A stretch of 64,000 bases of DNA. It comes from a virus (lineage: Duplodnaviria > Heunggongvirae > Uroviricota > Caudoviricetes). Position 1 is the first letter of the stretch; every line of letters begins with the position of its first letter. Location of the stretch: IMG/VR virus record IMGVR_UViG_3300025782_000009, one strand, 5' to 3'. The notes under the pieces are model-generated. The model searched no databases, was not told the DNA's origin, and was given only the letters and a program-made list of their open reading frames with translations. This document shows positions 1 through 64,000 of the stretch, piece by piece. The position numbers and the translations under genes were made by a program.

Positions 1-369
1 CCTGACTTTTCGTCCAAATCCAACCGCTAAATCCGCCGTATTTGACGTTTGTATGATCTTTTTACCCGGATATCTACCCAAAAACCAGCTCGGCAACAAA
101 TAACTCGCAAATTCCGACTTCGTATGACGCGGAGCCATATTAATAATCAGCCGTTTTATCTTCCCCGCAGCTATCTCTTCAAATTTTTTAGCAACCAACG
201 CATGATGCCTCCCAGGAATAAACCCCGGCCACATCATCTTTACATAATTCAAAAACTTTTCCTGAGCCTTCTCCCTCTCCATCGCCTCCTTATAAACTTG
301 GAAGTCGTAAAACAACTTCTCCTGCTCGTTTATAGGCAGTTTCGAGATCAACTCAGCTATATCACTCAC
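1..369 (-). CDS. terL: Terminase large subunit, N-terminal part; the CDS continues beyond the window start
   Basis: Hand translation of the reverse strand gives VSDIAELISKLPINEQEKLFYDFQVYKEAMEREKAQEKFLNYVKMMWPGFIPGRHHALVAKKFEEIAAGKIKRLIINMAPRHTKSEFASYLLPSWFLGRYPGKKIIQTSNTADLAVGFGRKVR. The FIPGRHH and INMAPRHTKS (Walker A-like) motifs are typical of the TerL ATPase domain. The GTG start at 369 overlaps the stop of the upstream gene (GTGA). Confidence 0.7.
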   Translation of the reverse strand, partial: MSDIAELISKLPINEQEKLFYDFQVYKEAMEREKAQEKFLNYVKMMWPGFIPGRHHALVAKKFEEIAAGKIKRLIINMAPRHTKSEFASYLLPSWFLGRYPGKKIIQTSNTADLAVGFGRKVR

Positions 370-710
370 TCAACGTTCCTAAAATTTATATAAACCGGGC
401 GAATACTCCTCTTACCCTTCACCTTCTTTAAAACGCCAAGCTCAATCAACCGATCAACCATATGGCTCGTACTCCCAATACTCTTAACCCCCCTCTGATT
501 ACATATATCTCTTATAGACGGGCTACATCCAAACCTCTTCCACCACTCATCCACCACTATAAATACTTCCCTTTGCGCCGGTGTCATATCTTCCTCCAAA
601 CATTTTTCAAAAGTCGTCCGCTTTCTAACCGCCATTTTGCGATTTATTAATAACTTCGTTTCCAAATCACTTCGTTTTATCTTCATATGTAATACTTTTG
701 GGGGGGACAA
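366..710 (-). CDS. LexA-N-terminal-like winged-helix DNA-binding protein with no peptidase domain. The true start is probably the internal ATG at 587 (72 aa), which follows a GGAGGA Shine-Dalgarno; the track start at 710 is a TTG
   Basis: TPAQREVFIVVDEWWKRFGCSPSIRDICNQRGVKSIGSTSHMVDRLIELGVLKKVKGKRSIRPVYI aligns in pattern with the LexA N-terminal DNA-binding domain (LTxRQxEVxxxI...PSxREIxxxxGxxSxxxxxxHLxxLxxKGxI). It sits between terS and terL. Confidence 0.5.
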   Translation of the reverse strand: MSPPKVLHMKIKRSDLETKLLINRKMAVRKRTTFEKCLEEDMTPAQREVFIVVDEWWKRFGCSPSIRDICNQRGVKSIGSTSHMVDRLIELGVLKKVKGKRSIRPVYINFRNVE

Positions 711-759
711 TTATAACCGTTATAATTGTCCCTAAAAAAGTTCTAATATATACCCCCCC
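700..759. promoter_or_regulatory. G7 run, 29-bp perfect palindrome (GGGACAATTATAAC-C-GTTATAATTGTCCC), C7 run. Candidate operator or packaging-initiation element between terS and the winged-helix gene
   Basis: Read directly from the sequence. The 14-bp arms are perfect reverse complements, and the flanking GGGGGGG (700-706) and CCCCCCC (753-759) runs can extend the stem. Confidence 0.4.
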
Positions 760-765
760 ATGTAA

Positions 766-1470
766 TCAAAAAGGTTTCGATAAGGGGGTGTTTTCTGTGG
801 ATTGATCGCTTTCTGGGGGTAAACTTTTTGATGGGGGTAGGGTGTCTGGAATAGTATGTAGCTCACCAAGGGACTCCTGAACGCCTAAAGGGGTGTGTGG
901 GGTGCTCGATGCTGCTCCGGATAATTCGTCAAGGAGTAGGTCAACTTCTTTCACGTCAACGTCAATAGCTTGGCTCTTCATCATAGTCTTAAGCTCATCC
1001 ATTAGCTTAGATCTAGCGTCGGCGCTATTAGTAATGTGCGTTACTTCCTTACGTTCGGTAAACGCTGAGACTTCGGTTACTGTTCCGAGTACTTTGCTTG
1101 CGTTGATCTTTGCACTGTGTGAGGCATCAGGGTCAATGATGACCTGAACCAGTGATTGAATAACAAGCGCCCTTAATTGTGCAGGAGTACGATGTTTTTC
1201 CGCCTCTATTGCTAGCTTATAGGCTTCTAGTTCAGCTTGAATTCTGTTATCAGCTTTGAGCCTACTAGCATTGTCTCCTATTGTTTTGGGTGTTCCGTTA
1301 GTATCGTATGCCTGGCGGTAGGCATCTGCTCCCGTCATACCGAGAGCCAAACCCTTTGCAAATTCTTTCTGTTTTGTGGTTAGTTCACCGGGAACGTGAA
1401 GTATTTGATCTATTGGTATCTGGGTTAGACCTTCCTTTACCTGCTTTCTAGTTAGTTTCTTAATAGTCAT
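766..1470 (-). CDS. terS: Terminase small subunit
   Basis: LTTKQKEFAKGLALGMTGADAYRQAYDTNGTPKTIGDNASRLKADNRIQAELEAYK matches the Terminase_2 / P27-family TerS helix-turn-helix signature. It lies immediately upstream of terL in the same orientation. Confidence 0.75.
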   Translation of the reverse strand: MTIKKLTRKQVKEGLTQIPIDQILHVPGELTTKQKEFAKGLALGMTGADAYRQAYDTNGTPKTIGDNASRLKADNRIQAELEAYKLAIEAEKHRTPAQLRALVIQSLVQVIIDPDASHSAKINASKVLGTVTEVSAFTERKEVTHITNSADARSKLMDELKTMMKSQAIDVDVKEVDLLLDELSGAASSTPHTPLGVQESLGELHTIPDTLPPSKSLPPESDQSTENTPLSKPF

Positions 1471-1705
1471 ACTTACCTACTGTCTGAGTTAATGTATTAG
1501 ACGTTGATTATAGGGGAACATGCAGAGAAACTGCAACGCTTCGCTATGAATACAAGCGGGCGTTAATCAATTAGTACTTTCGTTCTACGGGTTTCCGATT
1601 AGAAAATAATTGGTTGAATAGTTGCGAAGTGAATAAAAGTATGCTAAGCTACAACGTATCGTAATTAAGCGAAACAAAGTAAACCAAACAACTAAAGGGA
1701 TTCAA

Positions 1706-1918
1706 ATGTTATTAAAAGCACGTTTCACAATAAATGTAGAAAAACTCAACGCTATCGTTGACCAGTACAACCAAACAAACGGCGTAGTTAAGTTTCTAAC
1801 TCAACCAGTATTTACTAGCAATAGCGAAGTAGTAGGCGAACAAAATGAGATTATGTTCTTTATCGGGTTTGTTGCAGGGCTCGGAGTACACGACCTTGAG
1901 CATGTAGCAAAGGCTTAA
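1706..1918 (+). CDS. Hypothetical early protein (70 aa)
   Basis: ORF with the upstream motif aaagggattcaaATG. It is the first gene of the plus-strand early operon. Confidence 0.5.
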   Translation: MLLKARFTINVEKLNAIVDQYNQTNGVVKFLTQPVFTSNSEVVGEQNEIMFFIGFVAGLGVHDLEHVAKA

Positions 1919-1919
1919 A

Positions 1920-1969
1920 GGTTAACTGACGAGACTTGAATAGTCGAAACCGCTCCGGCGGTCTTAACC
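1920..1969 (+). ncRNA. Hammerhead self-cleaving ribozyme, type I (copy 1)
   Basis: GGUUAA (stem I 5' strand), CUGACGA core, G, stem II GACU-ugaau-AGUC, GAA, A15.1, stem III CCGC-uccg-GCGG, U16.1, C17, then UUAACC (stem I 3' strand). All invariant core positions are present. The predicted cleavage site is after the GUC triplet, between 1963 and 1964. Confidence 0.7.
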
Positions 1970-1988
1970 AACTAAAAGGAATTTAAAA

Positions 1989-2303
1989 ATGATGGATTAT
2001 CTTTATATTGGCTCAACGCCACATGATGAGGATTGTGCCCAGGTAGGCTCAGAGGATTATGCCAACCGTGCTCGCGCAGAATGCCGGCTCTTTGCTTTGC
2101 AGATACTTAAACACTATCCCGAGCCCGAAAATGGTTATTTAAAAATAAAAGCTAACGCCCACGACTTTGGCACTTATTACGAAGTGGTAGCAGTTTATGA
2201 CGTAGAGGACGAAAAATCTACGAATTGGGCTTTTGATATTGAATCCGATACTTTGCAAGTACTGGCAAAGTGGGATGACGAACTACAACCACAAACCGCA
2301 TAA
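1989..2303 (+). CDS. Hypothetical early protein (104 aa)
   Basis: ORF preceded by the aaaaggaatttaaaaATG Shine-Dalgarno, 20 nt downstream of the hammerhead. Confidence 0.55.
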   Translation: MMDYLYIGSTPHDEDCAQVGSEDYANRARAECRLFALQILKHYPEPENGYLKIKANAHDFGTYYEVVAVYDVEDEKSTNWAFDIESDTLQVLAKWDDELQPQTA

Positions 2304-2314
2304 GGAATTACAAA

Positions 2315-2503
2315 ATGATAACACTATCAACCGAAACCCCTCAAAGCTACTTCACACCTAAACAAGCTCAATTTATTTGCTATCAAAACAATGCGGATGA
2401 GTTAGATGGTTGGACATACAAAGTAGAAGATGTAAACAACTCTAAAGGGTTATTAGTAATCCGTGTTTATGACGAAACCGGACACCCTTTGGGATATTTC
2501 TAA
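2315..2503 (+). CDS. Hypothetical early protein (62 aa)
   Basis: ORF with the coupling motif taaggaattacaaaATG. Confidence 0.5.
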   Translation: MITLSTETPQSYFTPKQAQFICYQNNADELDGWTYKVEDVNNSKGLLVIRVYDETGHPLGYF

Positions 2504-2555
2504 GGTCTACTGACGAGGCTTAATTAGCCGAAACCGCTCCCGGGCGGTATAGATC
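2504..2555 (+). ncRNA. Hammerhead self-cleaving ribozyme, type I (copy 2)
   Basis: GGUCUA, CUGACGA core, G, stem II GGCU-uaauu-AGCC, GAA, A, stem III CCGCUCCCGGGCGG, U, A17, then UAGAUC. Compensatory changes relative to copy 1 preserve stems I and II. The predicted cleavage site is after GUA, between 2549 and 2550. Confidence 0.65.
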
Positions 2556-2576
2556 AACTTAAAAGGAAATAATCAA

Positions 2577-2813
2577 ATGTATATACCAAAAAAAGCTTTT
2601 AAAGATATCAACGACCGATTAGAGCACGGCGATACTTATTTGGACTCAATCAAATACACCGCCTATTTTTACGGGTTCGAGCCCTCAGAGCTCCGCACGG
2701 CCTACGAGAAAAGAGCCTACCGCTCCGAGCTCCTTAGCAACACCGCAACCGCATTAGGAATGCTTGCAATTTTCCTTTGCCCGGTAATTTTCTATTTTGT
2801 TGCCAGGGGTTAA
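2577..2813 (+). CDS. Hypothetical early protein with C-terminal transmembrane segment (78 aa)
   Basis: ORF. The C-terminus ALGMLAIFLCPVIFYFVA is hydrophobic. An aaaaggaaataatcaaATG Shine-Dalgarno precedes it. Confidence 0.5.
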   Translation: MYIPKKAFKDINDRLEHGDTYLDSIKYTAYFYGFEPSELRTAYEKRAYRSELLSNTATALGMLAIFLCPVIFYFVARG

Positions 2814-2815
2814 AA

Positions 2816-3091
2816 ATGAAAGCATACATTCGCACCTATAACTTAAGACCTGACGGAGCAAAGGATTGTTTTACAACTGTCTCAGCCCCGGTTAAATCCG
2901 AGCCCCTAGCCTGGCAACTACTGGGACTGCAAGCTACCCGCTCGGGTTATGGCTCTAAGATACCGACCCAATACAAAATCTTATTAAATGGGAAATGGCG
3001 GCGAGTATATAGCGCTATTTTCTCAAATATTGGAACGCTTTACATTGGTAAATTATCCGATCGGCTAATTGTTGACATAGAAAGGGCTTAA
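2816..3091 (+). CDS. Hypothetical early protein. The track ORF 2777..3091 probably starts at the internal ATG at 2816
   Basis: Start MKAYIRTYNL at 2816 follows the ggggttaaaaATG coupling motif. Confidence 0.45.
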   Translation: MKAYIRTYNLRPDGAKDCFTTVSAPVKSEPLAWQLLGLQATRSGYGSKIPTQYKILLNGKWRRVYSAIFSNIGTLYIGKLSDRLIVDIERA

Positions 3092-3093
3092 AA

Positions 3094-3348
3094 ATGTACT
3101 GTTTAATTCAAGATAAACACGGCGATATTCTCGCTCAATACGTCCTTGACGATACCGACCCGCTAGATTGTGACTATTACGCCGAACGATTTGGCAATTC
3201 GCACGGCGTAGAGCTTGACGGTGAAACCCCCGGCGCAATGATACCGGACGGCGGAGAGGATATCAGAGTCACGTTATTAGAAGACCCAAACAATCCAGTA
3301 GTAATCTGGAACTCACACAATTACATCATTAAAAACGAGGAATACTAA
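3094..3348 (+). CDS. Hypothetical acidic early protein (84 aa)
   Basis: ORF with the gggcttaaaaATG coupling motif. Confidence 0.5.
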   Translation: MYCLIQDKHGDILAQYVLDDTDPLDCDYYAERFGNSHGVELDGETPGAMIPDGGEDIRVTLLEDPNNPVVIWNSHNYIIKNEEY

Positions 3349-3351
3349 ACC

Positions 3352-3798
3352 ATGAAAAACCAAATTATCAACGCACTTTATAACTTCGCCAACAAACGCC
3401 CAGGACTAGAGCCACGCAATTACATAAGGGACTACCGCGACTCAGAAGGGCTGGCAACTTACCGCAGGGAATCCAGGAGCATAACTAAAGACTTGAACCA
3501 TGCCCGCGCACTACTTCGCCGCCTGGAACTTTCAGGCATTACCGCCGAGGAAATAATTGAGGCATCAAAGGAGGCATTTTCCGGGCGGTTAACCATTACC
3601 GCCACAAATGACGGGATTGTGAAAATCAATTATTGCGTAGGTCAATACTTCCCTACCGAGTACCGCAAAGCAGTAGCCGCCGTTTGTGCTCGAGCTTTAT
3701 GGAACTATTGGCGCGAAGATTCAAAGACCGCGGACAGTATTCGCAACACCGCCCGCCGTGAACTTCCCCGCGCTATCGCTCGCGCATACTTTAATTAA
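3352..3798 (+). CDS. Hypothetical early protein (148 aa)
   Basis: ORF tightly packed after the previous gene. Confidence 0.55.
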   Translation: MKNQIINALYNFANKRPGLEPRNYIRDYRDSEGLATYRRESRSITKDLNHARALLRRLELSGITAEEIIEASKEAFSGRLTITATNDGIVKINYCVGQYFPTEYRKAVAAVCARALWNYWREDSKTADSIRNTARRELPRAIARAYFN

Positions 3799-3807
3799 GG
3801 TCTACCA

Positions 3808-3975
3808 ATGTATAAAGTAATTGAAAAGAATAACCCGCTCGCCGTACATTGTATTTGTGACACCCTGGCACGCGCCGAGCATTGGATTAAACACACCGCC
3901 CCGGAGTATTGCTCAAAGGGTTATTTTATAAATAAGACCTTGAACCCGGAAAGTTTCACAATTAAAAAGGCTTAA
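3808..3975 (+). CDS. Hypothetical small protein (55 aa), below the ORF-track cutoff
   Basis: Hand-translated as MYKVIEKNNPLAVHCICDTLARAEHWIKHTAPEYCSKGYFINKTLNPESFTIKKA. Preceded by the taaggtctaccaATG motif. Confidence 0.4.
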   Translation: MYKVIEKNNPLAVHCICDTLARAEHWIKHTAPEYCSKGYFINKTLNPESFTIKKA

Positions 3976-3978
3976 ACC

Positions 3979-4110
3979 ATGTACACAGTAACCTACAAAG
4001 ACACAGGCGGCGGGCTATTCGGCGATTCTATGGAAACCCGCACATTCTCAAAATATCAAAGTGCCCGAGTATTCGCCCGGGTAAAACGCGGAACTATAAC
4101 AAAGGTTTAA
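3979..4110 (+). CDS. Hypothetical small protein (43 aa)
   Basis: Hand-translated as MYTVTYKDTGGGLFGDSMETRTFSKYQSARVFARVKRGTITKV. Preceded by the aaaaaggcttaaaccATG motif. Confidence 0.35.
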   Translation: MYTVTYKDTGGGLFGDSMETRTFSKYQSARVFARVKRGTITKV

Positions 4111-4112
4111 AA

Positions 4113-4286
4113 ATGCAATTTAAAGAATTAAAAGCAGATCAAAAATTTTACGACTTAAACAGTGGAGAATATTTTTTAAAAGTATGTCAAAACTGTGCGG
4201 AATGGTTACCAAATTCTCATCACCAATCCGGTCAATTAGTTACTTTTGATGAGGATGAATTTGTTGATTTGGTTTTGGAAAAATAA
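4113..4286 (+). CDS. Hypothetical small protein (57 aa) with a CxxC pair, in an AT-rich island
   Basis: Hand-translated as MQFKELKADQKFYDLNSGEYFLKVCQNCAEWLPNSHHQSGQLVTFDEDEFVDLVLEK. Confidence 0.4.
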   Translation: MQFKELKADQKFYDLNSGEYFLKVCQNCAEWLPNSHHQSGQLVTFDEDEFVDLVLEK

Positions 4287-4300
4287 CACAAGGGAAAAAA

Positions 4301-4471
4301 ATGAAAACTTATGAAGTACATGCAACAGTAACAGAAGTTTATATTATTGAAGCCGATAACTTTGATGATGCTATTGAAAAAGCATCAGAAATGAGTAGCC
4401 CAACTTATACAAACTCGCAAGGGTTTGATTATGTAATTGATCGGGAAACTAGCGAAGACTTATTTTTATAA
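4301..4471 (+). CDS. Hypothetical small acidic protein (56 aa), in an AT-rich island
   Basis: Hand-translated as MKTYEVHATVTEVYIIEADNFDDAIEKASEMSSPTYTNSQGFDYVIDRETSEDLFL. Preceded by an agggaaaaaaATG Shine-Dalgarno. Confidence 0.4.
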   Translation: MKTYEVHATVTEVYIIEADNFDDAIEKASEMSSPTYTNSQGFDYVIDRETSEDLFL

Positions 4472-4492
4472 TTTTGAATTGAAGGCTAACAA

Positions 4493-4660
4493 ATGAAAAC
4501 ATTATTCCATGACGAATTACACGCACACCGTACCGCTCGCCGAGCTCAGGAAACCCAGCCAGATAAAAAATTCATAGTTGACCAAGTTATTTGGGGCTAT
4601 AACGCCGCCTGGATTATTTACATTTTGGACACCGATGACCGCATTGTCGGACGCCTCTAA
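4493..4660 (+). CDS. Hypothetical small protein (55 aa)
   Basis: Hand-translated as MKTLFHDELHAHRTARRAQETQPDKKFIVDQVIWGYNAAWIIYILDTDDRIVGRL. Preceded by a gaaggctaacaaATG Shine-Dalgarno. Confidence 0.4.
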   Translation: MKTLFHDELHAHRTARRAQETQPDKKFIVDQVIWGYNAAWIIYILDTDDRIVGRL

Positions 4661-4689
4661 TTTTCACAATCAACAAAAAGGAATTACAA

Positions 4690-5049
4690 ATGGGATATTT
4701 TTCTAAAACATGCGCTAAAACTAACATGCCAATAGTTGCAAAAGATCGAGGATGGCCGCTATTTCACCAAGTAGTTGCGCTCACCCCTGACAAAATTGTG
4801 CGCGGTTCTTATGATGGATATGGTCGCGTTGACGGGGAAGACTTGCAGGAAGTATGGGACAAAGTAAAAATTGTTTTAAGTCACGCATACGAAGGGGAGA
4901 CCTACGACCAACTGGCAAAATCGGGTCAGGAACTGGGACAGGGTTATTTTATGGCGGATGAATTTTTAAGGGTTTGCACTTTTAAAAAATCTTTTAAGAA
5001 TTACGCGGAATATAAAAGAACATTTAAAAAACACGCTAACTGGATCTGA
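4690..5049 (+). CDS. Hypothetical early protein (119 aa)
   Basis: ORF with an aaaaaggaattacaaATG Shine-Dalgarno. Confidence 0.55.
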   Translation: MGYFSKTCAKTNMPIVAKDRGWPLFHQVVALTPDKIVRGSYDGYGRVDGEDLQEVWDKVKIVLSHAYEGETYDQLAKSGQELGQGYFMADEFLRVCTFKKSFKNYAEYKRTFKKHANWI

Positions 5050-5094
5050 TAACCCATTTTTCACGCCTGAGTCAGGCTTAAAGGAACTACTACT

Positions 5095-5412
5095 ATGAAT
5101 TATTTAAAATATTTCCCCGACTATGACGGACTACTTCCCCAGATAGATGGATTCAAAGATTCATCCTGGCCCGATGATATATGCCCAACCCTGGAGTACA
5201 AAATCAACGACAATCATTATTTAAAAATATTTAGTGATTATGTAGACCCAACACGGCGCGAAGTGGGCGGCCTTAGGTTTTCGGTATCCCTAGGAAATAC
5301 TGACGAACTAAAACCGATTTACACTACCGAGTCAGAGTCACTATTAAAAGCATACATCAAAGGGTTTATTGAGGCCATTGATAATGTACTAGAAATCTAC
5401 CTAAATGATTAA
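5095..5412 (+). CDS. Hypothetical early protein (105 aa)
   Basis: ORF with an aaaggaactactactATG Shine-Dalgarno. The palindrome GCCTGAGTCAGGC lies just upstream. Confidence 0.55.
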   Translation: MNYLKYFPDYDGLLPQIDGFKDSSWPDDICPTLEYKINDNHYLKIFSDYVDPTRREVGGLRFSVSLGNTDELKPIYTTESESLLKAYIKGFIEAIDNVLEIYLND

Positions 5413-5602
5413 AGCATTATTCACGATTGATCTAATAGAGGACGAGGACGGGAAAGTCCTTGTTCGTTCTGAATATACTGGCACGGGTCAGGCTGTGGAG
5501 GAAATAGGGCACGATATCCTCAGGCAATTACTATTAGCCGAGTCCATTAGTGGCGGAAATATAACAGTCCAAACCCTCCACTACTTAGCTCATATTCAAT
5601 AA
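5405..5602 (+). CDS. Hypothetical early protein (65 aa), last gene of the plus-strand early operon
   Basis: ORF overlapping the previous stop (ATGA). Confidence 0.45.
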   Translation: MIKALFTIDLIEDEDGKVLVRSEYTGTGQAVEEIGHDILRQLLLAESISGGNITVQTLHYLAHIQ

Positions 5603-6430
5603 TTGGGTCAGGCTTAGACCTGATTTAAGCAGTCCCTGGCGCTTGTGCGCGTCATTAAAATCTTCTCCTACTACGGGGCTAATCCAGTACGGAGCACCGA
5701 TTTCCTTAGCTATTCTCTCCCCCGTACCGCTCGCGTCATTGTCAGCAATCACCACGATTGGGTCAGGCTTCAAAGATTCTGCAATCTTTTTTACATTGTG
5801 CGCGGAAAAACACACATGGATTGTGTACTTCCTCTTCATGTGCTTGAGCACCTTACGAACCGATAACCCGGTCGCATAACCCTCACACAAAATATGTGGG
5901 CCTTGATTGTCAATTACAAACTCTGCCAGGCTAGTGCGTTGACCGTACAAGAATTTCTTATCTCCTGATTCGTCAATCAACTGACAACCGACAATCAACC
6001 CAGCCACGCGCATTGGCACAACCAATAGCTTTTCCGAGTCACAAGCATAGATCAACCCCTCCTCATCCTCAAACCCTTTAGCCTTTAAGTATGGATGAGT
6101 ACCGAGCTGGCACTTGGATATGATTGAGTCAACCTTAGCCTTTGCCTCCTGGTTTAATCTAATTCGATCCTGATCTACCTTGTGCAACTGAGCTCTGAGT
6201 TTAGCTGGGTCAGTCTTGATGCTTGAGTCAGAGTTCCAAATTGATACTTCTGTATCTGTCGCATGATTCTGGACAAATGCCATATCACCCATAAACTTAA
6301 CCGCACCATTACGCTTGTTTGGATGATCCTCTGTTGGGTATCTTTTCCATACGCCTATTGGTGGCATCTGATTCACGAGTATCCCGTGCGCCTTACAAAA
6401 ACTAAGCAGATCCATTGATTCTCTCTCCAA
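5585..6430 (-). CDS. DNA primase, TOPRIM domain (DnaG-like or phage/plasmid type)
   Basis: The TOPRIM signature is present: ILCEGYATGLSV (conserved Glu) and VIADNDASGTG (DxD). It is the last gene of the leftward operon, following the helicase and methyltransferase. Confidence 0.6.
   Translation of the reverse strand: MERESMDLLSFCKAHGILVNQMPPIGVWKRYPTEDHPNKRNGAVKFMGDMAFVQNHATDTEVSIWNSDSSIKTDPAKLRAQLHKVDQDRIRLNQEAKAKVDSIISKCQLGTHPYLKAKGFEDEEGLIYACDSEKLLVVPMRVAGLIVGCQLIDESGDKKFLYGQRTSLAEFVIDNQGPHILCEGYATGLSVRKVLKHMKRKYTIHVCFSAHNVKKIAESLKPDPIVVIADNDASGTGERIAKEIGAPYWISPVVGEDFNDAHKRQGLLKSGLSLTQLLNMS
5609..5625. terminator. Candidate bidirectional terminator hairpin between the convergent operons
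   Basis: TCAGG-cttaga-CCTGA stem-loop followed by TTTAAG, located between the 3' ends of the plus-strand gene ending at 5602 and the minus-strand gene ending at 5585. Confidence 0.3.
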
Positions 6431-7868
6431 TCCATCTCATTACTGGAACAGCCATTGAATTACCAAGTGCTTTATATCTTGGACCATCGGGCGTGTCTTT
6501 CCCTTTTGGCTTGATGTCGGTGTAATTATCAGGGAATCCTTGCAGTCTCTCGCATTCAACTGGCGTTAATCTTCTAACTGCCATAGACGCCTGATAAACC
6601 GCATTAACTTGCTGAGTAACTTCTGAGGATTGCGGTGACCTTGAAGGGTCATTTGTAGTTAGCGTTGGAGCAATAACAGTTCCAATTGATTCATTTACTC
6701 CGCCTTGTGGGCTTTTAATAGTTTGATTGACATCCGATAACGAATGGTTGTAGGTGTCAAAAGCAGCAACTCCATGACTATGTGCTTTTGTTAGAGTTGG
6801 ACATGGATCACCTGGATTTCCTATTCCAAAACCTCTGCGATTATCTTCTTTATCTCTACCTAACAAATTCATGGTATTTAAAGGTATTGGTTGTGCAACT
6901 CCATGCACACCCGTAGCATTAAGGGTATACATCGGACCACCCTCTGTAAATCCATCCCCATTACCGCCATTCTGCGGTTGCCTACCAATAGTATTCTCTG
7001 CCAATGCTATCGCCTGAACGAATGGAGTATTACCTCCGCCAGTACCCCAACTAGACGTTACAGTTTGGCATACATCACCCATTAGCTTGACCCTGGAGTC
7101 ACTTGGGTGGTTCTCATACACTACGCACTCTTCATGGTTGTTGCGACTCGCTCCAAAACGTGCCGTAATAGTTCCTGCAACTTGTGGATCACGAGGCTCT
7201 ACTATGCACTTTCCTTCAGATACATATTGATTACCTACTCCTTTGAAGTCTCTAGCGCACAACGCTCCAACGCTATCTGTAGAGCTTCTGGCAATTTCTT
7301 TCCTCTGCTCTCTGCTCGGCGGAGGATTCCCGCGCAAGCTTTCTGGCTCAAAAAGAACCTTTGCGGCAGACTCCCAGTCTCCAAGACATCCGACAACAAA
7401 CACACGACGGCGTCGTTGGGCCACTCCGAAGTACTGAGCGTCAAGGACTCGATAGCTCCACCCATACCCGAGTTCTGCCACCGCCCCGAGGAAGGAACCA
7501 AAATCCCGTCCTCCATTTGAACTGAGGACACCCGGCACGTTTTCCCATACGAACCACTTGGGTCTAAACTTATCAAGAATTCCGCAATAGACGAGCATAA
7601 GGTTTCCCCTTGGATCTTCAAGTCCTTTTCTGAGCCCGGCAACGGAAAAAGATTGGCAAGGTGTTCCACCGACCAGAAGGTTAACTGTTCCAAGATCCCA
7701 CTCCTTATATTTAGTCATATCCCCAAGATTAGGGACGTTTGGGTAATGATGTTTTAATACTTCGCTTGGGAACTTTTCAATCTCACTGAAACCGACTGCC
7801 TCCCAGCCCATGTGATGCCATGCTACTGTGGCGGCCTCAATACCCGCGCATACGCTTAGATATCTCAT
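6402..7868 (-). CDS. DNA (cytosine-5)-methyltransferase, orphan, with a large variable (TRD) insertion
   Basis: C5-MTase motifs are present in order: motif I VCAGIEAA, motif IV GGTPCQSFSVAG, motif VI ENVPG, motif VIII QRRRRVFVVG, then QGFPDNY and motif X ALGNSMAVPV after an insert of about 230 aa. No restriction endonuclease lies adjacent. Confidence 0.9.
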   Translation of the reverse strand: MRYLSVCAGIEAATVAWHHMGWEAVGFSEIEKFPSEVLKHHYPNVPNLGDMTKYKEWDLGTVNLLVGGTPCQSFSVAGLRKGLEDPRGNLMLVYCGILDKFRPKWFVWENVPGVLSSNGGRDFGSFLGAVAELGYGWSYRVLDAQYFGVAQRRRRVFVVGCLGDWESAAKVLFEPESLRGNPPPSREQRKEIARSSTDSVGALCARDFKGVGNQYVSEGKCIVEPRDPQVAGTITARFGASRNNHEECVVYENHPSDSRVKLMGDVCQTVTSSWGTGGGNTPFVQAIALAENTIGRQPQNGGNGDGFTEGGPMYTLNATGVHGVAQPIPLNTMNLLGRDKEDNRRGFGIGNPGDPCPTLTKAHSHGVAAFDTYNHSLSDVNQTIKSPQGGVNESIGTVIAPTLTTNDPSRSPQSSEVTQQVNAVYQASMAVRRLTPVECERLQGFPDNYTDIKPKGKDTPDGPRYKALGNSMAVPVMRWIGERINGSA

Positions 7869-8065
7869 GTATTGCGCTCCCTCAATATTTTCTCAACCCA
7901 CTCTGCAACCCGGTGGGGGTCGTTTGCTAATAATGGATTGAAGTCGTTCCAGTCAGCGCCATTCAACCCTACCCAGCCCTTCCATCTCGGCTCTGAAATA
8001 GATTTGTTCTGCATCTTTATCTCACGCTCTATGCGCTCAAACTCTTCGTCTTCAGGTGTCTTCAT
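7865..8065 (-). CDS. Small protein (66 aa), a divergent member of the WVGL...KEKNT-type cassette family
   Basis: The C-terminus KGWVGLNGADWNDF...VAEWVEKILRERNT resembles the cassette-array C-terminal module. The nucleotide core CAACCCTACCCA is present at 7966. ATGA coupling to the methyltransferase gene. Confidence 0.5.
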   Translation of the reverse strand: MKTPEDEEFERIEREIKMQNKSISEPRWKGWVGLNGADWNDFNPLLANDPHRVAEWVEKILRERNT

Positions 8066-8238
8066 TTTTTCTTCGCCTTCTTTAATAGCTTTTGCTGGAT
8101 CAAAGCATGACCAACCCTACCCCTGATGTAATCATTATTGGTATAGCCAAAATACGCCGCAAAATCTAGCTCTTCCTTGAAAATTACGATCCTTAACTTA
8201 ATCTTTCCCTTTTTGTTTTTAACTATTACTGGAATCAT
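8062..8238 (-). CDS. Hypothetical small basic protein (58 aa), below the ORF-track cutoff
   Basis: Hand-translated as MIPVIVKNKKGKIKLRIVIFKEELDFAAYFGYTNNDYIRGRVGHALIQQKLLKKAKKK. Its start overlaps the helicase stop (ATGA) and its stop overlaps the next start (ATGA). Confidence 0.35.
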   Translation of the reverse strand: MIPVIVKNKKGKIKLRIVIFKEELDFAAYFGYTNNDYIRGRVGHALIQQKLLKKAKKK

Positions 8239-9722
8239 CTTGCCCTCTTCATCTTTCTTATGTATGCCTTGATTCTGGAGTCAATAAACTTCTCCACTTC
8301 CAGGCTGGGTTGCTTGGGTGTATCGGATAAATTCTTAGGCCATACCCCAAACTTGTCTTTGTAGGTGTGAGCTGCCCTGCCCTGCGACCACCCGGAATGA
8401 TGCGTATACCACTGCAACTGCGACCACCAGTCCTGCTTATTCTCCCTAGACATAGTTGCTAGTTCTGACATCTCGCCGGGTACGGATTCCACCTTGTTTT
8501 TACGCTCTCTGACATGCCCGCAATGGCTACATACATCCATATACCCAGGCATATATGCCGAGCACTTAGGACATTTAGCCTCTTTCTTTTCCATCTCTGT
8601 TGGCTCTTTCTTAGGCTTCTCCTTGCTATCGTCCAACTGGCTGACACCGTTTTCGTATACGTCTTCCCAGTCCTCACGAAATCTTAAGTAGTTACCGCTA
8701 TGGTCTAACCAAACCGCGTAAGGCTTAGATTCAGGATCATCCTGGTTTGACCTCATCACGCGCCCCATTTGCTGAATGTGGCTGGATAGTGACTTGGAGA
8801 ATGGACGAGCTGATACCCCGATCATTACGTCTGGTGTGTCAAATCCCTTGGTTAAGATATCTGTAGCTATGAGCCCATGTATCTCTGTGTCAGGCTTGCT
8901 GAACTCCGCAATGACTTCCTTCTTAAACTCATTATCATCCCTGTAGCTGATGGAGATAAAGTTATAGCCCTGCTCTGCAAACTTCTGGCTTAGATCTATC
9001 CCGTGCGCCACCCCCGAGCAAAACACAATAGTCTTCCTCGGTCTACCGAATATCTCATGTGTCTTCTTAATCCACTCGGTGACAATATCCCCGGTAATCT
9101 GCATTCCTCTTGTAGACGATTCCTTTTGTGACCATTCCCCGGCTACCTTCTTAACCCCCTCCATGTCTATCTCTTTGGCTACGAATACCCTCAAAGGCAC
9201 GAGCACACCCTGATCCACGAGTTCTTTTGTTGTTATTGTGGATACAACGTTTTGGTAAATCTTTCCTAGTCCCTTAGTGAATGGTGTAGCAGTTAAACCT
9301 ATTACTCTTACGTCTGGATTGTTCTTAATAAACTCTACTGTCTGATCCCGCGTCTGATGCGCCTCATCAACAATTAACAGTTGGAGCTCGGGTATCTCCC
9401 CCCTCTTTTCTAACGTTTGAGCTGAACATACCTGGATATGCTCATAGGGTCTGTACCGCCAGTGACCTGACTGTAACACCCCGTGATCAATCTTGTACCT
9501 ATCCAACCTTTGGCTGGTCTGGTCGCAAAGCACAATCCTATCTAGGATCATGGCTGACTTGTTTCCCTTGGATCTGGTGGCTTCTAAGAGGGCAATAGCC
9601 ATCTCGGTTTTCCCACCTCCCGTCCCAAGATAAAGTATTTGGCTTCGGTATCCTTTGGCAAAACCTTCTCGGAGCTTCTGCAACCCAAGCTCTTGATAGC
9701 TTCTTAACTTTAGGCTAGACAC
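8235..9722 (-). CDS. Superfamily 2 DEAD/DEAH-box DNA helicase with a C-terminal zinc ribbon
   Basis: Motif I GTGGGKT, motif II DEAH, motif III TATP and motif VI QQMGRVMR are present. The C-terminus has CPKC...CSHCGH. Confidence 0.85.
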   Translation of the reverse strand: MSSLKLRSYQELGLQKLREGFAKGYRSQILYLGTGGGKTEMAIALLEATRSKGNKSAMILDRIVLCDQTSQRLDRYKIDHGVLQSGHWRYRPYEHIQVCSAQTLEKRGEIPELQLLIVDEAHQTRDQTVEFIKNNPDVRVIGLTATPFTKGLGKIYQNVVSTITTKELVDQGVLVPLRVFVAKEIDMEGVKKVAGEWSQKESSTRGMQITGDIVTEWIKKTHEIFGRPRKTIVFCSGVAHGIDLSQKFAEQGYNFISISYRDDNEFKKEVIAEFSKPDTEIHGLIATDILTKGFDTPDVMIGVSARPFSKSLSSHIQQMGRVMRSNQDDPESKPYAVWLDHSGNYLRFREDWEDVYENGVSQLDDSKEKPKKEPTEMEKKEAKCPKCSAYMPGYMDVCSHCGHVRERKNKVESVPGEMSELATMSRENKQDWWSQLQWYTHHSGWSQGRAAHTYKDKFGVWPKNLSDTPKQPSLEVEKFIDSRIKAYIRKMKRAR

Positions 9723-9912
9723 TGTTGTTTTCCTTCTTTATTTCCTTCCACTCCCCGCCATTAACTGGCTGCCAACCATGCGTCTCGGTTAACACTTCGT
9801 TTTGATGCCACTGCTCAAGCACGGTAATGGTTTTGCCATCATTTGAATCATACTGATAAACTTGTTTATCTATCCATCTGAGTTGTGTTGTTGGTGTTCG
9901 TCTTGTGTTCAT
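9715..9912 (-). CDS. Small protein (65 aa), paralogue of the 12952..13152 product; the pair flanks the cassette array
   Basis: MNTRRTPTTQLRWIDKQVYQYDSNDGKTITVLEQWHQNEVLTETHGWQPVNGGEWKEIKKE versus MNKRLIPTTQLRWVDKKYYYYDSYDSQNQTIAVLEQWHQNEVLTENQGWQTVEGGEWKEIKKE. Confidence 0.5.
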   Translation of the reverse strand: MNTRRTPTTQLRWIDKQVYQYDSNDGKTITVLEQWHQNEVLTETHGWQPVNGGEWKEIKKENNSV

Positions 9913-10083
9913 TCGTTTTCCTTAAAGAAATCTTCTAAAACTTTTGCCGCCTTTTCGTCCATTCTGTCTTGCCAGTATTTTTTAGCAATGCTAGCTTCCT
10001 CTTCGGTCACTGGAATCCATTTGCCGTCCGCATCCTGCTTATTCCACCAAGGTTTGCCATCTTTATGCCCCAGAAACCACATG
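9910..10083 (-). CDS. Hypothetical small protein (57 aa), below the track cutoff
   Basis: Hand-translated as MWFLGHKDGKPWWNKQDADGKWIPVTEEEASIAKKYWQDRMDEKAAKVLEDFFKENE. The ATG sits inside the conserved junction aaggataagaatcATGtgg. ATGA coupling to the next gene. Confidence 0.4.
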
Positions 10084-10347
10084 ATTCTTATCCTTTAATT
10101 TAGCTTCTATACGCCTTGCATCAAGCAATAGCTGATCGTGGTTATAGTCAGGATCTCCTCTGTATGTACCAAAAATTCCAAAGATATCCTCATCTGTCAA
10201 CCCTACCCATTCTCTCCTCAATAAATTCTGAACATCGTTGCACATAACTTTTACTGAGTTGTAACCTTCGGCATCGCCACGGTCAGCGAGTTCATAGGCT
10301 TCTTGCATTATTCTGATTCTTATTGGTTCAAAATCTTTGTTATTCAT
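10063..10347 (-). CDS. Cassette-array protein (94 aa), mosaic
   Basis: Residues 1-55 are near-identical to the 12000..12290 product. The C-terminal module EWVGLTDEDIFGIFGTYRGDPDYNHDQLLLDARRIEAKLKDKNH equals that of the 12287..12601 product. The DNA blocks 10198-10347 and 12141-12290 are near-identical. Confidence 0.55.
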   Translation of the reverse strand: MNNKDFEPIRIRIMQEAYELADRGDAEGYNSVKVMCNDVQNLLRREWVGLTDEDIFGIFGTYRGDPDYNHDQLLLDARRIEAKLKDKNHVVSGA

Positions 10348-11051
10348 GTGTTGCGTTCCTTCAATTTAGCGTCTATTGCCTTAGCAAATCCAATCATGTC
10401 TGGAATACTACAATCTTCACCCACCCAAGATTCACTTAACCCCAAAACACCTTTGATGTCGTACTCAGTTAACTCTACCCATTCTGATTTAGCTTGATGG
10501 TATCCCTTGCTAAATCCTTCTCCATCAAAGTTTTTAATGTGTGTCTGCAAGTCAACGATGCGGGCTGTTTGGCGTTCTAGCATTGCGTGATTACCATCAA
10601 TTTCTTTATGCAAAGCATCGCACTCAGTTAATAAAAACTCAATGGCTTCTGCGGCATGTTCTGCTGTATTTGCTCGGGTCTTGTCCCTGAGTTGCTTAAC
10701 GTATTCTTGGCAAGAATCAATGCTCCAATGGCGTTTGTAGATGTCTTGTTCAGGTATTTCCTGCTCAATAATTTGTCCGTCTACAAACCACACTTTTTTC
10801 ATTTCTGTTGTCATTTCTCTGTCTCCTTTTGTGGCAAAGTTTTTTTTGCCGTACTGACAGCCTTTATTCTTGGTGTAACCGCAGTCACCACCGCATGATG
10901 GACATTGTTTCCATCTAGTCGGTTCATGTTCATTGCCAAAATCAACGTACCACGCCACAGACTTTTCCAGCGCATCTGCCGCTTCAAGTAACAGCAAGTG
11001 GTCAGGGCTTGTACCATCACCCAGCCGTAAGCGTTCAATTAAATCATTCAT
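10344..11051 (-). CDS. Cassette-array protein (235 aa) with a Cys-rich putative zinc-binding N-terminal domain
   Basis: The N-terminal 80 aa (MNDLIERLRLGDG...CPSCGGDCGYTKNKGCQYGKK) are identical to residues 10-90 of the 11382..11786 product. The C-terminus is SEWVELTEYD...AIDAKLKERNT. Confidence 0.55.
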   Translation of the reverse strand: MNDLIERLRLGDGTSPDHLLLLEAADALEKSVAWYVDFGNEHEPTRWKQCPSCGGDCGYTKNKGCQYGKKNFATKGDREMTTEMKKVWFVDGQIIEQEIPEQDIYKRHWSIDSCQEYVKQLRDKTRANTAEHAAEAIEFLLTECDALHKEIDGNHAMLERQTARIVDLQTHIKNFDGEGFSKGYHQAKSEWVELTEYDIKGVLGLSESWVGEDCSIPDMIGFAKAIDAKLKERNT

Positions 11052-11394
11052 GATTTTTTTCCTTTAATTTATCTTCAACCATCCGCATTGCATCTATGTA
11101 GTCTTGCACCGAAATCATGGGCGTTTTGATCTTCATTTGCAATTGAAAATATTCCTCATCCGTCAGACCTGCCCATTCTTTAGTTTGTAATGGAATCTTT
11201 GGTTTAATGTAATAATATTTCCATCCCCTAGGAATCTCTACGCCTTGACCAACACCATCCACTACTTCGTATTCTTTCTCTTGCTTTAGTGCTTCTCTCA
11301 GGTTCTGCCACTCAATAGTGCAAGGTCTGCACTTATCTGCATGGGGAGCAAAGGCATCTACCATTCTTTGTGCCGCTTCTTTTAATTTATGCAT
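11044..11394 (-). CDS. Cassette-array protein (116 aa)
   Basis: C-terminal module KEWAGLTDEEYFQLQ...VEDKLKEKNHE. Preceded by the conserved AAGGAGAAGAACACATG junction. Confidence 0.55.
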   Translation of the reverse strand: MHKLKEAAQRMVDAFAPHADKCRPCTIEWQNLREALKQEKEYEVVDGVGQGVEIPRGWKYYYIKPKIPLQTKEWAGLTDEEYFQLQMKIKTPMISVQDYIDAMRMVEDKLKEKNHE

Positions 11395-11786
11395 GTGTTC
11401 TTCTCCTTAAATTTAGCTTCTATTGCTTTTGCTAATTTAGTTGGAAAACCTGCGTTTTTTATTACCAAATCAACAATTTCCTCATCTGTTAACCCTACCC
11501 ATTCTTTAGGTTCACCCTGCTCTTGCGATGTCAACATATCAGGCAAAGTTTTTTTGCCGTACTGACAGCCTTTATTCTTGGTGTAACCGCAGTCACCACC
11601 GCATGATGGACATTGTTTCCATCTAGTCGGTTCATGTTCATTGCCAAAATCAACGTACCACGCCACAGACTTTTCCAGCGCATCTGCCGCTTCAAGTAAC
11701 AGCAAGTGGTCAGGGCTTGTACCATCACCCAGCCGTAAGCGTTCAATTAAATCATTCATGTGTTTTCTCCCTGAGTTTGATTTCAA
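11382..11786 (-). CDS. Cassette-array protein; the probable start is the internal ATG at 11759 (MNDLIERL...)
   Basis: Shares its N-terminus with the 10344..11051 product. The C-terminus is KEWVGLTDEEIVDLVIKNAGFPTKLAKAIEAKFKEKNT. The DNA repeat 11530-11786 is approximately equal to 10810-11051. Confidence 0.55.
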   Translation of the reverse strand: MKSNSGRKHMNDLIERLRLGDGTSPDHLLLLEAADALEKSVAWYVDFGNEHEPTRWKQCPSCGGDCGYTKNKGCQYGKKTLPDMLTSQEQGEPKEWVGLTDEEIVDLVIKNAGFPTKLAKAIEAKFKEKNTCIN

Positions 11787-12003
11787 TGGCTTCTAGCGTT
11801 GATGCGGTAATGCGATAAAACCCAATGGGCGTATCTGGATACCACTGCAACACCCAGACGCTATCTTCCGCTACAGCCTTGTGCCATTCTTCTGGTGAAA
11901 CAAAACAGTCGGCTTCATAAAATTCTTCAACAGTTTCGTAAACATCACGGTGTTCATTGTGACTCAGATGTAAACCACATTTGTGTTCTGGTAACCAGTT
12001 CAT
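11752..12003 (-). CDS. Cassette-array protein (83 aa)
   Basis: Ends ...TLEAIEIKLREKTHE. ATGA coupling. Confidence 0.5.
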   Translation of the reverse strand: MNWLPEHKCGLHLSHNEHRDVYETVEEFYEADCFVSPEEWHKAVAEDSVWVLQWYPDTPIGFYRITASTLEAIEIKLREKTHE

Positions 12004-12290
12004 GTGTTCTTCTCCTTAAATTTAGCTTCTATTGCTCTGCCTACTTCAAATATATTCACACTTCCTTTGACTCCACCTTTAGGGTCAACAACTTTAAGAT
12101 GACAACTCTCGTCAAAACAATCTTCTATTTGCTCATTAGTCAACCCTACCCATTCTCTCCTCAATAAATTCTGAACATCGTTGCACATAACTTTTACTGA
12201 GTTGTAACCTTCGGAATCGCCACGGTCAGCGAGTTCATAGGCTTCTTGCATTATTCTGATTCTTATTGGTTCAAAATCTTTGTTATTCAT
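12000..12290 (-). CDS. Cassette-array protein (96 aa)
   Basis: The N-terminal 55 aa are identical to the 10063..10347 product. The C-terminus is REWVGLTNEQIEDC...GRAIEAKFKEKNT. Confidence 0.55.
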   Translation of the reverse strand: MNNKDFEPIRIRIMQEAYELADRGDSEGYNSVKVMCNDVQNLLRREWVGLTNEQIEDCFDESCHLKVVDPKGGVKGSVNIFEVGRAIEAKFKEKNT

Positions 12291-12601
12291 GTGTTAAGCC
12301 CCTTAATCTTAGATTCAATACGCCTTGCATCAAGTAATAGCTGGTCGTGGTTATAGTCAGGATCTCCTCTGTATGTACCGAAGATGCCAAAGATATCCTC
12401 GTCAGTCAACCCTACCCATTCTTTGTATTCAACCATTGGTACGCACTCGCTTTGATAGTTTGCATCCCACTGGTTTGCTACGCATACGCACCCGCGCTCA
12501 TGGCATCCGATATCCACCATGAGAATTTTGTCTGAGTCCCAGGGTGTCTGCATCTTTTTTATTTCATTCATGTGTTCTTCTCCAATTGTTTGTTGATCCA
12601 C
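12287..12601 (-). CDS. Cassette-array protein; the probable start is the internal ATG at 12571 (MNEIKKMQTPW...)
   Basis: The C-terminus KEWVGLTDEDIFGIFGTYRGDPDYNHDQLLLDARRIESKIKGLNT duplicates the C-terminus of the 10063..10347 product. The N-terminal part is Cys-rich (GCHERGCVCV). Confidence 0.55.
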   Translation of the reverse strand: MDQQTIGEEHMNEIKKMQTPWDSDKILMVDIGCHERGCVCVANQWDANYQSECVPMVEYKEWVGLTDEDIFGIFGTYRGDPDYNHDQLLLDARRIESKIKGLNT

Positions 12602-12822
12602 TCATCCAACTTTTCATGCAACCATTCAATATTACGCTCACCAACTGATTTGCCGTTGTTTGTTATTCTAGGGTCAGTCAAAATATCTTTAATAACATCC
12701 CCTGAAGTGAACGTGATAGTGGTTCCATCATGCATCGTGTTTACACTTAAGCCGACTCCTTTATGAGAAACGCCAAACCCCGCTGTTAAAACTTCATTCA
12801 TTTTCGCTCTCCATAACATCAA
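12568..12822 (-). CDS. Cassette-array protein (84 aa or shorter)
   Basis: Ends ...NIEWLHEKLDEWINKQLEKNT, followed by an overlapping start. Confidence 0.5.
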   Translation of the reverse strand: MMLWRAKMNEVLTAGFGVSHKGVGLSVNTMHDGTTITFTSGDVIKDILTDPRITNNGKSVGERNIEWLHEKLDEWINKQLEKNT

Positions 12823-13045
12823 TAATTAACTGTTGCTTTACTAATTCCAAACAACCGATTGCGGTTGCTGTGTAAAGCGCTTCATCGTACTTGTGGATTA
12901 GTTCTAGCATTTCTTCAACAAGACTATCCGCTAATTTGCCTTGACTAAAGTTCATGGATTTTGCTCCTTTTTTATTTCCTTCCACTCCCCGCCCTCCACT
13001 GTTTGCCAACCTTGGTTTTCGGTCAATACTTCGTTTTGATGCCAC
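12794..13045 (-). CDS. Hypothetical small protein; the probable start is the internal ATG at 12955 (53 aa)
   Basis: The ATG at 12955 overlaps the stop of the upstream 66-aa gene (ATGA). Confidence 0.4.
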   Translation of the reverse strand: MASKRSIDRKPRLANSGGRGVEGNKKGAKSMNFSQGKLADSLVEEMLELIHKYDEALYTATAIGCLELVKQQLIIDVMESENE

Positions 13046-13152
13046 TGCTCAAGCACGGCTATGGTTTGATTTTGGCTGTCGTAGGAATCGTAGTAATAAT
13101 ATTTTTTATCTACCCATCTGAGTTGTGTTGTTGGTATTAGTCTTTTATTCAT
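12952..13152 (-). CDS. Small protein (66 aa), paralogue of the 9715..9912 product
   Basis: Shares LRW.DK..Y.YDS....TI.VLEQWHQNEVLTE..GWQ.V.GGEWKEIKKE with the 9715..9912 product. Confidence 0.5.
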   Translation of the reverse strand: MNKRLIPTTQLRWVDKKYYYYDSYDSQNQTIAVLEQWHQNEVLTENQGWQTVEGGEWKEIKKEQNP

Positions 13153-13964
13153 ATGATCTCCGTTTCGAGCTTCTTAATCTTTTTCTCGAGCCATTTGATT
13201 TGCTTCTTTAATTCATCATTCTCATTCTGAAACTGATCCCGGCTGAGCTTTACCGCCTTCAGCTCCATCTCCATGTCTTTGATCTGCTGGCGTAGTTCAG
13301 TGATGTGCTCTTCTGTATGAGTTGGATCTGCCGATACTGTTACCGCCAACTGATCCAATAGCTTTTGATTCTCTTCAATCAATATTTCCAGGGCTTCATT
13401 GGCTGTATCTAGCTTAGATTCATTGACCACTGGATCGGGCGCAACACTAGGCTTGATTTTCTTTGTCTCCGTCTTGGGCTTTACCTTGCGCTCAATGACC
13501 TCTCCCTCTGAGTTCTTATACTTAATGCTCTCAGGTTGTTTGCCCTTGCGCTGCTTGGCTACAAAGGCTTCTGATACGTTACATTGCCTGGCTATTTCTG
13601 CCGTGCTCCAGTTTGACCACTCAAAGTTATCGAGCATCATCATTACTGCGTTACGCTTGTCCTCTATCGTCCTGGGCTTGCCGTGCTTGTCGTTAGCCCC
13701 TACCGCGTAGAGCACCGCATCTGATAGCGTTCCTGCCGTTACTTCTGCTTCAATGCCTGTGCGCTTAGCCTTCTGGGCTGCATGGAATCTGTGGAATCCA
13801 TCTGCCAGGTAGTAATGAACGCCATCGTGGAATATGCGTACCGGGGGAAACTCCGCTCCCGATAGCATCGCTTCGCAGTATTCATCTACTGTTGGCTGGT
13901 CAATCTCCTTTCTGCTCTGTGTGCCACAGTCAATTCTGATCTTCTTTATGGTTACTATTTGCAT
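13149..13964 (-). CDS. ParB-like nuclease-domain protein with a C-terminal coiled coil
   Basis: PVRIFHDGVHYYLADGFHRFHAAQKAKRTGIEAEV matches the ParB/Srx N-terminal domain signature. The C-terminal third is heptad-rich (ELKKQIKWLEKKIKKLE). Confidence 0.7.
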   Translation of the reverse strand: MQIVTIKKIRIDCGTQSRKEIDQPTVDEYCEAMLSGAEFPPVRIFHDGVHYYLADGFHRFHAAQKAKRTGIEAEVTAGTLSDAVLYAVGANDKHGKPRTIEDKRNAVMMMLDNFEWSNWSTAEIARQCNVSEAFVAKQRKGKQPESIKYKNSEGEVIERKVKPKTETKKIKPSVAPDPVVNESKLDTANEALEILIEENQKLLDQLAVTVSADPTHTEEHITELRQQIKDMEMELKAVKLSRDQFQNENDELKKQIKWLEKKIKKLETEII

Positions 13965-14163
13965 GGTTAATTCCTTCCTCTTTTAAATTAAATGTTTGAC
14001 CGCATTTTGTGCAGCGGTATATCTTCCTGAAAATCTGCTGAATCTCTCCAGTCCTTACTCCAAACTCTCTGCCCTCGTATGTGTTGATTGTCTCAATCAT
14101 CATCGTCTCCTTCGCAGCTGCTGCATCCAGGGTGATCTGGGTCTCTGCAATCTGGGTGTGCAA
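13930..14163 (-). CDS. Small protein with a classic C2H2 zinc finger. The real start is probably internal (MMIETIN..., about 14103), coupled to an upstream 49-aa ORF (14096..14242)
   Basis: YRCTKCGQTFNLKEEGINHANSNH has the spacing C-x2-C-x12-H-x4-H. Confidence 0.5.
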   Translation of the reverse strand: MHTQIAETQITLDAAAAKETMMIETINTYEGREFGVRTGEIQQIFRKIYRCTKCGQTFNLKEEGINHANSNHKEDQN

Positions 14164-14356
14164 TCAAATGACCTTGATACCTTCTGCTCCAAAACGCCTG
14201 GGCTTGCAACTCAGCTATCTCTGGGTCTTCGTCTTCCATCATCGTAATCTCCTAAGATAAAAATTATGTAACAAAATACTGCCGTGATCCATACCGCCCC
14301 CAGCCCGAGAACAGCTATGAGTATTAAAAATTCAAGCACATCGTTCATTCTTATTC

Positions 14357-14545
14357 CTATATTGTTCCGTGCATGATTCGCTTTCTACACTCCTGCTTCA
14401 CTTCGATTGGTATGTCTGGTGATATCTCTGACCAGTCGCATCGGTATATCACTACGCCATCGTGCGCTGATCCCGCCCATATCCCTAAAGTTAGTACAGC
14501 TGCGCCTATGCAAACATAGACAACAAACTTTAATAACTCACTCAT
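14357..14545 (-). CDS. Small membrane protein (62 aa)
   Basis: FVVYVCIGAAVLTLGIWAGSA is a hydrophobic segment. Confidence 0.4.
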   Translation of the reverse strand: MSELLKFVVYVCIGAAVLTLGIWAGSAHDGVVIYRCDWSEISPDIPIEVKQECRKRIMHGTI

Positions 14546-14768
14546 ACCATTCCCTTGAAAGCAATCCTAGAACCGCATAGACCACAATAAAGATACAAAC
14601 ATATTCAATGAAGTTATCAATGTGGTACGTCCAGTCTGGCTTAACGTTCAGCATTCGCGCTTGTATCCAGTCCTGGTCTTCGTTGTGGTAGTTGATCTTG
14701 GGTTCGTAGTAGATCCCAATTTGTATTCCCTTTTTCGTTGTGTACGGTGTTATTTTTGCCATTGCCAT
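14538..14768 (-). CDS. Hypothetical small protein (76 aa) with a C-terminal hydrophobic segment
   Basis: ORF. Overlaps the 14641..14904 ORF in another frame, so one of the two is shorter than drawn. Confidence 0.4.
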   Translation of the reverse strand: MAMAKITPYTTKKGIQIGIYYEPKINYHNEDQDWIQARMLNVKPDWTYHIDNFIEYVCIFIVVYAVLGLLSREWYE

Positions 14769-14904
14769 TCCTTAAGTGGTGAAGTATGTCATCTACAAAG
14801 CAGTGATGTTGCTTGCCCCAACGCTCTATCTCTGTCACGATAAAGTCGCAGCCGGCTTCAAATCCGGCTATGTAGTGCTTATCCTCCTTGCTGTACGTTT
14901 CCAT
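14641..14904 (-). CDS. Hypothetical small protein (87 aa, possibly shorter)
   Basis: ORF METYSKEDKHYIAGFEAGCDFIVTEIERWGKQHHCF... Confidence 0.4.
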   Translation of the reverse strand: METYSKEDKHYIAGFEAGCDFIVTEIERWGKQHHCFVDDILHHLRNGNGKNNTVHNEKGNTNWDLLRTQDQLPQRRPGLDTSANAER

Positions 14905-15033
14905 AGTTTTTCCTTAAATATTGAAGTAGTGATCTGTCTTCTTTAATCCGAATCAATAACTCAAACTTTCCTTTCTTTTCGTAGTCGCGCTTAAGCTTCT
15001 GTATCCGAGCCTTTAGTAATTCCTGCATCTCTA

Positions 15034-15216
15034 TCATTTGCTTTCCTTTTTAAACTTATCCTGATCTCTAGCCATCTTCATTACTTCCTCATCAACTAAC
15101 TCATTGATCTTCTTACCTACATATTCTGTTTTCTTTCCAAATATCTTTTCAAAGTTTTCACTAAACTTTTGATGGTCGAATGGTCTTTGTGCTGATCCTT
15201 TTCCGCCGTCACCCAT
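15034..15216 (-). CDS. Hypothetical small charged protein (60 aa)
   Basis: ORF. A downstream 52-aa ORF (14879..15037) is coupled by ATGA. Confidence 0.4.
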   Translation of the reverse strand: MGDGGKGSAQRPFDHQKFSENFEKIFGKKTEYVGKKINELVDEEVMKMARDQDKFKKESK

Positions 15217-15359
15217 TTTGTTTCTCCTTTAATGATTTCTGATAAATGTCTTGTAACGCCTTTGAAAGATTGTTGGAATGGTATGCAATTAAATCCATCA
15301 GCCTATCCACTGACTTTACAAAACCCGTGTCTCGCCTGGTCATGCGTCTGCGCCATACT

Positions 15360-15596
15360 TTAATCTTCATTCTCTTTCCTATTGGCAATAATTATTTCCA
15401 TAGTTTGTCTTTGCGCTTCATACAAAGGCTTTGCACATTCTTTGCAGAGCTGGGCATTTAATCCTTGCCAATGAAATGAAAACATTCTGTGTGTTTTTGG
15501 AAATTCCATTCCCGGATAATCACTGCACTCATAAACTTCTGTATCAAGCGTCTTCTTGCAACCATCACAAATGTGTTCGTAGGTTAACTTAATCAT
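15360..15596 (-). CDS. Small zinc-ribbon protein (78 aa)
   Basis: CDGCKK ... CKECAK gives two CxxC pairs. Confidence 0.5.
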   Translation of the reverse strand: MIKLTYEHICDGCKKTLDTEVYECSDYPGMEFPKTHRMFSFHWQGLNAQLCKECAKPLYEAQRQTMEIIIANRKENED

Positions 15597-15747
15597 TCTT
15601 TATCTCCTAAATGTTTTTCTATGTACTCCCGCAACTCATCAATCTCTTCGCACAATCTATCAACAATCATTTGGTTTGTAATCATGCCTGACTGATGGTC
15701 TGGGTGCTCTTCACACCTTTGACCAAAATCTTTAATGTCTTTGTACT

Positions 15748-15957
15748 TCATTCTTGTCCCCTTGCACGAATAGCATCAGCACTAGACTTGCAACCATTCC
15801 TCCATGTTTTATTCATGTTGGCTTCAGTATTGCTCATGTCTTCACAAATCCTTGCACACGCTTCACGCTCATCTTCAGCAATAGCATCAACTATTGTGCG
15901 TACCATACCCTCACTAAAGTGTTCCAAAAGTATTTGAACCGCTGTATCTTTAATCAT
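15748..15957 (-). CDS. Small protein (69 aa), tandem paralogue of the 15954..16166 product
   Basis: Shared EREACARICEDMS / EREECAKMCDESE and a C-terminal IRARGQE / IRARGQQ. Confidence 0.5.
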   Translation of the reverse strand: MIKDTAVQILLEHFSEGMVRTIVDAIAEDEREACARICEDMSNTEANMNKTWRNGCKSSADAIRARGQE

Positions 15958-16166
15958 TGTTGTCCCCTTGCACGAATTAAATAAGCCAAATCAATTCCAT
16001 CAGGATACTCAGATTCATCACACATCTTTGCACATTCCTCACGTTCTTTTTCTATTGCCATCTCCACCATCTTGCGTAACTCATCATCACAATGAAATAC
16101 GGGTTTGAATGCGACAAGATTAACTTCTGCTTCATGGAACAACTTAATGTATTCTTCTTTAGTCAT
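15954..16166 (-). CDS. Small protein (70 aa), tandem paralogue of the 15748..15957 product
   Basis: See the paralogue. ATGA coupling. Confidence 0.5.
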   Translation of the reverse strand: MTKEEYIKLFHEAEVNLVAFKPVFHCDDELRKMVEMAIEKEREECAKMCDESEYPDGIDLAYLIRARGQQ

Positions 16167-16329
16167 TTATTAACTCCATATAAATTCCTAGAAATGTTTT
16201 TAACATCCATCGTTGAAAAGCATTAGGCGGCTTTGGTACATGGCAGTGAAAAATTATGTTGCTATCTTTACCAAGTCTAAACTTAACATTTGGCTCGGGC
16301 GGTGAATGAAAAGCATATTCTTCGTTCAT
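16159..16329 (-). CDS. Hypothetical small protein (56 aa), first gene of the leftward operon, below the track cutoff
   Basis: Hand-translated as MNEEYAFHSPPEPNVKFRLGKDSNIIFHCHVPKPPNAFQRWMLKTFLGIYMELIND. A strong aaaaaggagaacaaATG Shine-Dalgarno precedes it. Confidence 0.4.
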   Translation of the reverse strand: MNEEYAFHSPPEPNVKFRLGKDSNIIFHCHVPKPPNAFQRWMLKTFLGIYMELIND

Positions 16330-16348
16330 TTGTTCTCCTTTTTCGTGA

Positions 16349-16376
16349 AGTATACAATAGATTGTTCTGTAGTCAA
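16349..16376 (-). promoter_or_regulatory. Sigma70-like promoter of the leftward operon (TTGACT-N16-TATACT on the minus strand)
   Basis: The -35 element is the reverse complement of 16371-16376 and the -10 element the reverse complement of 16349-16354. Followed by a Shine-Dalgarno and the ATG at 16329. Confidence 0.45.
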
Positions 16377-17249
16377 CTCATGTGTTGCATGATACATTAA
16401 AAAAGATTCTTACCCTTGAACCTTCCTTCCCCGGTATTAGGGGCGAGGGGCAGATTCAAGGAACCTTTACGACAAACTCTGATCATCTTCGATCTTTCGG
16501 TAGAGCATACCGCTTCCTCTGAACTTATCGAGATAGCTAGGATGGTTGCCAGCTATTCGGGCATCTATTGCTAGAACTTCAGCGACTCTTGCGAGGTAGG
16601 TGTGTTTCCTTTTTACGGGATTTGTCTATATCCTGTTCGCTTTCGCTACTTAGACCAGCGGGTCACTGGGGCCGTTTTATGTTTTCTTCCGCGCAACCCA
16701 TATAGGTTCTTGCTAACGTGCGGAGTACGGCTGACGTATAAAGGTATAGATAATAAAAAAGCCGCTTAGCCATACATTCTGGTTACGGTCTATATCCTAT
16801 AAATACCACCGACTTATAGGATATAGCAGAATGTATGAGTAAACGGCTTACAACTAACTATTGCCCGTAACGACAACGGTTTTAGTATAGCAAATAACTT
16901 CAGGGCGTGTCAAACTAAGTAAAAATATTTGTAGTCTTGTCAATAAAAATAATGGAGTGCTACTGGCATAACTCCAACAAGAATGAGGACTGCCTTTGCT
17001 ACGGCGGCAGTCTCCAACCACCGCAGAGGTTTCCAGCCCCTGACAATCCTCATACTTGTTGGTGCGGGGTTGTTCACATAAAGCAGTGTTATCACAACTA
17101 AGGAGTACAAATTCACTTATCAACCGAGCCGGCGCTAACCCGACTTCAACCCCGCGCATCTAGTATACAAAAAAAATGGGGATGCCACACGACACCCCCA
17201 AAATCCATTCAACAGAAAGGAACTACAAATGAAAAAAACCAACTGAATT

Positions 17250-17561
17250 TTATTCGCAAGCTTTCAAAATTGCAAGCGCATCTTCAGGGGATTCCACTAT
17301 TGCCAATAATCCACCCGTCCATTCATCAAAAAACTTCTGCTCCGCCTTGGTCAACTTCCTGGCACTTGGTGTTTTGTTGCCGTCCTTTACTTCCAAGAGC
17401 AACGTATATCCTTTATAGCCCACCAAAAGATCCGGCACACCATCTCCCATCGTCACAATACGCACATATGCCCCAGCTTTTCGTAGGGTTTCTACAATAA
17501 TACTTTCGTTGTCATCTCGTCTTGCGGAGTATCTCATATTAAACCTTTCGTGGGGGGTCAT
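17250..17561 (-). CDS. VRR-NUC domain nuclease (PD-(D/E)xK). The probable start is the internal ATG at 17537 (95 aa), which has a gaaaggtttaatATG Shine-Dalgarno
   Basis: GVPDLLVGYKGYTLLLEVKDGNKTPSARKLTKAEQKFFDEW matches the VRR-NUC D...E.K core. Confidence 0.65.
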   Translation of the reverse strand: MTPHERFNMRYSARRDDNESIIVETLRKAGAYVRIVTMGDGVPDLLVGYKGYTLLLEVKDGNKTPSARKLTKAEQKFFDEWTGGLLAIVESPEDALAILKACE

Positions 17562-17575
17562 GCCTAACGTTAGGC
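17562..17575. promoter_or_regulatory. Perfect 14-bp palindrome GCCTAACGTTAGGC, a candidate operator in the divergent control region
   Basis: Read directly. It lies 25 nt upstream of the VRR-NUC start, next to a copy of the leftward-promoter motif ATACAATAGtTaGTTCTG. A related palindrome, GCCTGAGTCAGGC, lies at 5065..5077. Confidence 0.4.
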
Positions 17576-17613
17576 GTGCGATACAATAGTTAGTTCTGGT
17601 GTCATTCTATCTA

Positions 17614-17642
17614 TTGACATTATTCAAAACAAGATATAACAT
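17614..17642 (+). promoter_or_regulatory. Sigma70-like promoter of the plus-strand recombination module (TTGACA-N17-TAACAT)
   Basis: Hexamers read directly. The first gene ATG is at 17675 with an aaaggaaacacaaATG Shine-Dalgarno. Confidence 0.45.
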
Positions 17643-17674
17643 TCAAGCCCCAACAACATATAAAGGAAACACAA

Positions 17675-17935
17675 ATGATTGATTTAAACGTAAGTCTTCG
17701 AGACTATTTCGCGGCTCATTGCCCGGACTCTGAACTCCCACAAAGTGTATCAGAGGGTGACATTATCAAGGCTTTGAATATGACACCGCAGAACGGCGAA
17801 CGGCTTGATCCTGAGTTTAGAAGGGCTGCCACAGTGCAGATCAGATGCTTGGCTAGGTATGCCTATGCCGATGCAATGCTAGCTGCTAGAGAGACAAAGG
17901 AGGATGCAGATGAAAGCATTTCCGAATCCGAATAA
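17675..17935 (+). CDS. Hypothetical protein (86 aa)
   Basis: ORF with a consensus Shine-Dalgarno. Confidence 0.5.
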   Translation: MIDLNVSLRDYFAAHCPDSELPQSVSEGDIIKALNMTPQNGERLDPEFRRAATVQIRCLARYAYADAMLAARETKEDADESISESE

Positions 17936-18095
17936 CACACAACAAGCCGGCATGGATCTGAGAGATTGGTTTGCAGGGCAAGTATTACCTAAGTTGATTG
18001 GTACTGCACCTATAAATTTAGCCGCACAGTCAGCTTATCGTTGGGCAGATGAAATGATGAAAGCGAGATCAAATGAAGATAACAAACAAGTTTAA
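17904..18095 (+). CDS. Hypothetical protein (63 aa)
   Basis: ORF overlapping its neighbours. Confidence 0.4.
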   Translation: MQMKAFPNPNNTQQAGMDLRDWFAGQVLPKLIGTAPINLAAQSAYRWADEMMKARSNEDNKQV

Positions 18096-18969
18096 TCTGC
18101 CAGAGACAATCCTAAACGTACTGGCTCGCCCTACCTATTCCAAAGGCAAGGCTAATATTTCGGCTACTGAATTGATCAATTCACCCCGTATCGTGCAGCT
18201 CAAAAGGAAGCACTGGGACGAGGTGGAGGAGGATGCAAGCTCTATGGTCTGGTCACTGTTTGGCTCTGCCGTTCACAATATCCTGGAGCACGGCAAGCAG
18301 GACAATCATATCGTTGAGGAACGAGTGCACATTACCCACGAGGGATGGCATATCTCCGGCGCAGTAGATCTTCAAGAGGTCTATGAGGACGGAATTGTTA
18401 TCAATGACTACAAGACCACTACCGCCTGGGCTGTACAAAACGACAAGCCGGAATGGGAAGAGCAGCTCAACATATACGCCTGGCTAATCCAGAAAGCTAA
18501 GAATAAACCCGTCAAGGGCTTGCGTATCGTAGCCATAGTGCGCGATTGGAGTCAAAGAGATGCCGTGAATAGGGAAGGCTATCCGCAAGCGCCTATCGTG
18601 ATCCTAGACCAGCAGCTATGGCCTTTTGAGAAGGCTGAACTGTTCATTGAGGAAAGACTAAAGGCACACGGCGAAGCTTACTTTGAATCCGAGACAGACG
18701 GTCAGCTGCCAGAATGTTCACCAGACGATATGTGGGAGAAGCCAACAACCTATGCCGTGATCAAAGTCGGTGGCAAGAGAGCTAAGTCAGTCCATTCCAC
18801 AAAGAGGGACGCGGAAGCAGACTTGGATACAGCCGGCAAAGGATACGAGATCCAGGTCAGACCAGGAGAACGGACACGGTGCAGCAGCTACTGCCAGGTC
18901 AATCAATGGTGCAGCCAGTACCACAAATATTTACAAGAAAACGCAATCGTTGAAGAGGCAATTGAATGA
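18073..18969 (+). CDS. PD-(D/E)xK exonuclease, Cas4/RecB-like, with a C-terminal Cys cluster
   Basis: AVDLQEVYEDGIVINDYKTT carries the D..E.K catalytic core. The C-terminal cysteines are CSPDD ... CSSYCQVNQWC. It is paired with the downstream ERF annealing protein. Confidence 0.7.
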   Translation: MKITNKFNLPETILNVLARPTYSKGKANISATELINSPRIVQLKRKHWDEVEEDASSMVWSLFGSAVHNILEHGKQDNHIVEERVHITHEGWHISGAVDLQEVYEDGIVINDYKTTTAWAVQNDKPEWEEQLNIYAWLIQKAKNKPVKGLRIVAIVRDWSQRDAVNREGYPQAPIVILDQQLWPFEKAELFIEERLKAHGEAYFESETDGQLPECSPDDMWEKPTTYAVIKVGGKRAKSVHSTKRDAEADLDTAGKGYEIQVRPGERTRCSSYCQVNQWCSQYHKYLQENAIVEEAIE

Positions 18970-20162
18970 AAAAAGTAATTCACGAAGCCGATTCCAGACC
19001 CATAAAGATCTGGACGGATGACGTAGAAGAGGAGGCGCTGACCCAGCTTAAGAACCTGGCAAGGCTGCCCTTTATCAACCATCACGGCGTAGTCTGTATG
19101 CCTGATGTTCATGCGGGCAAAGGATCGACCGTGGGAACGGTTATAGCTACCGAGAAGGCGATTATTCCTGCTGCTGTAGGCGTTGACATTGGTTGCGGCA
19201 TGAACGCTGTTAGAACGTCTTTAAAGGCTTCTGACTTGCCTGAATCTTTAAAGGATGTCCGTACCCAGATTGAGCGTGATGTTCCGCTGGGCGCAGGTGG
19301 TCGGGTTCAAGCAGCAATTGATATTGATGATCGCATGAAGCGCTTGCCAAAAACATCATTTGATCTTTGCACAAGGCTAAATGAGATTATCGGTGACTAC
19401 TGGAAAAAGGCTGCCCCACAACTTGGGACGCTTGGATCAGGTAACCACTTCATTGAGCTTTGTATTGATGAGAACCAGGATGTATGGGTAATGCTTCATT
19501 CTGGATCTCGCGGAATAGGAAACATGATTGGCTCTTACTACATTGAAAAAGCCAAGAAAACAATGGAGAAGTTCTTTATCCATCTGCCTGATTCTGACCT
19601 AGCCTATTTGCCAGAGGATACCGATGACTTTAATGAATACATGGATGCCGTGAGTTGGGCGCAGAGCTATGCATTGGAGAACCGCAAGCTAATGATGGAG
19701 ATTGTTTTGGATGCGCTCAGAAGGCATATTTCAAAAGAATTCACGATTACCCAAGAGGCGATCAATTGCCACCATAACTATGTAGAGAAGGAGAATCACT
19801 TTGGAAGAAACCTCTGGGTTACTCGTAAAGGAGCTATTCGTGCGAGATCCGGAGACCTTGGAATTATTCCAGGTTCGATGGGTCAAAAATCATATATTGT
19901 CCGTGGCAAGGGTGAGTTGCAATCCTATTGTTCTTGTTCGCACGGGGCAGGACGCAGTATGTCCAGAGCTGAAGCTAAAAGGCGCTTCAGTATTGATGAC
20001 CTCATTAAACAAACCGAAGGAGTAGAGTGCCGTAAGGATGCGGCAGTGATAGATGAAATCCCAGCTAGTTATAAAAACATAGATCAGGTAATGGCTAACC
20101 AAACAGATCTAGTCGAAGTAGTTCACACCCTAAAACAAGTAATGTGCGTCAAAGGCGCTTAA
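18966..20162 (+). CDS. rtcB: RtcB-family RNA 3'-phosphate ligase
   Basis: Conserved metal-site motifs GSGNHF, HSGSRG, NCHHNY and CSHGAGR are present. The length (398 aa) matches bacterial RtcB. Confidence 0.9.
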   Translation: MKKVIHEADSRPIKIWTDDVEEEALTQLKNLARLPFINHHGVVCMPDVHAGKGSTVGTVIATEKAIIPAAVGVDIGCGMNAVRTSLKASDLPESLKDVRTQIERDVPLGAGGRVQAAIDIDDRMKRLPKTSFDLCTRLNEIIGDYWKKAAPQLGTLGSGNHFIELCIDENQDVWVMLHSGSRGIGNMIGSYYIEKAKKTMEKFFIHLPDSDLAYLPEDTDDFNEYMDAVSWAQSYALENRKLMMEIVLDALRRHISKEFTITQEAINCHHNYVEKENHFGRNLWVTRKGAIRARSGDLGIIPGSMGQKSYIVRGKGELQSYCSCSHGAGRSMSRAEAKRRFSIDDLIKQTEGVECRKDAAVIDEIPASYKNIDQVMANQTDLVEVVHTLKQVMCVKGA

Positions 20163-21085
20163 AGGAAACACAAATGAGTTTATTTTTTATTGCAATTTTT
20201 TTATTAGCCGCCCCAATTGGCATTGGCTATGGTTTGTATATTTTTTCTTTGGCAGACGTAAGGGCTAGGAACTCAATGAGAGACAAACAAGTTCCTGAAC
20301 CAACGTTTAAGCCAACACTGCCAGCCGTTACAGGATTAGTCCTAATGCTTCTGTACATTAGTCTTGAATCCTACGTTATTGTTCCTGCCGGTCATATCGG
20401 CATTCAGGTGACGTTTGGCACGGTCAACCAGGAAACACTGGGCGAAGGCTTGCACCTGGTCAATCCATTGTCTAGCGTACAGAACCTGGACGTTCGTTTG
20501 GTATCTGCCAAGCTTGCGGGATCGGCCGCTGGGACTAAAGATCTACAGCAAGTACACACCGATATCGTTGTGAACTACCGTATCTCTGGCGACCGAGCAG
20601 CCCATATCTACAAGGAGTTTGGTTTAGATCTTCAGGATAAAGTGGTCATGCCTTTTGTCAACGAATCGTTCAAAGCCATTACCGCGCACTACACCAGCGA
20701 GGAGTTGATTACTAAGCGGGACGAGGTATCCGCAGGAATTAAGCAGGAGCTGTCAGACAAGCTGGGAAAGTACAACATTATTGTGAGCGATATCTCTTTG
20801 GTGAATTTCGGTTTCTCTGCCGAATACCAAAAGGCTATCGAGGCAAAGGTAATAGCAACGCAAAGCAAACTCCAGGCGGAGCAAGACCTAGCCAGGATTG
20901 AGGTAGAGGCTAAGCAGACTATTGCCAAGGCAGAGGGTCATGCAAAGGCTATCCAGATTGAGACGGCTGCAATCAACTCACAGGGAGGACAGTCATACGT
21001 TCAACTCAAAGCCATTGAGAAATGGAACGGTACTTTGCCTAGCACCATTGCCGGGGGCGCGACACCGTTCGTGAATCTGAAATGA
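20144..21085 (+). CDS. SPFH/Band-7 (prohibitin, HflK/C-like) membrane protein. The likely start is the MSLFF... ATG at 20174
   Basis: N-terminal transmembrane segment FFIAIFLLAAPIGIGYGLYIF, then an SPFH domain (NYRISGDRAAHIYKEFG ... FGFSAEYQKAIEAKVIATQ ... coiled coil). Confidence 0.8.
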   Translation: MRQRRLKETQMSLFFIAIFLLAAPIGIGYGLYIFSLADVRARNSMRDKQVPEPTFKPTLPAVTGLVLMLLYISLESYVIVPAGHIGIQVTFGTVNQETLGEGLHLVNPLSSVQNLDVRLVSAKLAGSAAGTKDLQQVHTDIVVNYRISGDRAAHIYKEFGLDLQDKVVMPFVNESFKAITAHYTSEELITKRDEVSAGIKQELSDKLGKYNIIVSDISLVNFGFSAEYQKAIEAKVIATQSKLQAEQDLARIEVEAKQTIAKAEGHAKAIQIETAAINSQGGQSYVQLKAIEKWNGTLPSTIAGGATPFVNLK

Positions 21086-21174
21086 CAGCATTCTGGTGGG
21101 ATTTAGCACAAACAGTCATTCCAATAGTCGCATTGATATTGGCAATATACATTTTTTTAAGGAGCATAACGTGA
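21082..21174 (+). CDS. Tiny single-pass membrane peptide (30 aa), coupled to the SPFH gene
   Basis: Hand-translated as MTAFWWDLAQTVIPIVALILAIYIFLRSIT. Its ATG overlaps the SPFH stop (ATGA) and its stop overlaps the next GTG start (GTGA). Confidence 0.3.
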   Translation: MTAFWWDLAQTVIPIVALILAIYIFLRSIT

Positions 21175-21362
21175 ACGAAAAGAAAGCAAAAGCCATTCGC
21201 AAGCAGGTTGGTTTTCATCCCGCAGACCCAAGAGGATATAAGGGAGGTAACAATTCCAAAAAAGCAGAATCTACTGGAACCGTTGCAGCCACAGGATCGA
21301 GAGCAGTCTATAACCAGGCAAAGAAACTAGCGGAGCAAATCAATGAACGATACACAGCTTAG
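21171..21362 (+). CDS. Small basic protein (63 aa) with a KGG motif, GTG start. The track ORF 21096..21362 is probably over-extended
   Basis: AAGGAG lies 6 nt before the GTG at 21171. The product VNEKKAKAIRKQVGFHPADPRGYKGGNNSKK... carries a KGG motif. Confidence 0.4.
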   Translation: MNEKKAKAIRKQVGFHPADPRGYKGGNNSKKAESTGTVAATGSRAVYNQAKKLAEQINERYTA

Positions 21363-21499
21363 ATGCACCGCCATGCAGTTCACACTTGATATTGTCAAGA
21401 TGATGGACGAGGCAGAAGTAATTAACGTTAGCCCACACGACTTTGGGGTAATCGTTAAAGGAGCAGAGAAGATTTATAACTTTTTAAAGGGAGATACAA

Positions 21500-21802
21500 A
21501 TGAAAATTGATTGGAACGATATAGACAAAAACAGAATCTTAATAGATATGGATTTAAATGAATGGGATTTTGTTAAGGCAGGAATCAAAGAAAAAGCAAA
21601 TAGGTTGCTTAGTAATTTTGATACTTGCTTAGATTACAGGCTTGAACAATTAAAAGAAAAACCAACACTAAAAGATGTTGATCCTGAGATCGTTGAAATA
21701 TTTAATAAAGAATATGCTGAGTTTAAAAACAAATCAAAAAAAGCACCATACGGTTATAAATTAGATGGCACGCCTAAGAAAAGACCAGGAAGAAAAGCAT
21801 GA
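21500..21802 (+). CDS. Hypothetical protein (100 aa)
   Basis: ORF with an aaagggagatacaaATG Shine-Dalgarno. Confidence 0.5.
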   Translation: MKIDWNDIDKNRILIDMDLNEWDFVKAGIKEKANRLLSNFDTCLDYRLEQLKEKPTLKDVDPEIVEIFNKEYAEFKNKSKKAPYGYKLDGTPKKRPGRKA

Positions 21803-21993
21803 AGCTTGCGGTAGGTGAGGACGAGTGGTATCCAGTATTTACTTTATGCGAAGCAGATTCTTTTGTATGGAAATATCACTTGTCTGAGTTTGTCGAAATT
21901 ACAGAGGAAGAATATAAGGATTACAAAGAAACTATGAACAAATTTGAAGAATGGCAATCAAAAATTAATAACCTAGAAAGGGTTAACAAATGA
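21799..21993 (+). CDS. Hypothetical protein (64 aa)
   Basis: ORF with ATGA coupling. Confidence 0.45.
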   Translation: MKLAVGEDEWYPVFTLCEADSFVWKYHLSEFVEITEEEYKDYKETMNKFEEWQSKINNLERVNK

Positions 21994-22712
21994 CAGTATT
22001 TAAAAAACTACAGAAGGCGCGGTCAGAAATAGCCCATAAGCCTCTCAAGAAATCCGGCAAGAACAAGTTTGCAGGATACGAGTATTTTGAGCTGGGAGAC
22101 TTCATCCCTACTGCTCACGATATATTTGACCAACTCGGATTGTGCGGAGTATTCAATATCAGCCTTGAGACTGCTACGCTTTGCATTCACGACACCGAGA
22201 CGGGCGAAGTGGTTCAATTCTCCTCGCCGACCGTTCTAGCAGAGAATGCCAAGGGACAGGCCATCCAGTCTATGGGTAGTACTCACACCTATTTCCGCCG
22301 TTACCTTTGGTTGATGGCGCTGGAGCTAACTGAGCACGATACAGTCGATGCAGCAGAGCCAACAGAAAAGAAACCAGAACCTAAGCCAAAAGTTGACGAG
22401 CAAATTGTTAAGTCATCTGTAGATCCGAAAACTGGCGAGATCAAACCACCCGCCAATATCGAGGGCAAAGGCGGGGAGTGGAACATCAAGATCAATGCTA
22501 AATCTACTGCAACAGCAGAAGACTGGGCAAATATTGTCTATGACGCAGCCATAATCTGCCTAGATACGGCTAAGAGCTTAGATGATGTGATGACCATATT
22601 CAGGGTCAACCGTCCTATCTTTGATCGTCTACGCGCCGATTCTGAGCCAGCCTACTCTAAATTAATGAACGAGTTTAAAAAGTACAAGGAGTCTTTCAAT
22701 GCCATCCCCTAA
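21990..22712 (+). CDS. ERF-family single-strand annealing protein (recombinase)
   Basis: KNKFAGYEYFELGDFIPTAHDIF and GSTHTYFRRYLWLMALEL match the P22 Erf blocks (NSFGKYKYRSCEDIL / TSSYARKYCLNGLFGI). Confidence 0.75.
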   Translation: MTVFKKLQKARSEIAHKPLKKSGKNKFAGYEYFELGDFIPTAHDIFDQLGLCGVFNISLETATLCIHDTETGEVVQFSSPTVLAENAKGQAIQSMGSTHTYFRRYLWLMALELTEHDTVDAAEPTEKKPEPKPKVDEQIVKSSVDPKTGEIKPPANIEGKGGEWNIKINAKSTATAEDWANIVYDAAIICLDTAKSLDDVMTIFRVNRPIFDRLRADSEPAYSKLMNEFKKYKESFNAIP

Positions 22713-22986
22713 TCAATACCCCAATTCAGGAACCCTGAACATTAACAAGTTTAAAAAGGAGGGAGACAAGTCCCCCAATTTAAACGGTGAATTAAAGATG
22801 GAGCGCAGCGCTTTAAAACAGCTGCTGGACGAGCAGGGCGATGAAATTAGTATCAAGATATCAGCCTGGACGATGCCGGATTACGGTCACGGCAAATGGC
22901 TTAGGCTTGCCTGGAACAACTATAAATTGGAAAAGCCGGCTTCTCCGAAACAGCAATCCATAGAAGATGAAGACATCCCCTTCTGA
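22699..22986 (+). CDS. Small SSB-like protein with a C-terminal acidic DIPF tail
   Basis: It ends ...SIEDEDIPF, the hallmark SSB C-terminal tip (DDDIPF). The N-terminal part only weakly resembles an OB fold. Confidence 0.5.
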   Translation: MPSPNQYPNSGTLNINKFKKEGDKSPNLNGELKMERSALKQLLDEQGDEISIKISAWTMPDYGHGKWLRLAWNNYKLEKPASPKQQSIEDEDIPF

Positions 22987-23408
22987 TGGAAACGCTACAG
23001 TTTGAGGGAGTAAAGGTCGCATTAAAGCAGGATAAAACCGGCTATATGCTGACCTTGAACGTACACCCGGACGAGATACCAGACCAGCTGATGCGTGACT
23101 TTGTAGGAGCCAGGTATCAGGTGGTAATGGTACGTCTTGACGGAAATGAGAAACCCATGAACCGGGAACAGGAATACTCCCCAGACATGGTTAGATCATC
23201 CGCAATACTGTGCCGCGATCCAAGCTTTTGGAAGTTCTTGGTTGAAACCAATCAGACCTTTGACGCAAGCGAGGAAACGGCTACAGCATGGCTAAAGCAA
23301 GAACTAGGAATTGAATCCAGGACGGAGCTTAAAACAAACAAAGAGGCTGCAAGCCAGTACAAATTTATATTTAAGGAGTTCCAATCATGGAAGCAAGCAA
23401 ACGGTTAA
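22986..23408 (+). CDS. Hypothetical protein (140 aa)
   Basis: ORF with ATGA coupling. Confidence 0.5.
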   Translation: METLQFEGVKVALKQDKTGYMLTLNVHPDEIPDQLMRDFVGARYQVVMVRLDGNEKPMNREQEYSPDMVRSSAILCRDPSFWKFLVETNQTFDASEETATAWLKQELGIESRTELKTNKEAASQYKFIFKEFQSWKQANG

Positions 23409-23668
23409 TTCCGTACAGCGTACATCTCACCCCAGAGATATACGATAAGCTGAAAGAGCTAGCCCAGGAGCGTAAAGCTTCTAAGCTGGTTCGGGATGCC
23501 ATTACAATGATCTTAAATGGCAAGGGAGACTTTGACAGCGGATACGACAAAGGTATTATGGATGCTATAGATATAGTCGCAAATAATACCGTTGCAAACA
23601 AGATATCCTATGAAGAGGACACCATTGCAGATGCGATCATTGACCAACTGGAGATGTTACTGAAATGA
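23387..23668 (+). CDS. Ribbon-helix-helix (CopG/Arc-like) DNA-binding protein
   Basis: The N-terminus RLIPYSVHLTPEIYDKLKELAQERKASKLVRDAITMIL fits a beta-strand then two helices, as in an RHH fold. Confidence 0.55.
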   Translation: MEASKRLIPYSVHLTPEIYDKLKELAQERKASKLVRDAITMILNGKGDFDSGYDKGIMDAIDIVANNTVANKISYEEDTIADAIIDQLEMLLK

Positions 23669-23674
23669 GAAACG

Positions 23675-24049
23675 GTGCACTGGTATTTAAAGGCAAGATG
23701 TTCCGGTGCACCCATTGTGGTATCAAGTGGGCTTCTATCGAACCGGCAGAGGCTCACATCTGTGAAGAACGAAATGCAAAGCAAGAACAAGAAACCACCA
23801 ACCGCATCAGAGAAGAAACACATCCAGAGGGTAAAGGAGATGCCATGTATCATATGCGGCGCATCCTCACCGAGCGATTGCCACGAGATTAAACAGGGTC
23901 AGTGGTTTACTTCTATCCCGCTATGCCGGGATTGCCACATGGGCAGCCACAACGGCATACATGGTCGTAAAGCTATATGGAATGTAAAGCGCCTAGACGA
24001 ACTAGACGCATTAGCCCTCACTATCGAAAAGCTTATAACTGAGCCATAG
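23675..24049 (+). CDS. Small HNH-type endonuclease-like protein. The real start may be internal (about 23844); it overlaps the alternative ORF 23665..23892
   Basis: CIICGASSPSDCHEIKQGQWFTSIPLCRDCHMGSHNG has the pattern CxxCG ... DCHEI ... LCxxCH. Confidence 0.45.
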   Translation: MHWYLKARCSGAPIVVSSGLLSNRQRLTSVKNEMQSKNKKPPTASEKKHIQRVKEMPCIICGASSPSDCHEIKQGQWFTSIPLCRDCHMGSHNGIHGRKAIWNVKRLDELDALALTIEKLITEP

Positions 24050-27000
24050 CACGAAGCTTCTTAATATTTATATTCTTTAAGATCAGCTCTTCTTGTTTGT
24101 GTAGATTCTCAATCTGCTTTTCTTTCTTGTCCGGATCCATGTTCGGCTTGTTGCTGATAATGGCTATAGCGTTTTGGATGTTAGATAGATTCTTAGCTAT
24201 CTTATCTATATCGCTATGCATACCAACCCGCATCTGGTGCTCTTTTGACTTCATGTAATCAGCCGCCTCGCTTGGGGTGCGCTTCTTAATATCATTGAAC
24301 GTAGCAGATGCTTTGTCTACTTCATCCTTCAGAATATAGAAGTCACGTTTCAAGCCGGTCTGGTTTTCCTTGGATATAAATCCACTAGATCCTGGGACAG
24401 AGGCAAGCACATCATGCCAGCCAATCGTAGGTCTTTCTACATTTGGATCTGTGTGCAGGATTGGATTGGTCAGCATAAGCGTTAGACCGCCAACAGAACC
24501 AAACATACCGCGGATGATATGGTCAGCGTTGATAGGCGCAATCAACCCGGTCTTACCAAGTACCTTACCAAGCTCAGATGTTGAGTCATTGAACTGCCTG
24601 GATACATCCTCCTTCAGCATGAACGGATTGATCAGGTTGCGGTTCTGGAAAAAGTCATAGTTCAGTGCAACTTCAACTGCTGGCTTGATAGCCTGGGGAA
24701 CAGGAGTAGGAGCCATCAAAGATGAAGTCAAAGCTGATGCCATTGAATCTCTAAACTTACGCCCGTCTTCTGTAGCGTTGTTGGTCATCAATAAATACAG
24801 GTGCTCTGTAATGATCTTTGGAATGGTAAAGACATCGTTCCTGAGTGGAATGCTGAGACCGCCAGATCCAGGGATCATTAGCAGTCTATCCCGTACAGTC
24901 GTTGGCTTCTTTAGGTAGTCATCATCGTCACCGTTCATCATTGCGTACAGCAAAGATAAAGCCATAACAGATCCGGTAGTCATAGCAAGGGTTTGTAATC
25001 CTGCCTTCCTCTCGGTCGGGGATATGCCCTCGCCGGTAATGGTTTTGAATGCTACGTTTTGAACAGCAAGGTAGGCATTGAAGAACGGTATAACTTGGCT
25101 AACTACGCGCAGGGTGGTAGATGTACCCCTCCTACGCACGTTAAACACCTCAAAGGCTTTCTCAATAGCCTCACCGCGGGTCAGTCCTGCCGATACAGAT
25201 GCCTCGTATACAGCTTGTCTAACAGCGTTATCTGATGCCATAGAGATATGCTTGAGCATACCTTTGACCTTGCCCCATCCGCCTGGTGGTGGTTTAACGC
25301 CGGCATAAACCTCAGCATCTCTACGCGCCAGATCAGATGTAAAGTCTGTATATCCTACAGCTCTGTACTTCTTAAGCTCCTCATGGGTTGTACTGGTACG
25401 TCTAAGCGTCTTAACAAACTCCTTGGCTGCAAGCGCAGGGATTCTCAGGGCGTACTGTGGAGACAAGCCGGACGTAAAGATAGCGGAGAACGCATCTTGT
25501 GGTACTTGGCTGACCGCAAAGAGCGGGTTCATTACAACAGATTCTCTAAGGATGTTTGCAAACTTGGAGAAGAACTTAACAGTAGGAACAGATACCGCCT
25601 GGATACCGGCAAAGGCATCTACAAAGAGCGGATCCTTCATGTCGTAAAACTCTTCCTTACCATCTCTCCAAATGCGAACCACGTTAGCATTCTTAATGGG
25701 ATGAGGAATCTTCTTAGCTATACCAAGGCTTTCCAAGTCCTTGCTCATAGCTGTATCAATCATCGCCTTAGCCTGGGAGTTTCTGATGGAACGGTTATAT
25801 GAATACTCGATCCACTTCGCCATGTTGTCCACGATATTGGCAACTGGTCTTTCAGATCCGGTCATCTTGAACTCTCTGGCTTTAACCATCAAGCCGGATA
25901 GATAGTTCTTATCTCCGCCTTTAGCCTCTTCCTCCTCGAACTCGCGCTGGAACGGAACGTAGTCAATGTTTGACATCATCTGCTCTGCGTACTCTTCACT
26001 CCACAGACCAGACTCAACCAGAGCGTCCTTAGCGTTGTTTCTCATGCCCTGCCAGATATCCACAGTATCTTGCAGCTCAGGCATAGACTTAAAGAAATCA
26101 AGACCTGTAGCAATCTGCTCGTCCGATAGATGAATAAGCTTTGGCTTTTGCTTGGCAAGATTCTCAAACCTAGAGATAGCAGCCTTCACTTCTGCCCTCT
26201 GCGCCTTGGTATCAGGATCATTCCCGGTCAGGCTGTTCAGTAGTTCATTGAGAGCCTCGATCTCTTCAGGAGCGCTGGCAATAGATGCGTTGAAGTCTTT
26301 CAGCGACTGGGTACGTCTAGCCTCAAACGCCATGTGCGTAACAAGCTCTGCCTCCTGGTACGTCATGTTGTACTTATTGGCAAACTCACTAATTGATTTA
26401 ATAAGTTCTTTTAAGTTGTATCTATCCTTTACAACCTCCCACTTCTGAACATCATCATCGTATCCCAGCTTTCCATCAAGCAGTGCACCATTGGCAACAA
26501 TATCAGCACCAACAGCTTGGCTGGTACTGATATTAAGCCGGTTTCTAACCTTATCACTCATCTCGCCATCCGCTTGCATGATGCCGCGTTTGATGTTGTT
26601 ATTGAATGCAGAGTCACTGCTAAATATCCAGGTCTGTATCTTGTCAGAGAACTTGGTAGCAGCTTTTTTGGCATCTTCTATAGCCATGCCAGGATTGTCT
26701 ATAGCGTTATCCCAGTAGCTCTTAAGGTTCTCGTAGAAACTCTTTGGTTGCTCTTCTACTTCACGACCCATATCCCTTAATGAATCAAGTGCATCTCTGC
26801 CCGCGCCAGTGGCTTGACTTGGCTGGATTGGAGATTCCTCTGCGGTCATCTTTGGATTTGATTTCAGCCTTCCCGGAGGGGCTTGAGGAGTAGTTGGAAC
26901 ACCTAATGTGTACCCTTTCTTTTCCAGATCTTTAGCAATCTCTAGCGCTGGATTTTCAAACATATCAGTAGATATTCTGATTAATCTATCCAATGCTGTT

Positions 27001-30000
27001 TCGTATTCTGGAGATAAATTTAAAACCTTACGGACAAACTCCATCAATTTATCAAGAGCAGTCTTATTGCCAACTTTAATTCCAGCCAAATATTTCTGCA
27101 TTGCAGGATCGGTCAATCCTTGCGTAATAAACTCAGCATAGAAATCACCCTCTACACCTGTTGATTTTTTAAAGGCATAATTAATTGAGAATTCATCTCT
27201 AATATATTTGCCTTCTTTCTTGTCCTTTCTCCATTGTTTATGAACAAGCTTTCTTAAATCATCTAATTCTTTTACGAGAGGATTATCTGTGCCAAGGAAT
27301 TTAATTTCCGCCAAAGAAATAAGATGTATAAATTCATGCGCTAAGACTTCAAAAGTAGAACCCTTCTCGCCATTAATTTCCATTATGAAATTTATTTTCC
27401 CAAGACCTGAAGGACTAAATACTCTACCCAAAGATGAACGTTTTTTATTCATTACATATTTGGTAGAAAAAGTCATTGGTACGCCGCGGCGATCAAACTC
27501 TTGTACTTTGCGAAGAATGTGTTCAGCTATTCCTTTGTGATATGAGTCATGCGCTATATCAACTAAAATCTGCGCTGCCTCAACAATATTTTTACCATTT
27601 AACCTTTTAAGCAATTCTGCTTTGCTCAACTGAGGCTTTTGGAAAAAAGTATCTTTTGTTGGCGGCTCATCTGGAGGAGTAAATAAATCTTTCTCTCCTT
27701 CAAATGCCTTTTTAAACACCTCATCCAGCGAGCGTTTGGGAACTTCCCCGAACATATCTGTGTCTGTTCTGTTGTGCTCTTCAAGCGCGGCATTAGCTAA
27801 GTTATTTAATCCTTCGGTAATCTTCTTACCCGACCTGCCAGAGTCTGCAAACATTTGAAGAATTCTTTGGGTATAAGGATTAGTCCCTATATCCATTTGC
27901 TTAGCCATATCTTCAAGCGGTATATTTCTACGCCTTGCATTAACCGCTGCTTCTGCGGCTTGGGTTACATAAGGACGGATATCGTACTCTCCAGCGCCAT
28001 CAAGCTGCGCCATCTTAGGAGCAACGGTTCCAAGTGAATTTAATACAAGTCTTGACTCAGCATCCCTGGTTGGCCCATACAGATTAATTAACTGCTCATT
28101 GCCATATGCCTTCCAAAACACAGCATTCATCAAACGATCTTCTGCTTTCTTTGAAGGCTGACCAAACAAGTCCTTTAAATCAGGATGCTCTGATACCGGC
28201 ATCGCATTAACAAAGTCCCGCAATGAATCAATATGCGGATCACCGTTATCATAAAATTTCAAAGAATTAATATCTATTCGGTTGGCATCTTGTTTGGCTG
28301 AATCAATAGCTGACAAACCAGAGATACCAGATACGTTTGATATATCACCAATGTTAGGCGTAATAAAAGACTTAGGCATCACCCGCACCAACACGGGCTG
28401 CTTCATGTCCGCAATAGTCTTGGGATCAATGCCGTGGGCTGCATCGTTAACCAACTCTTCCTTGTACTTGCCAGCTGTTCCGCGCTGATAAGCCTCTTGT
28501 ATACCTGCTACACGACCATTACCCGCAACCGGGCGAATAGCAGAGACAGATAAATCCTGGTACTCAGCATTCTTTGTGCCATCATGGGAATGAGATGGTA
28601 GCAATTCATGTGCATCAACAACTGCATACCTAACTGGAATCTTTGTTCCGTCAGATGCTGTGGTCATCTCATAGTTTCCAAGCTGGTTTTCGTTTAGCTT
28701 CTCATCGGTCATAACCACTGGAGCGCCAGAACCAAAACTGCGAGATATGCTTAAATCGTTATATCTTGGATTAGCTGCAACACCTTGCATTTGCTGAATA
28801 GATGCATCTGTAGATCTGTCTCTATTTTGAAAGACCGTACTGGATGCGTCTGGCAACCCTTGGTGGTAATTCTCAAAGTGCTGAGACAAGTCTGGATTTG
28901 CACCTGGCGCAACATTTCCCGGTGGAGTAGTAGGAGGATTGACCGGAGGCGTGGCAGGTGGAGTCTCAGGAGCAGCTGGAGGAGCGGGCGGAGTAGTACC
29001 CGGCTTTTGTGCGGCTGCTGGCTTCTGAAGCAAACCCATACCACCGGCAGTACCAATAGCACCAATACCCGCCTGGGCAGCAGTGCGTCCAAGATTCTCT
29101 GTTAACTCTGCATTAGGATCTACCTGTTGCTGAGCTACGTTCTGAGCAAGCTGTCCACCAACTTCCTCAATCTCTTCACTGGGTAGCTCACCAAGGGCGA
29201 GACCTGCTGCATTACGCAACCTACCTGCTTTACCTGCTTTACCTGCCAATGCCTCAGCAAACCTGTGTCCGCCTGGTAGATTCTGAGCGCCAAGGGATAT
29301 AGCTGCACCTGCAACACCAGTAGCCCTAGCGTACTTCAATGCTCTTTCTTTAGCCTCGTCCTCTGGTACGCCATCAGCAATCATCTTGTCATAGGTTGCT
29401 TTGTATACCTGTGCACCTACGTCAGAGCCTTGCTGTAAAGCACCAGTACCGATAGCAGCCCGTGCGCCAGACTTAACGGCAGCAGCTTGAGCAGCTTCAG
29501 CAGCAGCCTTCTCGGCAGCAGTACCTACGGCTTTCCTAGCGGCAGCTCTAGATGCGGCAACAGCAGGAGATAGTTCAGGAGCAGCAATAGCAGCAATAAT
29601 AGCCGGCAATTGTTCAGGTAACTGCTGGGCAATAAAGTTAAGACCAAGACCAAATGGGTCTTTGATTGTCTCTAATGCTTCACGACCAAGGGCGCTGAGC
29701 TGTCCACTCTTTTCCGCTTCTTTGACCTTCTCTTCTTTGAGTTGTTCCCTAGCTTTTAAACCAGGAGACTTCATCTCTTCGCCGTACTGTTGCAGCTTAT
29801 TACCAATAGCCATTACGCCGGTATCGGAGAAATCTCCAGTAGCCAGACCATACATCTGCGGTACAAACTTAGCTGCACCACCAACGCCAGATACTAATCC
29901 AGCACCAATGTCCGTTGCAGCCTGACCAAACGTCCTGCTTGTATCAGGAGCTTTGGGTGGCGGCGGAGCGGGTAGATCAGAAATGTCTACTGGTCTAGGC

Positions 30001-30035
30001 TTGGTAGGATCCGGTAAATCGCTAATATCAATCAT
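24033..30035 (-). CDS. Giant virion-associated or ejection protein (2000 aa) with a zincin-like HExxH motif, Ala-rich and Pro-rich N-terminal segments
   Basis: A continuous 6-kb ORF at the end of the late operon. FEVLAHEFIHLISLAE contains HExxH. Features include an N-terminal DISDLP repeat, an Ala/Gly-rich helix region and a PPAPPAAPETPPATPPVNPPTTPP linker. Confidence 0.8.
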   Translation of the reverse strand: MIDISDLPDPTKPRPVDISDLPAPPPPKAPDTSRTFGQAATDIGAGLVSGVGGAAKFVPQMYGLATGDFSDTGVMAIGNKLQQYGEEMKSPGLKAREQLKEEKVKEAEKSGQLSALGREALETIKDPFGLGLNFIAQQLPEQLPAIIAAIAAPELSPAVAASRAAARKAVGTAAEKAAAEAAQAAAVKSGARAAIGTGALQQGSDVGAQVYKATYDKMIADGVPEDEAKERALKYARATGVAGAAISLGAQNLPGGHRFAEALAGKAGKAGRLRNAAGLALGELPSEEIEEVGGQLAQNVAQQQVDPNAELTENLGRTAAQAGIGAIGTAGGMGLLQKPAAAQKPGTTPPAPPAAPETPPATPPVNPPTTPPGNVAPGANPDLSQHFENYHQGLPDASSTVFQNRDRSTDASIQQMQGVAANPRYNDLSISRSFGSGAPVVMTDEKLNENQLGNYEMTTASDGTKIPVRYAVVDAHELLPSHSHDGTKNAEYQDLSVSAIRPVAGNGRVAGIQEAYQRGTAGKYKEELVNDAAHGIDPKTIADMKQPVLVRVMPKSFITPNIGDISNVSGISGLSAIDSAKQDANRIDINSLKFYDNGDPHIDSLRDFVNAMPVSEHPDLKDLFGQPSKKAEDRLMNAVFWKAYGNEQLINLYGPTRDAESRLVLNSLGTVAPKMAQLDGAGEYDIRPYVTQAAEAAVNARRRNIPLEDMAKQMDIGTNPYTQRILQMFADSGRSGKKITEGLNNLANAALEEHNRTDTDMFGEVPKRSLDEVFKKAFEGEKDLFTPPDEPPTKDTFFQKPQLSKAELLKRLNGKNIVEAAQILVDIAHDSYHKGIAEHILRKVQEFDRRGVPMTFSTKYVMNKKRSSLGRVFSPSGLGKINFIMEINGEKGSTFEVLAHEFIHLISLAEIKFLGTDNPLVKELDDLRKLVHKQWRKDKKEGKYIRDEFSINYAFKKSTGVEGDFYAEFITQGLTDPAMQKYLAGIKVGNKTALDKLMEFVRKVLNLSPEYETALDRLIRISTDMFENPALEIAKDLEKKGYTLGVPTTPQAPPGRLKSNPKMTAEESPIQPSQATGAGRDALDSLRDMGREVEEQPKSFYENLKSYWDNAIDNPGMAIEDAKKAATKFSDKIQTWIFSSDSAFNNNIKRGIMQADGEMSDKVRNRLNISTSQAVGADIVANGALLDGKLGYDDDVQKWEVVKDRYNLKELIKSISEFANKYNMTYQEAELVTHMAFEARRTQSLKDFNASIASAPEEIEALNELLNSLTGNDPDTKAQRAEVKAAISRFENLAKQKPKLIHLSDEQIATGLDFFKSMPELQDTVDIWQGMRNNAKDALVESGLWSEEYAEQMMSNIDYVPFQREFEEEEAKGGDKNYLSGLMVKAREFKMTGSERPVANIVDNMAKWIEYSYNRSIRNSQAKAMIDTAMSKDLESLGIAKKIPHPIKNANVVRIWRDGKEEFYDMKDPLFVDAFAGIQAVSVPTVKFFSKFANILRESVVMNPLFAVSQVPQDAFSAIFTSGLSPQYALRIPALAAKEFVKTLRRTSTTHEELKKYRAVGYTDFTSDLARRDAEVYAGVKPPPGGWGKVKGMLKHISMASDNAVRQAVYEASVSAGLTRGEAIEKAFEVFNVRRRGTSTTLRVVSQVIPFFNAYLAVQNVAFKTITGEGISPTERKAGLQTLAMTTGSVMALSLLYAMMNGDDDDYLKKPTTVRDRLLMIPGSGGLSIPLRNDVFTIPKIITEHLYLLMTNNATEDGRKFRDSMASALTSSLMAPTPVPQAIKPAVEVALNYDFFQNRNLINPFMLKEDVSRQFNDSTSELGKVLGKTGLIAPINADHIIRGMFGSVGGLTLMLTNPILHTDPNVERPTIGWHDVLASVPGSSGFISKENQTGLKRDFYILKDEVDKASATFNDIKKRTPSEAADYMKSKEHQMRVGMHSDIDKIAKNLSNIQNAIAIISNKPNMDPDKKEKQIENLHKQEELILKNINIKKLRAMAQL

Positions 30036-32608
30036 TATTTATAGCCTTGTTCAGCAAGATACTTCTGGGCAGCTGCTTGATCTCCTTTGAAATGCGTGTC
30101 TGCATAAGCCTTTAATTTAGCACCAGAAGGCATTGCAAGTTGAGCAGTACTTTCCTGACTTTCTCCAGCCATTTTACTTTCCAAATCTTTAAGCTTCTTA
30201 GTGTAATAGGTATAGTTTGCAGCTGCGGCTCTATACTCATCTGTATCAGTGTTGTAGGCATTAGCTTTCATAAAGTCCATAGCTTTATTGGCCATTTGCG
30301 TATAACCTTGAACACCAAGTTTTTCACCAAGTCCAGACTTAATGTTAAACGCAGCAGTTATTCTGTCTGCATATGACATACCTTTATACTTAGGATCGTT
30401 CTTAAGTTCTAAGGCAATATCATTAGCGGTAAGTTCTTTGCCCGCCAAAGTTGCATCCCTGTTCATCTTAGCAATAGCCATTTGCGTGCTAGCACCAAGC
30501 TGAGCTACCGCCATCGCATTCTTAGCCCGCATATCCTCAACATCTCTTGCTGTTTGAGCTTGACTATTTGTGTTGTAAATATTACCGCCAAGCGTAGCAG
30601 CCTTACCCTTATCAGCGTCAATGGCTGCCGTGATATTGTTAAGGTCTGTCATCTTCTCGCCTCTGGTCTTATCTTTAGCCTGGCGGATCATATCGTGATA
30701 TTTCTCTGCATGAGCCTGGTCAGATAAGCGCTGAGCAGTCACAAAGTTTTCTTCCTCTACACCACCGCCAGCCAATCCACCCCTGGCAATACCATTGAGC
30801 ACCTTGAGGAAATGCTCCATGCTCTTGTCTTGACGCTTGTATTCCTCGTCAAAGTGTTTAGCTTGCTCAGCCAATGAATCACCGGCTTCATCAGAAATAC
30901 CCAGAGCTTTCTTGCCTTCAGCAAGGTCTTGGATTCTTTTCTTAGCATCATCTACCTTTAGACCCGCCATCATGGCTTCATTTGCCAATCTTGTAACTTC
31001 ATTACTTGGGGGAACCAGTGCAGCTGCTATGCCAGTCTTCTTATCTTCTGGCGCGGCAGCAACAAGAGGAGCGGCTTCTTTAGCTTTCTCGCGTCTTCTT
31101 TCCTCGTGTCTTTTCTCTTCGTTCTTTGGTAAAGCTTCTGTGATTCCACCCGCAGTTGTAAAAGGGTTTGGCGCAGTAGTAGTTTGAGCAGCAGCGGGAG
31201 CGGCAGCAGGAGTTGGTATATTGCTTTGACCATTCATCAAAGCATTTCTATTGTTTAGCAATGACGCTGCATTTGCTTGAGCATCAGCAGATGGGGCGTT
31301 AGCAGCGGGAGCGGTTCTTGTTCCACCCAATCTTGGGTTGGTGGATGCAGGAGCATTGCTAAAGAAGTTTCCTATAGAATCATATATACCCTGGAATGGG
31401 GATGGAACATTGCCTCTTACATGAGGAGCTACGCCAGTATCTAACTGGGGTAGGCTCATTGGTGTATATGTATTAGCTGCTGCCGCCCTGGCATTAGCAA
31501 GCGTATTCCCAGGAACGATGCCTGGATCAGCAGTCACTGCATTTAACTGTGCATTGATTGCAGCAGGGTCAATGTTTGTCCCGGGAGGAGGACTAGCAGG
31601 AGCTTGCTGAACTACTGGCGCGGGTTGAGCTACCGGTGCAGGTTGAACTACTGGAGCTGTACTTCCCGCGGATGGAGCAGGTTGAGGAACCGCCCTAGCT
31701 CTAGCATCAGCAAGTGTATTGCCTGGAACAATACCTGGATCAGCAGTAATAGCGTTAAGTTGAGCATCTAAATCAGCAGGAGACAAAGTAACTTTGCTTC
31801 CGCTTTTTCCATCAAATCCAAGTATTCCACCTTCTTTAAAGTGGTACATATGCTCAGGCACATGATGCATCAGACCGCCATGAGCTGCGGCAATAGGCTG
31901 CTGCGAGCTGTATTGACCAAGCTGGCTAAGTGACAAGTCTTGGCTAATAGGCGCTGCTTCTGTCCCTGGTCTAGCTTGAGGGCGAGTAGCAAACACCATA
32001 GATGCATAGTTCTGCATAGGCATAGCCTGTCCGGGCTGGGGAGCTGCTACTCCCGTTTGCTGAGCTTGCTGAGGAACGGCAGCAACGCTATTTTGATTGA
32101 TAGCTTGCATGAGCTGAGCCAATTGCTGAGCACGTTGAACTTGCTGGTTTTGCTGAGCCTGTCCACCGCTTGCAAATGATGCAATACCGCCGGATGCTTT
32201 CTGAACCGGCTCTGGAGCACCTTGTGTTTGAGGGGCTACTTGAGTAGGCAATATACCCATAGCAGATCCAGGAGGCATTTGTTGTGGTTGAAGAGCTGCG
32301 ATACCTTGCGCCCCAGGTTTAGCTTGCGCTTGTGGGGGAACGGCTGGCATAGGAGGAGTAGGTGCAGTAGGAGCTTGTGTCATTCCTTGAGATAACTTTT
32401 GAGCAACGGTAGGCATGGGTTGCTGTTGCGCTGCTTGCTGTTGTTGGAGCTGTTTATCAGAGTTAGCCACCATCATAGCAGCTAGTTTCTTAGCAGGATC
32501 AGGGCTATTGATATCCTGCGCCGCTTGCTGCGGAGGAAGATTCTTCATCATATCAAATATTTTGCCCAGGCTAGGCATGGATATAGGTGTGTAGTTTTGC
32601 ATTGTCAT
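30035..32608 (-). CDS. Large Q/A/P-rich structural protein (857 aa) with an internal repeat and an HGG/His-rich patch
   Basis: The internal repeat LNAITADPGIVPGNTLADARA / LNAVTADPGIVPGNTLANARA occurs twice. AAHGGLMHHVPEHMYHFKEGGILGFDGKSGS is shared with the 794-aa neighbour. Confidence 0.7.
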   Translation of the reverse strand: MTMQNYTPISMPSLGKIFDMMKNLPPQQAAQDINSPDPAKKLAAMMVANSDKQLQQQQAAQQQPMPTVAQKLSQGMTQAPTAPTPPMPAVPPQAQAKPGAQGIAALQPQQMPPGSAMGILPTQVAPQTQGAPEPVQKASGGIASFASGGQAQQNQQVQRAQQLAQLMQAINQNSVAAVPQQAQQTGVAAPQPGQAMPMQNYASMVFATRPQARPGTEAAPISQDLSLSQLGQYSSQQPIAAAHGGLMHHVPEHMYHFKEGGILGFDGKSGSKVTLSPADLDAQLNAITADPGIVPGNTLADARARAVPQPAPSAGSTAPVVQPAPVAQPAPVVQQAPASPPPGTNIDPAAINAQLNAVTADPGIVPGNTLANARAAAANTYTPMSLPQLDTGVAPHVRGNVPSPFQGIYDSIGNFFSNAPASTNPRLGGTRTAPAANAPSADAQANAASLLNNRNALMNGQSNIPTPAAAPAAAQTTTAPNPFTTAGGITEALPKNEEKRHEERRREKAKEAAPLVAAAPEDKKTGIAAALVPPSNEVTRLANEAMMAGLKVDDAKKRIQDLAEGKKALGISDEAGDSLAEQAKHFDEEYKRQDKSMEHFLKVLNGIARGGLAGGGVEEENFVTAQRLSDQAHAEKYHDMIRQAKDKTRGEKMTDLNNITAAIDADKGKAATLGGNIYNTNSQAQTARDVEDMRAKNAMAVAQLGASTQMAIAKMNRDATLAGKELTANDIALELKNDPKYKGMSYADRITAAFNIKSGLGEKLGVQGYTQMANKAMDFMKANAYNTDTDEYRAAAANYTYYTKKLKDLESKMAGESQESTAQLAMPSGAKLKAYADTHFKGDQAAAQKYLAEQGYK

Positions 32609-34989
32609 GCTGGAACCTCTGCATATTTAATTGCTTTGTAGCCTGAATCCAAAGTAACCACAGCATTTGGATATATCTTTTCAACCTCTTGAGCCATGAG
32701 TCCAATGAATCTACCGTGCCCTGCGGTCGGCGTATCTTTAAACTCAGGCTTGTACTCAAACTCGTATACACCAAGACCATCAGGACGAACTGCAATCTTA
32801 ACGATATTCTCTTTTGCCCTGATATCAGATGTTGTCCCGCCACCTGTTCCATTCGTACCGGAAGATGTAGTTGTATTGCTTTGCGGAGTAAGCGAATTGT
32901 AAATTCCAGTCAAACCAGATAGATCGCCGGCAATAGTAGACAACGTGGATGTATTCGGCGTTGTAGCAGCAGCAGATATTGGTAGACCTGCAAGCATACT
33001 TGCCTGATCGGTGAGTAATGTCTGTGGGTACTGAACCTGTTGGTTGAACTGATTGAGCGATGCTGTGTCCGCAGCTTGTTGTAGTCCTTGCTGTGTTCCT
33101 CCGGCTGTTCCAAGAGCCTGATTCGCTGCCAAACCGTAGTTAGCTGCCGCCTCATTAGCCGCTTCTTGATTCTGCTGAGCTTGCAAGCTTTGTGTATTAG
33201 CAGTATTAAACTGATTCATTGCGTTGTTGTACGCAGTGTTGTATCCAGTACCAATCAAATTAGCTTGTTGCGCCAATAGATTATAGGCATCCTGTCCTTG
33301 TAGAACTGCTTGTCTTGTACCGCCATAAGCCCCAGCATTGGTTAGCTTGCTTAGATCTCCTTGCTCATTTTGTTTAGCTTGGAGTTGTAAAGCTTGGAGT
33401 TGTGGATTTAAAGATGCCTGTGTATATGGGTTCATATACTGAGCTGCCGCATTAGCATCAAACGTACCAGACTGGAACTGGGTAGGCGTTAACCCTGTAG
33501 CAGCTATTTGATTGGCATTGGCAAAGTATTGGTTCTGTAGATTGGATGGGCCAGCAGTTAATTGACCCGTATAAACCGGCATACCAGAGTTAACTAGAGC
33601 CTGTTCTTGCCCGAGCATATTAGTAACATAAGGAGCAAATGTGCTGTTTAATCCTTGTGTTGTAGATGTTCCAAGACCCGATACCGCCGTGGGCGATGTG
33701 GCAGTATTGGCTGTAACAGTACTTCCTGTCGTACCGTCAAAGCCTTTAACGCCTCCACCAGACGCATATCCTGCAATACCACCAGGCATAAAGTGATCTG
33801 GGTTAATTTCTTTGCCCTGCTTCTTAGTACCCGTGCGAGCCATGCGAATCTTATCCATCATCTGGTAAAGCTTCTTAGCACCGGCATCAGAGTTGCCATT
33901 ACCTAAATGGGAAACGACATCGGCAGGAATAACAAACTCACCGTGGCTTAGCTTGGCTGGTTGTACACCGTCAATAGATGTATCTAGCTTATCTGCCATT
34001 CCGTCTGTTGAGCCTTGGAGATAGCGACCGCCATGAGCCATTCCTGCTATTCCGCCTGGCATCATTCCACCGTGAGCTGCGTGAGTGGTGGGTAAGTTTT
34101 GTTGTTGAGCAGGATTTTGCTGAAGGTTAGCCACTTGAGCCTGTATGGCTGCAATCTGATCTGGCGTAGCAACTTGAGCTATTCCTGTTGGTTGGGGCGC
34201 TGTTACGGGCGTGATAGCCTGTACTGGTTTTCCTTGGTTAGCCCATGCAGTATTGACGTTAGCTGCGGGCAATGGCTGAGCAGCTACTGGAGCTTGGGTT
34301 AAGCTTTGAGCTTGTTGGTTTGCTGTGGCTCTTGCAGCAGATATCTGAGATGGATCAACATACTGACCTGGAGTAAAGAAAGCCTGTCCTTGACCTGCTT
34401 GCGCTAAAGGAACCTGTTGATTTACATAGCTTAGATTAGGTATGCCAGCTGAGTTACTTAAAGCTGTTTTTGTATTGTTTCCTCCCAACATAGCTGCAAT
34501 ACCAGCAGCAGTGGTTAAGTTTCCAGCATTCAAAATGGAGGCAGGAATATTAGTTGCTTTACTGATGGCGTTAAGCAATCCTTGTGCGCCAGACTGAGCG
34601 CCAGCGGAAGAATCTGAACTAGCGGGAGTAGAAGAACTGGAAGACGCAGAAGGAGTTACTGTAGGTGTAGAGTAATACTTGCCGTCAGCCGTAACCGGAG
34701 CACCACTTTTTGAATCAACAAAACCTGTTGGGCTTGAGTTGCTTGTGGTTACACCCTCTGGCAGCGCAGTACCTGTAACTTCTGTCGTGTAATTACCTTG
34801 GGAATCCAAATAATAATTAAGAACCGTACCGTTTGCCTGTATTTGCTGATCAATTAGATCGCCTTTGCCGCTTGAAGTTCCGGTAGAAGAGGCAATGCCC
34901 TGGGCTGGCATGGATGTTGTAGAAGTTCCATCATCATAATATGTGGTAACGCTACCGTCCGAATTTTGAATTTGATCGGTAATATCCAT
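32605..34989 (-). CDS. Fibre or spike protein (794 aa) with a C-terminal intramolecular-chaperone (peptidase S74-like) auto-processing domain
   Basis: The C-terminus SDIRAKENIVKI...GVYEFEYK...HGRFIGLMAQEVEKIYPNAV carries the S-D-x-R-x-K signature. The body is Q/S/T/A-rich and also has an HGGMMPGGIAGMAHGG patch. Confidence 0.75.
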   Translation of the reverse strand: MDITDQIQNSDGSVTTYYDDGTSTTSMPAQGIASSTGTSSGKGDLIDQQIQANGTVLNYYLDSQGNYTTEVTGTALPEGVTTSNSSPTGFVDSKSGAPVTADGKYYSTPTVTPSASSSSSTPASSDSSAGAQSGAQGLLNAISKATNIPASILNAGNLTTAAGIAAMLGGNNTKTALSNSAGIPNLSYVNQQVPLAQAGQGQAFFTPGQYVDPSQISAARATANQQAQSLTQAPVAAQPLPAANVNTAWANQGKPVQAITPVTAPQPTGIAQVATPDQIAAIQAQVANLQQNPAQQQNLPTTHAAHGGMMPGGIAGMAHGGRYLQGSTDGMADKLDTSIDGVQPAKLSHGEFVIPADVVSHLGNGNSDAGAKKLYQMMDKIRMARTGTKKQGKEINPDHFMPGGIAGYASGGGVKGFDGTTGSTVTANTATSPTAVSGLGTSTTQGLNSTFAPYVTNMLGQEQALVNSGMPVYTGQLTAGPSNLQNQYFANANQIAATGLTPTQFQSGTFDANAAAQYMNPYTQASLNPQLQALQLQAKQNEQGDLSKLTNAGAYGGTRQAVLQGQDAYNLLAQQANLIGTGYNTAYNNAMNQFNTANTQSLQAQQNQEAANEAAANYGLAANQALGTAGGTQQGLQQAADTASLNQFNQQVQYPQTLLTDQASMLAGLPISAAATTPNTSTLSTIAGDLSGLTGIYNSLTPQSNTTTSSGTNGTGGGTTSDIRAKENIVKIAVRPDGLGVYEFEYKPEFKDTPTAGHGRFIGLMAQEVEKIYPNAVVTLDSGYKAIKYAEVPA

Positions 34990-34990
34990 A

Positions 34991-37396
34991 TTAAACTCTC
35001 CAGTCCATTAATCTTAATAAATCGTCTACTGAGCCGCCCGTAGCCGCCATTGTAGTGGTTTGCGCTTCATTTGGCGAGGCATAAATAACCTGTTGCACGT
35101 CTTGTGGTGCGCCATAATTTGTAGGTAAATCAGCCATAGTTGGCATATCAGCCATAGGTGTAGGGGATATGTTTTGTACAACGTTTGTGGGCTGATCTAC
35201 CAATCCAGCTAAATTTACCTTTGGAGCACCGGTATCCACAACTGGTGCGTTAGGCGTGTATATCGTAGGAGTAGCAAGGATTGCAAGCTGATTAGCAGTT
35301 AAACCGCTGGTTCCTGTAGTAGATCCCGTCAAACCAACCGCTGCCGCAGCAGAGCCAGCCGCGCTAGATGCTCCAGTTGCCCCTGTACTTGTAGTAGGAA
35401 CAAGCGGATTAGCCCCGGAAGTAGGCACATTTCCATATATCTTTTTAACGTCAAAGCCTATTTGGCTCAGCGGATTTGTTGGGTCTGCCGCAACAAGTGG
35501 TGATTCAGGGTTCTGAACAATATCTGGTATAGCAGGGTTGGATATGCCGGTAGGATTATTAAAGGCATCCACGATTTGCGTATAGGCTAATGCCAGTTCC
35601 GTTGGCGCTTGGAATCCGGCATCTTTAGCGGTTTGCTGTTGCTCGTATCCATTCCATCCGGCTTGTTGGGCAGTTTGATTAGCTGTATTCCAATCTGCGG
35701 CAGTGGCAATTCCATAATGAGTAGCAGTCTCATATGTTTTGGGATCAGAGAATCCTGCATCAGAAGCCATGCGCTCCTGTGGATAATTTACCCATCCATT
35801 CTTTTGCGCCTCAGAGTTAACGTCTAACCACTGAGCCATTGTTGGAACGTTGTATTCTTGCGCTGATTCGTATATAGCTGCGTTTGTAAATCCTGCGGCA
35901 GCCGCAACTTGTTGAGTAGGATAGTCTTTCCATCCCTGCTGTTGGGCAACGGAATCAATTGTTTGCTCGGCAGTTTTAACCGTAGTATCAGCTAATTGCT
36001 GAGTAATACCAGTGGCATCCTGTACCACATATTGTTCATAGTTAACAACATTATTTGCAACGCTAGCAGTTTGCGTATTAAGACTATCCAAATATGCGTT
36101 AACCTGTGTCTGAGCTGTAGATACCGCATCCGAATATGGTTTATATGACGTTTGCGCGGCAGTCATCTTTGCGCCAAGATCATTCAAATTAGCTATCTGC
36201 TGCTGAATATCAGGAGCTTGCTTTGCTAAAGCATTACCCTCCGCATTAATTTGATCGGCGGTCTTTGGCGAGGCATCAGGATTAGCGTTATAAGTATCAA
36301 CATCAGCTTTATAAGTAGCCAAGGCATCATTAAACGCTTTAGCATTTGCTTCTACCGTTGGCTGCAATTGAGAATATTGAGTTTGTATTGGATCTACATT
36401 GGTAGTAAAGTAATCTTGCGCTGCTTTAGCGGCAGGAACAAATGTATTGTTATAGTAATCTTTTGCTTGTGCTTTTAATTGATTTAATTGATCTGTTCCA
36501 TAAGATACGGCTTGTGCAATCGTAGTGGCTTTAGCAGATGTTCCAATTGCCGTTGCCACATCCTGTCCATTTAATATAGCTTTTGTAGCTGCATTAGTTG
36601 CATTAACTACATAGCTTGTTGGAATATTTCCGTATCCAGCAGCCTTCAATTCATTAGCAACATATCCACTAGCCGCTCCGGCAACAGCAGAATACATAAT
36701 CTGATTAACTGGTTGACCCATCAACGCAGCAGTAGCAGCTTGACCTGATGCACTTGTAACAACTTGCTTGATCAATTGTTGAGTAGCAGTAGTTATTCCA
36801 CTTTGCGTAGTTACTGCGCCGGTAGATGCATCTTCATATATAGCAGCTGCTGTACTTGTTCCTCCGGTTGCCACATTGCTTGCAGCAGTACCTGCATATT
36901 GACCAATGATTGATCCGGCATATCCAGCTCCAATAGCCAAGATCATCTTGCTCATATCACCGCCATTGATAGCGACAACTGCTGCGTTAGTAATAGCAGC
37001 TCTGAGTGCGGCATCCTGAATTAAAGCTGTACTAGCACCCGCTCCTGCGGCAGCTCCAGTAGCTGCACCCGCTGCGGCTCCTGAACCTGCTCCTGCTCCC
37101 GCACCAATAGCTTCTCCAGCGCCGCTTGTAACAGCTGCACCAGTACTATCAACAAGTGCTGAACCCGCCGTGGCTCCTGCTCCTGCGCCAGCACCTGCAC
37201 CTGCTCCGGCAGAACCTATTCCAGACGGCCCAAGAGCATAAGATATAGCAATTGCTTCAATAATAGGTAAAGGATTAGCAATAATGTAATTGACCGTATT
37301 CTCTAGCTGCTTACCAAGCTTTGCAGTTGCACCTTCAGCTTGTGATATAGGGTTGGCAAGCGCACGAGATATAGGATTACCGCACGACATTTGCAA
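34991..37396 (-). CDS. Large structural protein (801 aa) with a Gly/Ala-rich N-terminus and three GW-YP repeats of about 40 aa
   Basis: (GA)n stretch GAGAGAGAGATAG. The repeats are QQQGWKDYPTQQVAAAAGFTNAAIYESAQEY / KNGWVNYPQERMASDAGFSDPKTYETATHY / QAGWNGYEQQQTAKDAGFQAPTELALAY. Confidence 0.7.
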   Translation of the reverse strand: MQMSCGNPISRALANPISQAEGATAKLGKQLENTVNYIIANPLPIIEAIAISYALGPSGIGSAGAGAGAGAGAGATAGSALVDSTGAAVTSGAGEAIGAGAGAGSGAAAGAATGAAAGAGASTALIQDAALRAAITNAAVVAINGGDMSKMILAIGAGYAGSIIGQYAGTAASNVATGGTSTAAAIYEDASTGAVTTQSGITTATQQLIKQVVTSASGQAATAALMGQPVNQIMYSAVAGAASGYVANELKAAGYGNIPTSYVVNATNAATKAILNGQDVATAIGTSAKATTIAQAVSYGTDQLNQLKAQAKDYYNNTFVPAAKAAQDYFTTNVDPIQTQYSQLQPTVEANAKAFNDALATYKADVDTYNANPDASPKTADQINAEGNALAKQAPDIQQQIANLNDLGAKMTAAQTSYKPYSDAVSTAQTQVNAYLDSLNTQTASVANNVVNYEQYVVQDATGITQQLADTTVKTAEQTIDSVAQQQGWKDYPTQQVAAAAGFTNAAIYESAQEYNVPTMAQWLDVNSEAQKNGWVNYPQERMASDAGFSDPKTYETATHYGIATAADWNTANQTAQQAGWNGYEQQQTAKDAGFQAPTELALAYTQIVDAFNNPTGISNPAIPDIVQNPESPLVAADPTNPLSQIGFDVKKIYGNVPTSGANPLVPTTSTGATGASSAAGSAAAAVGLTGSTTGTSGLTANQLAILATPTIYTPNAPVVDTGAPKVNLAGLVDQPTNVVQNISPTPMADMPTMADLPTNYGAPQDVQQVIYASPNEAQTTTMAATGGSVDDLLRLMDWRV

Positions 37397-37778
37397 CTCC
37401 TTGATACATCACGGAGCCTTTTTTATCTTTGCCAATTGGACTAATATCCATCTGCCATCCGGCTTTTCTAAATTGGTTGAATATATTTATATCAGATGAA
37501 TCACCAAATATAGTGTGATACCCAGCAATTATCATTGCCCTAGAAAATTCTTGTATGTTTCTAAGAAAAGTCTTGTATGAATCTGTGTTAAATATAGACA
37601 GCTTAGCCACGCCAGGAGATACGATTTCAATCCAAAACAAAGTATTGTTCTGCCTGATTACCCTGTATTTATTAGAAGCAATAGACTGATGAATGTTGTA
37701 ATAAAGATCTTTCCAATCCATTCCATAATCCTCAAAGTGAGGACTTTTCTTAATGATTTCCTGCTCGGTCATCCTCAT
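37377..37778 (-). CDS. Hypothetical structural-module protein (133 aa)
   Basis: ORF in the operon. Confidence 0.5.
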   Translation of the reverse strand: MRMTEQEIIKKSPHFEDYGMDWKDLYYNIHQSIASNKYRVIRQNNTLFWIEIVSPGVAKLSIFNTDSYKTFLRNIQEFSRAMIIAGYHTIFGDSSDINIFNQFRKAGWQMDISPIGKDKKGSVMYQGVANVVR

Positions 37779-38029
37779 GGTTTTACCTTGAGAACATAGT
37801 TAGCAGTCTTGTCTACATATACCTGCCCAGGTCTAAGTGAGCTTACCTGGGTCTGATCCGGCAAAGTGTTGTAGTCAAAGATAATTCCATTAACAGATAT
37901 GATCTGTTGGGCGTTAACCTGGTTTAAGAACATACGCAAAATATTAATCAGCATATTCATGTATGCTTGATCGTATTCCTTGGGAGGAACCGGGAAAGCT
38001 GGCGGGTTTTGATTCTGTAGCATTCCCAT
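37775..38029 (-). CDS. Hypothetical protein (84 aa)
   Basis: ORF with ATGA coupling. Confidence 0.5.
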   Translation of the reverse strand: MGMLQNQNPPAFPVPPKEYDQAYMNMLINILRMFLNQVNAQQIISVNGIIFDYNTLPDQTQVSSLRPGQVYVDKTANYVLKVKP

Positions 38030-38030
38030 G

Positions 38031-40133
38031 TTAGCCCCTTAATCCATCTGACTTCCAATCAAATCTGTGTATACCTGATTGCCATGAGAGATTTAACTGA
38101 TTACCAGCTATCTTGAAATATATCTGCCGTCCACGAACCCTGGTATTGACCTGTCCAGTGAATTGCTCAATAGGATATGTAGCCGTTTCCGTGATCGTGC
38201 CGTTGCTTACCCCGCCAGTAGACTGGGGCGTATAGTATCCAGAGCCAGAGTTGAGCATAGGATAAAAGCTCATCGTTACTTGCGGGTTGGTCGCAGTAGA
38301 TCCAAGGAACGTAAAGTCTGGCAGCATCCTCCATATATAGGAAACATTACCTGTTCCGTCCTGGATATCAAACTCACTACTGATCAAGTATGTGTTCATC
38401 GGCTGAGCAGTACCAGTCTCGTTATTGTTATTTCCGTACTCATGGAATACCAATGTCTGATTTGATCCTGTTGCGCCGACTGGGTATTGATACAAGCCGT
38501 TCTGTAACCAAGCTGTCCGGCTGAGTGATCCGTAGTACCAAATATCTAGCTCATAGTTGTACACAACGTATGCATCGTTATATCCATCAGAAGAGGATGT
38601 AGTGGTATAGAACCACCATACTTCATTGAACTCCTCATTGGTTCCGCAAGTAACCTGGAGATATTGATTGGGATCAAGGTTGTCAAAGATGTATTTCTTT
38701 AGGTCGCATCTAAGAGTCTTTAGCGTACCGTCATACATATAGAACTTGCCGTATCCCATCCAATAAGCCGCACCATTTGCATAAGCCGCTGCGTTAGGGC
38801 TGGCAATAGACTGAGTTTCACCGACCAAGGTAAATGTCCATACAGCAGGTGTACCTACATATTGACCGGCATACAAGGACGAATCAGTAAAGACCAGGAT
38901 CTGTTGGTTCATCTGCAAGGCGGTAACGATATGAGTACCGTGCGACAAAGGAATAGAACCTGCCTGGTTGGTAGAGCTGGGAGTCCATGTCGTTACGCTT
39001 TCCTGGTCTGACCAGCGAATCAGCATAGGATTAAATGTAGTACTAGCCGTATCGTTCGTGCCAAACAAGAGCAAGAACCTGCTGGAATCAGATACAAGTA
39101 AATAATTAGCAGTTAAAGGCAAGTCCGTACCGCCAAAAGATAAAGTAACCGCTGCATTTGTAGCGGTAGCTGCCTGAGATAAAGTAAGACTTGTCCCGCT
39201 TATCGTTGCTACAGTCGTGCCAAAAGGTATACCTGTACCCGTTACCACGGATCCCTGATAAATACTTGCATTGGTTGCTGACAAAGTAACTGCCGTAGAC
39301 GTAGCCGTTATGCTTGCCGTCTGGGTGGTAATTGGTATCGTAGCCAAGGATATAGCTCTGGTAGTTAAAGAATTACTTCCATACCAGTAATAAATTGGGC
39401 CACCTATTGGACAGAAAACCAAGTCTTGCCCGTAGTTATCTTGTGACCACAAACGAAGTGGGATAGCCTGAGTAGCACCATTGCCCCATGTACCTGCTCC
39501 CCAAGCACCTGCCCCCCATCCAGTCTGAGCCTGGGTTAAAGCGGGGCCAGTGTTAATCTGATAAGTTGCAACCACAGAAGAGCCACCGCCAGTGCCGTTA
39601 GCATTAGCAAGAGTGGCGGCAGTAACGGTATAAGTAGTTGGAGCAATCGCCGAGCAAGTGATTTGATACTGTCCATTTAATGTAATCCCGTTAACCGTTG
39701 TCGCTCCGCTAAATGTAACAAAGTCACCATTTGTATATCCGCTTGTACTGTCCGCAACAGTCACCACCGCAGAACCATTGACCGTAGTAAAAGGATTAGA
39801 CCCCAGCGTATAAGATGCGCGGATAGGCGTAATATCGTAATAAGCCCCACCGTTTTGAACGTAGAACTTTAGATTAGTCCCTACTCCGATATAGGTCAGA
39901 TAAGCAAGCGTTACCCATGACCACAAGGAACGGCAGATGCCAAGGAATTTAGAGTTGGTAATAGGATTCCATCCGCCCATGCTCTCAGGCATACCCTGGC
40001 GAAAGCGGACTAAGTTAGATTCGTACCAGCCCGTCACATAGCCAGATGCATTATTAACCCCTAATAGCTGGGTTGCATATCTGGTATTTTCTCTATTAAC
40101 ACCTGGGCGGCAGACGATATCTTTTAATGGCAC
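38031..40133 (-). CDS. Large tail or virion structural protein (700 aa)
   Basis: Long ORF with beta-rich S/T/G/N composition, directly downstream of the endolysin in operon order. Confidence 0.65.
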   Translation of the reverse strand: MPLKDIVCRPGVNRENTRYATQLLGVNNASGYVTGWYESNLVRFRQGMPESMGGWNPITNSKFLGICRSLWSWVTLAYLTYIGVGTNLKFYVQNGGAYYDITPIRASYTLGSNPFTTVNGSAVVTVADSTSGYTNGDFVTFSGATTVNGITLNGQYQITCSAIAPTTYTVTAATLANANGTGGGSSVVATYQINTGPALTQAQTGWGAGAWGAGTWGNGATQAIPLRLWSQDNYGQDLVFCPIGGPIYYWYGSNSLTTRAISLATIPITTQTASITATSTAVTLSATNASIYQGSVVTGTGIPFGTTVATISGTSLTLSQAATATNAAVTLSFGGTDLPLTANYLLVSDSSRFLLLFGTNDTASTTFNPMLIRWSDQESVTTWTPSSTNQAGSIPLSHGTHIVTALQMNQQILVFTDSSLYAGQYVGTPAVWTFTLVGETQSIASPNAAAYANGAAYWMGYGKFYMYDGTLKTLRCDLKKYIFDNLDPNQYLQVTCGTNEEFNEVWWFYTTTSSSDGYNDAYVVYNYELDIWYYGSLSRTAWLQNGLYQYPVGATGSNQTLVFHEYGNNNNETGTAQPMNTYLISSEFDIQDGTGNVSYIWRMLPDFTFLGSTATNPQVTMSFYPMLNSGSGYYTPQSTGGVSNGTITETATYPIEQFTGQVNTRVRGRQIYFKIAGNQLNLSWQSGIHRFDWKSDGLRG

Positions 40134-40144
40134 AGCTATTCCTC

Positions 40145-40741
40145 TTATGCAAAGACGGATAACGCATGATTGGTTTTAGCAATGCGATCTTCTAGTCCTA
40201 TTGTCCCACCATTGATCTTCTTGGTCAACGCTACCCAGTCCTTTGCCTGGGCTAAATTATTGCATCCATGCGTGTTCCAAAACCATCCCGCAGACAGCAT
40301 CGCATACATGGGCGTAGCTACCAGATCAGGCTTTCTTACCAGGTCTTCCTTAATAGCTTGACCACAATGCCAGTAGTTATCGTGCAGAGTAAGTTGAATA
40401 GCTCCTCTTCCCCGGTACATATAACCATCCCCGCTTGCCTCGTCCCGGTTGCCGCCTTTGTTGGCATATGCCCGGTTTGCAATTTTCTGGGGGTTATTTG
40501 CGTACTCGGCTGCGTTGGCTGAGTTGAAATGGGTAGGCCATAGGCGGATCAGTGTCTCTGCTTTATAGTGCAGATTCTCTTCCAGGGTTCTATAGTTTCC
40601 GCTCTCATGGGCAGTCTGGGCTATGAACGCAGCAGCTTCTTCAGGAGTAACAATACTAAATGCGGCAAAGGTCGTATTAAGAGGTTCTACCCATTCCGGG
40701 CCAATACCCATTGCATGAAGCTGCTGTGCTGTAACGTTCAT
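40145..40741 (-). CDS. Endolysin, glycoside hydrolase family 19 (chitinase-like lysozyme)
   Basis: AAFIAQTAHESGNY and YRGRGAIQLTLHDNY match the GH19 catalytic motifs. Confidence 0.85.
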   Translation of the reverse strand: MNVTAQQLHAMGIGPEWVEPLNTTFAAFSIVTPEEAAAFIAQTAHESGNYRTLEENLHYKAETLIRLWPTHFNSANAAEYANNPQKIANRAYANKGGNRDEASGDGYMYRGRGAIQLTLHDNYWHCGQAIKEDLVRKPDLVATPMYAMLSAGWFWNTHGCNNLAQAKDWVALTKKINGGTIGLEDRIAKTNHALSVFA

Positions 40742-41202
40742 TTCTTAGCCTTATTAAACGTATCTCTTACTTCGTTGTACTTGGTGATGCAAGCGTTGAG
40801 GTCTTTGATGGCTGAGTCCCCGTCTGTTGTGATGGAGACAATATCTTTAATAGCCTGTCTGTCAGATTCGCTTGCCTGACTTCCATCTCCAGCGGCGGTA
40901 TCTGTGGCGGGCTGTACGGCACAACTGGTCGGGAGGCGCAGCTCACCAGAGTCAATGCGAGAATTAATATTAGCCTGTTTAGATTTGATTTCATCTTTAG
41001 CCTTTCTAAGCTGGGAGTTTATCTGGTCAAACTTATCCGCTACTCTGTGTTCTTTTTCCAGGGATTCTGCGTTGAGTCTTGAAATCTCCACTGCGTCTTC
41101 GGTTGATTTCTGTTCATATCCTTGATGATGGCCATAGCCATATACACCAACAAGTGCACAAACAAAAGCAAGAATAATATAGGGATTAGGTAGTCCAAAC
41201 AT
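40738..41202 (-). CDS. i-spanin (Rz-like): N-terminal transmembrane segment plus a periplasmic coiled coil
   Basis: N-terminal transmembrane helix PYIILAFVCALVGVYGY, a charged helical region and GELRLPTSC. It sits immediately upstream of the endolysin with ATGA overlap and contains an embedded lipoprotein ORF. Confidence 0.65.
   Translation of the reverse strand: MFGLPNPYIILAFVCALVGVYGYGHHQGYEQKSTEDAVEISRLNAESLEKEHRVADKFDQINSQLRKAKDEIKSKQANINSRIDSGELRLPTSCAVQPATDTAAGDGSQASESDRQAIKDIVSITTDGDSAIKDLNACITKYNEVRDTFNKAKK
40767..40994 (-). CDS. o-spanin (Rz1-like) lipoprotein embedded in the +1 frame of the i-spanin gene
   Basis: Signal peptide with the lipobox LTLVSC, then a Pro-rich mature region PVVPYSPPQIPPLE. 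It lies entirely inside 40738..41202. Confidence 0.55.
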   Translation of the reverse strand: MKSNLNRLILILALTLVSCASRPVVPYSPPQIPPLEMEVRQANLTDRLLKILSPSQQTGTQPSKTSTLASPSTTK

Positions 41203-41203
41203 A

Positions 41204-41662
41204 TCACCTCAAGTCTGCTTTGATGTTAGCCAACCGCTCACGCTCTGCTTCGTCCAGAACTGGTGGGGTAGTTGGTGCGGGAGGCGGTGTCCAACCAGGA
41301 GCAGCTGCCATTGTAATAGTCTCTACCTTGGGAGCCACATAAGCGGACGTACCTGCTTTGACGTTATTCATCATAGCCGTTGCCTCGTTGGTCAAGCCCT
41401 TGGTCATAATGCCACCGATACCGCCCACGATTAGCAGGACGATATCATTCAGCATCTTGGTAAAAGCCTGGTCAATAGGAGCCATAGCCTTAATTGGCTG
41501 GCTAACAAACATGACACTATAAATTAGGGTAACTACTATAAAGAATAGTATGAGAGTTACCACAACAATGACAAAAGCCCTGGTGCGGGCTTCTATTTCA
41601 TCGGCAGTTAGCCGTTCCTGATTGGGGTTGGGGGTTAGCAGGAGTAGCAGGATTTCCTTCAA
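41204..41662 (-). CDS. Membrane protein (152 aa) in the lysis/membrane cluster
   Basis: Transmembrane segment FVIVVVTLILFFIVVTLIYSV. Overlaps the upstream lipoprotein ORF, so its start is uncertain. Confidence 0.45.
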   Translation of the reverse strand: MKEILLLLLTPNPNQERLTADEIEARTRAFVIVVVTLILFFIVVTLIYSVMFVSQPIKAMAPIDQAFTKMLNDIVLLIVGGIGGIMTKGLTNEATAMMNNVKAGTSAYVAPKVETITMAAAPGWTPPPAPTTPPVLDEAERERLANIKADLR

Positions 41663-41831
41663 TTTTCTTCTCCAGTATTGGGGCTACAAGGTATTCGGGA
41701 CAGTCTTGGGTGAATTCACAACGGGGATGCTGACACTGAGCCGCGCCGAAGTGGTCTGGGTCTTGGCAGTAATAGCGGTACTCATCGTGACACCCCGCTA
41801 ATAATAAAATCAATAAAGCGCATTTTCTCAT
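41598..41831 (-). CDS. Cys-rich lipoprotein (77 aa). It is an additional lipoprotein distinct from the embedded Rz1; possibly superinfection-exclusion or spanin-related
   Basis: MRKCALLILLLAGC has the lipobox LLAGC. The mature part holds 6 more Cys (YYCQDPDHFGAAQCQHPRCEFTQDC). Confidence 0.5.
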   Translation of the reverse strand: MRKCALLILLLAGCHDEYRYYCQDPDHFGAAQCQHPRCEFTQDCPEYLVAPILEKKIEGNPATPANPQPQSGTANCR

Positions 41832-42022
41832 TCACTTTTATCCTTTTGCCGTTCCATTTCTTTCTTCAGCTTTTCAATCCGCTTTATGTCTGCTTGCAAC
41901 AGAATCCTCTCTTGCCTTACATCCATATACAAAAGACCTAGAACGGGGAGTACCAGAACAAATAACAACGCCAATATGATTATCGTTATTACATAGGCCC
42001 AGTCATTACTTTTATTGCCCAC
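41828..42022 (-). CDS. Small single-transmembrane protein (64 aa); holin or antiholin candidate
   Basis: Transmembrane segment YVITIIILALLFVLVLPVLGLLY followed by a highly charged C-terminus. Confidence 0.45.
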   Translation of the reverse strand: MGNKSNDWAYVITIIILALLFVLVLPVLGLLYMDVRQERILLQADIKRIEKLKKEMERQKDKSE

Positions 42023-42618
42023 ATCAGCCCCGCCATATAAATTGCAACTATTATCACCGCTATAGTCGAAGCTGTCCTAAACCAAATCTTATCAGCCAGT
42101 TCCCTCTCCCTCGCTTCAATCTCTCTTCTCTTCCTGAACATAGCTTGCTTTGCCATAGCCTGTTCATTTGCAATCGTCCCGATCATCTTGTTCACACGGG
42201 TGTACAAGTCTTTCAACTCAGGGGGAACGTGGTAAACCATATACTCCCTTAGTTCTACCTGCATCTCCTCCATCTGGGACATGGCTAGAACTCTTTGCAC
42301 CGCCTTCTCAGTCTGATCACCGCTTGGATCGTAGACCGTCCGTGACTTCTCTTCCTCTTCTTCGATGTGATCTTTTAGCGTGTTGTACGCCTTAAAGAAT
42401 GCCGTGATTTGTTTTCCTATCTCAGCGTAGACCGCAGGAGCATCAAACTCTTCTGCTTGCTTTTTCTTTTTCTTTACTTCTACTGGGACTGCTTGCTCTG
42501 GTGTTGAGAACAGATTAGCAATCCATCCAAAAATTCCTGATACTTCTTTGCCAATTGCTTTGACTTCGTTGGCTGTCTTTACTACATCTTTCACCACCGC
42601 CTGTCCCTCACGGAACAT
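41989..42618 (-). CDS. Protein with a C-terminal transmembrane anchor (209 aa)
   Basis: Charged helical body, with the C-terminus TIAVIIVAIYMAGLMWAI. Confidence 0.5.
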   Translation of the reverse strand: MFREGQAVVKDVVKTANEVKAIGKEVSGIFGWIANLFSTPEQAVPVEVKKKKKQAEEFDAPAVYAEIGKQITAFFKAYNTLKDHIEEEEEKSRTVYDPSGDQTEKAVQRVLAMSQMEEMQVELREYMVYHVPPELKDLYTRVNKMIGTIANEQAMAKQAMFRKRREIEARERELADKIWFRTASTIAVIIVAIYMAGLMWAIKVMTGPM

Positions 42619-42842
42619 TTCACAACCCTGTTTAACTAGCTTCAGGGCTGTGCTGGCAGCGGCTATGAGAGTAAACGGGTCAATGGTTACTCTGCTGGCG
42701 TAGGGGCTGGTTGCTGTGCGTTCACTTCTTTTTGCACGGCTTCAATGATTTGGAATACTTCTTGAAAAGGCTTTGTTCCAAGATAGCCCATAACCATGTT
42801 GAGTGTTTGTACGGATAGTTTTACTTCTTGCATTTGTTTTCC

Positions 42843-43031
42843 TTAAGAGGTTTGATTAAGTTCAATGTATCGCAGTAATACCACGACCACGGAAATTATA
42901 ATGCCCACAAACATCTGGTGTATTGGGGTCAGCGGAAAGACAAACAGAAAGCCCTGCATCACGGATAGCACCGCAATAAAGAGCGCCCAAAGAACGTGCT
43001 TGTCTTTTAAAAGTGTGGTGAGTTGGTTCAT
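42843..43031 (-). CDS. Two-transmembrane small protein (62 aa); class II holin candidate
   Basis: Two hydrophobic helices, LWALFIAVLSVMQGFLFVF and MFVGIIISVVVVLL, with a short polar C-terminus. Confidence 0.5.
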   Translation of the reverse strand: MNQLTTLLKDKHVLWALFIAVLSVMQGFLFVFPLTPIHQMFVGIIISVVVVLLRYIELNQTS

Positions 43032-43282
43032 GGTTTAACTTGAGCCGCAACCACCGCCTGATAAGCTGATATTACTTCTTGTGTCCATACTGCACTAGCT
43101 ATTGCAGGTACAGGTGCGGGATCAGATTGAGCTTCTGTATCCCCTGGGTGTCTAACCCAACGGCTAAAGTTTCTTGCAATTTCTACACCGTCTTTAGTGA
43201 TGATTTCTGCTTGACGTACTTGAATAGTGCCGTCTTGTAAGGTTTCTACTTTGTCGATAACTGTGGATGTTGCGAGTGTCAT
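43028..43282 (-). CDS. Hypothetical protein (84 aa)
   Basis: ORF with ATGA coupling. Confidence 0.5.
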   Translation of the reverse strand: MTLATSTVIDKVETLQDGTIQVRQAEIITKDGVEIARNFSRWVRHPGDTEAQSDPAPVPAIASAVWTQEVISAYQAVVAAQVKP

Positions 43283-43291
43283 TGTGACTCC

Positions 43292-43885
43292 TTAGAATGT
43301 TGCAATATATGAACCTGAAAATAGTAGGTATGTGTCAGTACTTGAGAGATTACTAATTGCTATGCTTGTCCCAGATGTAGCCGCACCATTTCTTAACAAT
43401 GTTATGTATGATCCAGCATTTGAAAATTCACCACCTATTATTGGGTAAGATGATGAAGAAGGAAAAGATGCGCTCCATTCGCTGGGAGCAATAGTTCCAT
43501 TTGTGCTATTTGATGCAGCTGTAAAAGGCAAACCGCCAATAAAAGCACTTCCTGACCCACCCGAAAAAGAAGAAAATCTAAAAAAACATTGAACAAATAC
43601 TAGATTTCCAATTTTTGTATAAGTTCCTTTATTGGCTGAGTTATAAGTTACTGTGGGATTTGATGATGATCCTAAAAGTGTAGGTGTCCAAGTCCCTGTC
43701 TCATAGTCATTAAGCGTACTATTTGTAGTGGCACTACTGTTGTTGAATATGATTCCATTAGTACCAGATGCAAAGGTTAAATTGCCACTTAGCTGACCGC
43801 CCGTCAAAGGCAAGGCCGCAGTAGACTGTGTTGTTGAGTCACTAAACGTAATTGATGGGGCTGATCCCCCAATAACTGTTGTCAT
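43292..43885 (-). CDS. Tail fibre or receptor-binding-like protein (197 aa), S/T/G/N-rich
   Basis: Composition and context among fibre paralogues. Confidence 0.55.
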   Translation of the reverse strand: MTTVIGGSAPSITFSDSTTQSTAALPLTGGQLSGNLTFASGTNGIIFNNSSATTNSTLNDYETGTWTPTLLGSSSNPTVTYNSANKGTYTKIGNLVFVQCFFRFSSFSGGSGSAFIGGLPFTAASNSTNGTIAPSEWSASFPSSSSYPIIGGEFSNAGSYITLLRNGAATSGTSIAISNLSSTDTYLLFSGSYIATF

Positions 43886-44094
43886 GGTAATGTCTCCATA
43901 AATGTTGTTAGTGCTGATCCAGTAATAGGATTACCTTCAGCATCGTTTAAGACTACTCCGTCTTGGATGTCTTTTTTGAATTGTTGGTAGTCTGTGTTGT
44001 TTTTAGAAAATGGTATAACCCAAATTTGACTACTATCATCCGTTCTTTGAACACAACTATTGTTTCTTAAATCTGTTAATATTTTATAAGTCAT
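43882..44094 (-). CDS. Hypothetical small protein (70 aa)
   Basis: ORF with ATGA coupling. Confidence 0.45.
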   Translation of the reverse strand: MTYKILTDLRNNSCVQRTDDSSQIWVIPFSKNNTDYQQFKKDIQDGVVLNDAEGNPITGSALTTFMETLP

Positions 44095-44103
44095 TTTTAA
44101 TCC

Positions 44104-45342
44104 TTATAGTTCAGCAGAAAAACCAACATATGCCGATGTACTGTTGCCAGTAAATGCTTGATATGGTCTATATACTGTTAATCCACTAGAAACAAACCAA
44201 TTAACACCTGATGATAAAACACCTCTTTCAATACCGCTTGATGATAGACCAACGCTTGTTATTGCTACGTTTGCGTTAACACCGTCTTCAAGTTGCAAAG
44301 AACCAGAATATGTTAAAGAAGGAATGGTTCTCATTGATACAGGAAAAACAACAGTAGTAGTTGCCGCAGTAGTTGCATATGCTGAACCCCAAGTTCCGAT
44401 ATGTTCATATACAGTTGAGCCTCCAAACGTGCAATAATACCTCTGACACAAAGCCAACTCAGTACCATAAGGACGATAATCAAAAGATGTTGCTTGGGTT
44501 CCTACTTCTAGTTGAACGCCTGTGATGTACCAAGTAGCAGACGCAGTTCCTACGACAGAAGTTCCTCCTGTTGCAGAATTATAGTTACCAGAAGACCAAG
44601 AACCTGCCGCACCACTATAAGTGGAACCAACGCCTAAACCAAACTGAATATACACACCGCCACTATTGTTTGCAGTCCAAGTTCCTGCCGTTGGTCCTGC
44701 AATAGTAATAGTAATATAAGTCCAAGTATTTGCTGATGAAATTGTGTATGTAAATGGGTATGTATAAGTTGATTGACCACATCCTAAACTGCCTCCAAAA
44801 GTACCAGTTAATGAACTGCGTACCCAAAATGAAAGTGTAACGGTTGCGGCATTAGCTGTTCCCCAACTTAAGTCAGCAATATTGTAAGCTTCAATTCCTT
44901 GTGTTACCAAAAACCTATCTGTTGCTCCAATTGATACTGCGCTTGCAACTTGCAATCCATAGTAATTACTAAATCCCGTTGGAGGTGTCACACTATTTAG
45001 GTTTTGCCCCATTGTAAATTTAGATGCTTGAGAAGCATAGCAGTACCAACGATCAAGATAATAAATAACTCCCGTTCCAGATGGAGTGCCGCTTGCACCT
45101 GCATTCCTTTGGTCAATAACCATCCCACCATTAATAATACGGTTCTTAAACCCAAATGTATTAGGTACGTTAATCGTATTAGCAAAGGTTGCTTGTTGGG
45201 AGTTGTTTAGCGTAAGTGCTGTTACCGCTGTACCCGAACTATTTGTCGTTTGTAAGGCAAGCTGTCCGCTCGAATCAGCAGTCTGTACTATTCCCGTCAC
45301 ACCTGACGAAACACCATTATCACTTTTAATCGTTGATGCCAT
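44104..45342 (-). CDS. Tail fibre-like protein (412 aa)
   Basis: The N-terminus MASTIKSDNGVSSGVTG...LALQTTNSSGTAVTALTLNNSQQATF parallels the 45344..46747 N-terminus. S/T/G-rich beta composition. Confidence 0.6.
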   Translation of the reverse strand: MASTIKSDNGVSSGVTGIVQTADSSGQLALQTTNSSGTAVTALTLNNSQQATFANTINVPNTFGFKNRIINGGMVIDQRNAGASGTPSGTGVIYYLDRWYCYASQASKFTMGQNLNSVTPPTGFSNYYGLQVASAVSIGATDRFLVTQGIEAYNIADLSWGTANAATVTLSFWVRSSLTGTFGGSLGCGQSTYTYPFTYTISSANTWTYITITIAGPTAGTWTANNSGGVYIQFGLGVGSTYSGAAGSWSSGNYNSATGGTSVVGTASATWYITGVQLEVGTQATSFDYRPYGTELALCQRYYCTFGGSTVYEHIGTWGSAYATTAATTTVVFPVSMRTIPSLTYSGSLQLEDGVNANVAITSVGLSSSGIERGVLSSGVNWFVSSGLTVYRPYQAFTGNSTSAYVGFSAEL

Positions 45343-45343
45343 A

Positions 45344-46747
45344 TTATGCTACCTTCACAATAATAGTTGTTACGTTGTTGGCAACAGATATGACTTTACC
45401 AACCGACTGCATATACTGCTGAAGTGTAATTGCAGATTCTGATACTGCTTCTCCGCCAATAGAGCCGTCTTGTTTTGCAATTGGAACAATATACTGCCCT
45501 GCCGTTGCTCCCGTTACATTGACTGGTACTTGACCGCAGAAAGCAATTCGATCAACCATTTGTCTTGCCGACTCTAAAGCGGTTGCAAGTTCAGTTTTGT
45601 ATGCAGACAAAGCTGTTTGATAATTTGCTTGAGCAGTTTGCCAATCTGCATCTGATTCTCCGCTAGACCTTGTTGGTTCTTGAGGAGCAGTTAAACCTAG
45701 AGCTTCTTCACTTCCCCATGCGTCTCCACCCACAAGCCCGGGATTTGTTGACTTAACAACAAAACTTATAGCATTTGCAAATACATTTGTTAACTTACCG
45801 TTTGCATCAATACCGCAAATATCACCTTTGTTAATGGTGAAATTACCTGACTTAGTCATGTATTCAGCATAGTCAGCACCGTTTTGATTTACAGTACCCG
45901 CACAATTTATTGATCTACCATTTGAAACTTTTTGAACAAGAAGAACAGTTTGAGTAGCACTTGCACCGCCATTTGACGCTGCGTAGCCAATAATATCGCC
46001 ATCGCAATTTATATATTGACTTGATGATCCACCAGTAGTTAAAATATTAAACCTAGCAGTAGCTGCCGTTGTACCACCAATCACCAAATTACCACTATTA
46101 TCTAGTGTCATTGGATTGGTTGTAGTGGAACCGTCTGTACTTAGTCTCCAACGAAAATTAGGTGATCCAAGTGTTGTATCTGTTGCAACAAAATCATAAG
46201 CACCACCTGAATAACTTATTGTTCCATATTGACCAGCAGTACCATTTCTTGTAAATCTTACTCCAGAAGTAAAGTAACTATCTGAATTTTGTATTACATG
46301 AAGTTGAGCAGATGGAGAACCACCTATTCCTAAGTTACCGCTAGTATCAAGTTTCATCATTATTGAAGAACCGTTATTGGTACTCCAATTCATGTTTGTT
46401 GCGTTAGCGGAAAAAGATATATCGTATGCAGATGTTCCTGTAATTATGTAACCACCCGCAGAGCTTTCCATTCCAAATGCTAATCTGCCACCCGTATTTG
46501 CAATTGATTGAAGATTGGCTCCAGTTCCAGTTCCTGAAAGACCTAATAAAACAGCGGATGTATTAGTTGTTCCTGCAAGACTTAATAAGTTACTAGGACT
46601 AGCCGTACCAATTCCCACCTGCTGACTGGTGTTAATAGTTAAAGCCGCAGTCGTACCATTAGTCTGTAGCTGAAGTACGCCAGATGTATCAGCCGTGTAA
46701 ACTAGTGCGGTAGTTGTCGTGGTTCCTGCTGAAATCGTAGATGCCAT
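45344..46747 (-). CDS. Tail fibre-like protein (467 aa)
   Basis: The N-terminus MASTISAGTTTTTALVYTADTSGVLQLQTNGTTAALTINTSQQVGIGTASPS is homologous to the N-terminus of the 412-aa neighbour. Confidence 0.6.
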   Translation of the reverse strand: MASTISAGTTTTTALVYTADTSGVLQLQTNGTTAALTINTSQQVGIGTASPSNLLSLAGTTNTSAVLLGLSGTGTGANLQSIANTGGRLAFGMESSAGGYIITGTSAYDISFSANATNMNWSTNNGSSIMMKLDTSGNLGIGGSPSAQLHVIQNSDSYFTSGVRFTRNGTAGQYGTISYSGGAYDFVATDTTLGSPNFRWRLSTDGSTTTNPMTLDNSGNLVIGGTTAATARFNILTTGGSSSQYINCDGDIIGYAASNGGASATQTVLLVQKVSNGRSINCAGTVNQNGADYAEYMTKSGNFTINKGDICGIDANGKLTNVFANAISFVVKSTNPGLVGGDAWGSEEALGLTAPQEPTRSSGESDADWQTAQANYQTALSAYKTELATALESARQMVDRIAFCGQVPVNVTGATAGQYIVPIAKQDGSIGGEAVSESAITLQQYMQSVGKVISVANNVTTIIVKVA

Positions 46748-46756
46748 GTTATTTCC

Positions 46757-48061
46757 TTAGATCGTTACCCAACGCTGTCCTGAGCTTACCGTTACCGTTA
46801 CGCCCGAATTCAGAGTTATTGGGCCTACTGAAAATGCGTTATTGCCTGATGCGATAGTATAGCTAGTTGATACTGTCGTACCGTTAATCATAAAGCCGTT
46901 AGATGAAATATGGACTGGAGCCGTTAATTCACCCGTGCTCGGCTTGAATGTGTACTGTGTATTTGAAGTGTAGATAACCTGTGCCGTGCCGCTTGTCGCA
47001 TGAGCAAACAAAGGATAGTAAGCCGTAGATGAGGATGTATCATTACTGATACTTGATCCACCAACCGAGTACCATCCAGGCGTACTAGATACTTCACTAT
47101 AACCCTCAAACTGTTTTGTTGTGGAGTTATAACGGATCATTCCTTCTACTGGAGATCCTGGTTCCTGTCCTGTTGTGCCGACCGGCAGTAAAATAGCTCC
47201 AGTCGTTGGAAAAGAAACAATACCTGTTGTAGCTACGCTAAGTGCAGTCACCGCACCTGCATTGCCTACCTTCATCACAATACTATCTGTAGCACCAACG
47301 CCAGATGTAGACTGTAAAGTTAAGCTAGAACCTGTGCCTGTTCCGCCGTAAACCAATGGGACGGTAGCAGATGTTGTAAATGTAGGAGTAGTAATCGTGG
47401 GGCTTGTAGCCAATACTACGTTACCAGTACCTGTAGAACCAGTTAAAGACGGAGCCTGTGCCGCCGATCCAGTCCCGGTCGATGTGTAAAACTGGGGAGT
47501 AGTAGTTGTATTTCCAGATAAAAATGTAGTCGTACTGGCTGCCGACTGATAAGGTACAGAACCTAAACTACCACCAGCTAGATTCGTTGCGGTAGTAGTC
47601 GTAGTACTAGATGTAATCTTAACAAAGTCATTTGCTACGCTACTCCAAAATACAATAGCCTTCTCGCCATTGGCTACTGTTACCCCAGTCGTATATGTAG
47701 GGCCAGCTGAATAGCCACGAATAACTACGCTGTACCCGCCTGATGTGGAGTTGTTCACCACATACATTTTGCTGGATTCAGGGCAGTTGATATTCCTTAT
47801 CGCAGTCCTAGCACCTGTGCACAAGAGCTGCATATATTGAGCTGTTGTGGAGTTGGGTGAAGCAACAATATTTGATCCGGAGCTACTACCATTGGTAATA
47901 GAAAACGTAATATCCAAATCATTTGTGATATTGTTTGTACCGGCAACCGCTATATCTATATAGTCAGTTATCCCCAGGGAGACATCATCTCCCCAGGTTC
48001 CTGACTCAGTTCCAGTAACTGGAAGAGCTAAGCCTAATAATGTTGTGTAATTAATCGTCAT
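46757..48061 (-). CDS. Tail fibre-like protein (434 aa) sharing a C-terminal module with the 49265..50191 product
   Basis: C-terminus ...SGNNAFSVGPITLNSGVTVTVSSGQRWVTI versus ...SGSAVGPITMSSGVTVTVPSGSRWLIL. Confidence 0.6.
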   Translation of the reverse strand: MTINYTTLLGLALPVTGTESGTWGDDVSLGITDYIDIAVAGTNNITNDLDITFSITNGSSSGSNIVASPNSTTAQYMQLLCTGARTAIRNINCPESSKMYVVNNSTSGGYSVVIRGYSAGPTYTTGVTVANGEKAIVFWSSVANDFVKITSSTTTTTATNLAGGSLGSVPYQSAASTTTFLSGNTTTTPQFYTSTGTGSAAQAPSLTGSTGTGNVVLATSPTITTPTFTTSATVPLVYGGTGTGSSLTLQSTSGVGATDSIVMKVGNAGAVTALSVATTGIVSFPTTGAILLPVGTTGQEPGSPVEGMIRYNSTTKQFEGYSEVSSTPGWYSVGGSSISNDTSSSTAYYPLFAHATSGTAQVIYTSNTQYTFKPSTGELTAPVHISSNGFMINGTTVSTSYTIASGNNAFSVGPITLNSGVTVTVSSGQRWVTI

Positions 48062-48069
48062 CTCATATC

Positions 48070-49263
48070 CTATTGAGTGGGCAATACTACCCAGCTTGGC
48101 GATTCAGCATCATTTACAGCAGCCCATCCAGGCGAGTTTGAATCTGTTACAGCCGTCCAAGCTGGCGTTTGTGTCGTATTTACGGCTTGCCAGTTTGGAT
48201 TTTCGCTGTCCCCTACATTTTGCCACGAAGGAGTCTGATTGTCATCAACTAAACTCCAATAACTAACACCTAATGATCCTACCGTTCCAGCCGCCCCTAC
48301 GCCGGTTAACTGAGCAGTCCTGTTTCCTATCGTGACATTACCTGCCAATCCATTAGCCCCAACGCCAGTCAAAGCTATAGTAATGTTTGGAGCTATTACG
48401 CCTGTTCCACCAACCGCTGTTACAGATCCAAGTGGTACGGAAACCGATCCAACCGCACCAGCTGCATTTACACCGGTCAGGGCAATTGAAATATTGGGGC
48501 CAATTGTTCCTACATTACCTTGTGCATTTACACTTATTACCGGGTCTGAATCACTCTCTATTACCGTTCCCGCCGCACCAGCAGCACCAACCCCCGTCAA
48601 AGCAACAGAGATACTTTGGGTAACAGAGCCAACCAATCCTGATGCGTTAACCCCGCTTATAGATTCAACATCTGATTCCGTTACGCTTCCAACCGCACCA
48701 GCTGCATTTACTCCTGTAATTGCAATCGTAATATTTGGAGTAACCGTGCCCGTTAAGCCTGACGCAAAATTACCAGAAATAGCTTCCGTATCTGACTCGG
48801 ATACCGTTCCGGCCAACCCAGATGCATTTACCCCAGATAAACCCGCAGAGCTAGATGGCGTAACAGAGCCAGTTGAACCGGCAGCAAATACCCCAGACAT
48901 AGCCTGGGCATGAGATACAGATACAGTTCCCGCAAATCCAGATGCTTGACCTCCGCTAATCGTAATATTGACCTGGGATGTAACTGCCCCAACAGTACCG
49001 GCGGCTGAAACACCAGTCAAAGCTATGCTTATATTTGGCCCAACCGTTCCTACATTACCCTGACCATTTACCGACAATAAGGGATCGGCATCGCTTTCAA
49101 TAACTGTTCCAACACTACCCGCAGCATTTACTCCGGTTAAGGCTACAGATAAATTAGGCGTTAATGAACCTACATTTCCAGCTGCGTTATCACCGGTTAG
49201 AGGAGCACTTTTGCCGCCAAGAGCATTAAACGGTGCTTGGGCAAATGTGGTTAAACCAAACAT
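48070..49263 (-). CDS. Repetitive fibre-like protein (397 aa) with about 12 imperfect tandem repeats of about 30 aa
   Basis: The repeat unit is LTGVNAAGAVGSVTESD..ISG / ALTGVGAAG.VG.. throughout. The C-terminus holds five short P-W-containing repeats (NQTPSWQNV, ENPNWQAVN, QTPAWTAV, NSPGWAAVN, ESPSWVVLP). Confidence 0.6.
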   Translation of the reverse strand: MFGLTTFAQAPFNALGGKSAPLTGDNAAGNVGSLTPNLSVALTGVNAAGSVGTVIESDADPLLSVNGQGNVGTVGPNISIALTGVSAAGTVGAVTSQVNITISGGQASGFAGTVSVSHAQAMSGVFAAGSTGSVTPSSSAGLSGVNASGLAGTVSESDTEAISGNFASGLTGTVTPNITIAITGVNAAGAVGSVTESDVESISGVNASGLVGSVTQSISVALTGVGAAGAAGTVIESDSDPVISVNAQGNVGTIGPNISIALTGVNAAGAVGSVSVPLGSVTAVGGTGVIAPNITIALTGVGANGLAGNVTIGNRTAQLTGVGAAGTVGSLGVSYWSLVDDNQTPSWQNVGDSENPNWQAVNTTQTPAWTAVTDSNSPGWAAVNDAESPSWVVLPTQ

Positions 49264-49264
49264 C

Positions 49265-50191
49265 TCAGAGGATCAGCCAACGGCTGCCAGATGGAACAGT
49301 GACTGTCACACCGCTTGACATAGTTATTGGGCCAACTGCACTTCCTGAATATCCGCTAGGGATGGAATAGCTTGTACCAATAGTCTTGTTATTCACAATA
49401 ATTCCATTGGATGCAACCAACTCCGCACCCTGCAACTGGTTGGGCGTAGTGACGTTTCCAGCCGTACTAATGGTTAAAGAATCAGATGTTGTACCAGTAT
49501 TACCTGAGTTAACAACAAAATGTATGGCATTGGAGCCATATGTTGTTAGTACTAAATCAGACCCTACTGATTCAACAAAATTAGCATTTGCGGCATTTGC
49601 GGAATTATTACCATACCCTGCCGCAGAATAACTATAAGTGGAACTGTTTGTTCCCATCTCCATATAAACGGATGAATAGTTATTTGCAGTAGTTACATAA
49701 GAAGCATAAGATGTATTGCCGCCGTTGTTATTTTGTAAGACTACATTTGACCAGGTAGTATCTGTACCATAAAAAGTTGCAAGCTGACCAGTAGCAGAAA
49801 CACTATAGCCGCTCGTTCCTACATTTAACGTACCAATCGTAGTAGTAGCATTAGATACATAAGTTAATATATTAACGTTGCCGTTTGCATCTTGAATAAC
49901 AGCTTTCTCCGCAGGGTAGTCTACCCAAACGTTAACCGTTCCGCTAAACGTAACAACGCTACCACTATTACTGGAGGCTAATATTGTTGTACGAGCCAAA
50001 GCTCCGGTAGTATAAGTACCGTATCCAACCTCCCAGTTACCAGCAGAATCCGTTGCTGTGTAGTAGGTTGTGTTGCCACTTGTTAAAACTGTAAAGGCTT
50101 GGAACCCAGTAACCGTAGTGCCAAGAGTAAAGCTACTGGTGGTATACGATGTACTGGTTACTTGGACTCTATCGGCTAGTTGTAGAGCCAT
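49265..50191 (-). CDS. Tail fibre-like protein (308 aa)
   Basis: S/T/N/G-rich. Shares a C-terminal module with the 46757..48061 product. Confidence 0.6.
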   Translation of the reverse strand: MALQLADRVQVTSTSYTTSSFTLGTTVTGFQAFTVLTSGNTTYYTATDSAGNWEVGYGTYTTGALARTTILASSNSGSVVTFSGTVNVWVDYPAEKAVIQDANGNVNILTYVSNATTTIGTLNVGTSGYSVSATGQLATFYGTDTTWSNVVLQNNNGGNTSYASYVTTANNYSSVYMEMGTNSSTYSYSAAGYGNNSANAANANFVESVGSDLVLTTYGSNAIHFVVNSGNTGTTSDSLTISTAGNVTTPNQLQGAELVASNGIIVNNKTIGTSYSIPSGYSGSAVGPITMSSGVTVTVPSGSRWLIL

Positions 50192-50200
50192 GATTTACCT

Positions 50201-50677
50201 TTAGGTTGTTGTCAATCTCAAAAGAGCTGATGTCGTTGTATTTGTAGGCATTGTCAATGTAAATGTGCCGGCTGTAATGGTTTGAGCGCCAAATGTATGT
50301 ACGCTGACCGCAGCATTAGACTGGCTTGAGTTATAAATCAAGACAGTATCAAAAGCAGTTGTCAATGTAACAGTTGAGTAAACCAAGTTACCAGATGGTG
50401 TCCAATATCCCACTCCAGCCGTAGATGATGTATTGGTAGAGGACGGAGCCGTTGCATTTGTTACAGTTATTCCACCTGCCGTATAACCTGTACCGCTTAC
50501 CTCATTGGTAGATGAATAAACTGTAGTTGCAGCGTTAACAGTAGCTGTAGTTACATACAAAGCAGCTTTGAATGTATCTGCTGTGCTTGCCGCACGGATT
50601 GGTGATGTGCCAAAATTATGGGTAGCTGTCATTAGCTGACCCAAGAAAGAAGTGCACATTGATTGGGTATTACTCAA
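50201..50677 (-). CDS. Fibre-associated protein (158 aa), paralogue of the 50879..51304 product
   Basis: Shared YSSxNEVxGTGYTAGG motif and overall S/T/N composition. Confidence 0.55.
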   Translation of the reverse strand: MSNTQSMCTSFLGQLMTATHNFGTSPIRAASTADTFKAALYVTTATVNAATTVYSSTNEVSGTGYTAGGITVTNATAPSSTNTSSTAGVGYWTPSGNLVYSTVTLTTAFDTVLIYNSSQSNAAVSVHTFGAQTITAGTFTLTMPTNTTTSALLRLTTT

Positions 50678-50687
50678 AATATTCTCC

Positions 50688-50879
50688 TTATGCCATTGAT
50701 GCGGCTACTAAATTTGTAAAAGGGCTGGTTTTAAGCGTTACATGAGCAGAACGATGAACTAATTCACCTTCGTGGTAATACTCGACCCAGGTCGTTAATT
50801 CGATATCATTGTCAATTGAACCCTCTCTTTTTTCAAGCAAAGAGTCATCCATATCGCCTTTGGTTGTTGTAATAATCAT
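50688..50879 (-). CDS. Hypothetical small protein (63 aa)
   Basis: ORF between the paralogues. Confidence 0.4.
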   Translation of the reverse strand: MIITTTKGDMDDSLLEKREGSIDNDIELTTWVEYYHEGELVHRSAHVTLKTSPFTNLVAASMA

Positions 50880-51304
50880 TAAGCACTCCTGATTAAAGCT
50901 GTTGATGAACTATTCGCCGGCATAGTCACTGTAAATGAATTGGAGCAACTCTTATCTGATCCAAAGTCAATTACCGCAATAGATGCATTACCCGCCGTAG
51001 CATCATAAATCAAAGCACATCTAGTGGTAAATGAAGCTGGAGTCCAAACAACATTATTCCAATTCAAATAAACAACGCTATTCGTAGCATCATAGTTTAT
51101 CGTAAGTCCAGTCATTAACTTTCCGCCGGCCGTATACCCAGTACCAACTACTTCATTCACAGACGAGTATGCGGTTGTGGATAAATTTAAATTAGCCAGG
51201 CCCGTATATAGAGCCATGTAGATATTGTCTGTCGAAAGATTAAATACTCCGCCATTGAATAGCTGGTATTTAAAACTTGTGGTCTGACCTTGGACTATGC
51301 TCAT
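50879..51304 (-). CDS. Fibre-associated protein (141 aa), paralogue of the 50201..50677 product
   Basis: See the paralogue. Confidence 0.55.
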   Translation of the reverse strand: MSIVQGQTTSFKYQLFNGGVFNLSTDNIYMALYTGLANLNLSTTAYSSVNEVVGTGYTAGGKLMTGLTINYDATNSVVYLNWNNVVWTPASFTTRCALIYDATAGNASIAVIDFGSDKSCSNSFTVTMPANSSSTALIRSA

Positions 51305-52404
51305 GGTACGGGTTGAATCCTAGTTTGACCAGAGCGGTATGCATCTTGACGATCCAATCCATCTCCAAGGCGTTTCGCAATGGCTAATGCTTCCTTGTAT
51401 TGATTTTCATAAAAGGCAATCAAATCTTTATCGCCCTTTTGGTAGGTATAAGCTTCAACCAAAGAGCCGTACAAAAGCACTGAATCAAAGTTATTGCCAA
51501 GCCAGGACTGACCTGCTGCATTGGTAATTGTTGAAACTGGTACGGCAAATCCTGACCCTGATCCGCCAAGATAAGTATTAGATACAGTTAAAGAATCTCC
51601 AACTACATAGCCTGTTCCACCAGATGCCAGGGTAGCTGATGTAACTACGCCACCCGCTACAACAACCGTAGCATAAGCAAAAGAGCCAGTCCCGCCAGAC
51701 AAAGGAACGTTGTAATATGTTCCAGAGACATATCCCGTTCCTCCACTAGATATAGTACCCAGTGCAGTAATCGGAGCCTGAACAATACTATCTGGATAGA
51801 AAAAGTAATGTAACTCAGCCAAATAAGACTGATCAGGAGTCGGCCCAAGCATAAAGCTAAGATATAAAGGCGCAGAGCTTTGGGGGCCAAATAATGCATA
51901 GTGTTTAGGCAAGCTCTGATAGCTTGATGTTGGATAGCACTCGCGAATAAAGTTAACGTCTTTATTTAACAAATACAAATAATCTGTTTGAAAAACAATC
52001 GTACCAGATACCGCTGCAATGTTGTACTGCGATAAAGTAATTGTCGTTCCTGATACGCTAAGCACTTTGCACTGAACACCAATACCTGTTCCGCTTACGC
52101 TTTGACCGGCAAAGATATTTGTAGCAGATGAAACCGTAATGGTGTTTGTGCCAACCGTCCCAGTCGCTGTGGTGCTCACACTTGAGAATACTGCCAATGA
52201 AAAAGGAGCTAAAAAATCATTGGGGCAAGACAAGTATGAGTTACCAGCAGTCAATACGCCCGTCACATTCTTACGCAGGGACGGAAACAAGATAGAGTTA
52301 AATACTCTTTGCTCTGCCTGTTGTATGAATGTATTGATATCATTCGTAGGGAATGTGTATTCCAAATACGAATTGATCTCAGTGACGAGCTGGCTATAGT
52401 TCAT
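51301..52404 (-). CDS. Tail structural protein (367 aa)
   Basis: ORF with ATGA coupling. The C-terminus has the repeated motif GGTGYV(S/V)G. Confidence 0.6.
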   Translation of the reverse strand: MNYSQLVTEINSYLEYTFPTNDINTFIQQAEQRVFNSILFPSLRKNVTGVLTAGNSYLSCPNDFLAPFSLAVFSSVSTTATGTVGTNTITVSSATNIFAGQSVSGTGIGVQCKVLSVSGTTITLSQYNIAAVSGTIVFQTDYLYLLNKDVNFIRECYPTSSYQSLPKHYALFGPQSSAPLYLSFMLGPTPDQSYLAELHYFFYPDSIVQAPITALGTISSGGTGYVSGTYYNVPLSGGTGSFAYATVVVAGGVVTSATLASGGTGYVVGDSLTVSNTYLGGSGSGFAVPVSTITNAAGQSWLGNNFDSVLLYGSLVEAYTYQKGDKDLIAFYENQYKEALAIAKRLGDGLDRQDAYRSGQTRIQPVP

Positions 52405-52778
52405 GCCATTGGGCCTCTAGCAATTCTGCCACGTTCAGCTGCGCCATTACCCCTGGTCTCTTCACCAGATGTTTTGATCTCATCCATATTGCCAATTGAT
52501 ACGCCACCGTTTAATGGAGTCCAATTCTTACGAGTAGGCATCTTCACTGCTAAACCAATGTCTGGATGAGTTTGATTTTGCTCAATAGCTTCAGTACCAA
52601 ACTTTTTACCATTCATCTTATGTGGTGCAGCATACTCTTCAGCCGGGCCATTTGTCTTGTTTTTAGCTTTGACAATAGCTGGGCTATTCTTTTTTGTAGG
52701 TTTGATGACCTGCATATTAACCTCCGGTTTGATAGCTAGCTCTGGACAAGTTGCGTCCAAGAGCTTTACGGCTTTCAT
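52401..52778 (-). CDS. Basic structural-module protein (125 aa)
   Basis: ORF with a Lys-rich N-terminus. Confidence 0.5.
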   Translation of the reverse strand: MKAVKLLDATCPELAIKPEVNMQVIKPTKKNSPAIVKAKNKTNGPAEEYAAPHKMNGKKFGTEAIEQNQTHPDIGLAVKMPTRKNWTPLNGGVSIGNMDEIKTSGEETRGNGAAERGRIARGPMA

Positions 52779-52908
52779 TTGAAACGCCGGCTACTCCGCC
52801 TTTTGCAAGCTTAGTAGGCTTCTTTCCTTTGTGCATATTCTTCTCATGCTTATGCACTTCTTTTGCAGCCTCTTTATCTGCAATTTTCTTAACTTCTGCT
52901 TTCTTCAT
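52717..52908 (-). CDS. Small Lys-rich protein (63 aa) with a KGG motif
   Basis: MKKAEVKKIADKEAAKEVHKHEKNMHKGKKPTKLAKGGVAG. Confidence 0.4.
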   Translation of the reverse strand: MKKAEVKKIADKEAAKEVHKHEKNMHKGKKPTKLAKGGVAGVSNESRKALGRNLSRASYQTGG

Positions 52909-52918
52909 AACTGCTCCT

Positions 52919-53311
52919 TTAAGTAGTAGAAATTGTAACCGTGCCCACCTGATTTGTGGTAACTAAATTATTAGGAGTCAGTACAGAATCAAACTGACTT
53001 GCCCCGCCTATCGGGTTCCAGCCCCACTGAATATCCCTTGATCCACCGGACGGGAATCCTAAGATATCCAGTCCAGATGCAACATAACTTAAGTCCGGTC
53101 TTGGTTGGCGAACAGCTTGAGGATCATCAACTGGATACATACCCAATTGAAGCTGTGGCTGATCTGGATCCCAACATTCAGGACAAACCTTTAGCTGATA
53201 CAGCTTGGTCTTAATGACCTCCATCTTGAGTTGGCTAAGTTTGTACCGCTGACCGCATCTATCGCATTCAGCAATGGAAAATTTGCCAGAAGCGAACCTA
53301 TTGCCCATCAA
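52919..53311 (-). CDS. Zinc-ribbon protein (130 aa)
   Basis: CDRCGQ ... CPEC in the N-terminal half. Confidence 0.5.
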   Translation of the reverse strand: MMGNRFASGKFSIAECDRCGQRYKLSQLKMEVIKTKLYQLKVCPECWDPDQPQLQLGMYPVDDPQAVRQPRPDLSYVASGLDILGFPSGGSRDIQWGWNPIGGASQFDSVLTPNNLVTTNQVGTVTISTT

Positions 53312-54270
53312 TAAGCTCCGCCACCACCACCCAAGAATTGCTGTCTTGGCACAAACCGAATAGCCGCCTTCTCTCTATCCTCGCCAGCAGCAATATCAAA
53401 CTGCTCATCATATGCCTGTTTAAGCATTTGCACTCTGGGCATTAATTCTGGGACTTTCATTGAAATATGGTACGCCAGACCGGCAGCTACGGCTGGCAAG
53501 AACCTGAAGTTCATGTCTTGCACATTCGGCCCTGCTCCGGCATCCTGAACACGCCGCAGCCGCCAATAAGCAAAGGTATAAACTTGCGATGAATCTGGTG
53601 TTGGCCATACAGTTACTGCCGGTAGTTTAGGAACATATACCGCTGCACCCAGTGCATAAGACTGAGCCGTGGTGTTCGCTTGTGCTCTAAAGCAATTCTG
53701 TAAAGTGTTACCGGAAATGTATGAATAATAAATAATCTCGCCGCCTATAGAGCCAAGCTGGATATAGCCGTTTGCAGCCAATCCTACCGTGCTAGAAAGC
53801 GTTATTGTGGTAGCAGTGGATGATACTGCTGCTGCCACTTGAATCGTTGTTGTAGACGTTTCTCCAGACATTCTCTGAACCCAAACTTGAATAGGTCTAG
53901 CCTGGGTTAGTTTGTTTGGAATAGTCGCATAGGTAGAAACACTGATACGAGTAATTGTTAGGTCAGATTGATTAGAGGTGCTGTTGGCATTGGTGCGGAT
54001 TACATGATCCAACAAATCAATCGTATCAGTGGGCAATGGATAAGTATTTAAACCAGGTGTTAAGGTGATAACGCCCTGGTCAATAGTCCACATATTAATG
54101 CCACGGTTTTGCCATTCGATGGTCATCAGGTTCATTGACCTGCGAGCAGTACGCAAGTCATAACCGGAACGCATCTCCCTGCCAGCTCTTTCCCATGCTT
54201 CCTCTGCTATTTCGGCAAAGTCTAGGTCAAAGCTGGTTGTTCCAGTAGTGGTTCCGGTATTGATTGACAT
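53308..54270 (-). CDS. Virion structural protein (320 aa); tail tube or adaptor candidate
   Basis: ORF in the structural operon with ATGA coupling. Confidence 0.6.
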   Translation of the reverse strand: MSINTGTTTGTTSFDLDFAEIAEEAWERAGREMRSGYDLRTARRSMNLMTIEWQNRGINMWTIDQGVITLTPGLNTYPLPTDTIDLLDHVIRTNANSTSNQSDLTITRISVSTYATIPNKLTQARPIQVWVQRMSGETSTTTIQVAAAVSSTATTITLSSTVGLAANGYIQLGSIGGEIIYYSYISGNTLQNCFRAQANTTAQSYALGAAVYVPKLPAVTVWPTPDSSQVYTFAYWRLRRVQDAGAGPNVQDMNFRFLPAVAAGLAYHISMKVPELMPRVQMLKQAYDEQFDIAAGEDREKAAIRFVPRQQFLGGGGGAY

Positions 54271-54521
54271 TATGCGCTAGGAGCTTCTGGCTCTTGTGGA
54301 GCATCAACTAATACAGACTGCACAAAAGCATCTACAGTCTTTGCCGGAGCTTCTTGAGCCTCTTCTTGAACTGGAAGCGTAGCATTGAGTTGTGCATCCA
54401 AATCATTGATTACTCCTTGAAGATCAGGGTCGATACCGTTATAAGCAGCCATTTGATGCTCAGCTCTTTTGTTCAATTCATCAAGGATGAATAGCGCGTC
54501 TTCGTTGCTAATCTGAATCAT
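54270..54521 (-). CDS. Hypothetical acidic small protein (83 aa)
   Basis: ORF with ATGA coupling. Confidence 0.5.
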   Translation of the reverse strand: MIQISNEDALFILDELNKRAEHQMAAYNGIDPDLQGVINDLDAQLNATLPVQEEAQEAPAKTVDAFVQSVLVDAPQEPEAPSA

Positions 54522-55057
54522 TTCTTTTTCCTTGTTTTAGCGGATTTAATAAAGTCTGCCTTGGATGGAGCGCCTTTGGAGCCAGGCTTACGCATATGCT
54601 CGCCAGAACCTGCTGCTATCCTAGCTTGTTTTGCATGGATATTGGCATAAAGTCCAGGATGATTAGTTGCTCCGCCTTTTTTGTATGAAGTATCGCTTAG
54701 ATTTTTTACAGTATATCTTGAGCCGCCGTATTCGTTATCCAATCTATCAACAGCTTTATTGGCACTGCTTAAAGAATCGTATGCTTTGCCTCTTACCAAA
54801 CTATTGGCATGAGTATCCCAAACGCGGTATTGAGCCGGAGCAGAAGAAGTAGAAAAGCTACCCCCGCTTCCTCCGCTAGTACCTTCAAGTATTGGTGTAT
54901 TCTTGTCAGTAGGATTAGCCTTTCCACCAACGCCAAATTTCTTGATCTTTCCGCCCTTCTTAAACTGCTCAAAGTCAGTATCATCACGGCGTTTTTTAAT
55001 CTTTCCTTTTGGCATTTTGGAGGCGCTAATATCCCCCATACCGCGGCTTGCCATCAT
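54518..55057 (-). CDS. Basic Gly/Lys-rich protein (179 aa) with KGG motifs; likely an internal virion or DNA-associated protein
   Basis: KKGGKIKKFGVGGKA and YKKGGATNH are present, with a strongly basic C-terminus KSAKTRKKK. Confidence 0.55.
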   Translation of the reverse strand: MMASRGMGDISASKMPKGKIKKRRDDTDFEQFKKGGKIKKFGVGGKANPTDKNTPILEGTSGGSGGSFSTSSAPAQYRVWDTHANSLVRGKAYDSLSSANKAVDRLDNEYGGSRYTVKNLSDTSYKKGGATNHPGLYANIHAKQARIAAGSGEHMRKPGSKGAPSKADFIKSAKTRKKK

Positions 55058-55239
55058 TTGTGCATACCCCTTAAGGTTTCAGCTAAGCGAGCACGTTGCC
55101 CCAGTTTACCTGGAGCTTTTGCCGCTTTAGCTAGTTTCTTGGCTGGAATCTTTTTACCTTCAGGAACGCCAAGCTGCTCGCGCAATGCGCCAGCTTTTTT
55201 GATGGCGTGTTGGATCCACTTTTCAGCCATGATGACTCC

Positions 55240-55464
55240 TTAACAGGCTTTACCGCCGTGCTTCATGTGTTTCTGATGCTTGTGCAAATGCTCAATAGCT
55301 TCATGGTGTTTTACATGACCACCGGCTTTGTGCTCGCCGTAGTGGTGGTGATGATGAACGTGACCTCCGGCCTCGTGCTCTTTCATGTGATGAACCATGT
55401 GCTTGTGCTCATGCTCATGGGGAGCTTCGCCGTGTTCCATAATGGGAGCGTGATCGTGTTTCAT
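55240..55464 (-). CDS. Extremely His-rich small protein (74 aa, about 30 percent His)
   Basis: MKHDHAPIMEHGEAPHEHEHKHMVHHMKEHEAGGHVHHHHHYGEHKAGGHVKHHEAIEHLHKHQKHMKHGGKAC. Confidence 0.5.
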   Translation of the reverse strand: MKHDHAPIMEHGEAPHEHEHKHMVHHMKEHEAGGHVHHHHHYGEHKAGGHVKHHEAIEHLHKHQKHMKHGGKAC

Positions 55465-55473
55465 ATTTGATCC

Positions 55474-56184
55474 TTATTTCTTGTGATGAACTTTAGCTTT
55501 GCCGCCGTGCTTCATGCCAGTAGTTGTACCAGCCATCTTAGGCATCATTGCGCGGGTATGACCCTTTTGCTGAATGCCATGCTCGCCATGTGCGCGTTTT
55601 TTCTCGCCCTTTTCAATGCTAGACAAGCCTTTTTTCATGCCTCTTACATCTTCAGCAGCTTCTTTCTTGCCGCCAGATGCTTTTACTTCTACGGTGTCAT
55701 CAATGTGTCCACCTTTAGCATAGTGGTGTTTAGCCTTAGCTTTACCGCCATGCTTAAGAGCCTTTTCACCCATGTCTTTAGAATGGGGTTCTGCTTTTTC
55801 GCCGTGCATACTCATGTGATGCTCAGCCATCGCCAAATGGTGATGAGCTAAGTGCTTGTGGTGAGCCTTTGTTAGACCACCGTGAGCCATGCCAGGAGCG
55901 CCAGGAGGCATTGCACCAGGCATATTCATTGCAGGAGCGGCAGGAGCTGCCATAGCCCTTGGAGCCGCAGCTCTAGGACGGCGAGCCGCCATTAATGCAG
56001 CCATTGCTTGAGCCGCTTTAGGATTCATCGTTGCCATATCACCACCTCTTTTAAAATGTTTGCCTTTATCGGCTTCCGCAAAATCACGACCCACCGATTG
56101 TGGAACGTGCACCTTCTTTGCAAAAGCCTTATTATGGGCTATTGCTTCCATAAAATCATGCTGCTTTTTACTGCTGCTTGGCAT
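55474..56184 (-). CDS. His/Lys/Ala-rich protein (236 aa) with HGGKAK / KGG repeats
   Basis: MAHGGLTKAHHKHLAHHHLAMAEHHMSMHGEKAEPH, KHGGKAKAKHHYAKGGH and MKHGGKAKVHHKK. Confidence 0.6.
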   Translation of the reverse strand: MPSSSKKQHDFMEAIAHNKAFAKKVHVPQSVGRDFAEADKGKHFKRGGDMATMNPKAAQAMAALMAARRPRAAAPRAMAAPAAPAMNMPGAMPPGAPGMAHGGLTKAHHKHLAHHHLAMAEHHMSMHGEKAEPHSKDMGEKALKHGGKAKAKHHYAKGGHIDDTVEVKASGGKKEAAEDVRGMKKGLSSIEKGEKKRAHGEHGIQQKGHTRAMMPKMAGTTTGMKHGGKAKVHHKK

Positions 56185-56189
56185 TTCAA

Positions 56190-56429
56190 TCAGCCTTTTT
56201 GACGAATAAGGAGATCAATTTTTTCTTCAAGCCTGTTAAAGCGTTGATCAATGTGGTCTGTAATTCGATTAACTTCTGCATTGGTGACATATTCACGAGC
56301 AATCTCCTCTCTGGTTTTGTTTAACAGAATATCAAGTCTTTTGACTTCTGCAAACTTCTCTTTTAAAAAGAACCCAATTATCCCTATCAATAGAGATAAA
56401 ACGCCGTTCCAAACAACCATTGCGTCCAT
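56190..56429 (-). CDS. Small membrane protein (79 aa)
   Basis: N-terminal transmembrane segment VVWNGVLSLLIGIIGFFL, then a charged helix. Confidence 0.5.
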   Translation of the reverse strand: MDAMVVWNGVLSLLIGIIGFFLKEKFAEVKRLDILLNKTREEIAREYVTNAEVNRITDHIDQRFNRLEEKIDLLIRQKG

Positions 56430-56731
56430 TATAGATACCTGCCCTTTGTATGACCTTTTTTAGCAGTGCCGTCAGCGCGACTTGATGCGGAAGAGCGGAC
56501 TTTGCCGCCTTTTGCTAGCCTGTTGGTACGAGCAACTTCGCGAGTAAGCTCTGACATCTCTTCTTCAGATCGTCCTTTTGGGCCTGTTATAGCATCAACA
56601 GTTGCAGCAATGGGAAAGCCTAAGTTGGTTTTTATACCCTCTTTTTCCTTACCCAATTTTGATGTCATTGGATATGCTCTCTCAAACTCCATATCTTCGG
56701 CTATTTTTCTAGCAGGTGTTTTTTCGGCCAT
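56429..56731 (-). CDS. Small basic protein (100 aa) with a KGG motif
   Basis: ...RLAKGGKVRSSASSRADGTAKKGHTKGRYL. Confidence 0.5.
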   Translation of the reverse strand: MAEKTPARKIAEDMEFERAYPMTSKLGKEKEGIKTNLGFPIAATVDAITGPKGRSEEEMSELTREVARTNRLAKGGKVRSSASSRADGTAKKGHTKGRYL

Positions 56732-56740
56732 TTTTTGCTC

Positions 56741-56983
56741 CTAGCATTTCCACTTTCTTAAGCTCTTATTTACTCTGCTTTCCGGGTCGTTTGCTGTCTC
56801 TGATCCGGTCAATTTCTTCTTTAATCCTTCCATCCTGGCGCAAAAAGAATCTTTCCTTGAGCCACCCTCTGGCTGAGGAGGCTTCAGATTCATTCCTTGC
56901 TTCTTGGCGGATTCTCTCCCTTTGGAGTTCAGACCACCAGCCGGGTTTTTCCCCTCTTTGCGTTGCCAAGCTGGTGTCTTCAT
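56741..56983 (-). CDS. Small basic protein (80 aa). The alternative overlapping frame 56766..56999 cannot be excluded
   Basis: ATGA coupling to the upstream 271-aa gene favours this frame. Confidence 0.35.
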   Translation of the reverse strand: MKTPAWQRKEGKNPAGGLNSKGRESAKKQGMNLKPPQPEGGSRKDSFCARMEGLKKKLTGSETANDPESRVNKSLRKWKC

Positions 56984-57798
56984 CAGGTGTTTCCTGCATC
57001 AGCTGAGTTCTTAATCAACTTACCCGCAATAACCATACCGGCCGCAATTGTGGATGAGGTACTTGTTGTAAGTTGCCATTGAATATCCGTTTTCTCTGTA
57101 TATACAAAAGGAACGGTTGATCTGTTAATTGTGTAAATGGCTACAAATGGTTGTTGCAAAACATTTAATTGAACACCGGTTAAACTGTTATACGCCTGTA
57201 CGCTATAAGTAAGATACTCTGTACCCGCATATGTGTTTGAAGTATTTACTTCCGCAATATCCAAATAAAAAGTATACCCAGCCGGCACAGTAAAAACAGA
57301 CATCTGAGATTTACCAATTGCTGCGTTAATGTACGCATAGGCATTTCCAGATGAGCCAGTTGTAATGCCCGCATATGTGCTAGATGTTGTGGCGGTAATT
57401 TTGCCTACGTTATTCTTTTGACCAGATGCAGGAGAAACCAAAAACAAACTTTGAATTCTTAAGTATGTTTTGGTAGTTGTACCAGTTGGATTTGTTGCTC
57501 CAGTTATGGTAACTGTTTCGCTTATTTGATTAAAGTTTGCATCTAAACCATTTATTAATATAGTTGCGCCAGCATCAGAGGCGCTTGCACTATACAAATA
57601 AAATGTAGCAGCAGATGACAAATAATTTGGATATACAGTAGCTGATTCCCAGACGGGAATTGTTGTATTAGCAACTGCTGATTGATAGCCAAAAAGACTA
57701 ACAATACTGTGGCCATAAACTTGACCGCGAGCCACTTGCAAATCAAAAGGCTCTGTTTTCCCTTGACGGGTCATTGACGATAACACTGCATTTGCCAT
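56983..57798 (-). CDS. S/T/A-rich virion structural protein (271 aa)
   Basis: ORF two genes downstream of the major capsid gene. It is followed upstream by a UUCG-loop hairpin. Confidence 0.6.
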   Translation of the reverse strand: MANAVLSSMTRQGKTEPFDLQVARGQVYGHSIVSLFGYQSAVANTTIPVWESATVYPNYLSSAATFYLYSASASDAGATILINGLDANFNQISETVTITGATNPTGTTTKTYLRIQSLFLVSPASGQKNNVGKITATTSSTYAGITTGSSGNAYAYINAAIGKSQMSVFTVPAGYTFYLDIAEVNTSNTYAGTEYLTYSVQAYNSLTGVQLNVLQQPFVAIYTINRSTVPFVYTEKTDIQWQLTTSTSSTIAAGMVIAGKLIKNSADAGNT

Positions 57799-57824
57799 GA
57801 ATAATCTCCTTAAAGTTTAAAGAT

Positions 57825-57840
57825 AGGGGCCGAAGCCCCT
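57825..57840 (-). terminator. Stable GC hairpin with a UUCG tetraloop (AGGGGC-UUCG-GCCCCU on the transcript) between the 233-aa and 271-aa genes; attenuator or RNA-stability element
   Basis: Read directly: + strand aggggccgaagcccct. Confidence 0.3.
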
Positions 57841-57845
57841 AGAGA

Positions 57846-58547
57846 TTAGTCAAAGTTACCGTATGGGTAAGTTGTGCTATTACCAATGTTCATGTCATTT
57901 TGGTTGTAACGGATTGTTACTTCAATCTGACCTGATGTTGGAGTTGTCAAACTTGTGTTAGTAATCTTCAGTGTAACAACAACCTGGCTGAACCATGATG
58001 GCTGCTGACCAACCAATGGGTTCTGGAAGTCTTGCAATGTAGCATTGCTGTTTGTTAACTGTGATCCAACAAATGTTGCTGTTCCGCGAGTAGCAGAAGT
58101 AATCGCAGCCATCGTTGCATATACGCCTGTGCTTGTAGCAAAGTTGTTAGAAACATAAGGCTGGATAGAGTTAGCTGTTACGCTTCCGTCTGTAGGCAAT
58201 GTGCCAACGTCAACGATCACATCAGTGATGTTGCAAGAATAGGGTAGATAGAACACTACGCCACGATAAATTGTTCCAGATGTATCTGCTGTAGGAGCAG
58301 ATGCAGTAGTTGGGCCGCTATTGCTGAAAGCACCAGATTGTGGAGTGTAGATCGTAGCAATGCTATTGGGAATATTGTTTGAAGAAACAAATACTCCAGA
58401 ACCGCCGCCGTAGTTAGCTGTATTAGCAGCTGTTACGGAAAAATCTAAAAGAGCTGTTTGAACCAGGTCTGTGTAGCCAACGTCACGTTGTGGGCCAAAA
58501 CGGTTATCGCCAGATAGAATCGGGCCTTCAAAGGTACTGCGTCCCAT
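57846..58547 (-). CDS. S/T/N-rich virion structural protein (233 aa)
   Basis: ORF immediately downstream of the major capsid gene and its terminator. Confidence 0.6.
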   Translation of the reverse strand: MGRSTFEGPILSGDNRFGPQRDVGYTDLVQTALLDFSVTAANTANYGGGSGVFVSSNNIPNSIATIYTPQSGAFSNSGPTTASAPTADTSGTIYRGVVFYLPYSCNITDVIVDVGTLPTDGSVTANSIQPYVSNNFATSTGVYATMAAITSATRGTATFVGSQLTNSNATLQDFQNPLVGQQPSWFSQVVVTLKITNTSLTTPTSGQIEVTIRYNQNDMNIGNSTTYPYGNFD

Positions 58548-58664
58548 TATAAGTTTCCTTATGCAAAAGTTCTCTTGTTAATCGTTGCATCGTCTGCTGG
58601 GCCAGTGGCAACAAGAGTGAATTCCCAGATGCGTAGATAATACAACAAATACAATATTTGTCAA

Positions 58665-58697
58665 CAAAAAAGGGAGCCGAAGCCCCCTTTTTTTATC
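58665..58697 (-). terminator. Rho-independent, bidirectional-looking terminator after the major capsid gene
   Basis: aaaaaaGGGAGC-cgaa-GCCCCCttttttt: a 6-bp GC stem with a UUCG loop on the minus-strand transcript, flanked by an A-run and a T-run. Confidence 0.5.
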
Positions 58698-58707
58698 AAT
58701 CCGAAGA

Positions 58708-59610
58708 TCAATAAGTTCCGTAAATACCGAGAGGATCAGACCACCCGAATGAATAACGCTCACGGCTCTTATATCTAACGTTACCAGTATCGAAGTCACC
58801 ATCCATTGAATTTTGCAATGGGGTTCTTTCGAAGTGCTTCATACCGTTAGGTACATCGGTTAACAAGAACCAAGCATTAGGCGCTGTCAAGAAGTGATTG
58901 ATTGTGTATCCTTCTGGGATAGAACCATTGTTCTCGATAGCGTTAATGTCGTTGTTAGTTGTACCAACGCGCAGTTTAGTTTCGAGCAAACGGGTTGCAA
59001 CGAACTGTAGTGCTGGAGGAACAATCAACTTTCTTGGCTTAGCAGCGATCAAAAGTCCGCGCTCGTCTGTCCATGCAGCGATCTGAATAACGGCATTCTC
59101 AAGAGAAGTCTCGTTCAAATCGGCAGGAGTAGCTGGGCTGTTGGAGTTTGTACCACCGTTAACCAATGGGTGTGAGTTGCTGAACAAAGAAACGCCGTCA
59201 CCACCAACATAAGCAGAGTTGAAGCCGTTGTTTAATACGGCAGCAGCTTTAACTTGTTTGGTGTAAGCCATTGCGCGAGCAAGACCCTTGGTGTAGCGAG
59301 CAGACAAGCTGTCGTACAGGTTATCTTCAATCGCCTCTTCAGTGATTGAAAATCCAAGAGCAATAGTCTCGTGGTTATAGCGAGTTGTCCATGCCTCTTG
59401 TGCATTGTCATAAGCGATGGCAGAGCCTTCGTTTTTGACTGGTGCAGCAGAGAAACCGGATAACTTGGTCTCTTCTTCAAAGCTACGCTCAGATGTCTCT
59501 GTTTCGTAGATCTCTTTGTGCTCTTCGCCGTAGCGGGCGTACTCAAGTCCAAACAATGCGTTCAGTCCAGGGAGCAACTCTTTCAATAGTTGTGCGCGTG
59601 AAATAGCCAT
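58708..59610 (-). CDS. Major capsid protein (HK97 fold)
   Basis: 300 aa. The N-terminus MAISRAQLLKELLPGLNALFGLEYARY is characteristic of the gpT/E-like major head protein family. It lies after the scaffold genes and is followed by a strong terminator. Confidence 0.7.
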   Translation of the reverse strand: MAISRAQLLKELLPGLNALFGLEYARYGEEHKEIYETETSERSFEEETKLSGFSAAPVKNEGSAIAYDNAQEAWTTRYNHETIALGFSITEEAIEDNLYDSLSARYTKGLARAMAYTKQVKAAAVLNNGFNSAYVGGDGVSLFSNSHPLVNGGTNSNSPATPADLNETSLENAVIQIAAWTDERGLLIAAKPRKLIVPPALQFVATRLLETKLRVGTTNNDINAIENNGSIPEGYTINHFLTAPNAWFLLTDVPNGMKHFERTPLQNSMDGDFDTGNVRYKSRERYSFGWSDPLGIYGTY

Positions 59611-59622
59611 TTATGTTACTCC

Positions 59623-60489
59623 TTAAACTGTAACTGGGTAGTAGTAACCATGTGTGCCGAAGTTAAACTTAACGAGTAACTCTGGGTATTGGTTAAATAC
59701 TAAGGTTGAAGATGCGACCATTGCTGGGCTTGGTGCTGCGTTCACTGTTAGTGATGTTGCTCCAGCAGAAGCTGCTGCGGCAATAAAGCTACCAGATGAA
59801 ATGTACTGACCGTTAGCAGCAAGAGTTCCAAGATCAGTACCAACTGGCAATGCGTTTGGAATTGCAGCGCAGGTAATGGTCGTAGAAGAAATGCTGGTAT
59901 AGGTAGTAGTACCTAGTGACACAACAGTATCAGGAACAACGTTCAAGACACGCATTGGTACAGCAGCTGTAGTTGTCAATGATGTTGGAGATGTAACACC
60001 GATGTATGAATCACCTGTGTTAACGTTTCCTACACCAGCCGCCCATGAGCGGTTAATACCAACATCTTGACCAACTAAAGCAAAAGAACCAGAAGCAAGA
60101 GTTCCAGCAGATGCTAAAGCAACGACTTTGAAAACTTGATCAGGATCATCCGCAATAATAGCTTGTGCATCACCAGCTAAAGTGTTAGCGGGCCAGTATT
60201 GGCTGTACTGCTTTTGCTTGGTTGTTGGGTTTGTATAAGAACAGCCCAAGAAAATACCAACGATATTATCTGTAGGTGCGTCTGTACCCCATGTGCTTAC
60301 ACCAGTACTTGTGGTAATGGTAGATTGCACAACAAAGCCACGAACCAATTTAACGATATCGCCGTAGTACAAGTTTGTACCGTAGTTGTATTGGATAGGT
60401 AGGTTACGAGTAGAACCCGCAAATACCTGTCCACCGATCAGATTGACCGGCTTGAACCCGTATGGGGCCGAGACAGTTGGATATGCCAT
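59623..60489 (-). CDS. S/T/G-rich capsid-associated protein (288 aa); decoration or minor capsid candidate
   Basis: ORF between the scaffold genes and the major capsid gene. Confidence 0.55.
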   Translation of the reverse strand: MAYPTVSAPYGFKPVNLIGGQVFAGSTRNLPIQYNYGTNLYYGDIVKLVRGFVVQSTITTSTGVSTWGTDAPTDNIVGIFLGCSYTNPTTKQKQYSQYWPANTLAGDAQAIIADDPDQVFKVVALASAGTLASGSFALVGQDVGINRSWAAGVGNVNTGDSYIGVTSPTSLTTTAAVPMRVLNVVPDTVVSLGTTTYTSISSTTITCAAIPNALPVGTDLGTLAANGQYISSGSFIAAAASAGATSLTVNAAPSPAMVASSTLVFNQYPELLVKFNFGTHGYYYPVTV

Positions 60490-60505
60490 TTAAGGACTCC
60501 TAAAA

Positions 60506-60955
60506 TTAAGATTTACCGAATGTCACCTCGGAACGTCTGTCTTTAAACAGAGGCATCCTTGGATCACTATTACGCATGAAACTGTTATCTACTGATTCCA
60601 TCTGAGCCTGGTTCTGCTTAGCGTAGTAATCTGACGCTTGCTTAACAAACTCGGCTGGAATTCTGCATAACAACAGTCCACCTACTTCAATGCCACCTTT
60701 AAATCGACCGTCATTAACTTCGTGCATCATCAACTCAGGATACTCTTCCGCTTTGCAAGGCTCATAACCTTCGCGCAAACGCATAGAAATATTCTTAGGA
60801 TCAGCGCTTCCGACCATGCTAATGCGAATGTATCTGTGCTCCCATCCAGGACGGGCATCAGGCATTGGCAACTGCTCTGGAGGTCTCCAGGCATCCGGTC
60901 TTTGTGCTACTGCACGAGTTTCAACTTCTCTAGGTTTACGATTTTGTTCTGACAT
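60506..60955 (-). CDS. Hypothetical head-module protein (149 aa)
   Basis: ORF. Confidence 0.5.
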   Translation of the reverse strand: MSEQNRKPREVETRAVAQRPDAWRPPEQLPMPDARPGWEHRYIRISMVGSADPKNISMRLREGYEPCKAEEYPELMMHEVNDGRFKGGIEVGGLLLCRIPAEFVKQASDYYAKQNQAQMESVDNSFMRNSDPRMPLFKDRRSEVTFGKS

Positions 60956-60957
60956 GA

Positions 60958-61881
60958 TTAAGCTCCTGATCTTTGTTTAGCAACCTGACGGGCATAGTCC
61001 TCTAATGAGACACCAAGCCTTTTGGCGATGTTTACCTGACTTGTAGTAAGTACGATTTTTTTAGACGCTGTACTCCTAGACGCAGGTGCAACTACCGACT
61101 TCTTGGGTGGAGGAGATGCATCCACTTCAGTATCGCTTTCAAAAGCATCTGGGAACCTAGTACGCATTTCGGAATCAATTCTTCGGTAGTACTCTTCGCT
61201 CGATGGATTTAATCGCTCATCTTGCGTGAGTTCCTCGTGTATGGCAAGCGCATAACTGGTCATGCGCCGATTTTGCCCGAACCAAGGATTCTTATCTTTC
61301 CAGGCCTCCGCCTTTCGGTCTAGCTGCGCTGGTTGCGTTACCTGCGTTTGTACCTCATTTCTTTCCTCTTGTAAAGGGGCTGGCTTGAAATTATGTAACT
61401 CTCTTGCCTTAATTGTTACGGCAGTTAGTTCACTTTGTGCTTCAGCTAAAGCATCAGAATCACCCATTTCATAAGCAGCTTTGTACTTATTCTTGGCAGA
61501 TTGAAGCTCGTTTTCAACCACTTTTTTAGCTTGTTCCAGCAAAGCGGTTTGCCCTTGATTCAAGGAACCTTTGAGTTTTTTGTTCTCTTCCACTACGGTT
61601 TGAGCAAGCCTTAAAGCTTCTTCGCGCTCACGGTAGGCCGCTTCTTTTGCACGGCGTTCATCGTGATATCCCTTGGTGAAATGTTTAATCCGTTTCTTTA
61701 CGGAGTCGTTGTAGGTCTCCAACTCATCATCGGAAAACTCTTTGGGTGGTTCGTCAGCCGGCTTGCGACCGCGGTCTGGCTCAGGAGTATCGTCAACGAT
61801 CTCAAGCTCAGGCGTTTCTTCTACTTCAATCTTCTCTTCCACTTCGTCTGGGAATTTAAATTCTCTTTGTTCAGTTGCCAT
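60958..61881 (-). CDS. Scaffolding-like protein (307 aa), acidic and coiled-coil
   Basis: Highly charged helical composition (EEKIEVEETPELEIVDD ... LEQAKKVVENELQSAKNKYKAAYE). It sits between the portal and capsid genes. Confidence 0.55.
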   Translation of the reverse strand: MATEQREFKFPDEVEEKIEVEETPELEIVDDTPEPDRGRKPADEPPKEFSDDELETYNDSVKKRIKHFTKGYHDERRAKEAAYREREEALRLAQTVVEENKKLKGSLNQGQTALLEQAKKVVENELQSAKNKYKAAYEMGDSDALAEAQSELTAVTIKARELHNFKPAPLQEERNEVQTQVTQPAQLDRKAEAWKDKNPWFGQNRRMTSYALAIHEELTQDERLNPSSEEYYRRIDSEMRTRFPDAFESDTEVDASPPPKKSVVAPASRSTASKKIVLTTSQVNIAKRLGVSLEDYARQVAKQRSGA

Positions 61882-61890
61882 GTTGTTTCC

Positions 61891-62343
61891 TTATGCTGCT
61901 CGTTGAATGCCGCGGGGATCAAGCACAACGGCTTCGACCTGATCATCTTTGATCAAGCGGAATTCTTTGCCGTGGATTTTGATTCGAGTGCCAGAGTTGG
62001 GACGGACAATAACAAAGTCACCTTCCTTGCACGATGGCCCGGACGGGAATCTTGATTTGTCTTGATAGCAATCTGGGCCAAGCTTGATTACAAATAGCAC
62101 TGGGGTCAGCACCTCTTCGTAATTCATCGTTGTACCAGCTTTGATTAAACCGCTTTCGTACTCTTCATCTACTTCAGGCAGAACCGTCAGTATGTGAAAA
62201 GTTTGCGGCGTTGGAAGTTGCGTTGCCTTATCTTCGGCTTTCTTGTTAAGAATTCCAGATAAGTCTACAGCTTGAACATTGAAGTCCATAGTTCTCCTTC
62301 GCAGGGGGCTACAAAAAAGCTTACCGATGCACCCCCGCCACAT
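61891..62343 (-). CDS. GroES/gp31-like co-chaperonin candidate. The likely start is MDFNVQ at 62289
   Basis: GLIKAGTT...KEGDFVIVRPNSGTRIKIHGKEFRLIKDDQVEAVVLD parallels GroES GGIVLTGSAA...[36 protein letters not shown]. Confidence 0.45.
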   Translation of the reverse strand: MWRGCIGKLFCSPLRRRTMDFNVQAVDLSGILNKKAEDKATQLPTPQTFHILTVLPEVDEEYESGLIKAGTTMNYEEVLTPVLFVIKLGPDCYQDKSRFPSGPSCKEGDFVIVRPNSGTRIKIHGKEFRLIKDDQVEAVVLDPRGIQRAA

Positions 62344-62355
62344 CGGCTCGCCGGG

Positions 62356-62559
62356 TTATTCGTTGTCTTCGTCTTCCTTGAAACGCTGCATCATGGTGTC
62401 TATCTCTCCTTTGCAAAGGGACAAGCCCTTGAAGACACCACACATTTCAGAATACTCGGCATAGTCCCTGGCGCTTTTGCCGGACAATGCAATTGCATAT
62501 TGATCTTCGATCTGCTTGATCTTTACCAATAGATGTTCAAGTATTTTCTGTTCCATCAT
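62356..62559 (-). CDS. Hypothetical small acidic protein (67 aa)
   Basis: ORF with ATGA coupling. Confidence 0.45.
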   Translation of the reverse strand: MMEQKILEHLLVKIKQIEDQYAIALSGKSARDYAEYSEMCGVFKGLSLCKGEIDTMMQRFKEDEDNE

Positions 62560-62969
62560 TCATCCTTTTTAGGCTCTGGTTTTTTAACATTCTGAGCCTT
62601 GGCCTGTTGCTCAGCTTGCCTTTCACGGATCTCATTCATCTTCTTAGCCGTTTGTTCAGCTAACGTCATACGCTGCATTTCTTGGGCTTCTCTAATCCTA
62701 GCCATCTGCTGATCTTGATTCATTTTCTGCGCGTGTTGCTCTTGCAGCATCTGTAAATCAAGCGCGTGTTGTTGCTGGTTGTGCATCAAATTTTGCTGAG
62801 CCTCTGCGATCTTTTTCTGCTCTTCAATTGCAGGATTTGGCCCGGCTTTTTGTTGAGCTTGTTGAGCTTTGATCTGCAACTCCTGCTGCTTGATAGCCAA
62901 GTCTCCATCGACTTTCTTAGCCTTGGTTTGTGCTTCCATCTGAGCAATTTGCAACTCAGCTTGTTGCAT
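62556..62969 (-). CDS. Q/A/K-rich coiled-coil protein (137 aa); second scaffolding-like protein
   Basis: Low-complexity helical sequence such as QQELQIKAQQAQQKA.... Confidence 0.5.
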   Translation of the reverse strand: MQQAELQIAQMEAQTKAKKVDGDLAIKQQELQIKAQQAQQKAGPNPAIEEQKKIAEAQQNLMHNQQQHALDLQMLQEQHAQKMNQDQQMARIREAQEMQRMTLAEQTAKKMNEIRERQAEQQAKAQNVKKPEPKKDE

Positions 62970-63080
62970 TTGGACAAGTGGATCTTGAGCTTGCTGCTGG
63001 GCTTGCTGCTGCGCGGCTTGACCTTTGCTCTGCTGTAAAACTTGCTGAGCAGCTTGTGCTGTGAGCTGAGAGATTTGAAC

Positions 63081-64000
63081 CTAAAGCTCTTGTGGCATAT
63101 CCTCATCTGGAGCAGGTAGCGTAGCACCCAGTTGCTGTTGGATCTTATTCCTATACTGGAATGCCAAGTGCTCAGAGATATGAGCCATGATGGCTGCACC
63201 CATCTGTTGCCCCATAGGACTTTGACCAATTTGCGCCTGGAGTAGCGGGTCTTGCATCATTGCCTGGTGAACCGCGATATGTGCATCGTGATCCTGATAC
63301 ATAAACGCCTTGGTTGGTTTTCCTTTTAAGAAAGCCATGTTCTCTGATATTGGATCTCTTGGTTTTTGATCGTCTTCAGTTGGAACAATATCCTCGGCGT
63401 TGGGTATACCAATCACATCAAGCATTTGCCTGTGTAACTTGGGAAGATTGTAGATTTGGGGCGCTTGCTGGGCCATCTGCATTGCAGCTTGGTACTGCAT
63501 GAGCCTTTGCGCCATCGTAGAACTGTTGGGATCACTGACTGGTATAACTTCAACCATGTCGTAATCACTTTGCTTTGCGCTTTTATCTGCTTTCTCAGGG
63601 TTGTATTCATAATCCCTAGGAGCAAAGTCGCGAATCATTGGCTTGAGCAGTTTGAATTCCTGCTTCATAGAGTAATGAACCCTAGCCTGTACCGCGCTCA
63701 TCGTCTTAAGTTGTCTTTCGAGTAGAGCAAGCGTAGTTCCGACCGGCGCATTAGCAGACATATCGCTAATGTTCATGTCAGATATAGCGCCAAGCTTCCT
63801 TGCCTCGTCAGTAATAGAAGCAAGCAACGCACTGAGTACGGAACTTGGCTCTTTATAAGGCAAGGTCATTATGTTATCTTTGATTGACCCGCCAGGAACG
63901 TCAACATCCCTGAATTCGCCCGGTGCAATCGGGGTATCGTCCCCTTTTACGCGCAATCCGCGAGCTTTTAGACCGCCAGGTAGGTTAGCCAATGATCCAG
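63081..64000 (-). CDS. Portal protein, C-terminal part; the CDS continues beyond the window end
   Basis: It is the first gene of the head module upstream of the scaffolds and has an acidic C-terminal tail PAPDEDMPQEL. The ORF is open to the window edge. Confidence 0.5.
   Translation of the reverse strand, partial: GSLANLPGGLKARGLRVKGDDTPIAPGEFRDVDVPGGSIKDNIMTLPYKEPSSVLSALLASITDEARKLGAISDMNISDMSANAPVGTTLALLERQLKTMSAVQARVHYSMKQEFKLLKPMIRDFAPRDYEYNPEKADKSAKQSDYDMVEVIPVSDPNSSTMAQRLMQYQAAMQMAQQAPQIYNLPKLHRQMLDVIGIPNAEDIVPTEDDQKPRDPISENMAFLKGKPTKAFMYQDHDAHIAVHQAMMQDPLLQAQIGQSPMGQQMGAAIMAHISEHLAFQYRNKIQQQLGATLPAPDEDMPQEL

Follow-up and report, generated by a model that had tools for sequence, protein, structure and literature searches.

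Short-tailed phages use giant ejected proteins to cross the cell envelope and to deliver enzymes along with their DNA, and few of these proteins (those of T7, N4, and the phiKMV-like phages) are understood. In T7 gp16 and phiKMV gp36, transglycosylase or lysozyme domains open the envelope. In N4 (Schitoviridae), the virion RNA polymerase (vRNAP), gp50, has an N-terminal domain that enters membranes, and ejection of the protein proceeds in beads-on-a-string fashion (PMC13434306). Phages of the phiKMV-like group carry gp16-class "tetrameric ejection proteins", represented by LUZ19 gp37 (9sfn_G) and PhiM1 TEP (8vb2_A). Phage-type polyvalent proteins are giant multidomain late products for which DdrB-ParB, zincin-like MPTase, and LPD38 domains are listed as typical or exclusive (Iyer, Burroughs, Anand, de Souza & Aravind 2017, J Bacteriol; PMC5512222). 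P1 DdrB, from the Dar anti-restriction operon, is a processed head-internal protein of 995 aa. Finally, LPD38 giants are encoded at operon ends in isolated podophages—PTXU04 gp25, phi24B gp47, phiARM81mr p69, and the Pag-Yong1 "large polyvalent protein"; of these, PTXU04 gp25 is essential (PMC11879866), and mass spectrometry shows phi24B gp47 to be abundant in virions, although it cannot be seen in maps (preprint 10.64898/2026.04.10.717836).

Here, we describe a 2000-aa protein that a short-tailed (HTVC023P / Pag-Yong1-like) aquatic phage probably packages in its head and ejects, as an N4-vRNAP-like chassis bearing ParB cargo. It is a further member of the known class of phage polyvalent/ejection proteins and not a new kind of system; two common modules join three usually separate fields, namely polyvalent proteins, the N4 virion polymerase, and gp16-class ejectosome proteins.

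Gene and operon setting

Within the window (the whole 64,000-nt stretch that was analysed), the gene and its immediate surroundings comprise the following features:

24033..30035, minus strand: whole open reading frame, ATG start, exactly 2000 codons plus stop; closes the late (virion) operon
30035..32608, minus strand: upstream 857-aa gene, translationally coupled via TAATG; without family match
23989..24009, minus strand: terminator-like hairpin 24 nt past the stop codon of the 2000-aa gene; weak T tail, consensus match only

Read back from its ATG, the gene agrees with the sequence-only reading, which had described a single 6-kb frame of 2000 aa at the end of the late operon. Its start overlaps the stop of the 857-aa gene (TAATG), the product of which is a candidate partner virion or ejection protein. 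In a related contig, L002, a 41%-identical relative keeps the operon-end position and a large protein occupies the place matching the 857-aa gene. The late operon further holds a major head protein, an SU10-type adaptor, tail fibres, and lysis genes, such that the 2000-aa gene is encoded among late/virion genes; portal and terminase genes lie beyond the window. Early-type plus-strand genes (PD-(D/E)XK, RtcB, SPFH, ERF) run convergently toward the 2000-aa gene. A DNA search found no near-identical DNA among phage records.

The capsid is nearest to podophage capsids (PMC9599517) and differs in lineage from that of N4. The upstream neighbours (857, 794, 801, and 700 aa) showed no sequence similarity to N4 gp51/gp52 or to LUZ19 gp34-38, and their being unlike N4 gp51/gp52 and LUZ19 gp35/gp36 speaks against an ejection role for the 2000-aa protein. 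PHROG labels the 794-aa neighbour a "DNA ejection protein"; we did not take this up, as the C-terminus of that neighbour is a Peptidase_S74 intramolecular chaperone. Such chaperones are typical of fibres and spikes.

Family and modular layout

We collected at least 120 full-length relatives of 1800-2800 aa. The protein is part of a large and apparently aquatic family that is uncultured and is related to HTVC023P-type pelagiphages; these pelagiphages have been reported among the most abundant marine phages. Five modules make it up—N, DdrB-type ParB, zincin-like, a variable stretch, and C—of which N and C are near-constant across 120 relatives, while the ParB, zincin, and ART domains between them vary. 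The "long regions without recognisable motifs" noted in the sequence-only reading are such by eye and in Pfam only; family profiles place nearly the whole protein in conserved modules. NCBIfam returned no matching family, and the whole protein as a single query against PDB sequences gave low-complexity noise only. The vocabulary of polyvalent proteins is nonetheless present in one polypeptide, with ddrB-ParB at 70 bits and LPD38 at 71 bits (curated cut-offs ~27) alongside a zincin-like HExxH domain; together with the late-operon position, this supports the earlier suggestion of a candidate polyvalent protein. Relatives add ART-PolyVal, as polyvalent proteins do.

N-terminal part

29931..30035, minus strand: leader, aa 1-35; Pro-rich, weakly conserved (DLPDPTKPRPVDISDLPAPPPPKAP), aligning in only about half of relatives
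29016..29930, minus strand: N module, aa 36-340; helical, Ala/Gly-rich, conserved in ~107/120 relatives
29025..29396, minus strand: N4-like part of the N module, aa 214-337; homologous to residues 324-440 of the N4 gp50 N-terminal domain; translation confirmed
28866..29015, minus strand: Pro-rich linker, aa 341-390 (PGTTPPAPPAAPETPPATPPVNPPTTPPGN)

The composition first described by eye is borne out by counts, with 30 and 20 Ala per 100 residues over aa 101-300 and 19 Pro within aa 301-400. Hydrophobicity along the protein peaks at aa 143-161, inside the N module, where the motifs GAxQQGxD and EExxGQLAQNxAQQQ come after this stretch. This module matched N4 gp50 by BLASTP (37% identity over 128 aa, E 2e-10), and its family HMM scored 32.4 bits against gp50 264-445, the region to which the homology is limited; 1000 local shuffles reached 4.7 bits at most. 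Searches with the N4 N-terminal region by Iyer et al. returned only N4-like proteins, and the homology that our sequence comparisons indicate is absent from that polyvalent-protein paper (PMC5512222).

ParB/Srx module

27681..28865, minus strand: DdrB-type ParB/Srx module, aa 391-785; Pfam PF18763, E 2.2e-19

Two motifs of this module, QNRDR (403-407) and GNGR (505-508), are invariant. Homology to P1 DdrB is strong (family HMM against aa 25-428, E 4e-47), tblastn matched the DdrB proteins of P1, P7, and D6, and ParB precedes HExxH in both P1 DdrB and the 2000-aa protein. P1 DdrB, however, lacks the N and C chassis modules, and no counterpart of P1 Hdf, DarA, or DdrA was detected in the window by tblastn (best E 0.34). 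Polymerase families were absent from the 2000-aa protein in Pfam, NCBIfam, and PHROGs, and the ParB module fills that position; because no polymerase domain was found, we do not class the protein as a vRNAP.

Zincin-like domain

26886..27680, minus strand: zincin-like domain, aa 786-1050; HExxH, gluzincin-type, lethal-factor-like fold
27324..27338, minus strand: HEFIH, aa 900-904; predicted two zinc-ligand His and catalytic Glu, on model helix 110-132
27132..27134, minus strand: E968; candidate third zinc ligand, model residue 183, beginning helix 182-190; codon confirmed

The HEFIH motif (FEVLAHEFIHLISLAE) picked out by the sequence-only reading sits in a genuine, strongly conserved zincin-like domain. 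By chance, a protein with this composition would hold HExxH only 0.026 times; weightier still, the motif is kept in 109/110 aligned relatives, the remaining row being gapped there. The downstream Glu, E968, is invariant in two alignments (110/110 and 29/29), and both LUZ19 gp37 and PhiM1 have a Glu at the aligned position. The domain model is confident and has a zincin fold, in which strands of a mixed sheet are followed by the long active-site helix bearing HExxH and a later Glu-bearing helix. Curated peptidase models (Pfam, NCBIfam; including MPTase-PolyVal) gave nothing above threshold, and sub-threshold Pfam matches in some relatives—SprT, WLM, M91, and eCIS core—are weak but all zincin families. 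Peptidase activity is a prediction.

Comparison with solved and annotated proteins placed the domain more closely. Its profile matched LUZ19 gp37 (PDB 9sfn_G, "internal virion protein") at E 7.6e-27, with gp37 retaining HEAVH and the Glu, and the PhiM1 internal core protein retains HEAAH; a full-text literature search for "9SFN" found no paper. For N4, the zincin HMM matched gp50 2210-2319 (C1) at E 1.6e-6, hhalign gave 89% over the motif helix of C1, and Foldseek matched N4-like vRNAPs at E 9e-6, in line with the lethal-factor-like zincin that Iyer et al. found for N4 (PMC5512222). Best matches in BFVD were N4-like vRNAPs, polyvalent proteins, a phiKMV-like internal core protein, and a crAss "RNAP-associated zincin". 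The domain differs from those of polyvalent proteins in matching neither the curated Pfam MPTase-PolyVal nor the MPTase of P1 DdrB; with the latter, hhalign aligned the motif alone (probability <1%), so the HExxH domain of P1 DdrB is not demonstrably of the same clade.

Variable stretch and C module

25986..26885, minus strand: aa 1051-1350; second Pro-rich linker, then variable helical stretch
24036..25985, minus strand: C module, aa 1351-2000; ~650 aa, mainly helical, conserved in 115/120 relatives
24411..24926, minus strand: LPD38, aa 1704-1875, core of the C module; Pfam PF18857, E 1.4e-19, 71 bits against a cut-off of 27

The variable stretch is common to only ~22-40/120 relatives, others bearing inserts here, such as ART-PolyVal. 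LPD38 (large polyvalent protein associated domain 38) forms part of a C module that is shared over its whole ~650 aa with PTXU04 gp25 (HMM match to aa 1518-2191, 290 bits) and phiARM81mr p69 (aa 2543-3185, 363 bits), and that also matches PHROGs 9854 and 18222. Both of these podophage proteins lack the N module and the HExxH motif, so this class of proteins can do without the peptidase. Cargo differs among the giants as well, with a methyltransferase and ParB in p69 and LPD5/LPD1/MuF-C in gp47. An AF2 model of the C module (36 sequences) was of low confidence (pLDDT 61, pTM 0.32), and its profile against PDB sequences gave nothing meaningful and no solved ejectosome chain; we can only guess that this module has a role in packaging or ejection.

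A probable head-packaged ejected protein

The arrangement resembles that of N4 gp50, in which a helical membrane-associating N domain, a linker, enzymatic cargo, an HExxH domain, and a large helical C-terminal part follow in the same order, and whose gene is likewise last in a row of virion/ejection genes. Two homologous parts are detectable, the N module (gp50 324-440) and the zincin (C1); by contrast, the cargo here is ParB/Srx rather than an RNA polymerase domain, the LPD38-bearing C module is without detectable similarity to N4 C2, and the neighbours are unlike gp51/gp52. With LUZ19 gp37 and PhiM1 TEP, the zincin-like domain is the sole shared part—N, ParB, middle, and C profiles found no match among LUZ19 gp34-38 and the PhiM1 internal proteins, and no hub domain was detected. 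Packaging and ejection are suggested by homology of modules and not of the whole protein, and delivery into the host with the DNA would follow from the modules shared with N4 vRNAP and LUZ19 gp37 and from the virion mass spectrometry of phi24B gp47.

We envisage a beads-on-a-string build, in which the N and C modules (C with LPD38) would be the chassis for capsid entry and tail exit, and the cargo between them—DdrB-type ParB/Srx, then a zincin-like metallopeptidase domain as in N4 C1 and the phiKMV-like gp16-class—would be exchangeable. The protein would be synthesised late, packaged mostly unfolded or loosely folded, and expelled before or along with the DNA, with the N module anchoring it in the inner membrane within a trans-envelope conduit. 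The ParB domain may then bind or act upon DNA at entry, and the zincin domain (H900, E901, H904, E968) may cut a polypeptide; any anti-defence role of the protein is putative. The zincin domain would most likely target the giant protein's own linkers and so set parts of it free, as suggested for polyvalent proteins. Since N4 vRNAP enters the virion unprocessed (PMC5512222), the presence of a zincin domain does not by itself imply autoprocessing in proteins of this kind.

Alternative explanations

The alternative that survives best, though we think it unlikely, accepts packaging and ejection but has the zincin cut the host envelope (peptidoglycan peptide stems, Braun lipoprotein, or another periplasmic protein) so that the conduit can pass. 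The same domain occurs in LUZ19 gp37 and PhiM1 TEP, gp16-class proteins acting in the periplasm; Pfam found no lysozyme or transglycosylase domain of the giant protein's own; structural neighbours include PPEP-2 and PPEP-3, which cut cell-surface proteins; and the phi24B authors suggest such a role for the gp47 metallopeptidase (preprint 10.64898/2026.04.10.717836). Against this, Pfam gave no signal of a peptidoglycan-binding module in the 2000-aa protein. Lethal-factor-like zincins are protein endopeptidases and are not known to be muropeptidases, which also counts against an envelope target. The N4 HExxH domain, moreover, belongs to a C-terminal part that refolds in the cytoplasm (PMC13434306).

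It is less probable still that the HExxH domain is no peptidase but either binds metal in a structural or packaging role or represents a different type of HExxH enzyme, for example an alpha-ketoglutarate-dependent oxygenase. Among relatives only 22-60% identical, H, E, H, and the distal E do not vary; these four residues correspond to the gluzincin ligand set, which implies selection for catalysis or, at the minimum, for binding of metal. Inactive lethal-factor-like modules, moreover, are those that have lost HExxH.

We hold it to be very improbable that the protein stays unpackaged, as a late cytoplasmic factor (an assembly scaffold, or an anti-defence or takeover enzyme in the producing cell) at the end of the virion operon. 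P1 DdrB-type domains are indeed part of an anti-restriction system; but P1 DdrB is itself head-internal, the N module and zincin domain are common to proteins known inside virions, LPD38 relatives occur in virions, and the position in the virion operon is conserved. Tape-measure and tail-fibre-type readings, as for a long-tailed phage, are rejected by gene order and lineage as extremely improbable: although this is the largest gene of the virion operon and many tape-measure proteins are, like its product, helical and Ala/Gly-rich, it stands last with no baseplate or distal tail genes behind it, capsid and adaptor are nearest to podophages, family searches matched no tape-measure, tube, or sheath family, and the ParB, LPD38, and N4-NTD modules are foreign to tape-measure proteins.

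Wider implications

Returning to the probable head-packaged, ejected protein, its invariant zincin motif makes a clear test case for what such a domain is needed for, be it ejection, release of cargo, or neither of these. A bolder extension, which we offer tentatively and regard as doubtful, is that the N module plus zincin-like domain may be a general, hitherto unrecognised cargo-delivery chassis of short-tailed phages, carrying RNA polymerase in N4-like phages, ParB/Srx (sometimes with an ADP-ribosyltransferase) here, and other cargo elsewhere, with HExxH marking an active protease needed for ejection or for post-translocation cargo release. The PhiM1 paper labels the HExxH-bearing domain of its ejectosome protein "endolysin-like", and the domain so named in solved ejectosome proteins probably deserves a renewed look as a zincin.

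Position and composition of the giant gene

The minus-strand virion operon of the window ends with the giant gene, whose product can be divided into an N module, a ParB module, a zincin-like domain, a variable stretch and a C module:

24033-30035 (-), giant ORF, ATG-initiated, 2000 codons
27324-27338, HEFIH motif, aa 900-904
24009-23989, terminator-like hairpin 3' of the giant gene
aa ~36-340, N module
aa 341-390 and ~1040-1075, Pro-rich linkers
aa 391-785, ParB module
aa 786-1050, zincin-like domain
aa 1351-2000, C module

The sequence FEVLAHEFIHLISLAE is found in this protein, and the ORF, with its HEFIH motif, lies exactly where the sequence-only reading had placed it. The Ala-rich N-terminal part and Pro-rich linker that it described are apparent in the composition, with 30 and then 20 Ala per hundred residues over aa 101-300 and 19 Pro in aa 301-400. 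Its claim that the ORF closes the late operon also held: the start codon of the giant gene and the stop codon of the 857-aa gene upstream overlap as TAATG, the hairpin lies beyond the 3' end of the giant gene, and the plus-strand genes converging on it belong to early or recombination types (PD-(D/E)XK, RtcB, SPFH, ERF, and RHH). A predicted, convergent 124-aa ORF (23675-24049 (+)), for which a family search gave no match, overlaps the 3' end of the giant ORF by 17 nt (24033-24049).

The HExxH domain is conserved and zincin-like

Chance alone would give about 0.026 HExxH motifs in a protein of such composition, so that a single motif is by itself weak evidence; it is conservation that settles whether the motif is meaningful. 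A word-index search recovered at least 296 relatives, and the best 120 among them come from metagenomes, are ~1800-2800 aa long and in many cases lie on contigs of 55-66 kb. The aa 786-1050 segment was detected in 109 of these 120; HExxH is kept in 109 of 110 aligned rows, the remaining row having a gap, and E968—a Glu 64 residues past the second His—is present in all 110, with R1002 and A1014 likewise invariant. When 1.84 billion representatives were scanned exhaustively with HMMER for the domain, just 164 clusters reached E 1e-3 or better, and almost all were proteins of 1300-4600 aa; the domain is thus confined almost wholly to giant proteins, forming a lineage restricted to giant phage proteins.

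AlphaFold2, given an alignment of 29 sequences, modelled the domain with a pLDDT of 88.7 and a pTM of 0.86, as three strands leading to a long helix with HExxH and a later helix that begins at E968. Structural comparison of this model gave the following values:

Structural comparison of the zincin-like domain (structure, value)
Certhrax, 7.0
LF N-domain, 6.6 / 6.4
Pro-Pro endopeptidases PPEP-3 and PPEP-2, 6.4
Edema factor, 6.3
PhiM1 tetrameric ejection protein 8vb2_A, 5.8
LF catalytic domain, 5.8
MtfA, 5.3

Foldseek gave no match against the PDB; against viral predicted structures it matched N4-like virion RNA polymerases, "large polyvalent protein associated domain" proteins, a phiKMV-like internal core protein, and a crAss-like "RNAP-associated protein fused to zincin protease", with weaker viral-model matches to lethal factor, SprT, IrrE, and matrixin. 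No curated peptidase model matched the HExxH domain at threshold, and sub-threshold SprT, WLM, M91, and eCIS-core matches appeared in some relatives only. Taken with the predicted fold around the motif, the conservation indicates that this is a real zincin-like domain of gluzincin type, as had been supposed from HEFIH being typical of zincins.

The same domain occurs in ejectosome proteins of phiKMV-like phages

Among PDB sequences, the sole match of the zincin-domain profile was 9sfn_G, "Internal virion protein" (E 7.6e-27), which is LUZ19 gp37, a gp16-class "DNA ejectosome component" of phiKMV-like phages. This protein (L001, LUZ19 DNA, 5954-9967) has HEAVH at residue 423 and retains the distal Glu; the largest internal core protein of PhiM1 (L007, PhiM1 DNA, 4198-7989) has HEAAH at residue 385, also with the distal Glu, and the profile aligns to its residues 338-514. 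By assumption, we took PhiM1_43 (GenBank) and gp48 (the paper's numbering) as one protein. The paper labels Asp268-Asp528 of the PhiM1 TEP "endolysin/exotransglycosidase-like" and mentions neither zinc nor peptidase (PMC11440229), and HEAAH falls within this region. LUZ19 gp37, annotated as "internal virion protein with endolysin domain", matched zero families in a Pfam search. The "endolysin" domain of both proteins is probably a zincin, not a muramidase. That the giant protein carries the same domain as solved ejectosome proteins is new, though modest; it is the sole part in common, and apart from this one domain the giant protein is not of the gp16 class.

The N module is related to the N4 virion RNA polymerase

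Unexpectedly, sequence comparison identifies the N module as homologous to the N-terminal domain of the N4 virion RNA polymerase (vRNAP, gp50). The N-module profile scored 32.4 bits on gp50 264-445, while 1000 locally shuffled controls never exceeded 4.7 bits, and BLASTP of the module against gp50 gave E 2e-10 with 37% identity across 128 residues (giant protein GQLAQNVAQQQVDPNAEL, N4 GQLAQNIAQQQNIDKNQDL). The N4 domain, with predicted membrane-spanning helices at 224-278, goes into nanodiscs and is a proposed component of an inner-membrane complex, the remainder of the polymerase being packaged and ejected as beads on a string (PMC13434306). As in N4, the most hydrophobic stretch of the giant protein (aa 143-161) lies just upstream of the homologous region, and the C-terminal part C1 of gp50 is the counterpart of the zincin-like domain (hhalign 89% across the motif helix, HMM E 1.6e-6). 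Lacking a polymerase domain, the giant protein is not a vRNAP; the modest new point is that an N4-type N module exists outside N4-like phages.

Constant ends and an exchangeable middle

Architectures among the best 120 relatives were distributed as follows, the remaining proteins being truncated or partial:

Module architectures among the best 120 relatives
N-ParB-Zn-C, 88/120
N-Zn-C, 8/120
N-other-C, 9/120

Ten relatives are without the giant protein's zincin module, eight of them with another HExxH in the middle, and in some relatives ART-PolyVal stands between the zincin and C modules; together with the architecture counts, this indicates that N and C are constant and the middle is exchangeable. 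Two relatives (P0118 and P0120) have both the N and C chassis modules and HExxH nowhere in the protein, and the giant proteins of two isolated phages, PTXU04 gp25 and phiARM81mr p69, have the C module (290 and 363 bits) and neither the N module nor HExxH. The peptidase is thus common in the class yet not obligatory.

The ParB module matches Pfam ddrB-ParB, and the family profile aligns to P1 DdrB aa 25-428 (E 4e-47); QNRDR (403-407) and GNGR (505-508) are invariant. ParB precedes an HExxH domain in DdrB as in the giant protein, although the HExxH domain of DdrB is not detectably of the same clade. Searches of the window for Hdf, DarA, and DdrA of P1 found none.

Pfam LPD38 covers only aa 1704-1875 of the C module, the full ~650 residues of which are kept in 115 of the best 120 relatives. 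Its AF2 model is helical and of low confidence, and a solved-structure search found no relative. PTXU04 gp25 is essential by CRISPRi-ART (PMC11879866), and the essentiality there argues for a core ejection role; another LPD38 protein, phi24B gp47, is plentiful in virions by mass spectrometry and not visible in cryo-EM maps (preprint 10.64898/2026.04.10.717836).

Proposed role and class

Our observations cover the modules and what they are homologous to, the invariant motif, the similar fold, where the gene lies, and how cargo is swapped. Going beyond them, we propose that the giant protein would be synthesised late, packed into the head, and ejected together with the DNA. The N module might then anchor it in the inner membrane, the ParB domain might act on or bind DNA at entry, and the zincin domain might cleave a polypeptide. 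For polyvalent proteins, Iyer et al. proposed self-processing at Pro-rich linkers (PMC5512222). The main alternative is that the target is an envelope protein or peptidoglycan peptides instead of the giant protein itself; N4 vRNAP is packaged without processing (PMC5512222), and autoprocessing therefore cannot be assumed.

The sequence-only reading suggested an anti-defence purpose, which would be a candidate function. On the points tested, the giant protein is a phage-type polyvalent protein, for which the sequence-only reading had made it a candidate. It belongs to a known class, and its novelty lies in the N4-type N module and the ejectosome zincin.

Phage context

Besides several large virion proteins, the same strand encodes a major head protein, tail fibres and an SU10-type adaptor, as well as an endolysin and a spanin. 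In the capsid protein, identity is 72% with Planktothrix phage Pag-Yong1 and with Synechococcus phage MinM2, 64-65% with HTVC023P-type pelagiphages—a type assigned to Podoviridae (PMC9599517)—and 56% with Roseobacter CRP-901/902; among the encoded proteins, one of 700 aa is similar to the "stabilization" protein of LUZ24-like podophages. On the 63.9-kb contig that encodes a 41%-identical relative (L002), the giant gene is likewise last in the late operon, with an endolysin, a holin, and four large proteins before it; beyond it, SSB, ERF, and PD-(D/E)XK genes run convergently. The lysis genes of the window (endolysin and Rz-like spanin, 40145-41202 (-)) lie mid-operon, between the tail-fibre genes and the large-virion-protein block, an arrangement kept in L002 (GH108 endolysin and holin, 14-963).

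The upstream 857-aa (30035-32608 (-)) and 801-aa (34991-37396 (-)) proteins had no Pfam or PHROGs match and no similarity to N4 and LUZ19 ejection proteins; they are candidates for periplasmic-tunnel and outer-membrane partners of the giant protein. The best PHROG of the 794-aa protein (32605-34989 (-)) is "DNA ejection protein", a label that is probably misleading, given that the protein terminates in an intramolecular chaperone domain, Peptidase_S74, of a kind typically seen in tail fibres and spikes.

At 18073-21085 (+), genes for a PD-(D/E)XK nuclease, an RtcB RNA ligase (436 bits), and an SPFH/Band-7 protein stand in a row, yet no tRNA gene occurs in the window. RtcB carried by a phage suggests that host tRNAs are repaired after cleavage by an anticodon nuclease defence. 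The early/replication region (5585-9722 (-)) includes a helicase (8235-9722) and a DNA methyltransferase (6402-7868, PHROG 116) that may be a separate anti-restriction measure.

Follow-up and report, generated by a model that had tools for sequence, protein, structure and literature searches.

Two histidine-rich protein families encoded between capsid and adaptor genes in uncultured freshwater phages and their possible role as packaged polycations

Two extremely His-rich proteins, p74 (74 aa) and p236 (236 aa), were encoded between the major capsid gene and the SU10-type adaptor gene of an uncultured phage, within a 64,000-nucleotide stretch of DNA (IMG/VR record IMGVR_UViG_3300025782_000009; hereafter the window), and sequence conservation across their families indicates that both are real proteins maintained by purifying selection. 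His made up 33.8% of p74 and 10.6% of p236, relative to an average of 1.8% over 106 heuristically called genes in the window; an earlier note on this DNA had described two such proteins in the virion structural operon, and their composition, their ORFs (at the stated coordinates, on the minus strand), and their location were all borne out. In the reading that is tentatively preferred here, and held at less than even confidence, p74 and p236 would be late, packaged internal polycations with metal-binding His/Met/Cys residues and a pH-dependent charge.

Genetic organization of the small-protein cassette

The region was bounded upstream by the gene for the major capsid protein (58708-59610, minus strand; PHROG major head protein), which displayed 64-66% nucleotide identity to those of Pag-Yong1, MinM2, HTVC023P, and DSL-LC04, and downstream by that for the SU10-type adaptor (53308-54270, minus strand). 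Between them lay a cassette of tightly spaced or overlapping small genes, in which p236 and p74 were accompanied by the following minus-strand genes: (i) p80 (56741-56983), the first gene of the cassette, encoding a basic DUF6321 protein (PF19846, E = 9e-17) that ended in KWKC; (ii) p100 (56429-56731), encoding a basic protein in which LAKGG precedes SSRADGTAKKGHTKGRYL, an 'RGHTK' tail module that was fused to other modules in relatives; (iii) p79 (56190-56429), encoding an N-terminal transmembrane helix plus a coiled coil, with its stop 5 nt before the p236 start; (iv) p58 (55054-55230), encoding a basic, Lys/Ala-rich protein of 58 aa (pI 10.9); and (v) p179 (54518-55057), encoding a basic protein with FKKGG and YKKGG, the latter directly followed by a C-terminal 50-aa module (phrog_16028). 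The cassette neighbors of p236 all had pI values of 9.7-10.9. Downstream of the adaptor gene, p63 (52717-52908, minus strand) encoded a Lys-rich protein of 63 aa with LAKGG and the end YQTGG.

p74 and p236 had syntenic counterparts on dozens of related contigs from uncultured freshwater phages, and among the 60 loci reaching the adaptor gene, 26 had a p236 homologue directly followed by a p74 homologue. Most lineage-A loci had p79 ahead of their p236 homologue; homologues of p79 occupied the same capsid-to-adaptor position in DSL-LC04 and a position between lysozyme and peptidase genes in roseophage CRP-901, and a candidate homology to HTVC023P gp48, a His-containing transmembrane/coiled-coil protein, was rejected as not significant (E = 1.2). 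Cassette content varied among relatives, and the whole cassette was missing in some of them (e.g., locus L082). Equivalent basic proteins were encoded at the same place in three named phages: (i) HTVC023P, whose gp43 was composed of FKRGG plus DUF6321; (ii) DSL-LC04, whose genome was itself metagenome-assembled and whose counterpart was Met/Lys-rich and ended in GGSACK; and (iii) Pag-Yong1; those of DSL-LC04 and Pag-Yong1 were His-poor. Some of the modules were also found outside structural regions elsewhere: the p236 N-module (see below), DUF6321, and the p179 C-module occurred between RNR and psbA in cyanopodoviruses (the p179 region had about 70% nucleotide identity to this small region) and in the PHIKZ165.1 region.

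From these comparisons, the cassette appears to be a conserved but fast-evolving set of small, strongly basic modular proteins in a clade related to phages of the HTVC023P, Pag-Yong1, and DSL-LC04 type; the clade would consist of uncultured freshwater podovirus-like phages, with the cassette probably transcribed together with the genes for head and adaptor. In a collection of 50,697 phage records, no cultured phage was found with p74 (no match by tblastn) or with the p236 tail. p74 and p236 represent two unannotated families that are restricted to one abundant clade of freshwater phages, as yet uncultured. A host call was attempted from two phage-like contigs and rejected, since one was binned in a Nanopelagicaceae MAG and the other in a Burkholderiaceae MAG, in mutual conflict.

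The p74 family

The p74 gene (55240-55464, minus strand) encoded 74 aa, including 25 His and 6.8% Met, with the C-terminal end MKHGGKAC, and its product belonged to a family of proteins about 65 aa long that is known from metagenomes only. The strings HVHHHHHYGEH and HEHEHKH, quoted in the earlier note, were both present. The binomial chance of at least 25 His in a 74-aa ORF was 4e-25. The His codons were mixed (16 CAC and 9 CAT), and a DNA tandem-repeat origin of the His runs was ruled out because no tandem repeat was found in the DNA. The p74 gene had dN/dS of 0.06-0.29 with saturated synonymous sites, and an AAGGA Shine-Dalgarno-like motif was read about 6 nt 5' of its ATG. On independent contigs, the JGI and ENA annotations called the same 74-aa and 236-aa products.

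A single-sequence search of a 5.8-billion-protein set with p74 gave only two matches, and a profile from the syntenic loci was required; the family then comprised 237 clusters in the 5.8-billion-protein search and 98 representatives among 1.84 billion proteins. No family was matched by p74 in Pfam-A or NCBIfam (E ≤ 0.1) or in PHROG, its profile had no match better than E = 7 to PDB sequences, and a Foldseek search of its model against PDB gave zero matches. The AF2 model, of low confidence (pLDDT 64), had helices at residues 23-33, 38-48, and 53-68. The conserved core (aa 30-57; 55294-55377, minus strand) consisted of a unit of about 12 aa, H-x-[E/D]-H-x-x-K-H-A-A-G(G)-H, present in two tandem copies, and p74 is, as far as alignment and model indicate, a roughly three-helix protein of tandem His-x-x-His...Ala-Gly-His units.

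Seven His (positions 30, 35, 37, 38, 45, 50, and 53) were kept at 72% or more across the family, V57 was also conserved, and in 120 of the 121 members the final 14 residues included a near-invariant Cys, adjoining the C-terminal Gly-Gly. About 14 of the 25 His in p74 of the window were Met, Glu, Asp, Pro, Phe, or Arg in relatives, the variable positions being exchanged mostly with Met and Glu rather than Lys. The His share ranged from 7% to 43% across the family, so the extreme value appears to be lineage-specific and not required for the family's function; likewise, the most distant fused members carried Phe at the H50 position, which argues that not every putative 'ligand' is essential. The Met share was 9-10%. 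His of up to 43%, Met of about 10%, and a single C-terminal Cys are very unusual for phage structural operons.

p236 and its modules

The p236 gene (55474-56184, minus strand) encoded a protein of 236 aa (pI 10.2) rich in Ala (17.8%), Lys (14.4%), Gly (11.4%), His, and Met (8.5%), the binomial probability of its having at least 25 His being 2e-12. It was 100% identical to P0122, found on contigs of up to 75 kb. HGGKAK occurred twice, as the earlier note had it, and the tail contained five [K/R/H]GG sites. No family was matched in Pfam-A or NCBIfam (E ≤ 0.1). The AF2 model had low confidence overall (pLDDT 56), and the Foldseek matches to PDB, of helix-turn-helix-like fold, were non-significant (best E = 1.5) and were not counted as evidence.

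Two parts of p236 stood out: (i) the N-module (aa 1-48, MPSSSKKQHDFMEAIAHNKAFAKKVHVPQSVGRDFAEADKGKHFKRGG; 56041-56184, minus strand), a three-helix mini-domain with pLDDT of 75-93, and (ii) a conserved His/Met-faced helix (aa 105-127, TKAHHKHLAHHHLAMAEHHMSMH; 55804-55872, minus strand), predicted by AF2 at residues 110-124 with low confidence. The only PHROG match of p236 covered its first 43 residues, which aligned to positions 1-43 of the 58 in the phrog_16759 profile (E = 8.3e-18); the pattern of this module, roughly 45-58 aa long, was MPS.SKKQH.FM.A.AH...FAKK...PQSVG.DF..ADKG, and the p236 N-module was 74% identical to PHIKZ165.1 in tblastn. Within the helix, H108, H111, H115, H116, H122, and H123 were conserved at 91% or more and M119 was nearly invariant (at least 90%); on a helical wheel, His and Met occupied one face with an Ala face opposite. 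From sequence and model, p236 is composed of a small folded N-domain of three helices and, after it, a mostly disordered Lys/His/Met/Gly tail with a conserved helix.

Neither p74 nor p236 had a hydrophobic signal segment at its N-terminus (MKHDHAPIMEHGE in p74 and MPSSSKKQHDF in p236).

The Gly-Gly motif

[K/R/H]GG occurred nine times in 1144 aa of cassette proteins, compared to 10 times in 19192 aa elsewhere. Two large proteins of the window carried the patches cited in the earlier note, AAHGGLMHHVPEHMYHF in that of 857 aa and AAHGGMMPGGIAGMAHGG in that of 794 aa: (i) in the Ala/Gln/Pro-rich 857-aa protein, the patch AAHGGLMHHVPEHMYHFKEGG (aa 241-265; 31814-31888, minus strand) was followed by ILGFDGKSGS, and (ii) in the 794-aa protein, the patch HAAHGGMMPGGIAGMAHGGRY (aa 303-323; 34021-34083, minus strand) was joined by a second one, FMPGGIAGYASGGGVKGFDGTTGS (aa 400-423). 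The C-terminal half of the 794-aa protein matched a 'DNA ejection protein' PHROG plus Peptidase_S74. The earlier note had proposed a metal-binding or pH-sensing theme shared by these proteins with p74 and p236; the sharing of a motif held, but the HGG patches are not a histidine theme, since the residue before GG was His in 30%, Lys in 24%, and Arg in 16% of 875 GG sites in the p236 family.

Judged by its occurrences, the general motif is [M/F/Y]-[K/A]-[H/K/R]-G-G, which ends or joins modules and recurs in the 857-aa and 794-aa proteins. It was found at the end of many stand-alone proteins and at fusion points: (i) protein L072_5030_5557 was composed of the N-module, KFAKGG, the p179 C-module, PMKEGG, and DUF6321, the same three modules also being fused in a second lineage-B phage (L037), and (ii) p74-core fusions were always preceded by MKKGG or YKKGG. 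This junction motif, with the shuffling of five or six mini-modules between fused and separate genes, offers a handle on many small basic phage ORFs.

p74 and p236 as candidate packaged polycations

Packaging of p74 and p236, which the earlier note took as given, is an assumption. Under the preferred reading, p74 and p236 would be made late and in high copy and would most likely enter the particle alongside the DNA, as polycations of the virion interior. Their conserved His/Met/Cys clusters would coordinate a metal, either divalent or soft (Zn, Ni, or Cu), and their titratable His would provide a pH-dependent positive charge, high in the acidic bog water from which relatives were sampled and, for p74, nearly gone at cytoplasmic pH; this switch would favor tight association with DNA or capsid in the virion and release after ejection. 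Two related loci (L007 and L045) came from the epilimnion of Trout Bog (IMG 3300000439), whose water is presumably acidic, and the p74 homologue of L007 had 38% His. Trout Bog is a humic lake with more humic substances and Fe than Lake Mendota. The computed net charge of p74 changed from -1.6 at pH 7.8 to +24 at pH 5, and a pH-dependent role is therefore physically plausible for p74; that of p236 changed from +22 to +49 over the same values. Metal binding is plausible too, the conserved His, Cys, and Met of both proteins being compatible with it; nearly all polypeptides rich in His bind metals in vitro, so that binding alone would be no proof of function. HxxH/HxxxH spacings in p74 and p236 were no commoner than in shuffled sequences, and neither was HxxM/MxxH enriched, with three occurrences in p74 (shuffle mean 3.3, a fraction of 0.71 of shuffles reaching three) and five in p236 (shuffle mean 4.2, a fraction of 0.43 reaching five).

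The operon of p74 and p236 also encoded the DNA-ejection-like protein and a phage-type polyvalent protein (a 2000-aa ORF with ddrB-ParB and LPD38), and the p236 N-module headed longer 'virion structural protein' annotations in 121Q-type jumbo phages. The ddrB-ParB and LPD38 domains are described as phage-specific, as usually lying beside virion genes, and as predicted to be packaged and injected (Iyer, Burroughs, Anand, de Souza, and Aravind 2017; PMC5512222). Literature searches on His-rich virion proteins of phages, and on Pag-Yong1, DSL-LC04, and DUF6321, yielded neither proteomic nor functional data. If packaged, p74 and p236 would be the first histidine-based internal virion proteins with pH- or metal-dependent charge, and virion chemistry would be tied to lake chemistry (acidity, humic substances, and iron).

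An extended scheme, distinctly improbable when taken as a whole, would make these His/Met/Cys-rich polycations a switchable inner virion layer in phages from bog lakes whose water is humic, acidic, and rich in iron. The scheme would run as follows: (i) outside the cell, the proteins would be protonated, metal-loaded, and possibly disulfide-linked via the single C-terminal Cys, a state that would condense and shield the DNA; (ii) they could also sacrificially quench singlet oxygen and metal-catalyzed radicals, a role proposed because His, Met, and Cys are the most oxidizable side chains; (iii) in the neutral, reducing cytoplasm, charge, metal, and cross-links would be lost and the genome freed; and (iv) the [M/F/Y]-[K/A]-[H/K/R]-G-G motif would be the common signal by which all packaged proteins, those of 857 and 794 aa included, are incorporated or processed.

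Alternative explanations

It is possible, if on the unlikely side, that p74 and p236 are late non-virion accessory proteins, either cytoplasmic metal buffers/chaperones or host-directed proteins, encoded by moron-like inserts in the structural operon. The variable and sometimes missing cassette, the same small modules at non-structural positions in unrelated phages, and the lack of a signal peptide would all suit such proteins, and the conserved His, Met, and Cys would fit metal handling at any location. Against this stand the conserved position of the cassette, which in lineage A lay translationally coupled between the head genes and the adaptor gene, the equivalent basic proteins at the same place in the three named phages, the Gly-Gly motif common to two large virion-type proteins, and the lack of similarity to curated metallochaperone or metal-storage families. 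One role conceivable for an accessory protein is to provide enzymes of the phage or the host with Zn, Ni, or Cu or to sequester these metals for them; if p74 and p236 were merely of this kind, they would be a modest addition to the His-rich metal binders.

It is rather unlikely that p74 and p236 are simply general polycations, i.e., disordered, histone-tail-like DNA/RNA binders of GKGG/HGGK type in which His drifted up as a substitute for Lys. The variable His of p236 were indeed replaced mainly by Lys (42% of replacements), H, K, and R were interchangeable before GG, the His share varied widely among p74 orthologues, and the proteins at this place in DSL-LC04 and Pag-Yong1 were basic with little His. 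However, the seven conserved His of p74 and the six of the p236 helix were kept at 72-98% with Lys not being the replacement, the variable His of p74 were likewise not exchanged mainly with Lys, and p74 was computed to be roughly neutral at pH 7 and hence is no polycation at cytoplasmic pH.

A decidedly improbable alternative is that the Gly-Gly motif is a proteolytic site at which short modules would be released from p236 and the large proteins during maturation. Adenovirus and ASFV core proteins are cut at Gly-Gly sites, and the motif, enriched in the cassette and ending many stand-alone proteins, lay exactly at the junctions of modules that were separate in the window and fused in relatives (the L072 protein and the p74-core fusions). 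Three points oppose cleavage: (i) no adenain/Ulp-type (clan-CE) or clear prohead protease was found by Pfam and PHROG in about 50 window ORFs, a scan that was not exhaustive for small ORFs and the window ends; (ii) in the adenain consensus, the hydrophobic residue stands one position closer to GG; and (iii) a Gly-Gly helix cap or linker would give the same pattern without cleavage. The only hint of a protease was a sub-threshold match (22.3 bits; cutoff 25.2) of a 307-aa ORF (60958-61881) to the C-terminal part of Mu gpI, covering the scaffold part.

It is very unlikely that p74 and p236 are membrane-active cationic peptides of 'disruptin' type, which together with p79 would help the short-tailed phage to breach the envelope at ejection, or would help lysis, with a His-based, pH-dependent activity. 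The coupled p79 immediately upstream of p236, the CRP-901 homologue of p79 beside lysozyme and peptidase genes, and the cationic nature and predicted short helices of p74 and p236 point this way, but the GH19 endolysin (40145-40741) and its neighbors lay 14 kb from the cassette, and a membrane-inserting amphipathic pattern was weak, given GRAVY values of -1.5 (p74) and -0.85 (p236), the scarcity of large hydrophobic residues in their helices, and the Ala face opposite the His/Met face in p236.

That p74 and p236 are spurious ORFs or non-coding low-complexity sequence, as their extreme composition and the mirror ORFs on the opposite strand might suggest, is effectively refuted by the dN/dS of p74, hundreds of homologues with conserved columns, the lack of an underlying DNA repeat, and the operon orientation, conserved neighbors, and Shine-Dalgarno-like motifs that all fit the minus-strand reading.

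Comparison with known proteins

Hpn and Hpn-like (Helicobacter pylori), SilE/PcoE, UreE, HypB, and SlyD are His-rich metal-storage or sponge proteins or carry such tails. p74 and p236 resembled them in small size, high His with Gly, Glu, and Cys, and little stable structure expected without ligand, His and Met being the likely ligands. They differed in having no Pfam, NCBIfam, or PDB match to these proteins; from SilE/PcoE in the lack of a signal peptide and of HxxM/MxxH enrichment; and from the Hpn/SilE class in being phage-encoded in a structural operon, with an extreme His content that was not conserved across the family.

T4 IPI-III, T7 gp6.7/gp7.3 (which carry GGKK-type motifs), and adenovirus VII and mu are, like p74 and p236, small, basic, and late, association of p74 and p236 with the DNA being proposed here; none of these internal proteins is known to be His-rich. 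p74 and p236 had no sequence similarity to them, no T4-type targeting peptide or LxE site was apparent in them, and, unlike the situation with adenovirus core proteins, no adenain-like protease was found in the window ORFs scanned. As in phage-type polyvalent proteins (PMC5512222), the cassette modules occurred alone or fused in an order varying by phage; in contrast to those, p74 and p236 contained no catalogued domain, and the modules were tiny (40-70 aa) and basic with no predicted enzymatic fold.

The p236 N-module was shared with PHIKZ165.1 (phrog_16759) and the N-terminus of 121Q gp51, but the homology was limited to this module, the His/Lys/Met tail of p236 having no counterpart there. 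The 'virion structural protein' label of 121Q gp51 is an annotation that was not traced to any experiment. DUF6321, phrog_16028, and PHIKZ165.1-like ORFs, entirely uncharacterized, occur widely among aquatic phages and jumbo phages. p74 and p236 were not members of DUF6321 (PF19846) or phrog_16028, but they resembled these modules of p80 and p179 in the KGG junction and the basic character, and DUF6321 also had a C-terminal Cys.

Two histidine-rich genes in the structural operon

Two ATG-initiated ORFs displayed strongly biased compositions: (i) 25 His (33.8%), K 12%, E 12%, G 11%, and M 6.8% in p74 (55240-55464, minus strand; 74 aa) and (ii) A 17.8%, K 14.4%, G 11.4%, H 10.6%, and M 8.5% in p236 (55474-56184, minus strand; 236 aa). 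Against a His average of 1.8% over the 106 heuristically called window genes, the binomial probabilities of these His counts were 4e-25 and 2e-12, respectively. The histidine-rich pair is a true and unusual feature, and every string quoted for it in the earlier note could be located, those of the 857-aa (30035-32608, minus strand) and 794-aa (32605-34989, minus strand) ORFs among them. The chance that these are spurious ORFs is negligible: no tandem DNA repeat was detected behind the His-rich stretches of the p74/p236 region, the His codons of p74 were mixed (CAC 16 and CAT 9), a Shine-Dalgarno-like AAGG(A) preceded both starts, 5 nt separated the stop of the preceding gene from the p236 start, pairwise dN/dS of p74 homologues was 0.06-0.29 (synonymous sites at or near saturation), and 18 contigs (up to 75 kb; JGI and ENA samples) encoded a protein 100% identical to p236 (P0122), with independent gene calls there reproducing the 236-aa and 74-aa products as well as their neighbours. 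p74 and p236 represented two genuine families under purifying selection, annotated nowhere.

The window is a phage. Its capsid gene (58708-59610) matched a major-head PHROG and shared 64-66% nucleotide identity with those of Planktothrix phage Pag-Yong1, Synechococcus phage MinM2, Pelagibacter phages HTVC023P and HTVC027P, and phage DSL-LC04, while two different proteins (53308-54270 and 51301-52404, both minus strand) matched the SU10 adaptor family. The gene order was major capsid protein (MCP), p233, p271, p80 (DUF6321), p100, p79, p236, p74, p58, p179, p83, adaptor, p130, p63, p125, and p367, and the placement of the pair between capsid and tail genes was thereby correct. The minus-strand operon with this cassette of small, mostly basic proteins (p80 to p83) also encoded a GroES-like protein, tail-fibre-like proteins, and a GH19 endolysin, together with the 794-aa protein and a 2000-aa protein (both described below).

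Related loci and lineages

An IMG/VR scan with p271 recovered 291 related stretches (80 loci retained), and the homologue search proposed earlier found syntenic homologues of both proteins in these related phage loci. Lineage A comprised 26 of the 60 adaptor-reaching loci and had the order p271, DUF6321, (p79), p236-like, p74-like, (p100-like), p179-like, (p58), and adaptor, with the p74 homologue directly after the p236 homologue in every case. A second lineage, whose adaptor had 352-360 aa, was devoid of p74 and contained instead, upstream of p271, a 286-405-aa His/Lys-rich protein with many KGG, HGG, and MGG motifs, such as L014_48_1265 (14-15% His; C-terminus ...HHKKGGKCNY). In a sister lineage (L072:5030-5557 and L037:5888-6355, plus strand), one 155-175-aa protein fused the N-module of p236 (its first ~48 aa), the C-module of p179 (its last ~50 aa; phrog_16028), and DUF6321, which belonged to three separate genes in the window. 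In one relative, L082, none of the p74/p236-type cassette was found. The cassette was complete in L094 (DAIQAR010000022.1), where the p74 homologue had 72 aa and 42% His. L094 and L095 (DAITMV010000041.1) were phage-like contigs with the head module; one of the MAGs into which they were binned was of Nanopelagicaceae and the other of Burkholderiaceae, and because these bins conflict, no host was called.

Conserved residues of p236 and p74

Residues 1-43 of p236 matched phrog_16759 (E = 8e-18) and were 74% identical to the 58-aa PHIKZ165.1; this N-module, the only part of p74/p236 fileable in a known family, stood alone in several jumbo phages and was also found at the head of 121Q gp51 and of two PHROGs carrying the annotation 'virion structural protein'. 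For this mini-domain, AF2 predicted three helices with confidence (pLDDT 75-93); the other 190 residues were modelled at low confidence, with isolated helices. Foldseek with p236 yielded only non-significant matches, mostly to helix-turn-helix DNA-binding domains (best E = 1.5), and a helix-turn-helix likeness of the model would be a lead at most. The alignment of 100 p236-family sequences resolved five blocks: (i) the N-module, (ii) an Ala/Pro/Met linker ending PGM[K/A]HGG, (iii) L-[S/T]-K-x-HHKHLAHHHLAMAEHHM, (iv) KHGGK and YAKGG, and (v) HGEH-x-IQ-x-[K/R]GHTRAM-x-PKM. Within block iii, positions H108, 111, 115, 116, 122, and 123 were His in 91-95% of sequences and M119, conserved in at least 90%, was nearly invariant; a helical wheel placed these His and M119 on one face, opposite an Ala/Lys face.

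A p74 profile built from 17 syntenic homologues matched, at E <= 0.01 among 5.8 billion proteins, 237 clusters that were all metagenomic, nearly all of 52-90 aa, contained no Pfam domain, and were located in several cases on 60-66 kb contigs; exhaustive HMMER searching of 1.84 billion representatives gave 98 matches at E <= 0.001. The p74 family is small and clade-restricted. Its His content was 7-36% (median 17%), rising to 42-43% in loci L009 and L094. In the 122-sequence alignment (window numbering), the conserved residues were His 30 (83%), 35 (93%), 37 (76%), 38 (96%), 45 (98%), 50 (98%), and 53 (72%), together with V57, G70-G71, and a Cys immediately preceding the final Gly-Gly. The core consisted of a ~12-aa unit in tandem duplicate, H-x-[E/D]-H-[Y/V]-x-K-H-A-A-G followed by H-K-H-H-x-D-H-V-K-A-M-C-G-G-G, and in triplicate in some members. 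AF2 (same alignment) gave three helices, 23-33, 38-48, and 53-68, with AGGH loops between them (pLDDT 64), and p74 had no PDB counterpart by sequence or by fold.

In the p74 family, 120 of 121 members had a Cys within their last 14 residues, a stretch accounting for 121 of all 128 family Cys; the window p74 had no Cys before Gly-Gly and carried it as last residue instead, as did a few relatives. A C-terminal Cys was also present in 58 of 102 full-length p236-family members, being absent from the end of the window p236. A lone Cys at the C-terminus or adjacent to it recurred across the cassette families (p74 and p236 families, P0001-P0241; window 55240-55242), including DUF6321 (...WKC) and the lineage-B His/Lys proteins (...GGKCNY); disulfide formation, metal ligation, and covalent attachment are possibilities.

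Charge, environment, and possible metal binding

All cassette proteins except p79 and p83 had computed pI values of 9.7-10.9. The computed net charge of p236 was about +22 at pH 7.8 and +49 at pH 5, and that of p74 about -1.6 at pH 7.8, +0.7 at pH 7, +11 at pH 6, and +24 at pH 5. Trout Bog, the source of some related loci, is an acidic lake. Two of these loci, L007 (carrying a 38%-His p74 homologue) and L045, were from IMG 3300000439, the epilimnion of this small humic lake with humic substances and Fe above those of Lake Mendota (He et al., 10.1101/392027).

Late-operon position, conserved His/Met/Cys columns, a module-junction motif (see below), and polycationic, strongly pH-titratable charge were observed. 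The reading that we favour tentatively is that p74 and p236 may bind a metal via their conserved His/Met/Cys clusters, may be internal polycations that travel in the particle with the DNA, and would lose charge upon entry into the neutral cytoplasm. They resembled His-rich metal-binding polypeptides and small basic virion-associated proteins. Toward Hpn-like proteins, SilE/PcoE, T4 or T7 internal proteins, adenoviral core proteins, and polyvalent proteins, this was resemblance rather than membership: neither gave a profile match to these systems, and neither had a signal peptide. Against the metal-and-packaging reading stood the Phe replacing one 'ligand' His (position 50) in distant, longer p74-family members, the lack of enrichment of metal-ligand spacing motifs in p74/p236, the low confidence of the AF2 models, the absence of the cassette from some relatives, and the occurrence of neighbouring modules outside structural regions in cyanopodoviruses and phiKZ. 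The same metal chemistry without packaging, a doubtful alternative, would share the conserved columns and accommodate the modules outside structural regions. That both are generic polycations with His as a Lys surrogate appears unlikely. For it, the variable His of p236 were mostly replaced by Lys (42% of replacements); against it, the ~14 other His of p74 were replaced in relatives by Met (19% of replacements) or Glu (17%) and otherwise by Lys, Gly, Phe, Asp, Pro, or Arg.

Gly-Gly motifs at module boundaries

At 875 GG sites of the p236 family, position -3 was M (49%), F (16%), or Y (9%), position -2 was K (46%) or A (33%), and position -1 was H (30%), K (24%), or R (16%). [K/R/H]GG occurred 9 times in 1144 aa of small cassette proteins and 10 times in 19192 aa elsewhere in the window, where the five-residue GG motif was confined to cassette proteins and the 857-aa and 794-aa proteins. 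Lineage-B fusions had the motif, of K-G-G type, at each junction of modules encoded separately in the window, as in L072_5030_5557 (N-module ...KFAKGG, p179 C-module ...PMKEGG, DUF6321). Since position -1 was H, K, or R and the motif marked fusion junctions, the patch theme that the earlier note saw shared among these proteins was real in itself and was a basic-Gly-Gly module boundary, not a histidine patch. Similar arrangements were GFKRGG plus DUF6321 in HTVC023P gp43, a Gly/Lys/Met/Pro-rich 'MKKGG' protein just upstream of the adaptor in Pag-Yong1, Lys/Met-rich GG proteins ending GGSACK in the MCP-to-adaptor interval of DSL-LC04, and the C-terminal core of longer, more distant p74-family members, always after MKKGG, YKKGG, or FKKGG. 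The 794-aa protein and the Ala/Gln/Pro-rich 857-aa protein had in common FKEGG or YASGG followed by [I/G][L/V][G/K]GFDG[K/T][S/T]GS, suggesting local paralogy. Precursors processed at Gly-Gly, partly compatible with the metal-and-packaging reading, would account for the motif and are improbable; no Gly-Gly protease was found among ~50 window ORFs scanned against Pfam/PHROG.

Neighbouring cassette genes

The p179 C-module (54518-54655, ~140 nt) showed 70-76% nucleotide identity to small regions of unrelated marine phages, namely between ribonucleotide reductase and psbA in T7-like cyanophages 7B11-B, WH11-B, and S-B28, and also in roseophage CRP-5 and a Mediterranean fosmid; it is a promiscuous, strongly constrained mini-ORF. 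p79 (56190-56429, minus strand), composed of an N-terminal transmembrane helix and a coiled coil, had homologues in roseophages CRP-901, CRP-902, and CRP-810 and, at the same MCP-to-adaptor position, in DSL-LC04; it may be lysis- or envelope-related, because the CRP-901 homologue lies between lysozyme and peptidase. p74 and p236 as membrane-active helpers acting together with p79 are highly improbable. HTVC023P gp48 (L002, locus 3779-4138), a transmembrane and coiled-coil protein adjoining an M15 peptidase, was rejected as a p79 homologue (similarity not significant, E = 1.2); its His-rich insert (SHSHDMPKHSHEVGEHQHDEHGH) adds a further His-rich segment to those of this phage group.

Other genes of the window

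The 2000-aa ORF (24033-30035, minus strand) contained a ddrB-like ParB domain (~aa 504-552) and LPD38 (aa 1704-1875) and is a phage-type 'polyvalent protein'. Both domains are confined to such proteins, whose genes usually adjoin those of the virion and for which packaging and injection along with the DNA are predicted (Iyer et al., PMC5512222). The 794-aa protein had a low-complexity N-half; its C-half matched a 'DNA ejection protein' PHROG over aa 441-791 and ended in Peptidase_S74 (aa 721-777), an intramolecular-chaperone domain. The 367-aa SU10-adaptor match (51301-52404) additionally had Gly-rich repeats (GGTGY...GGTG) matching tail-fibre or virion PHROGs.

The left part of the window harbored replication/modification genes (Toprim, C5-methylase, helicase, PD-(D/E)XK nuclease, RtcB, SPFH, and ERF): (i) a 488-aa C-5 cytosine DNA methyltransferase (6402-7868, minus strand) adjoined by a Toprim-domain protein (5585-6430) and a ResIII/DEAD-type helicase (8235-9722) and (ii) PD-(D/E)XK nuclease, RtcB RNA ligase (E = 2e-130), and SPFH/Band-7 protein in a row (18073-21085, plus strand), RtcB suggesting repair of tRNA cut by host anticodon nucleases. 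An 801-aa protein (34991-37396, minus strand; 20% Ala), without family match, began with a long (Gly-Ala)n run (GAGAGAGAGAGA...) and contained three copies of a ~45-aa unit 'QQ.GW..YP.Q......AGF'.
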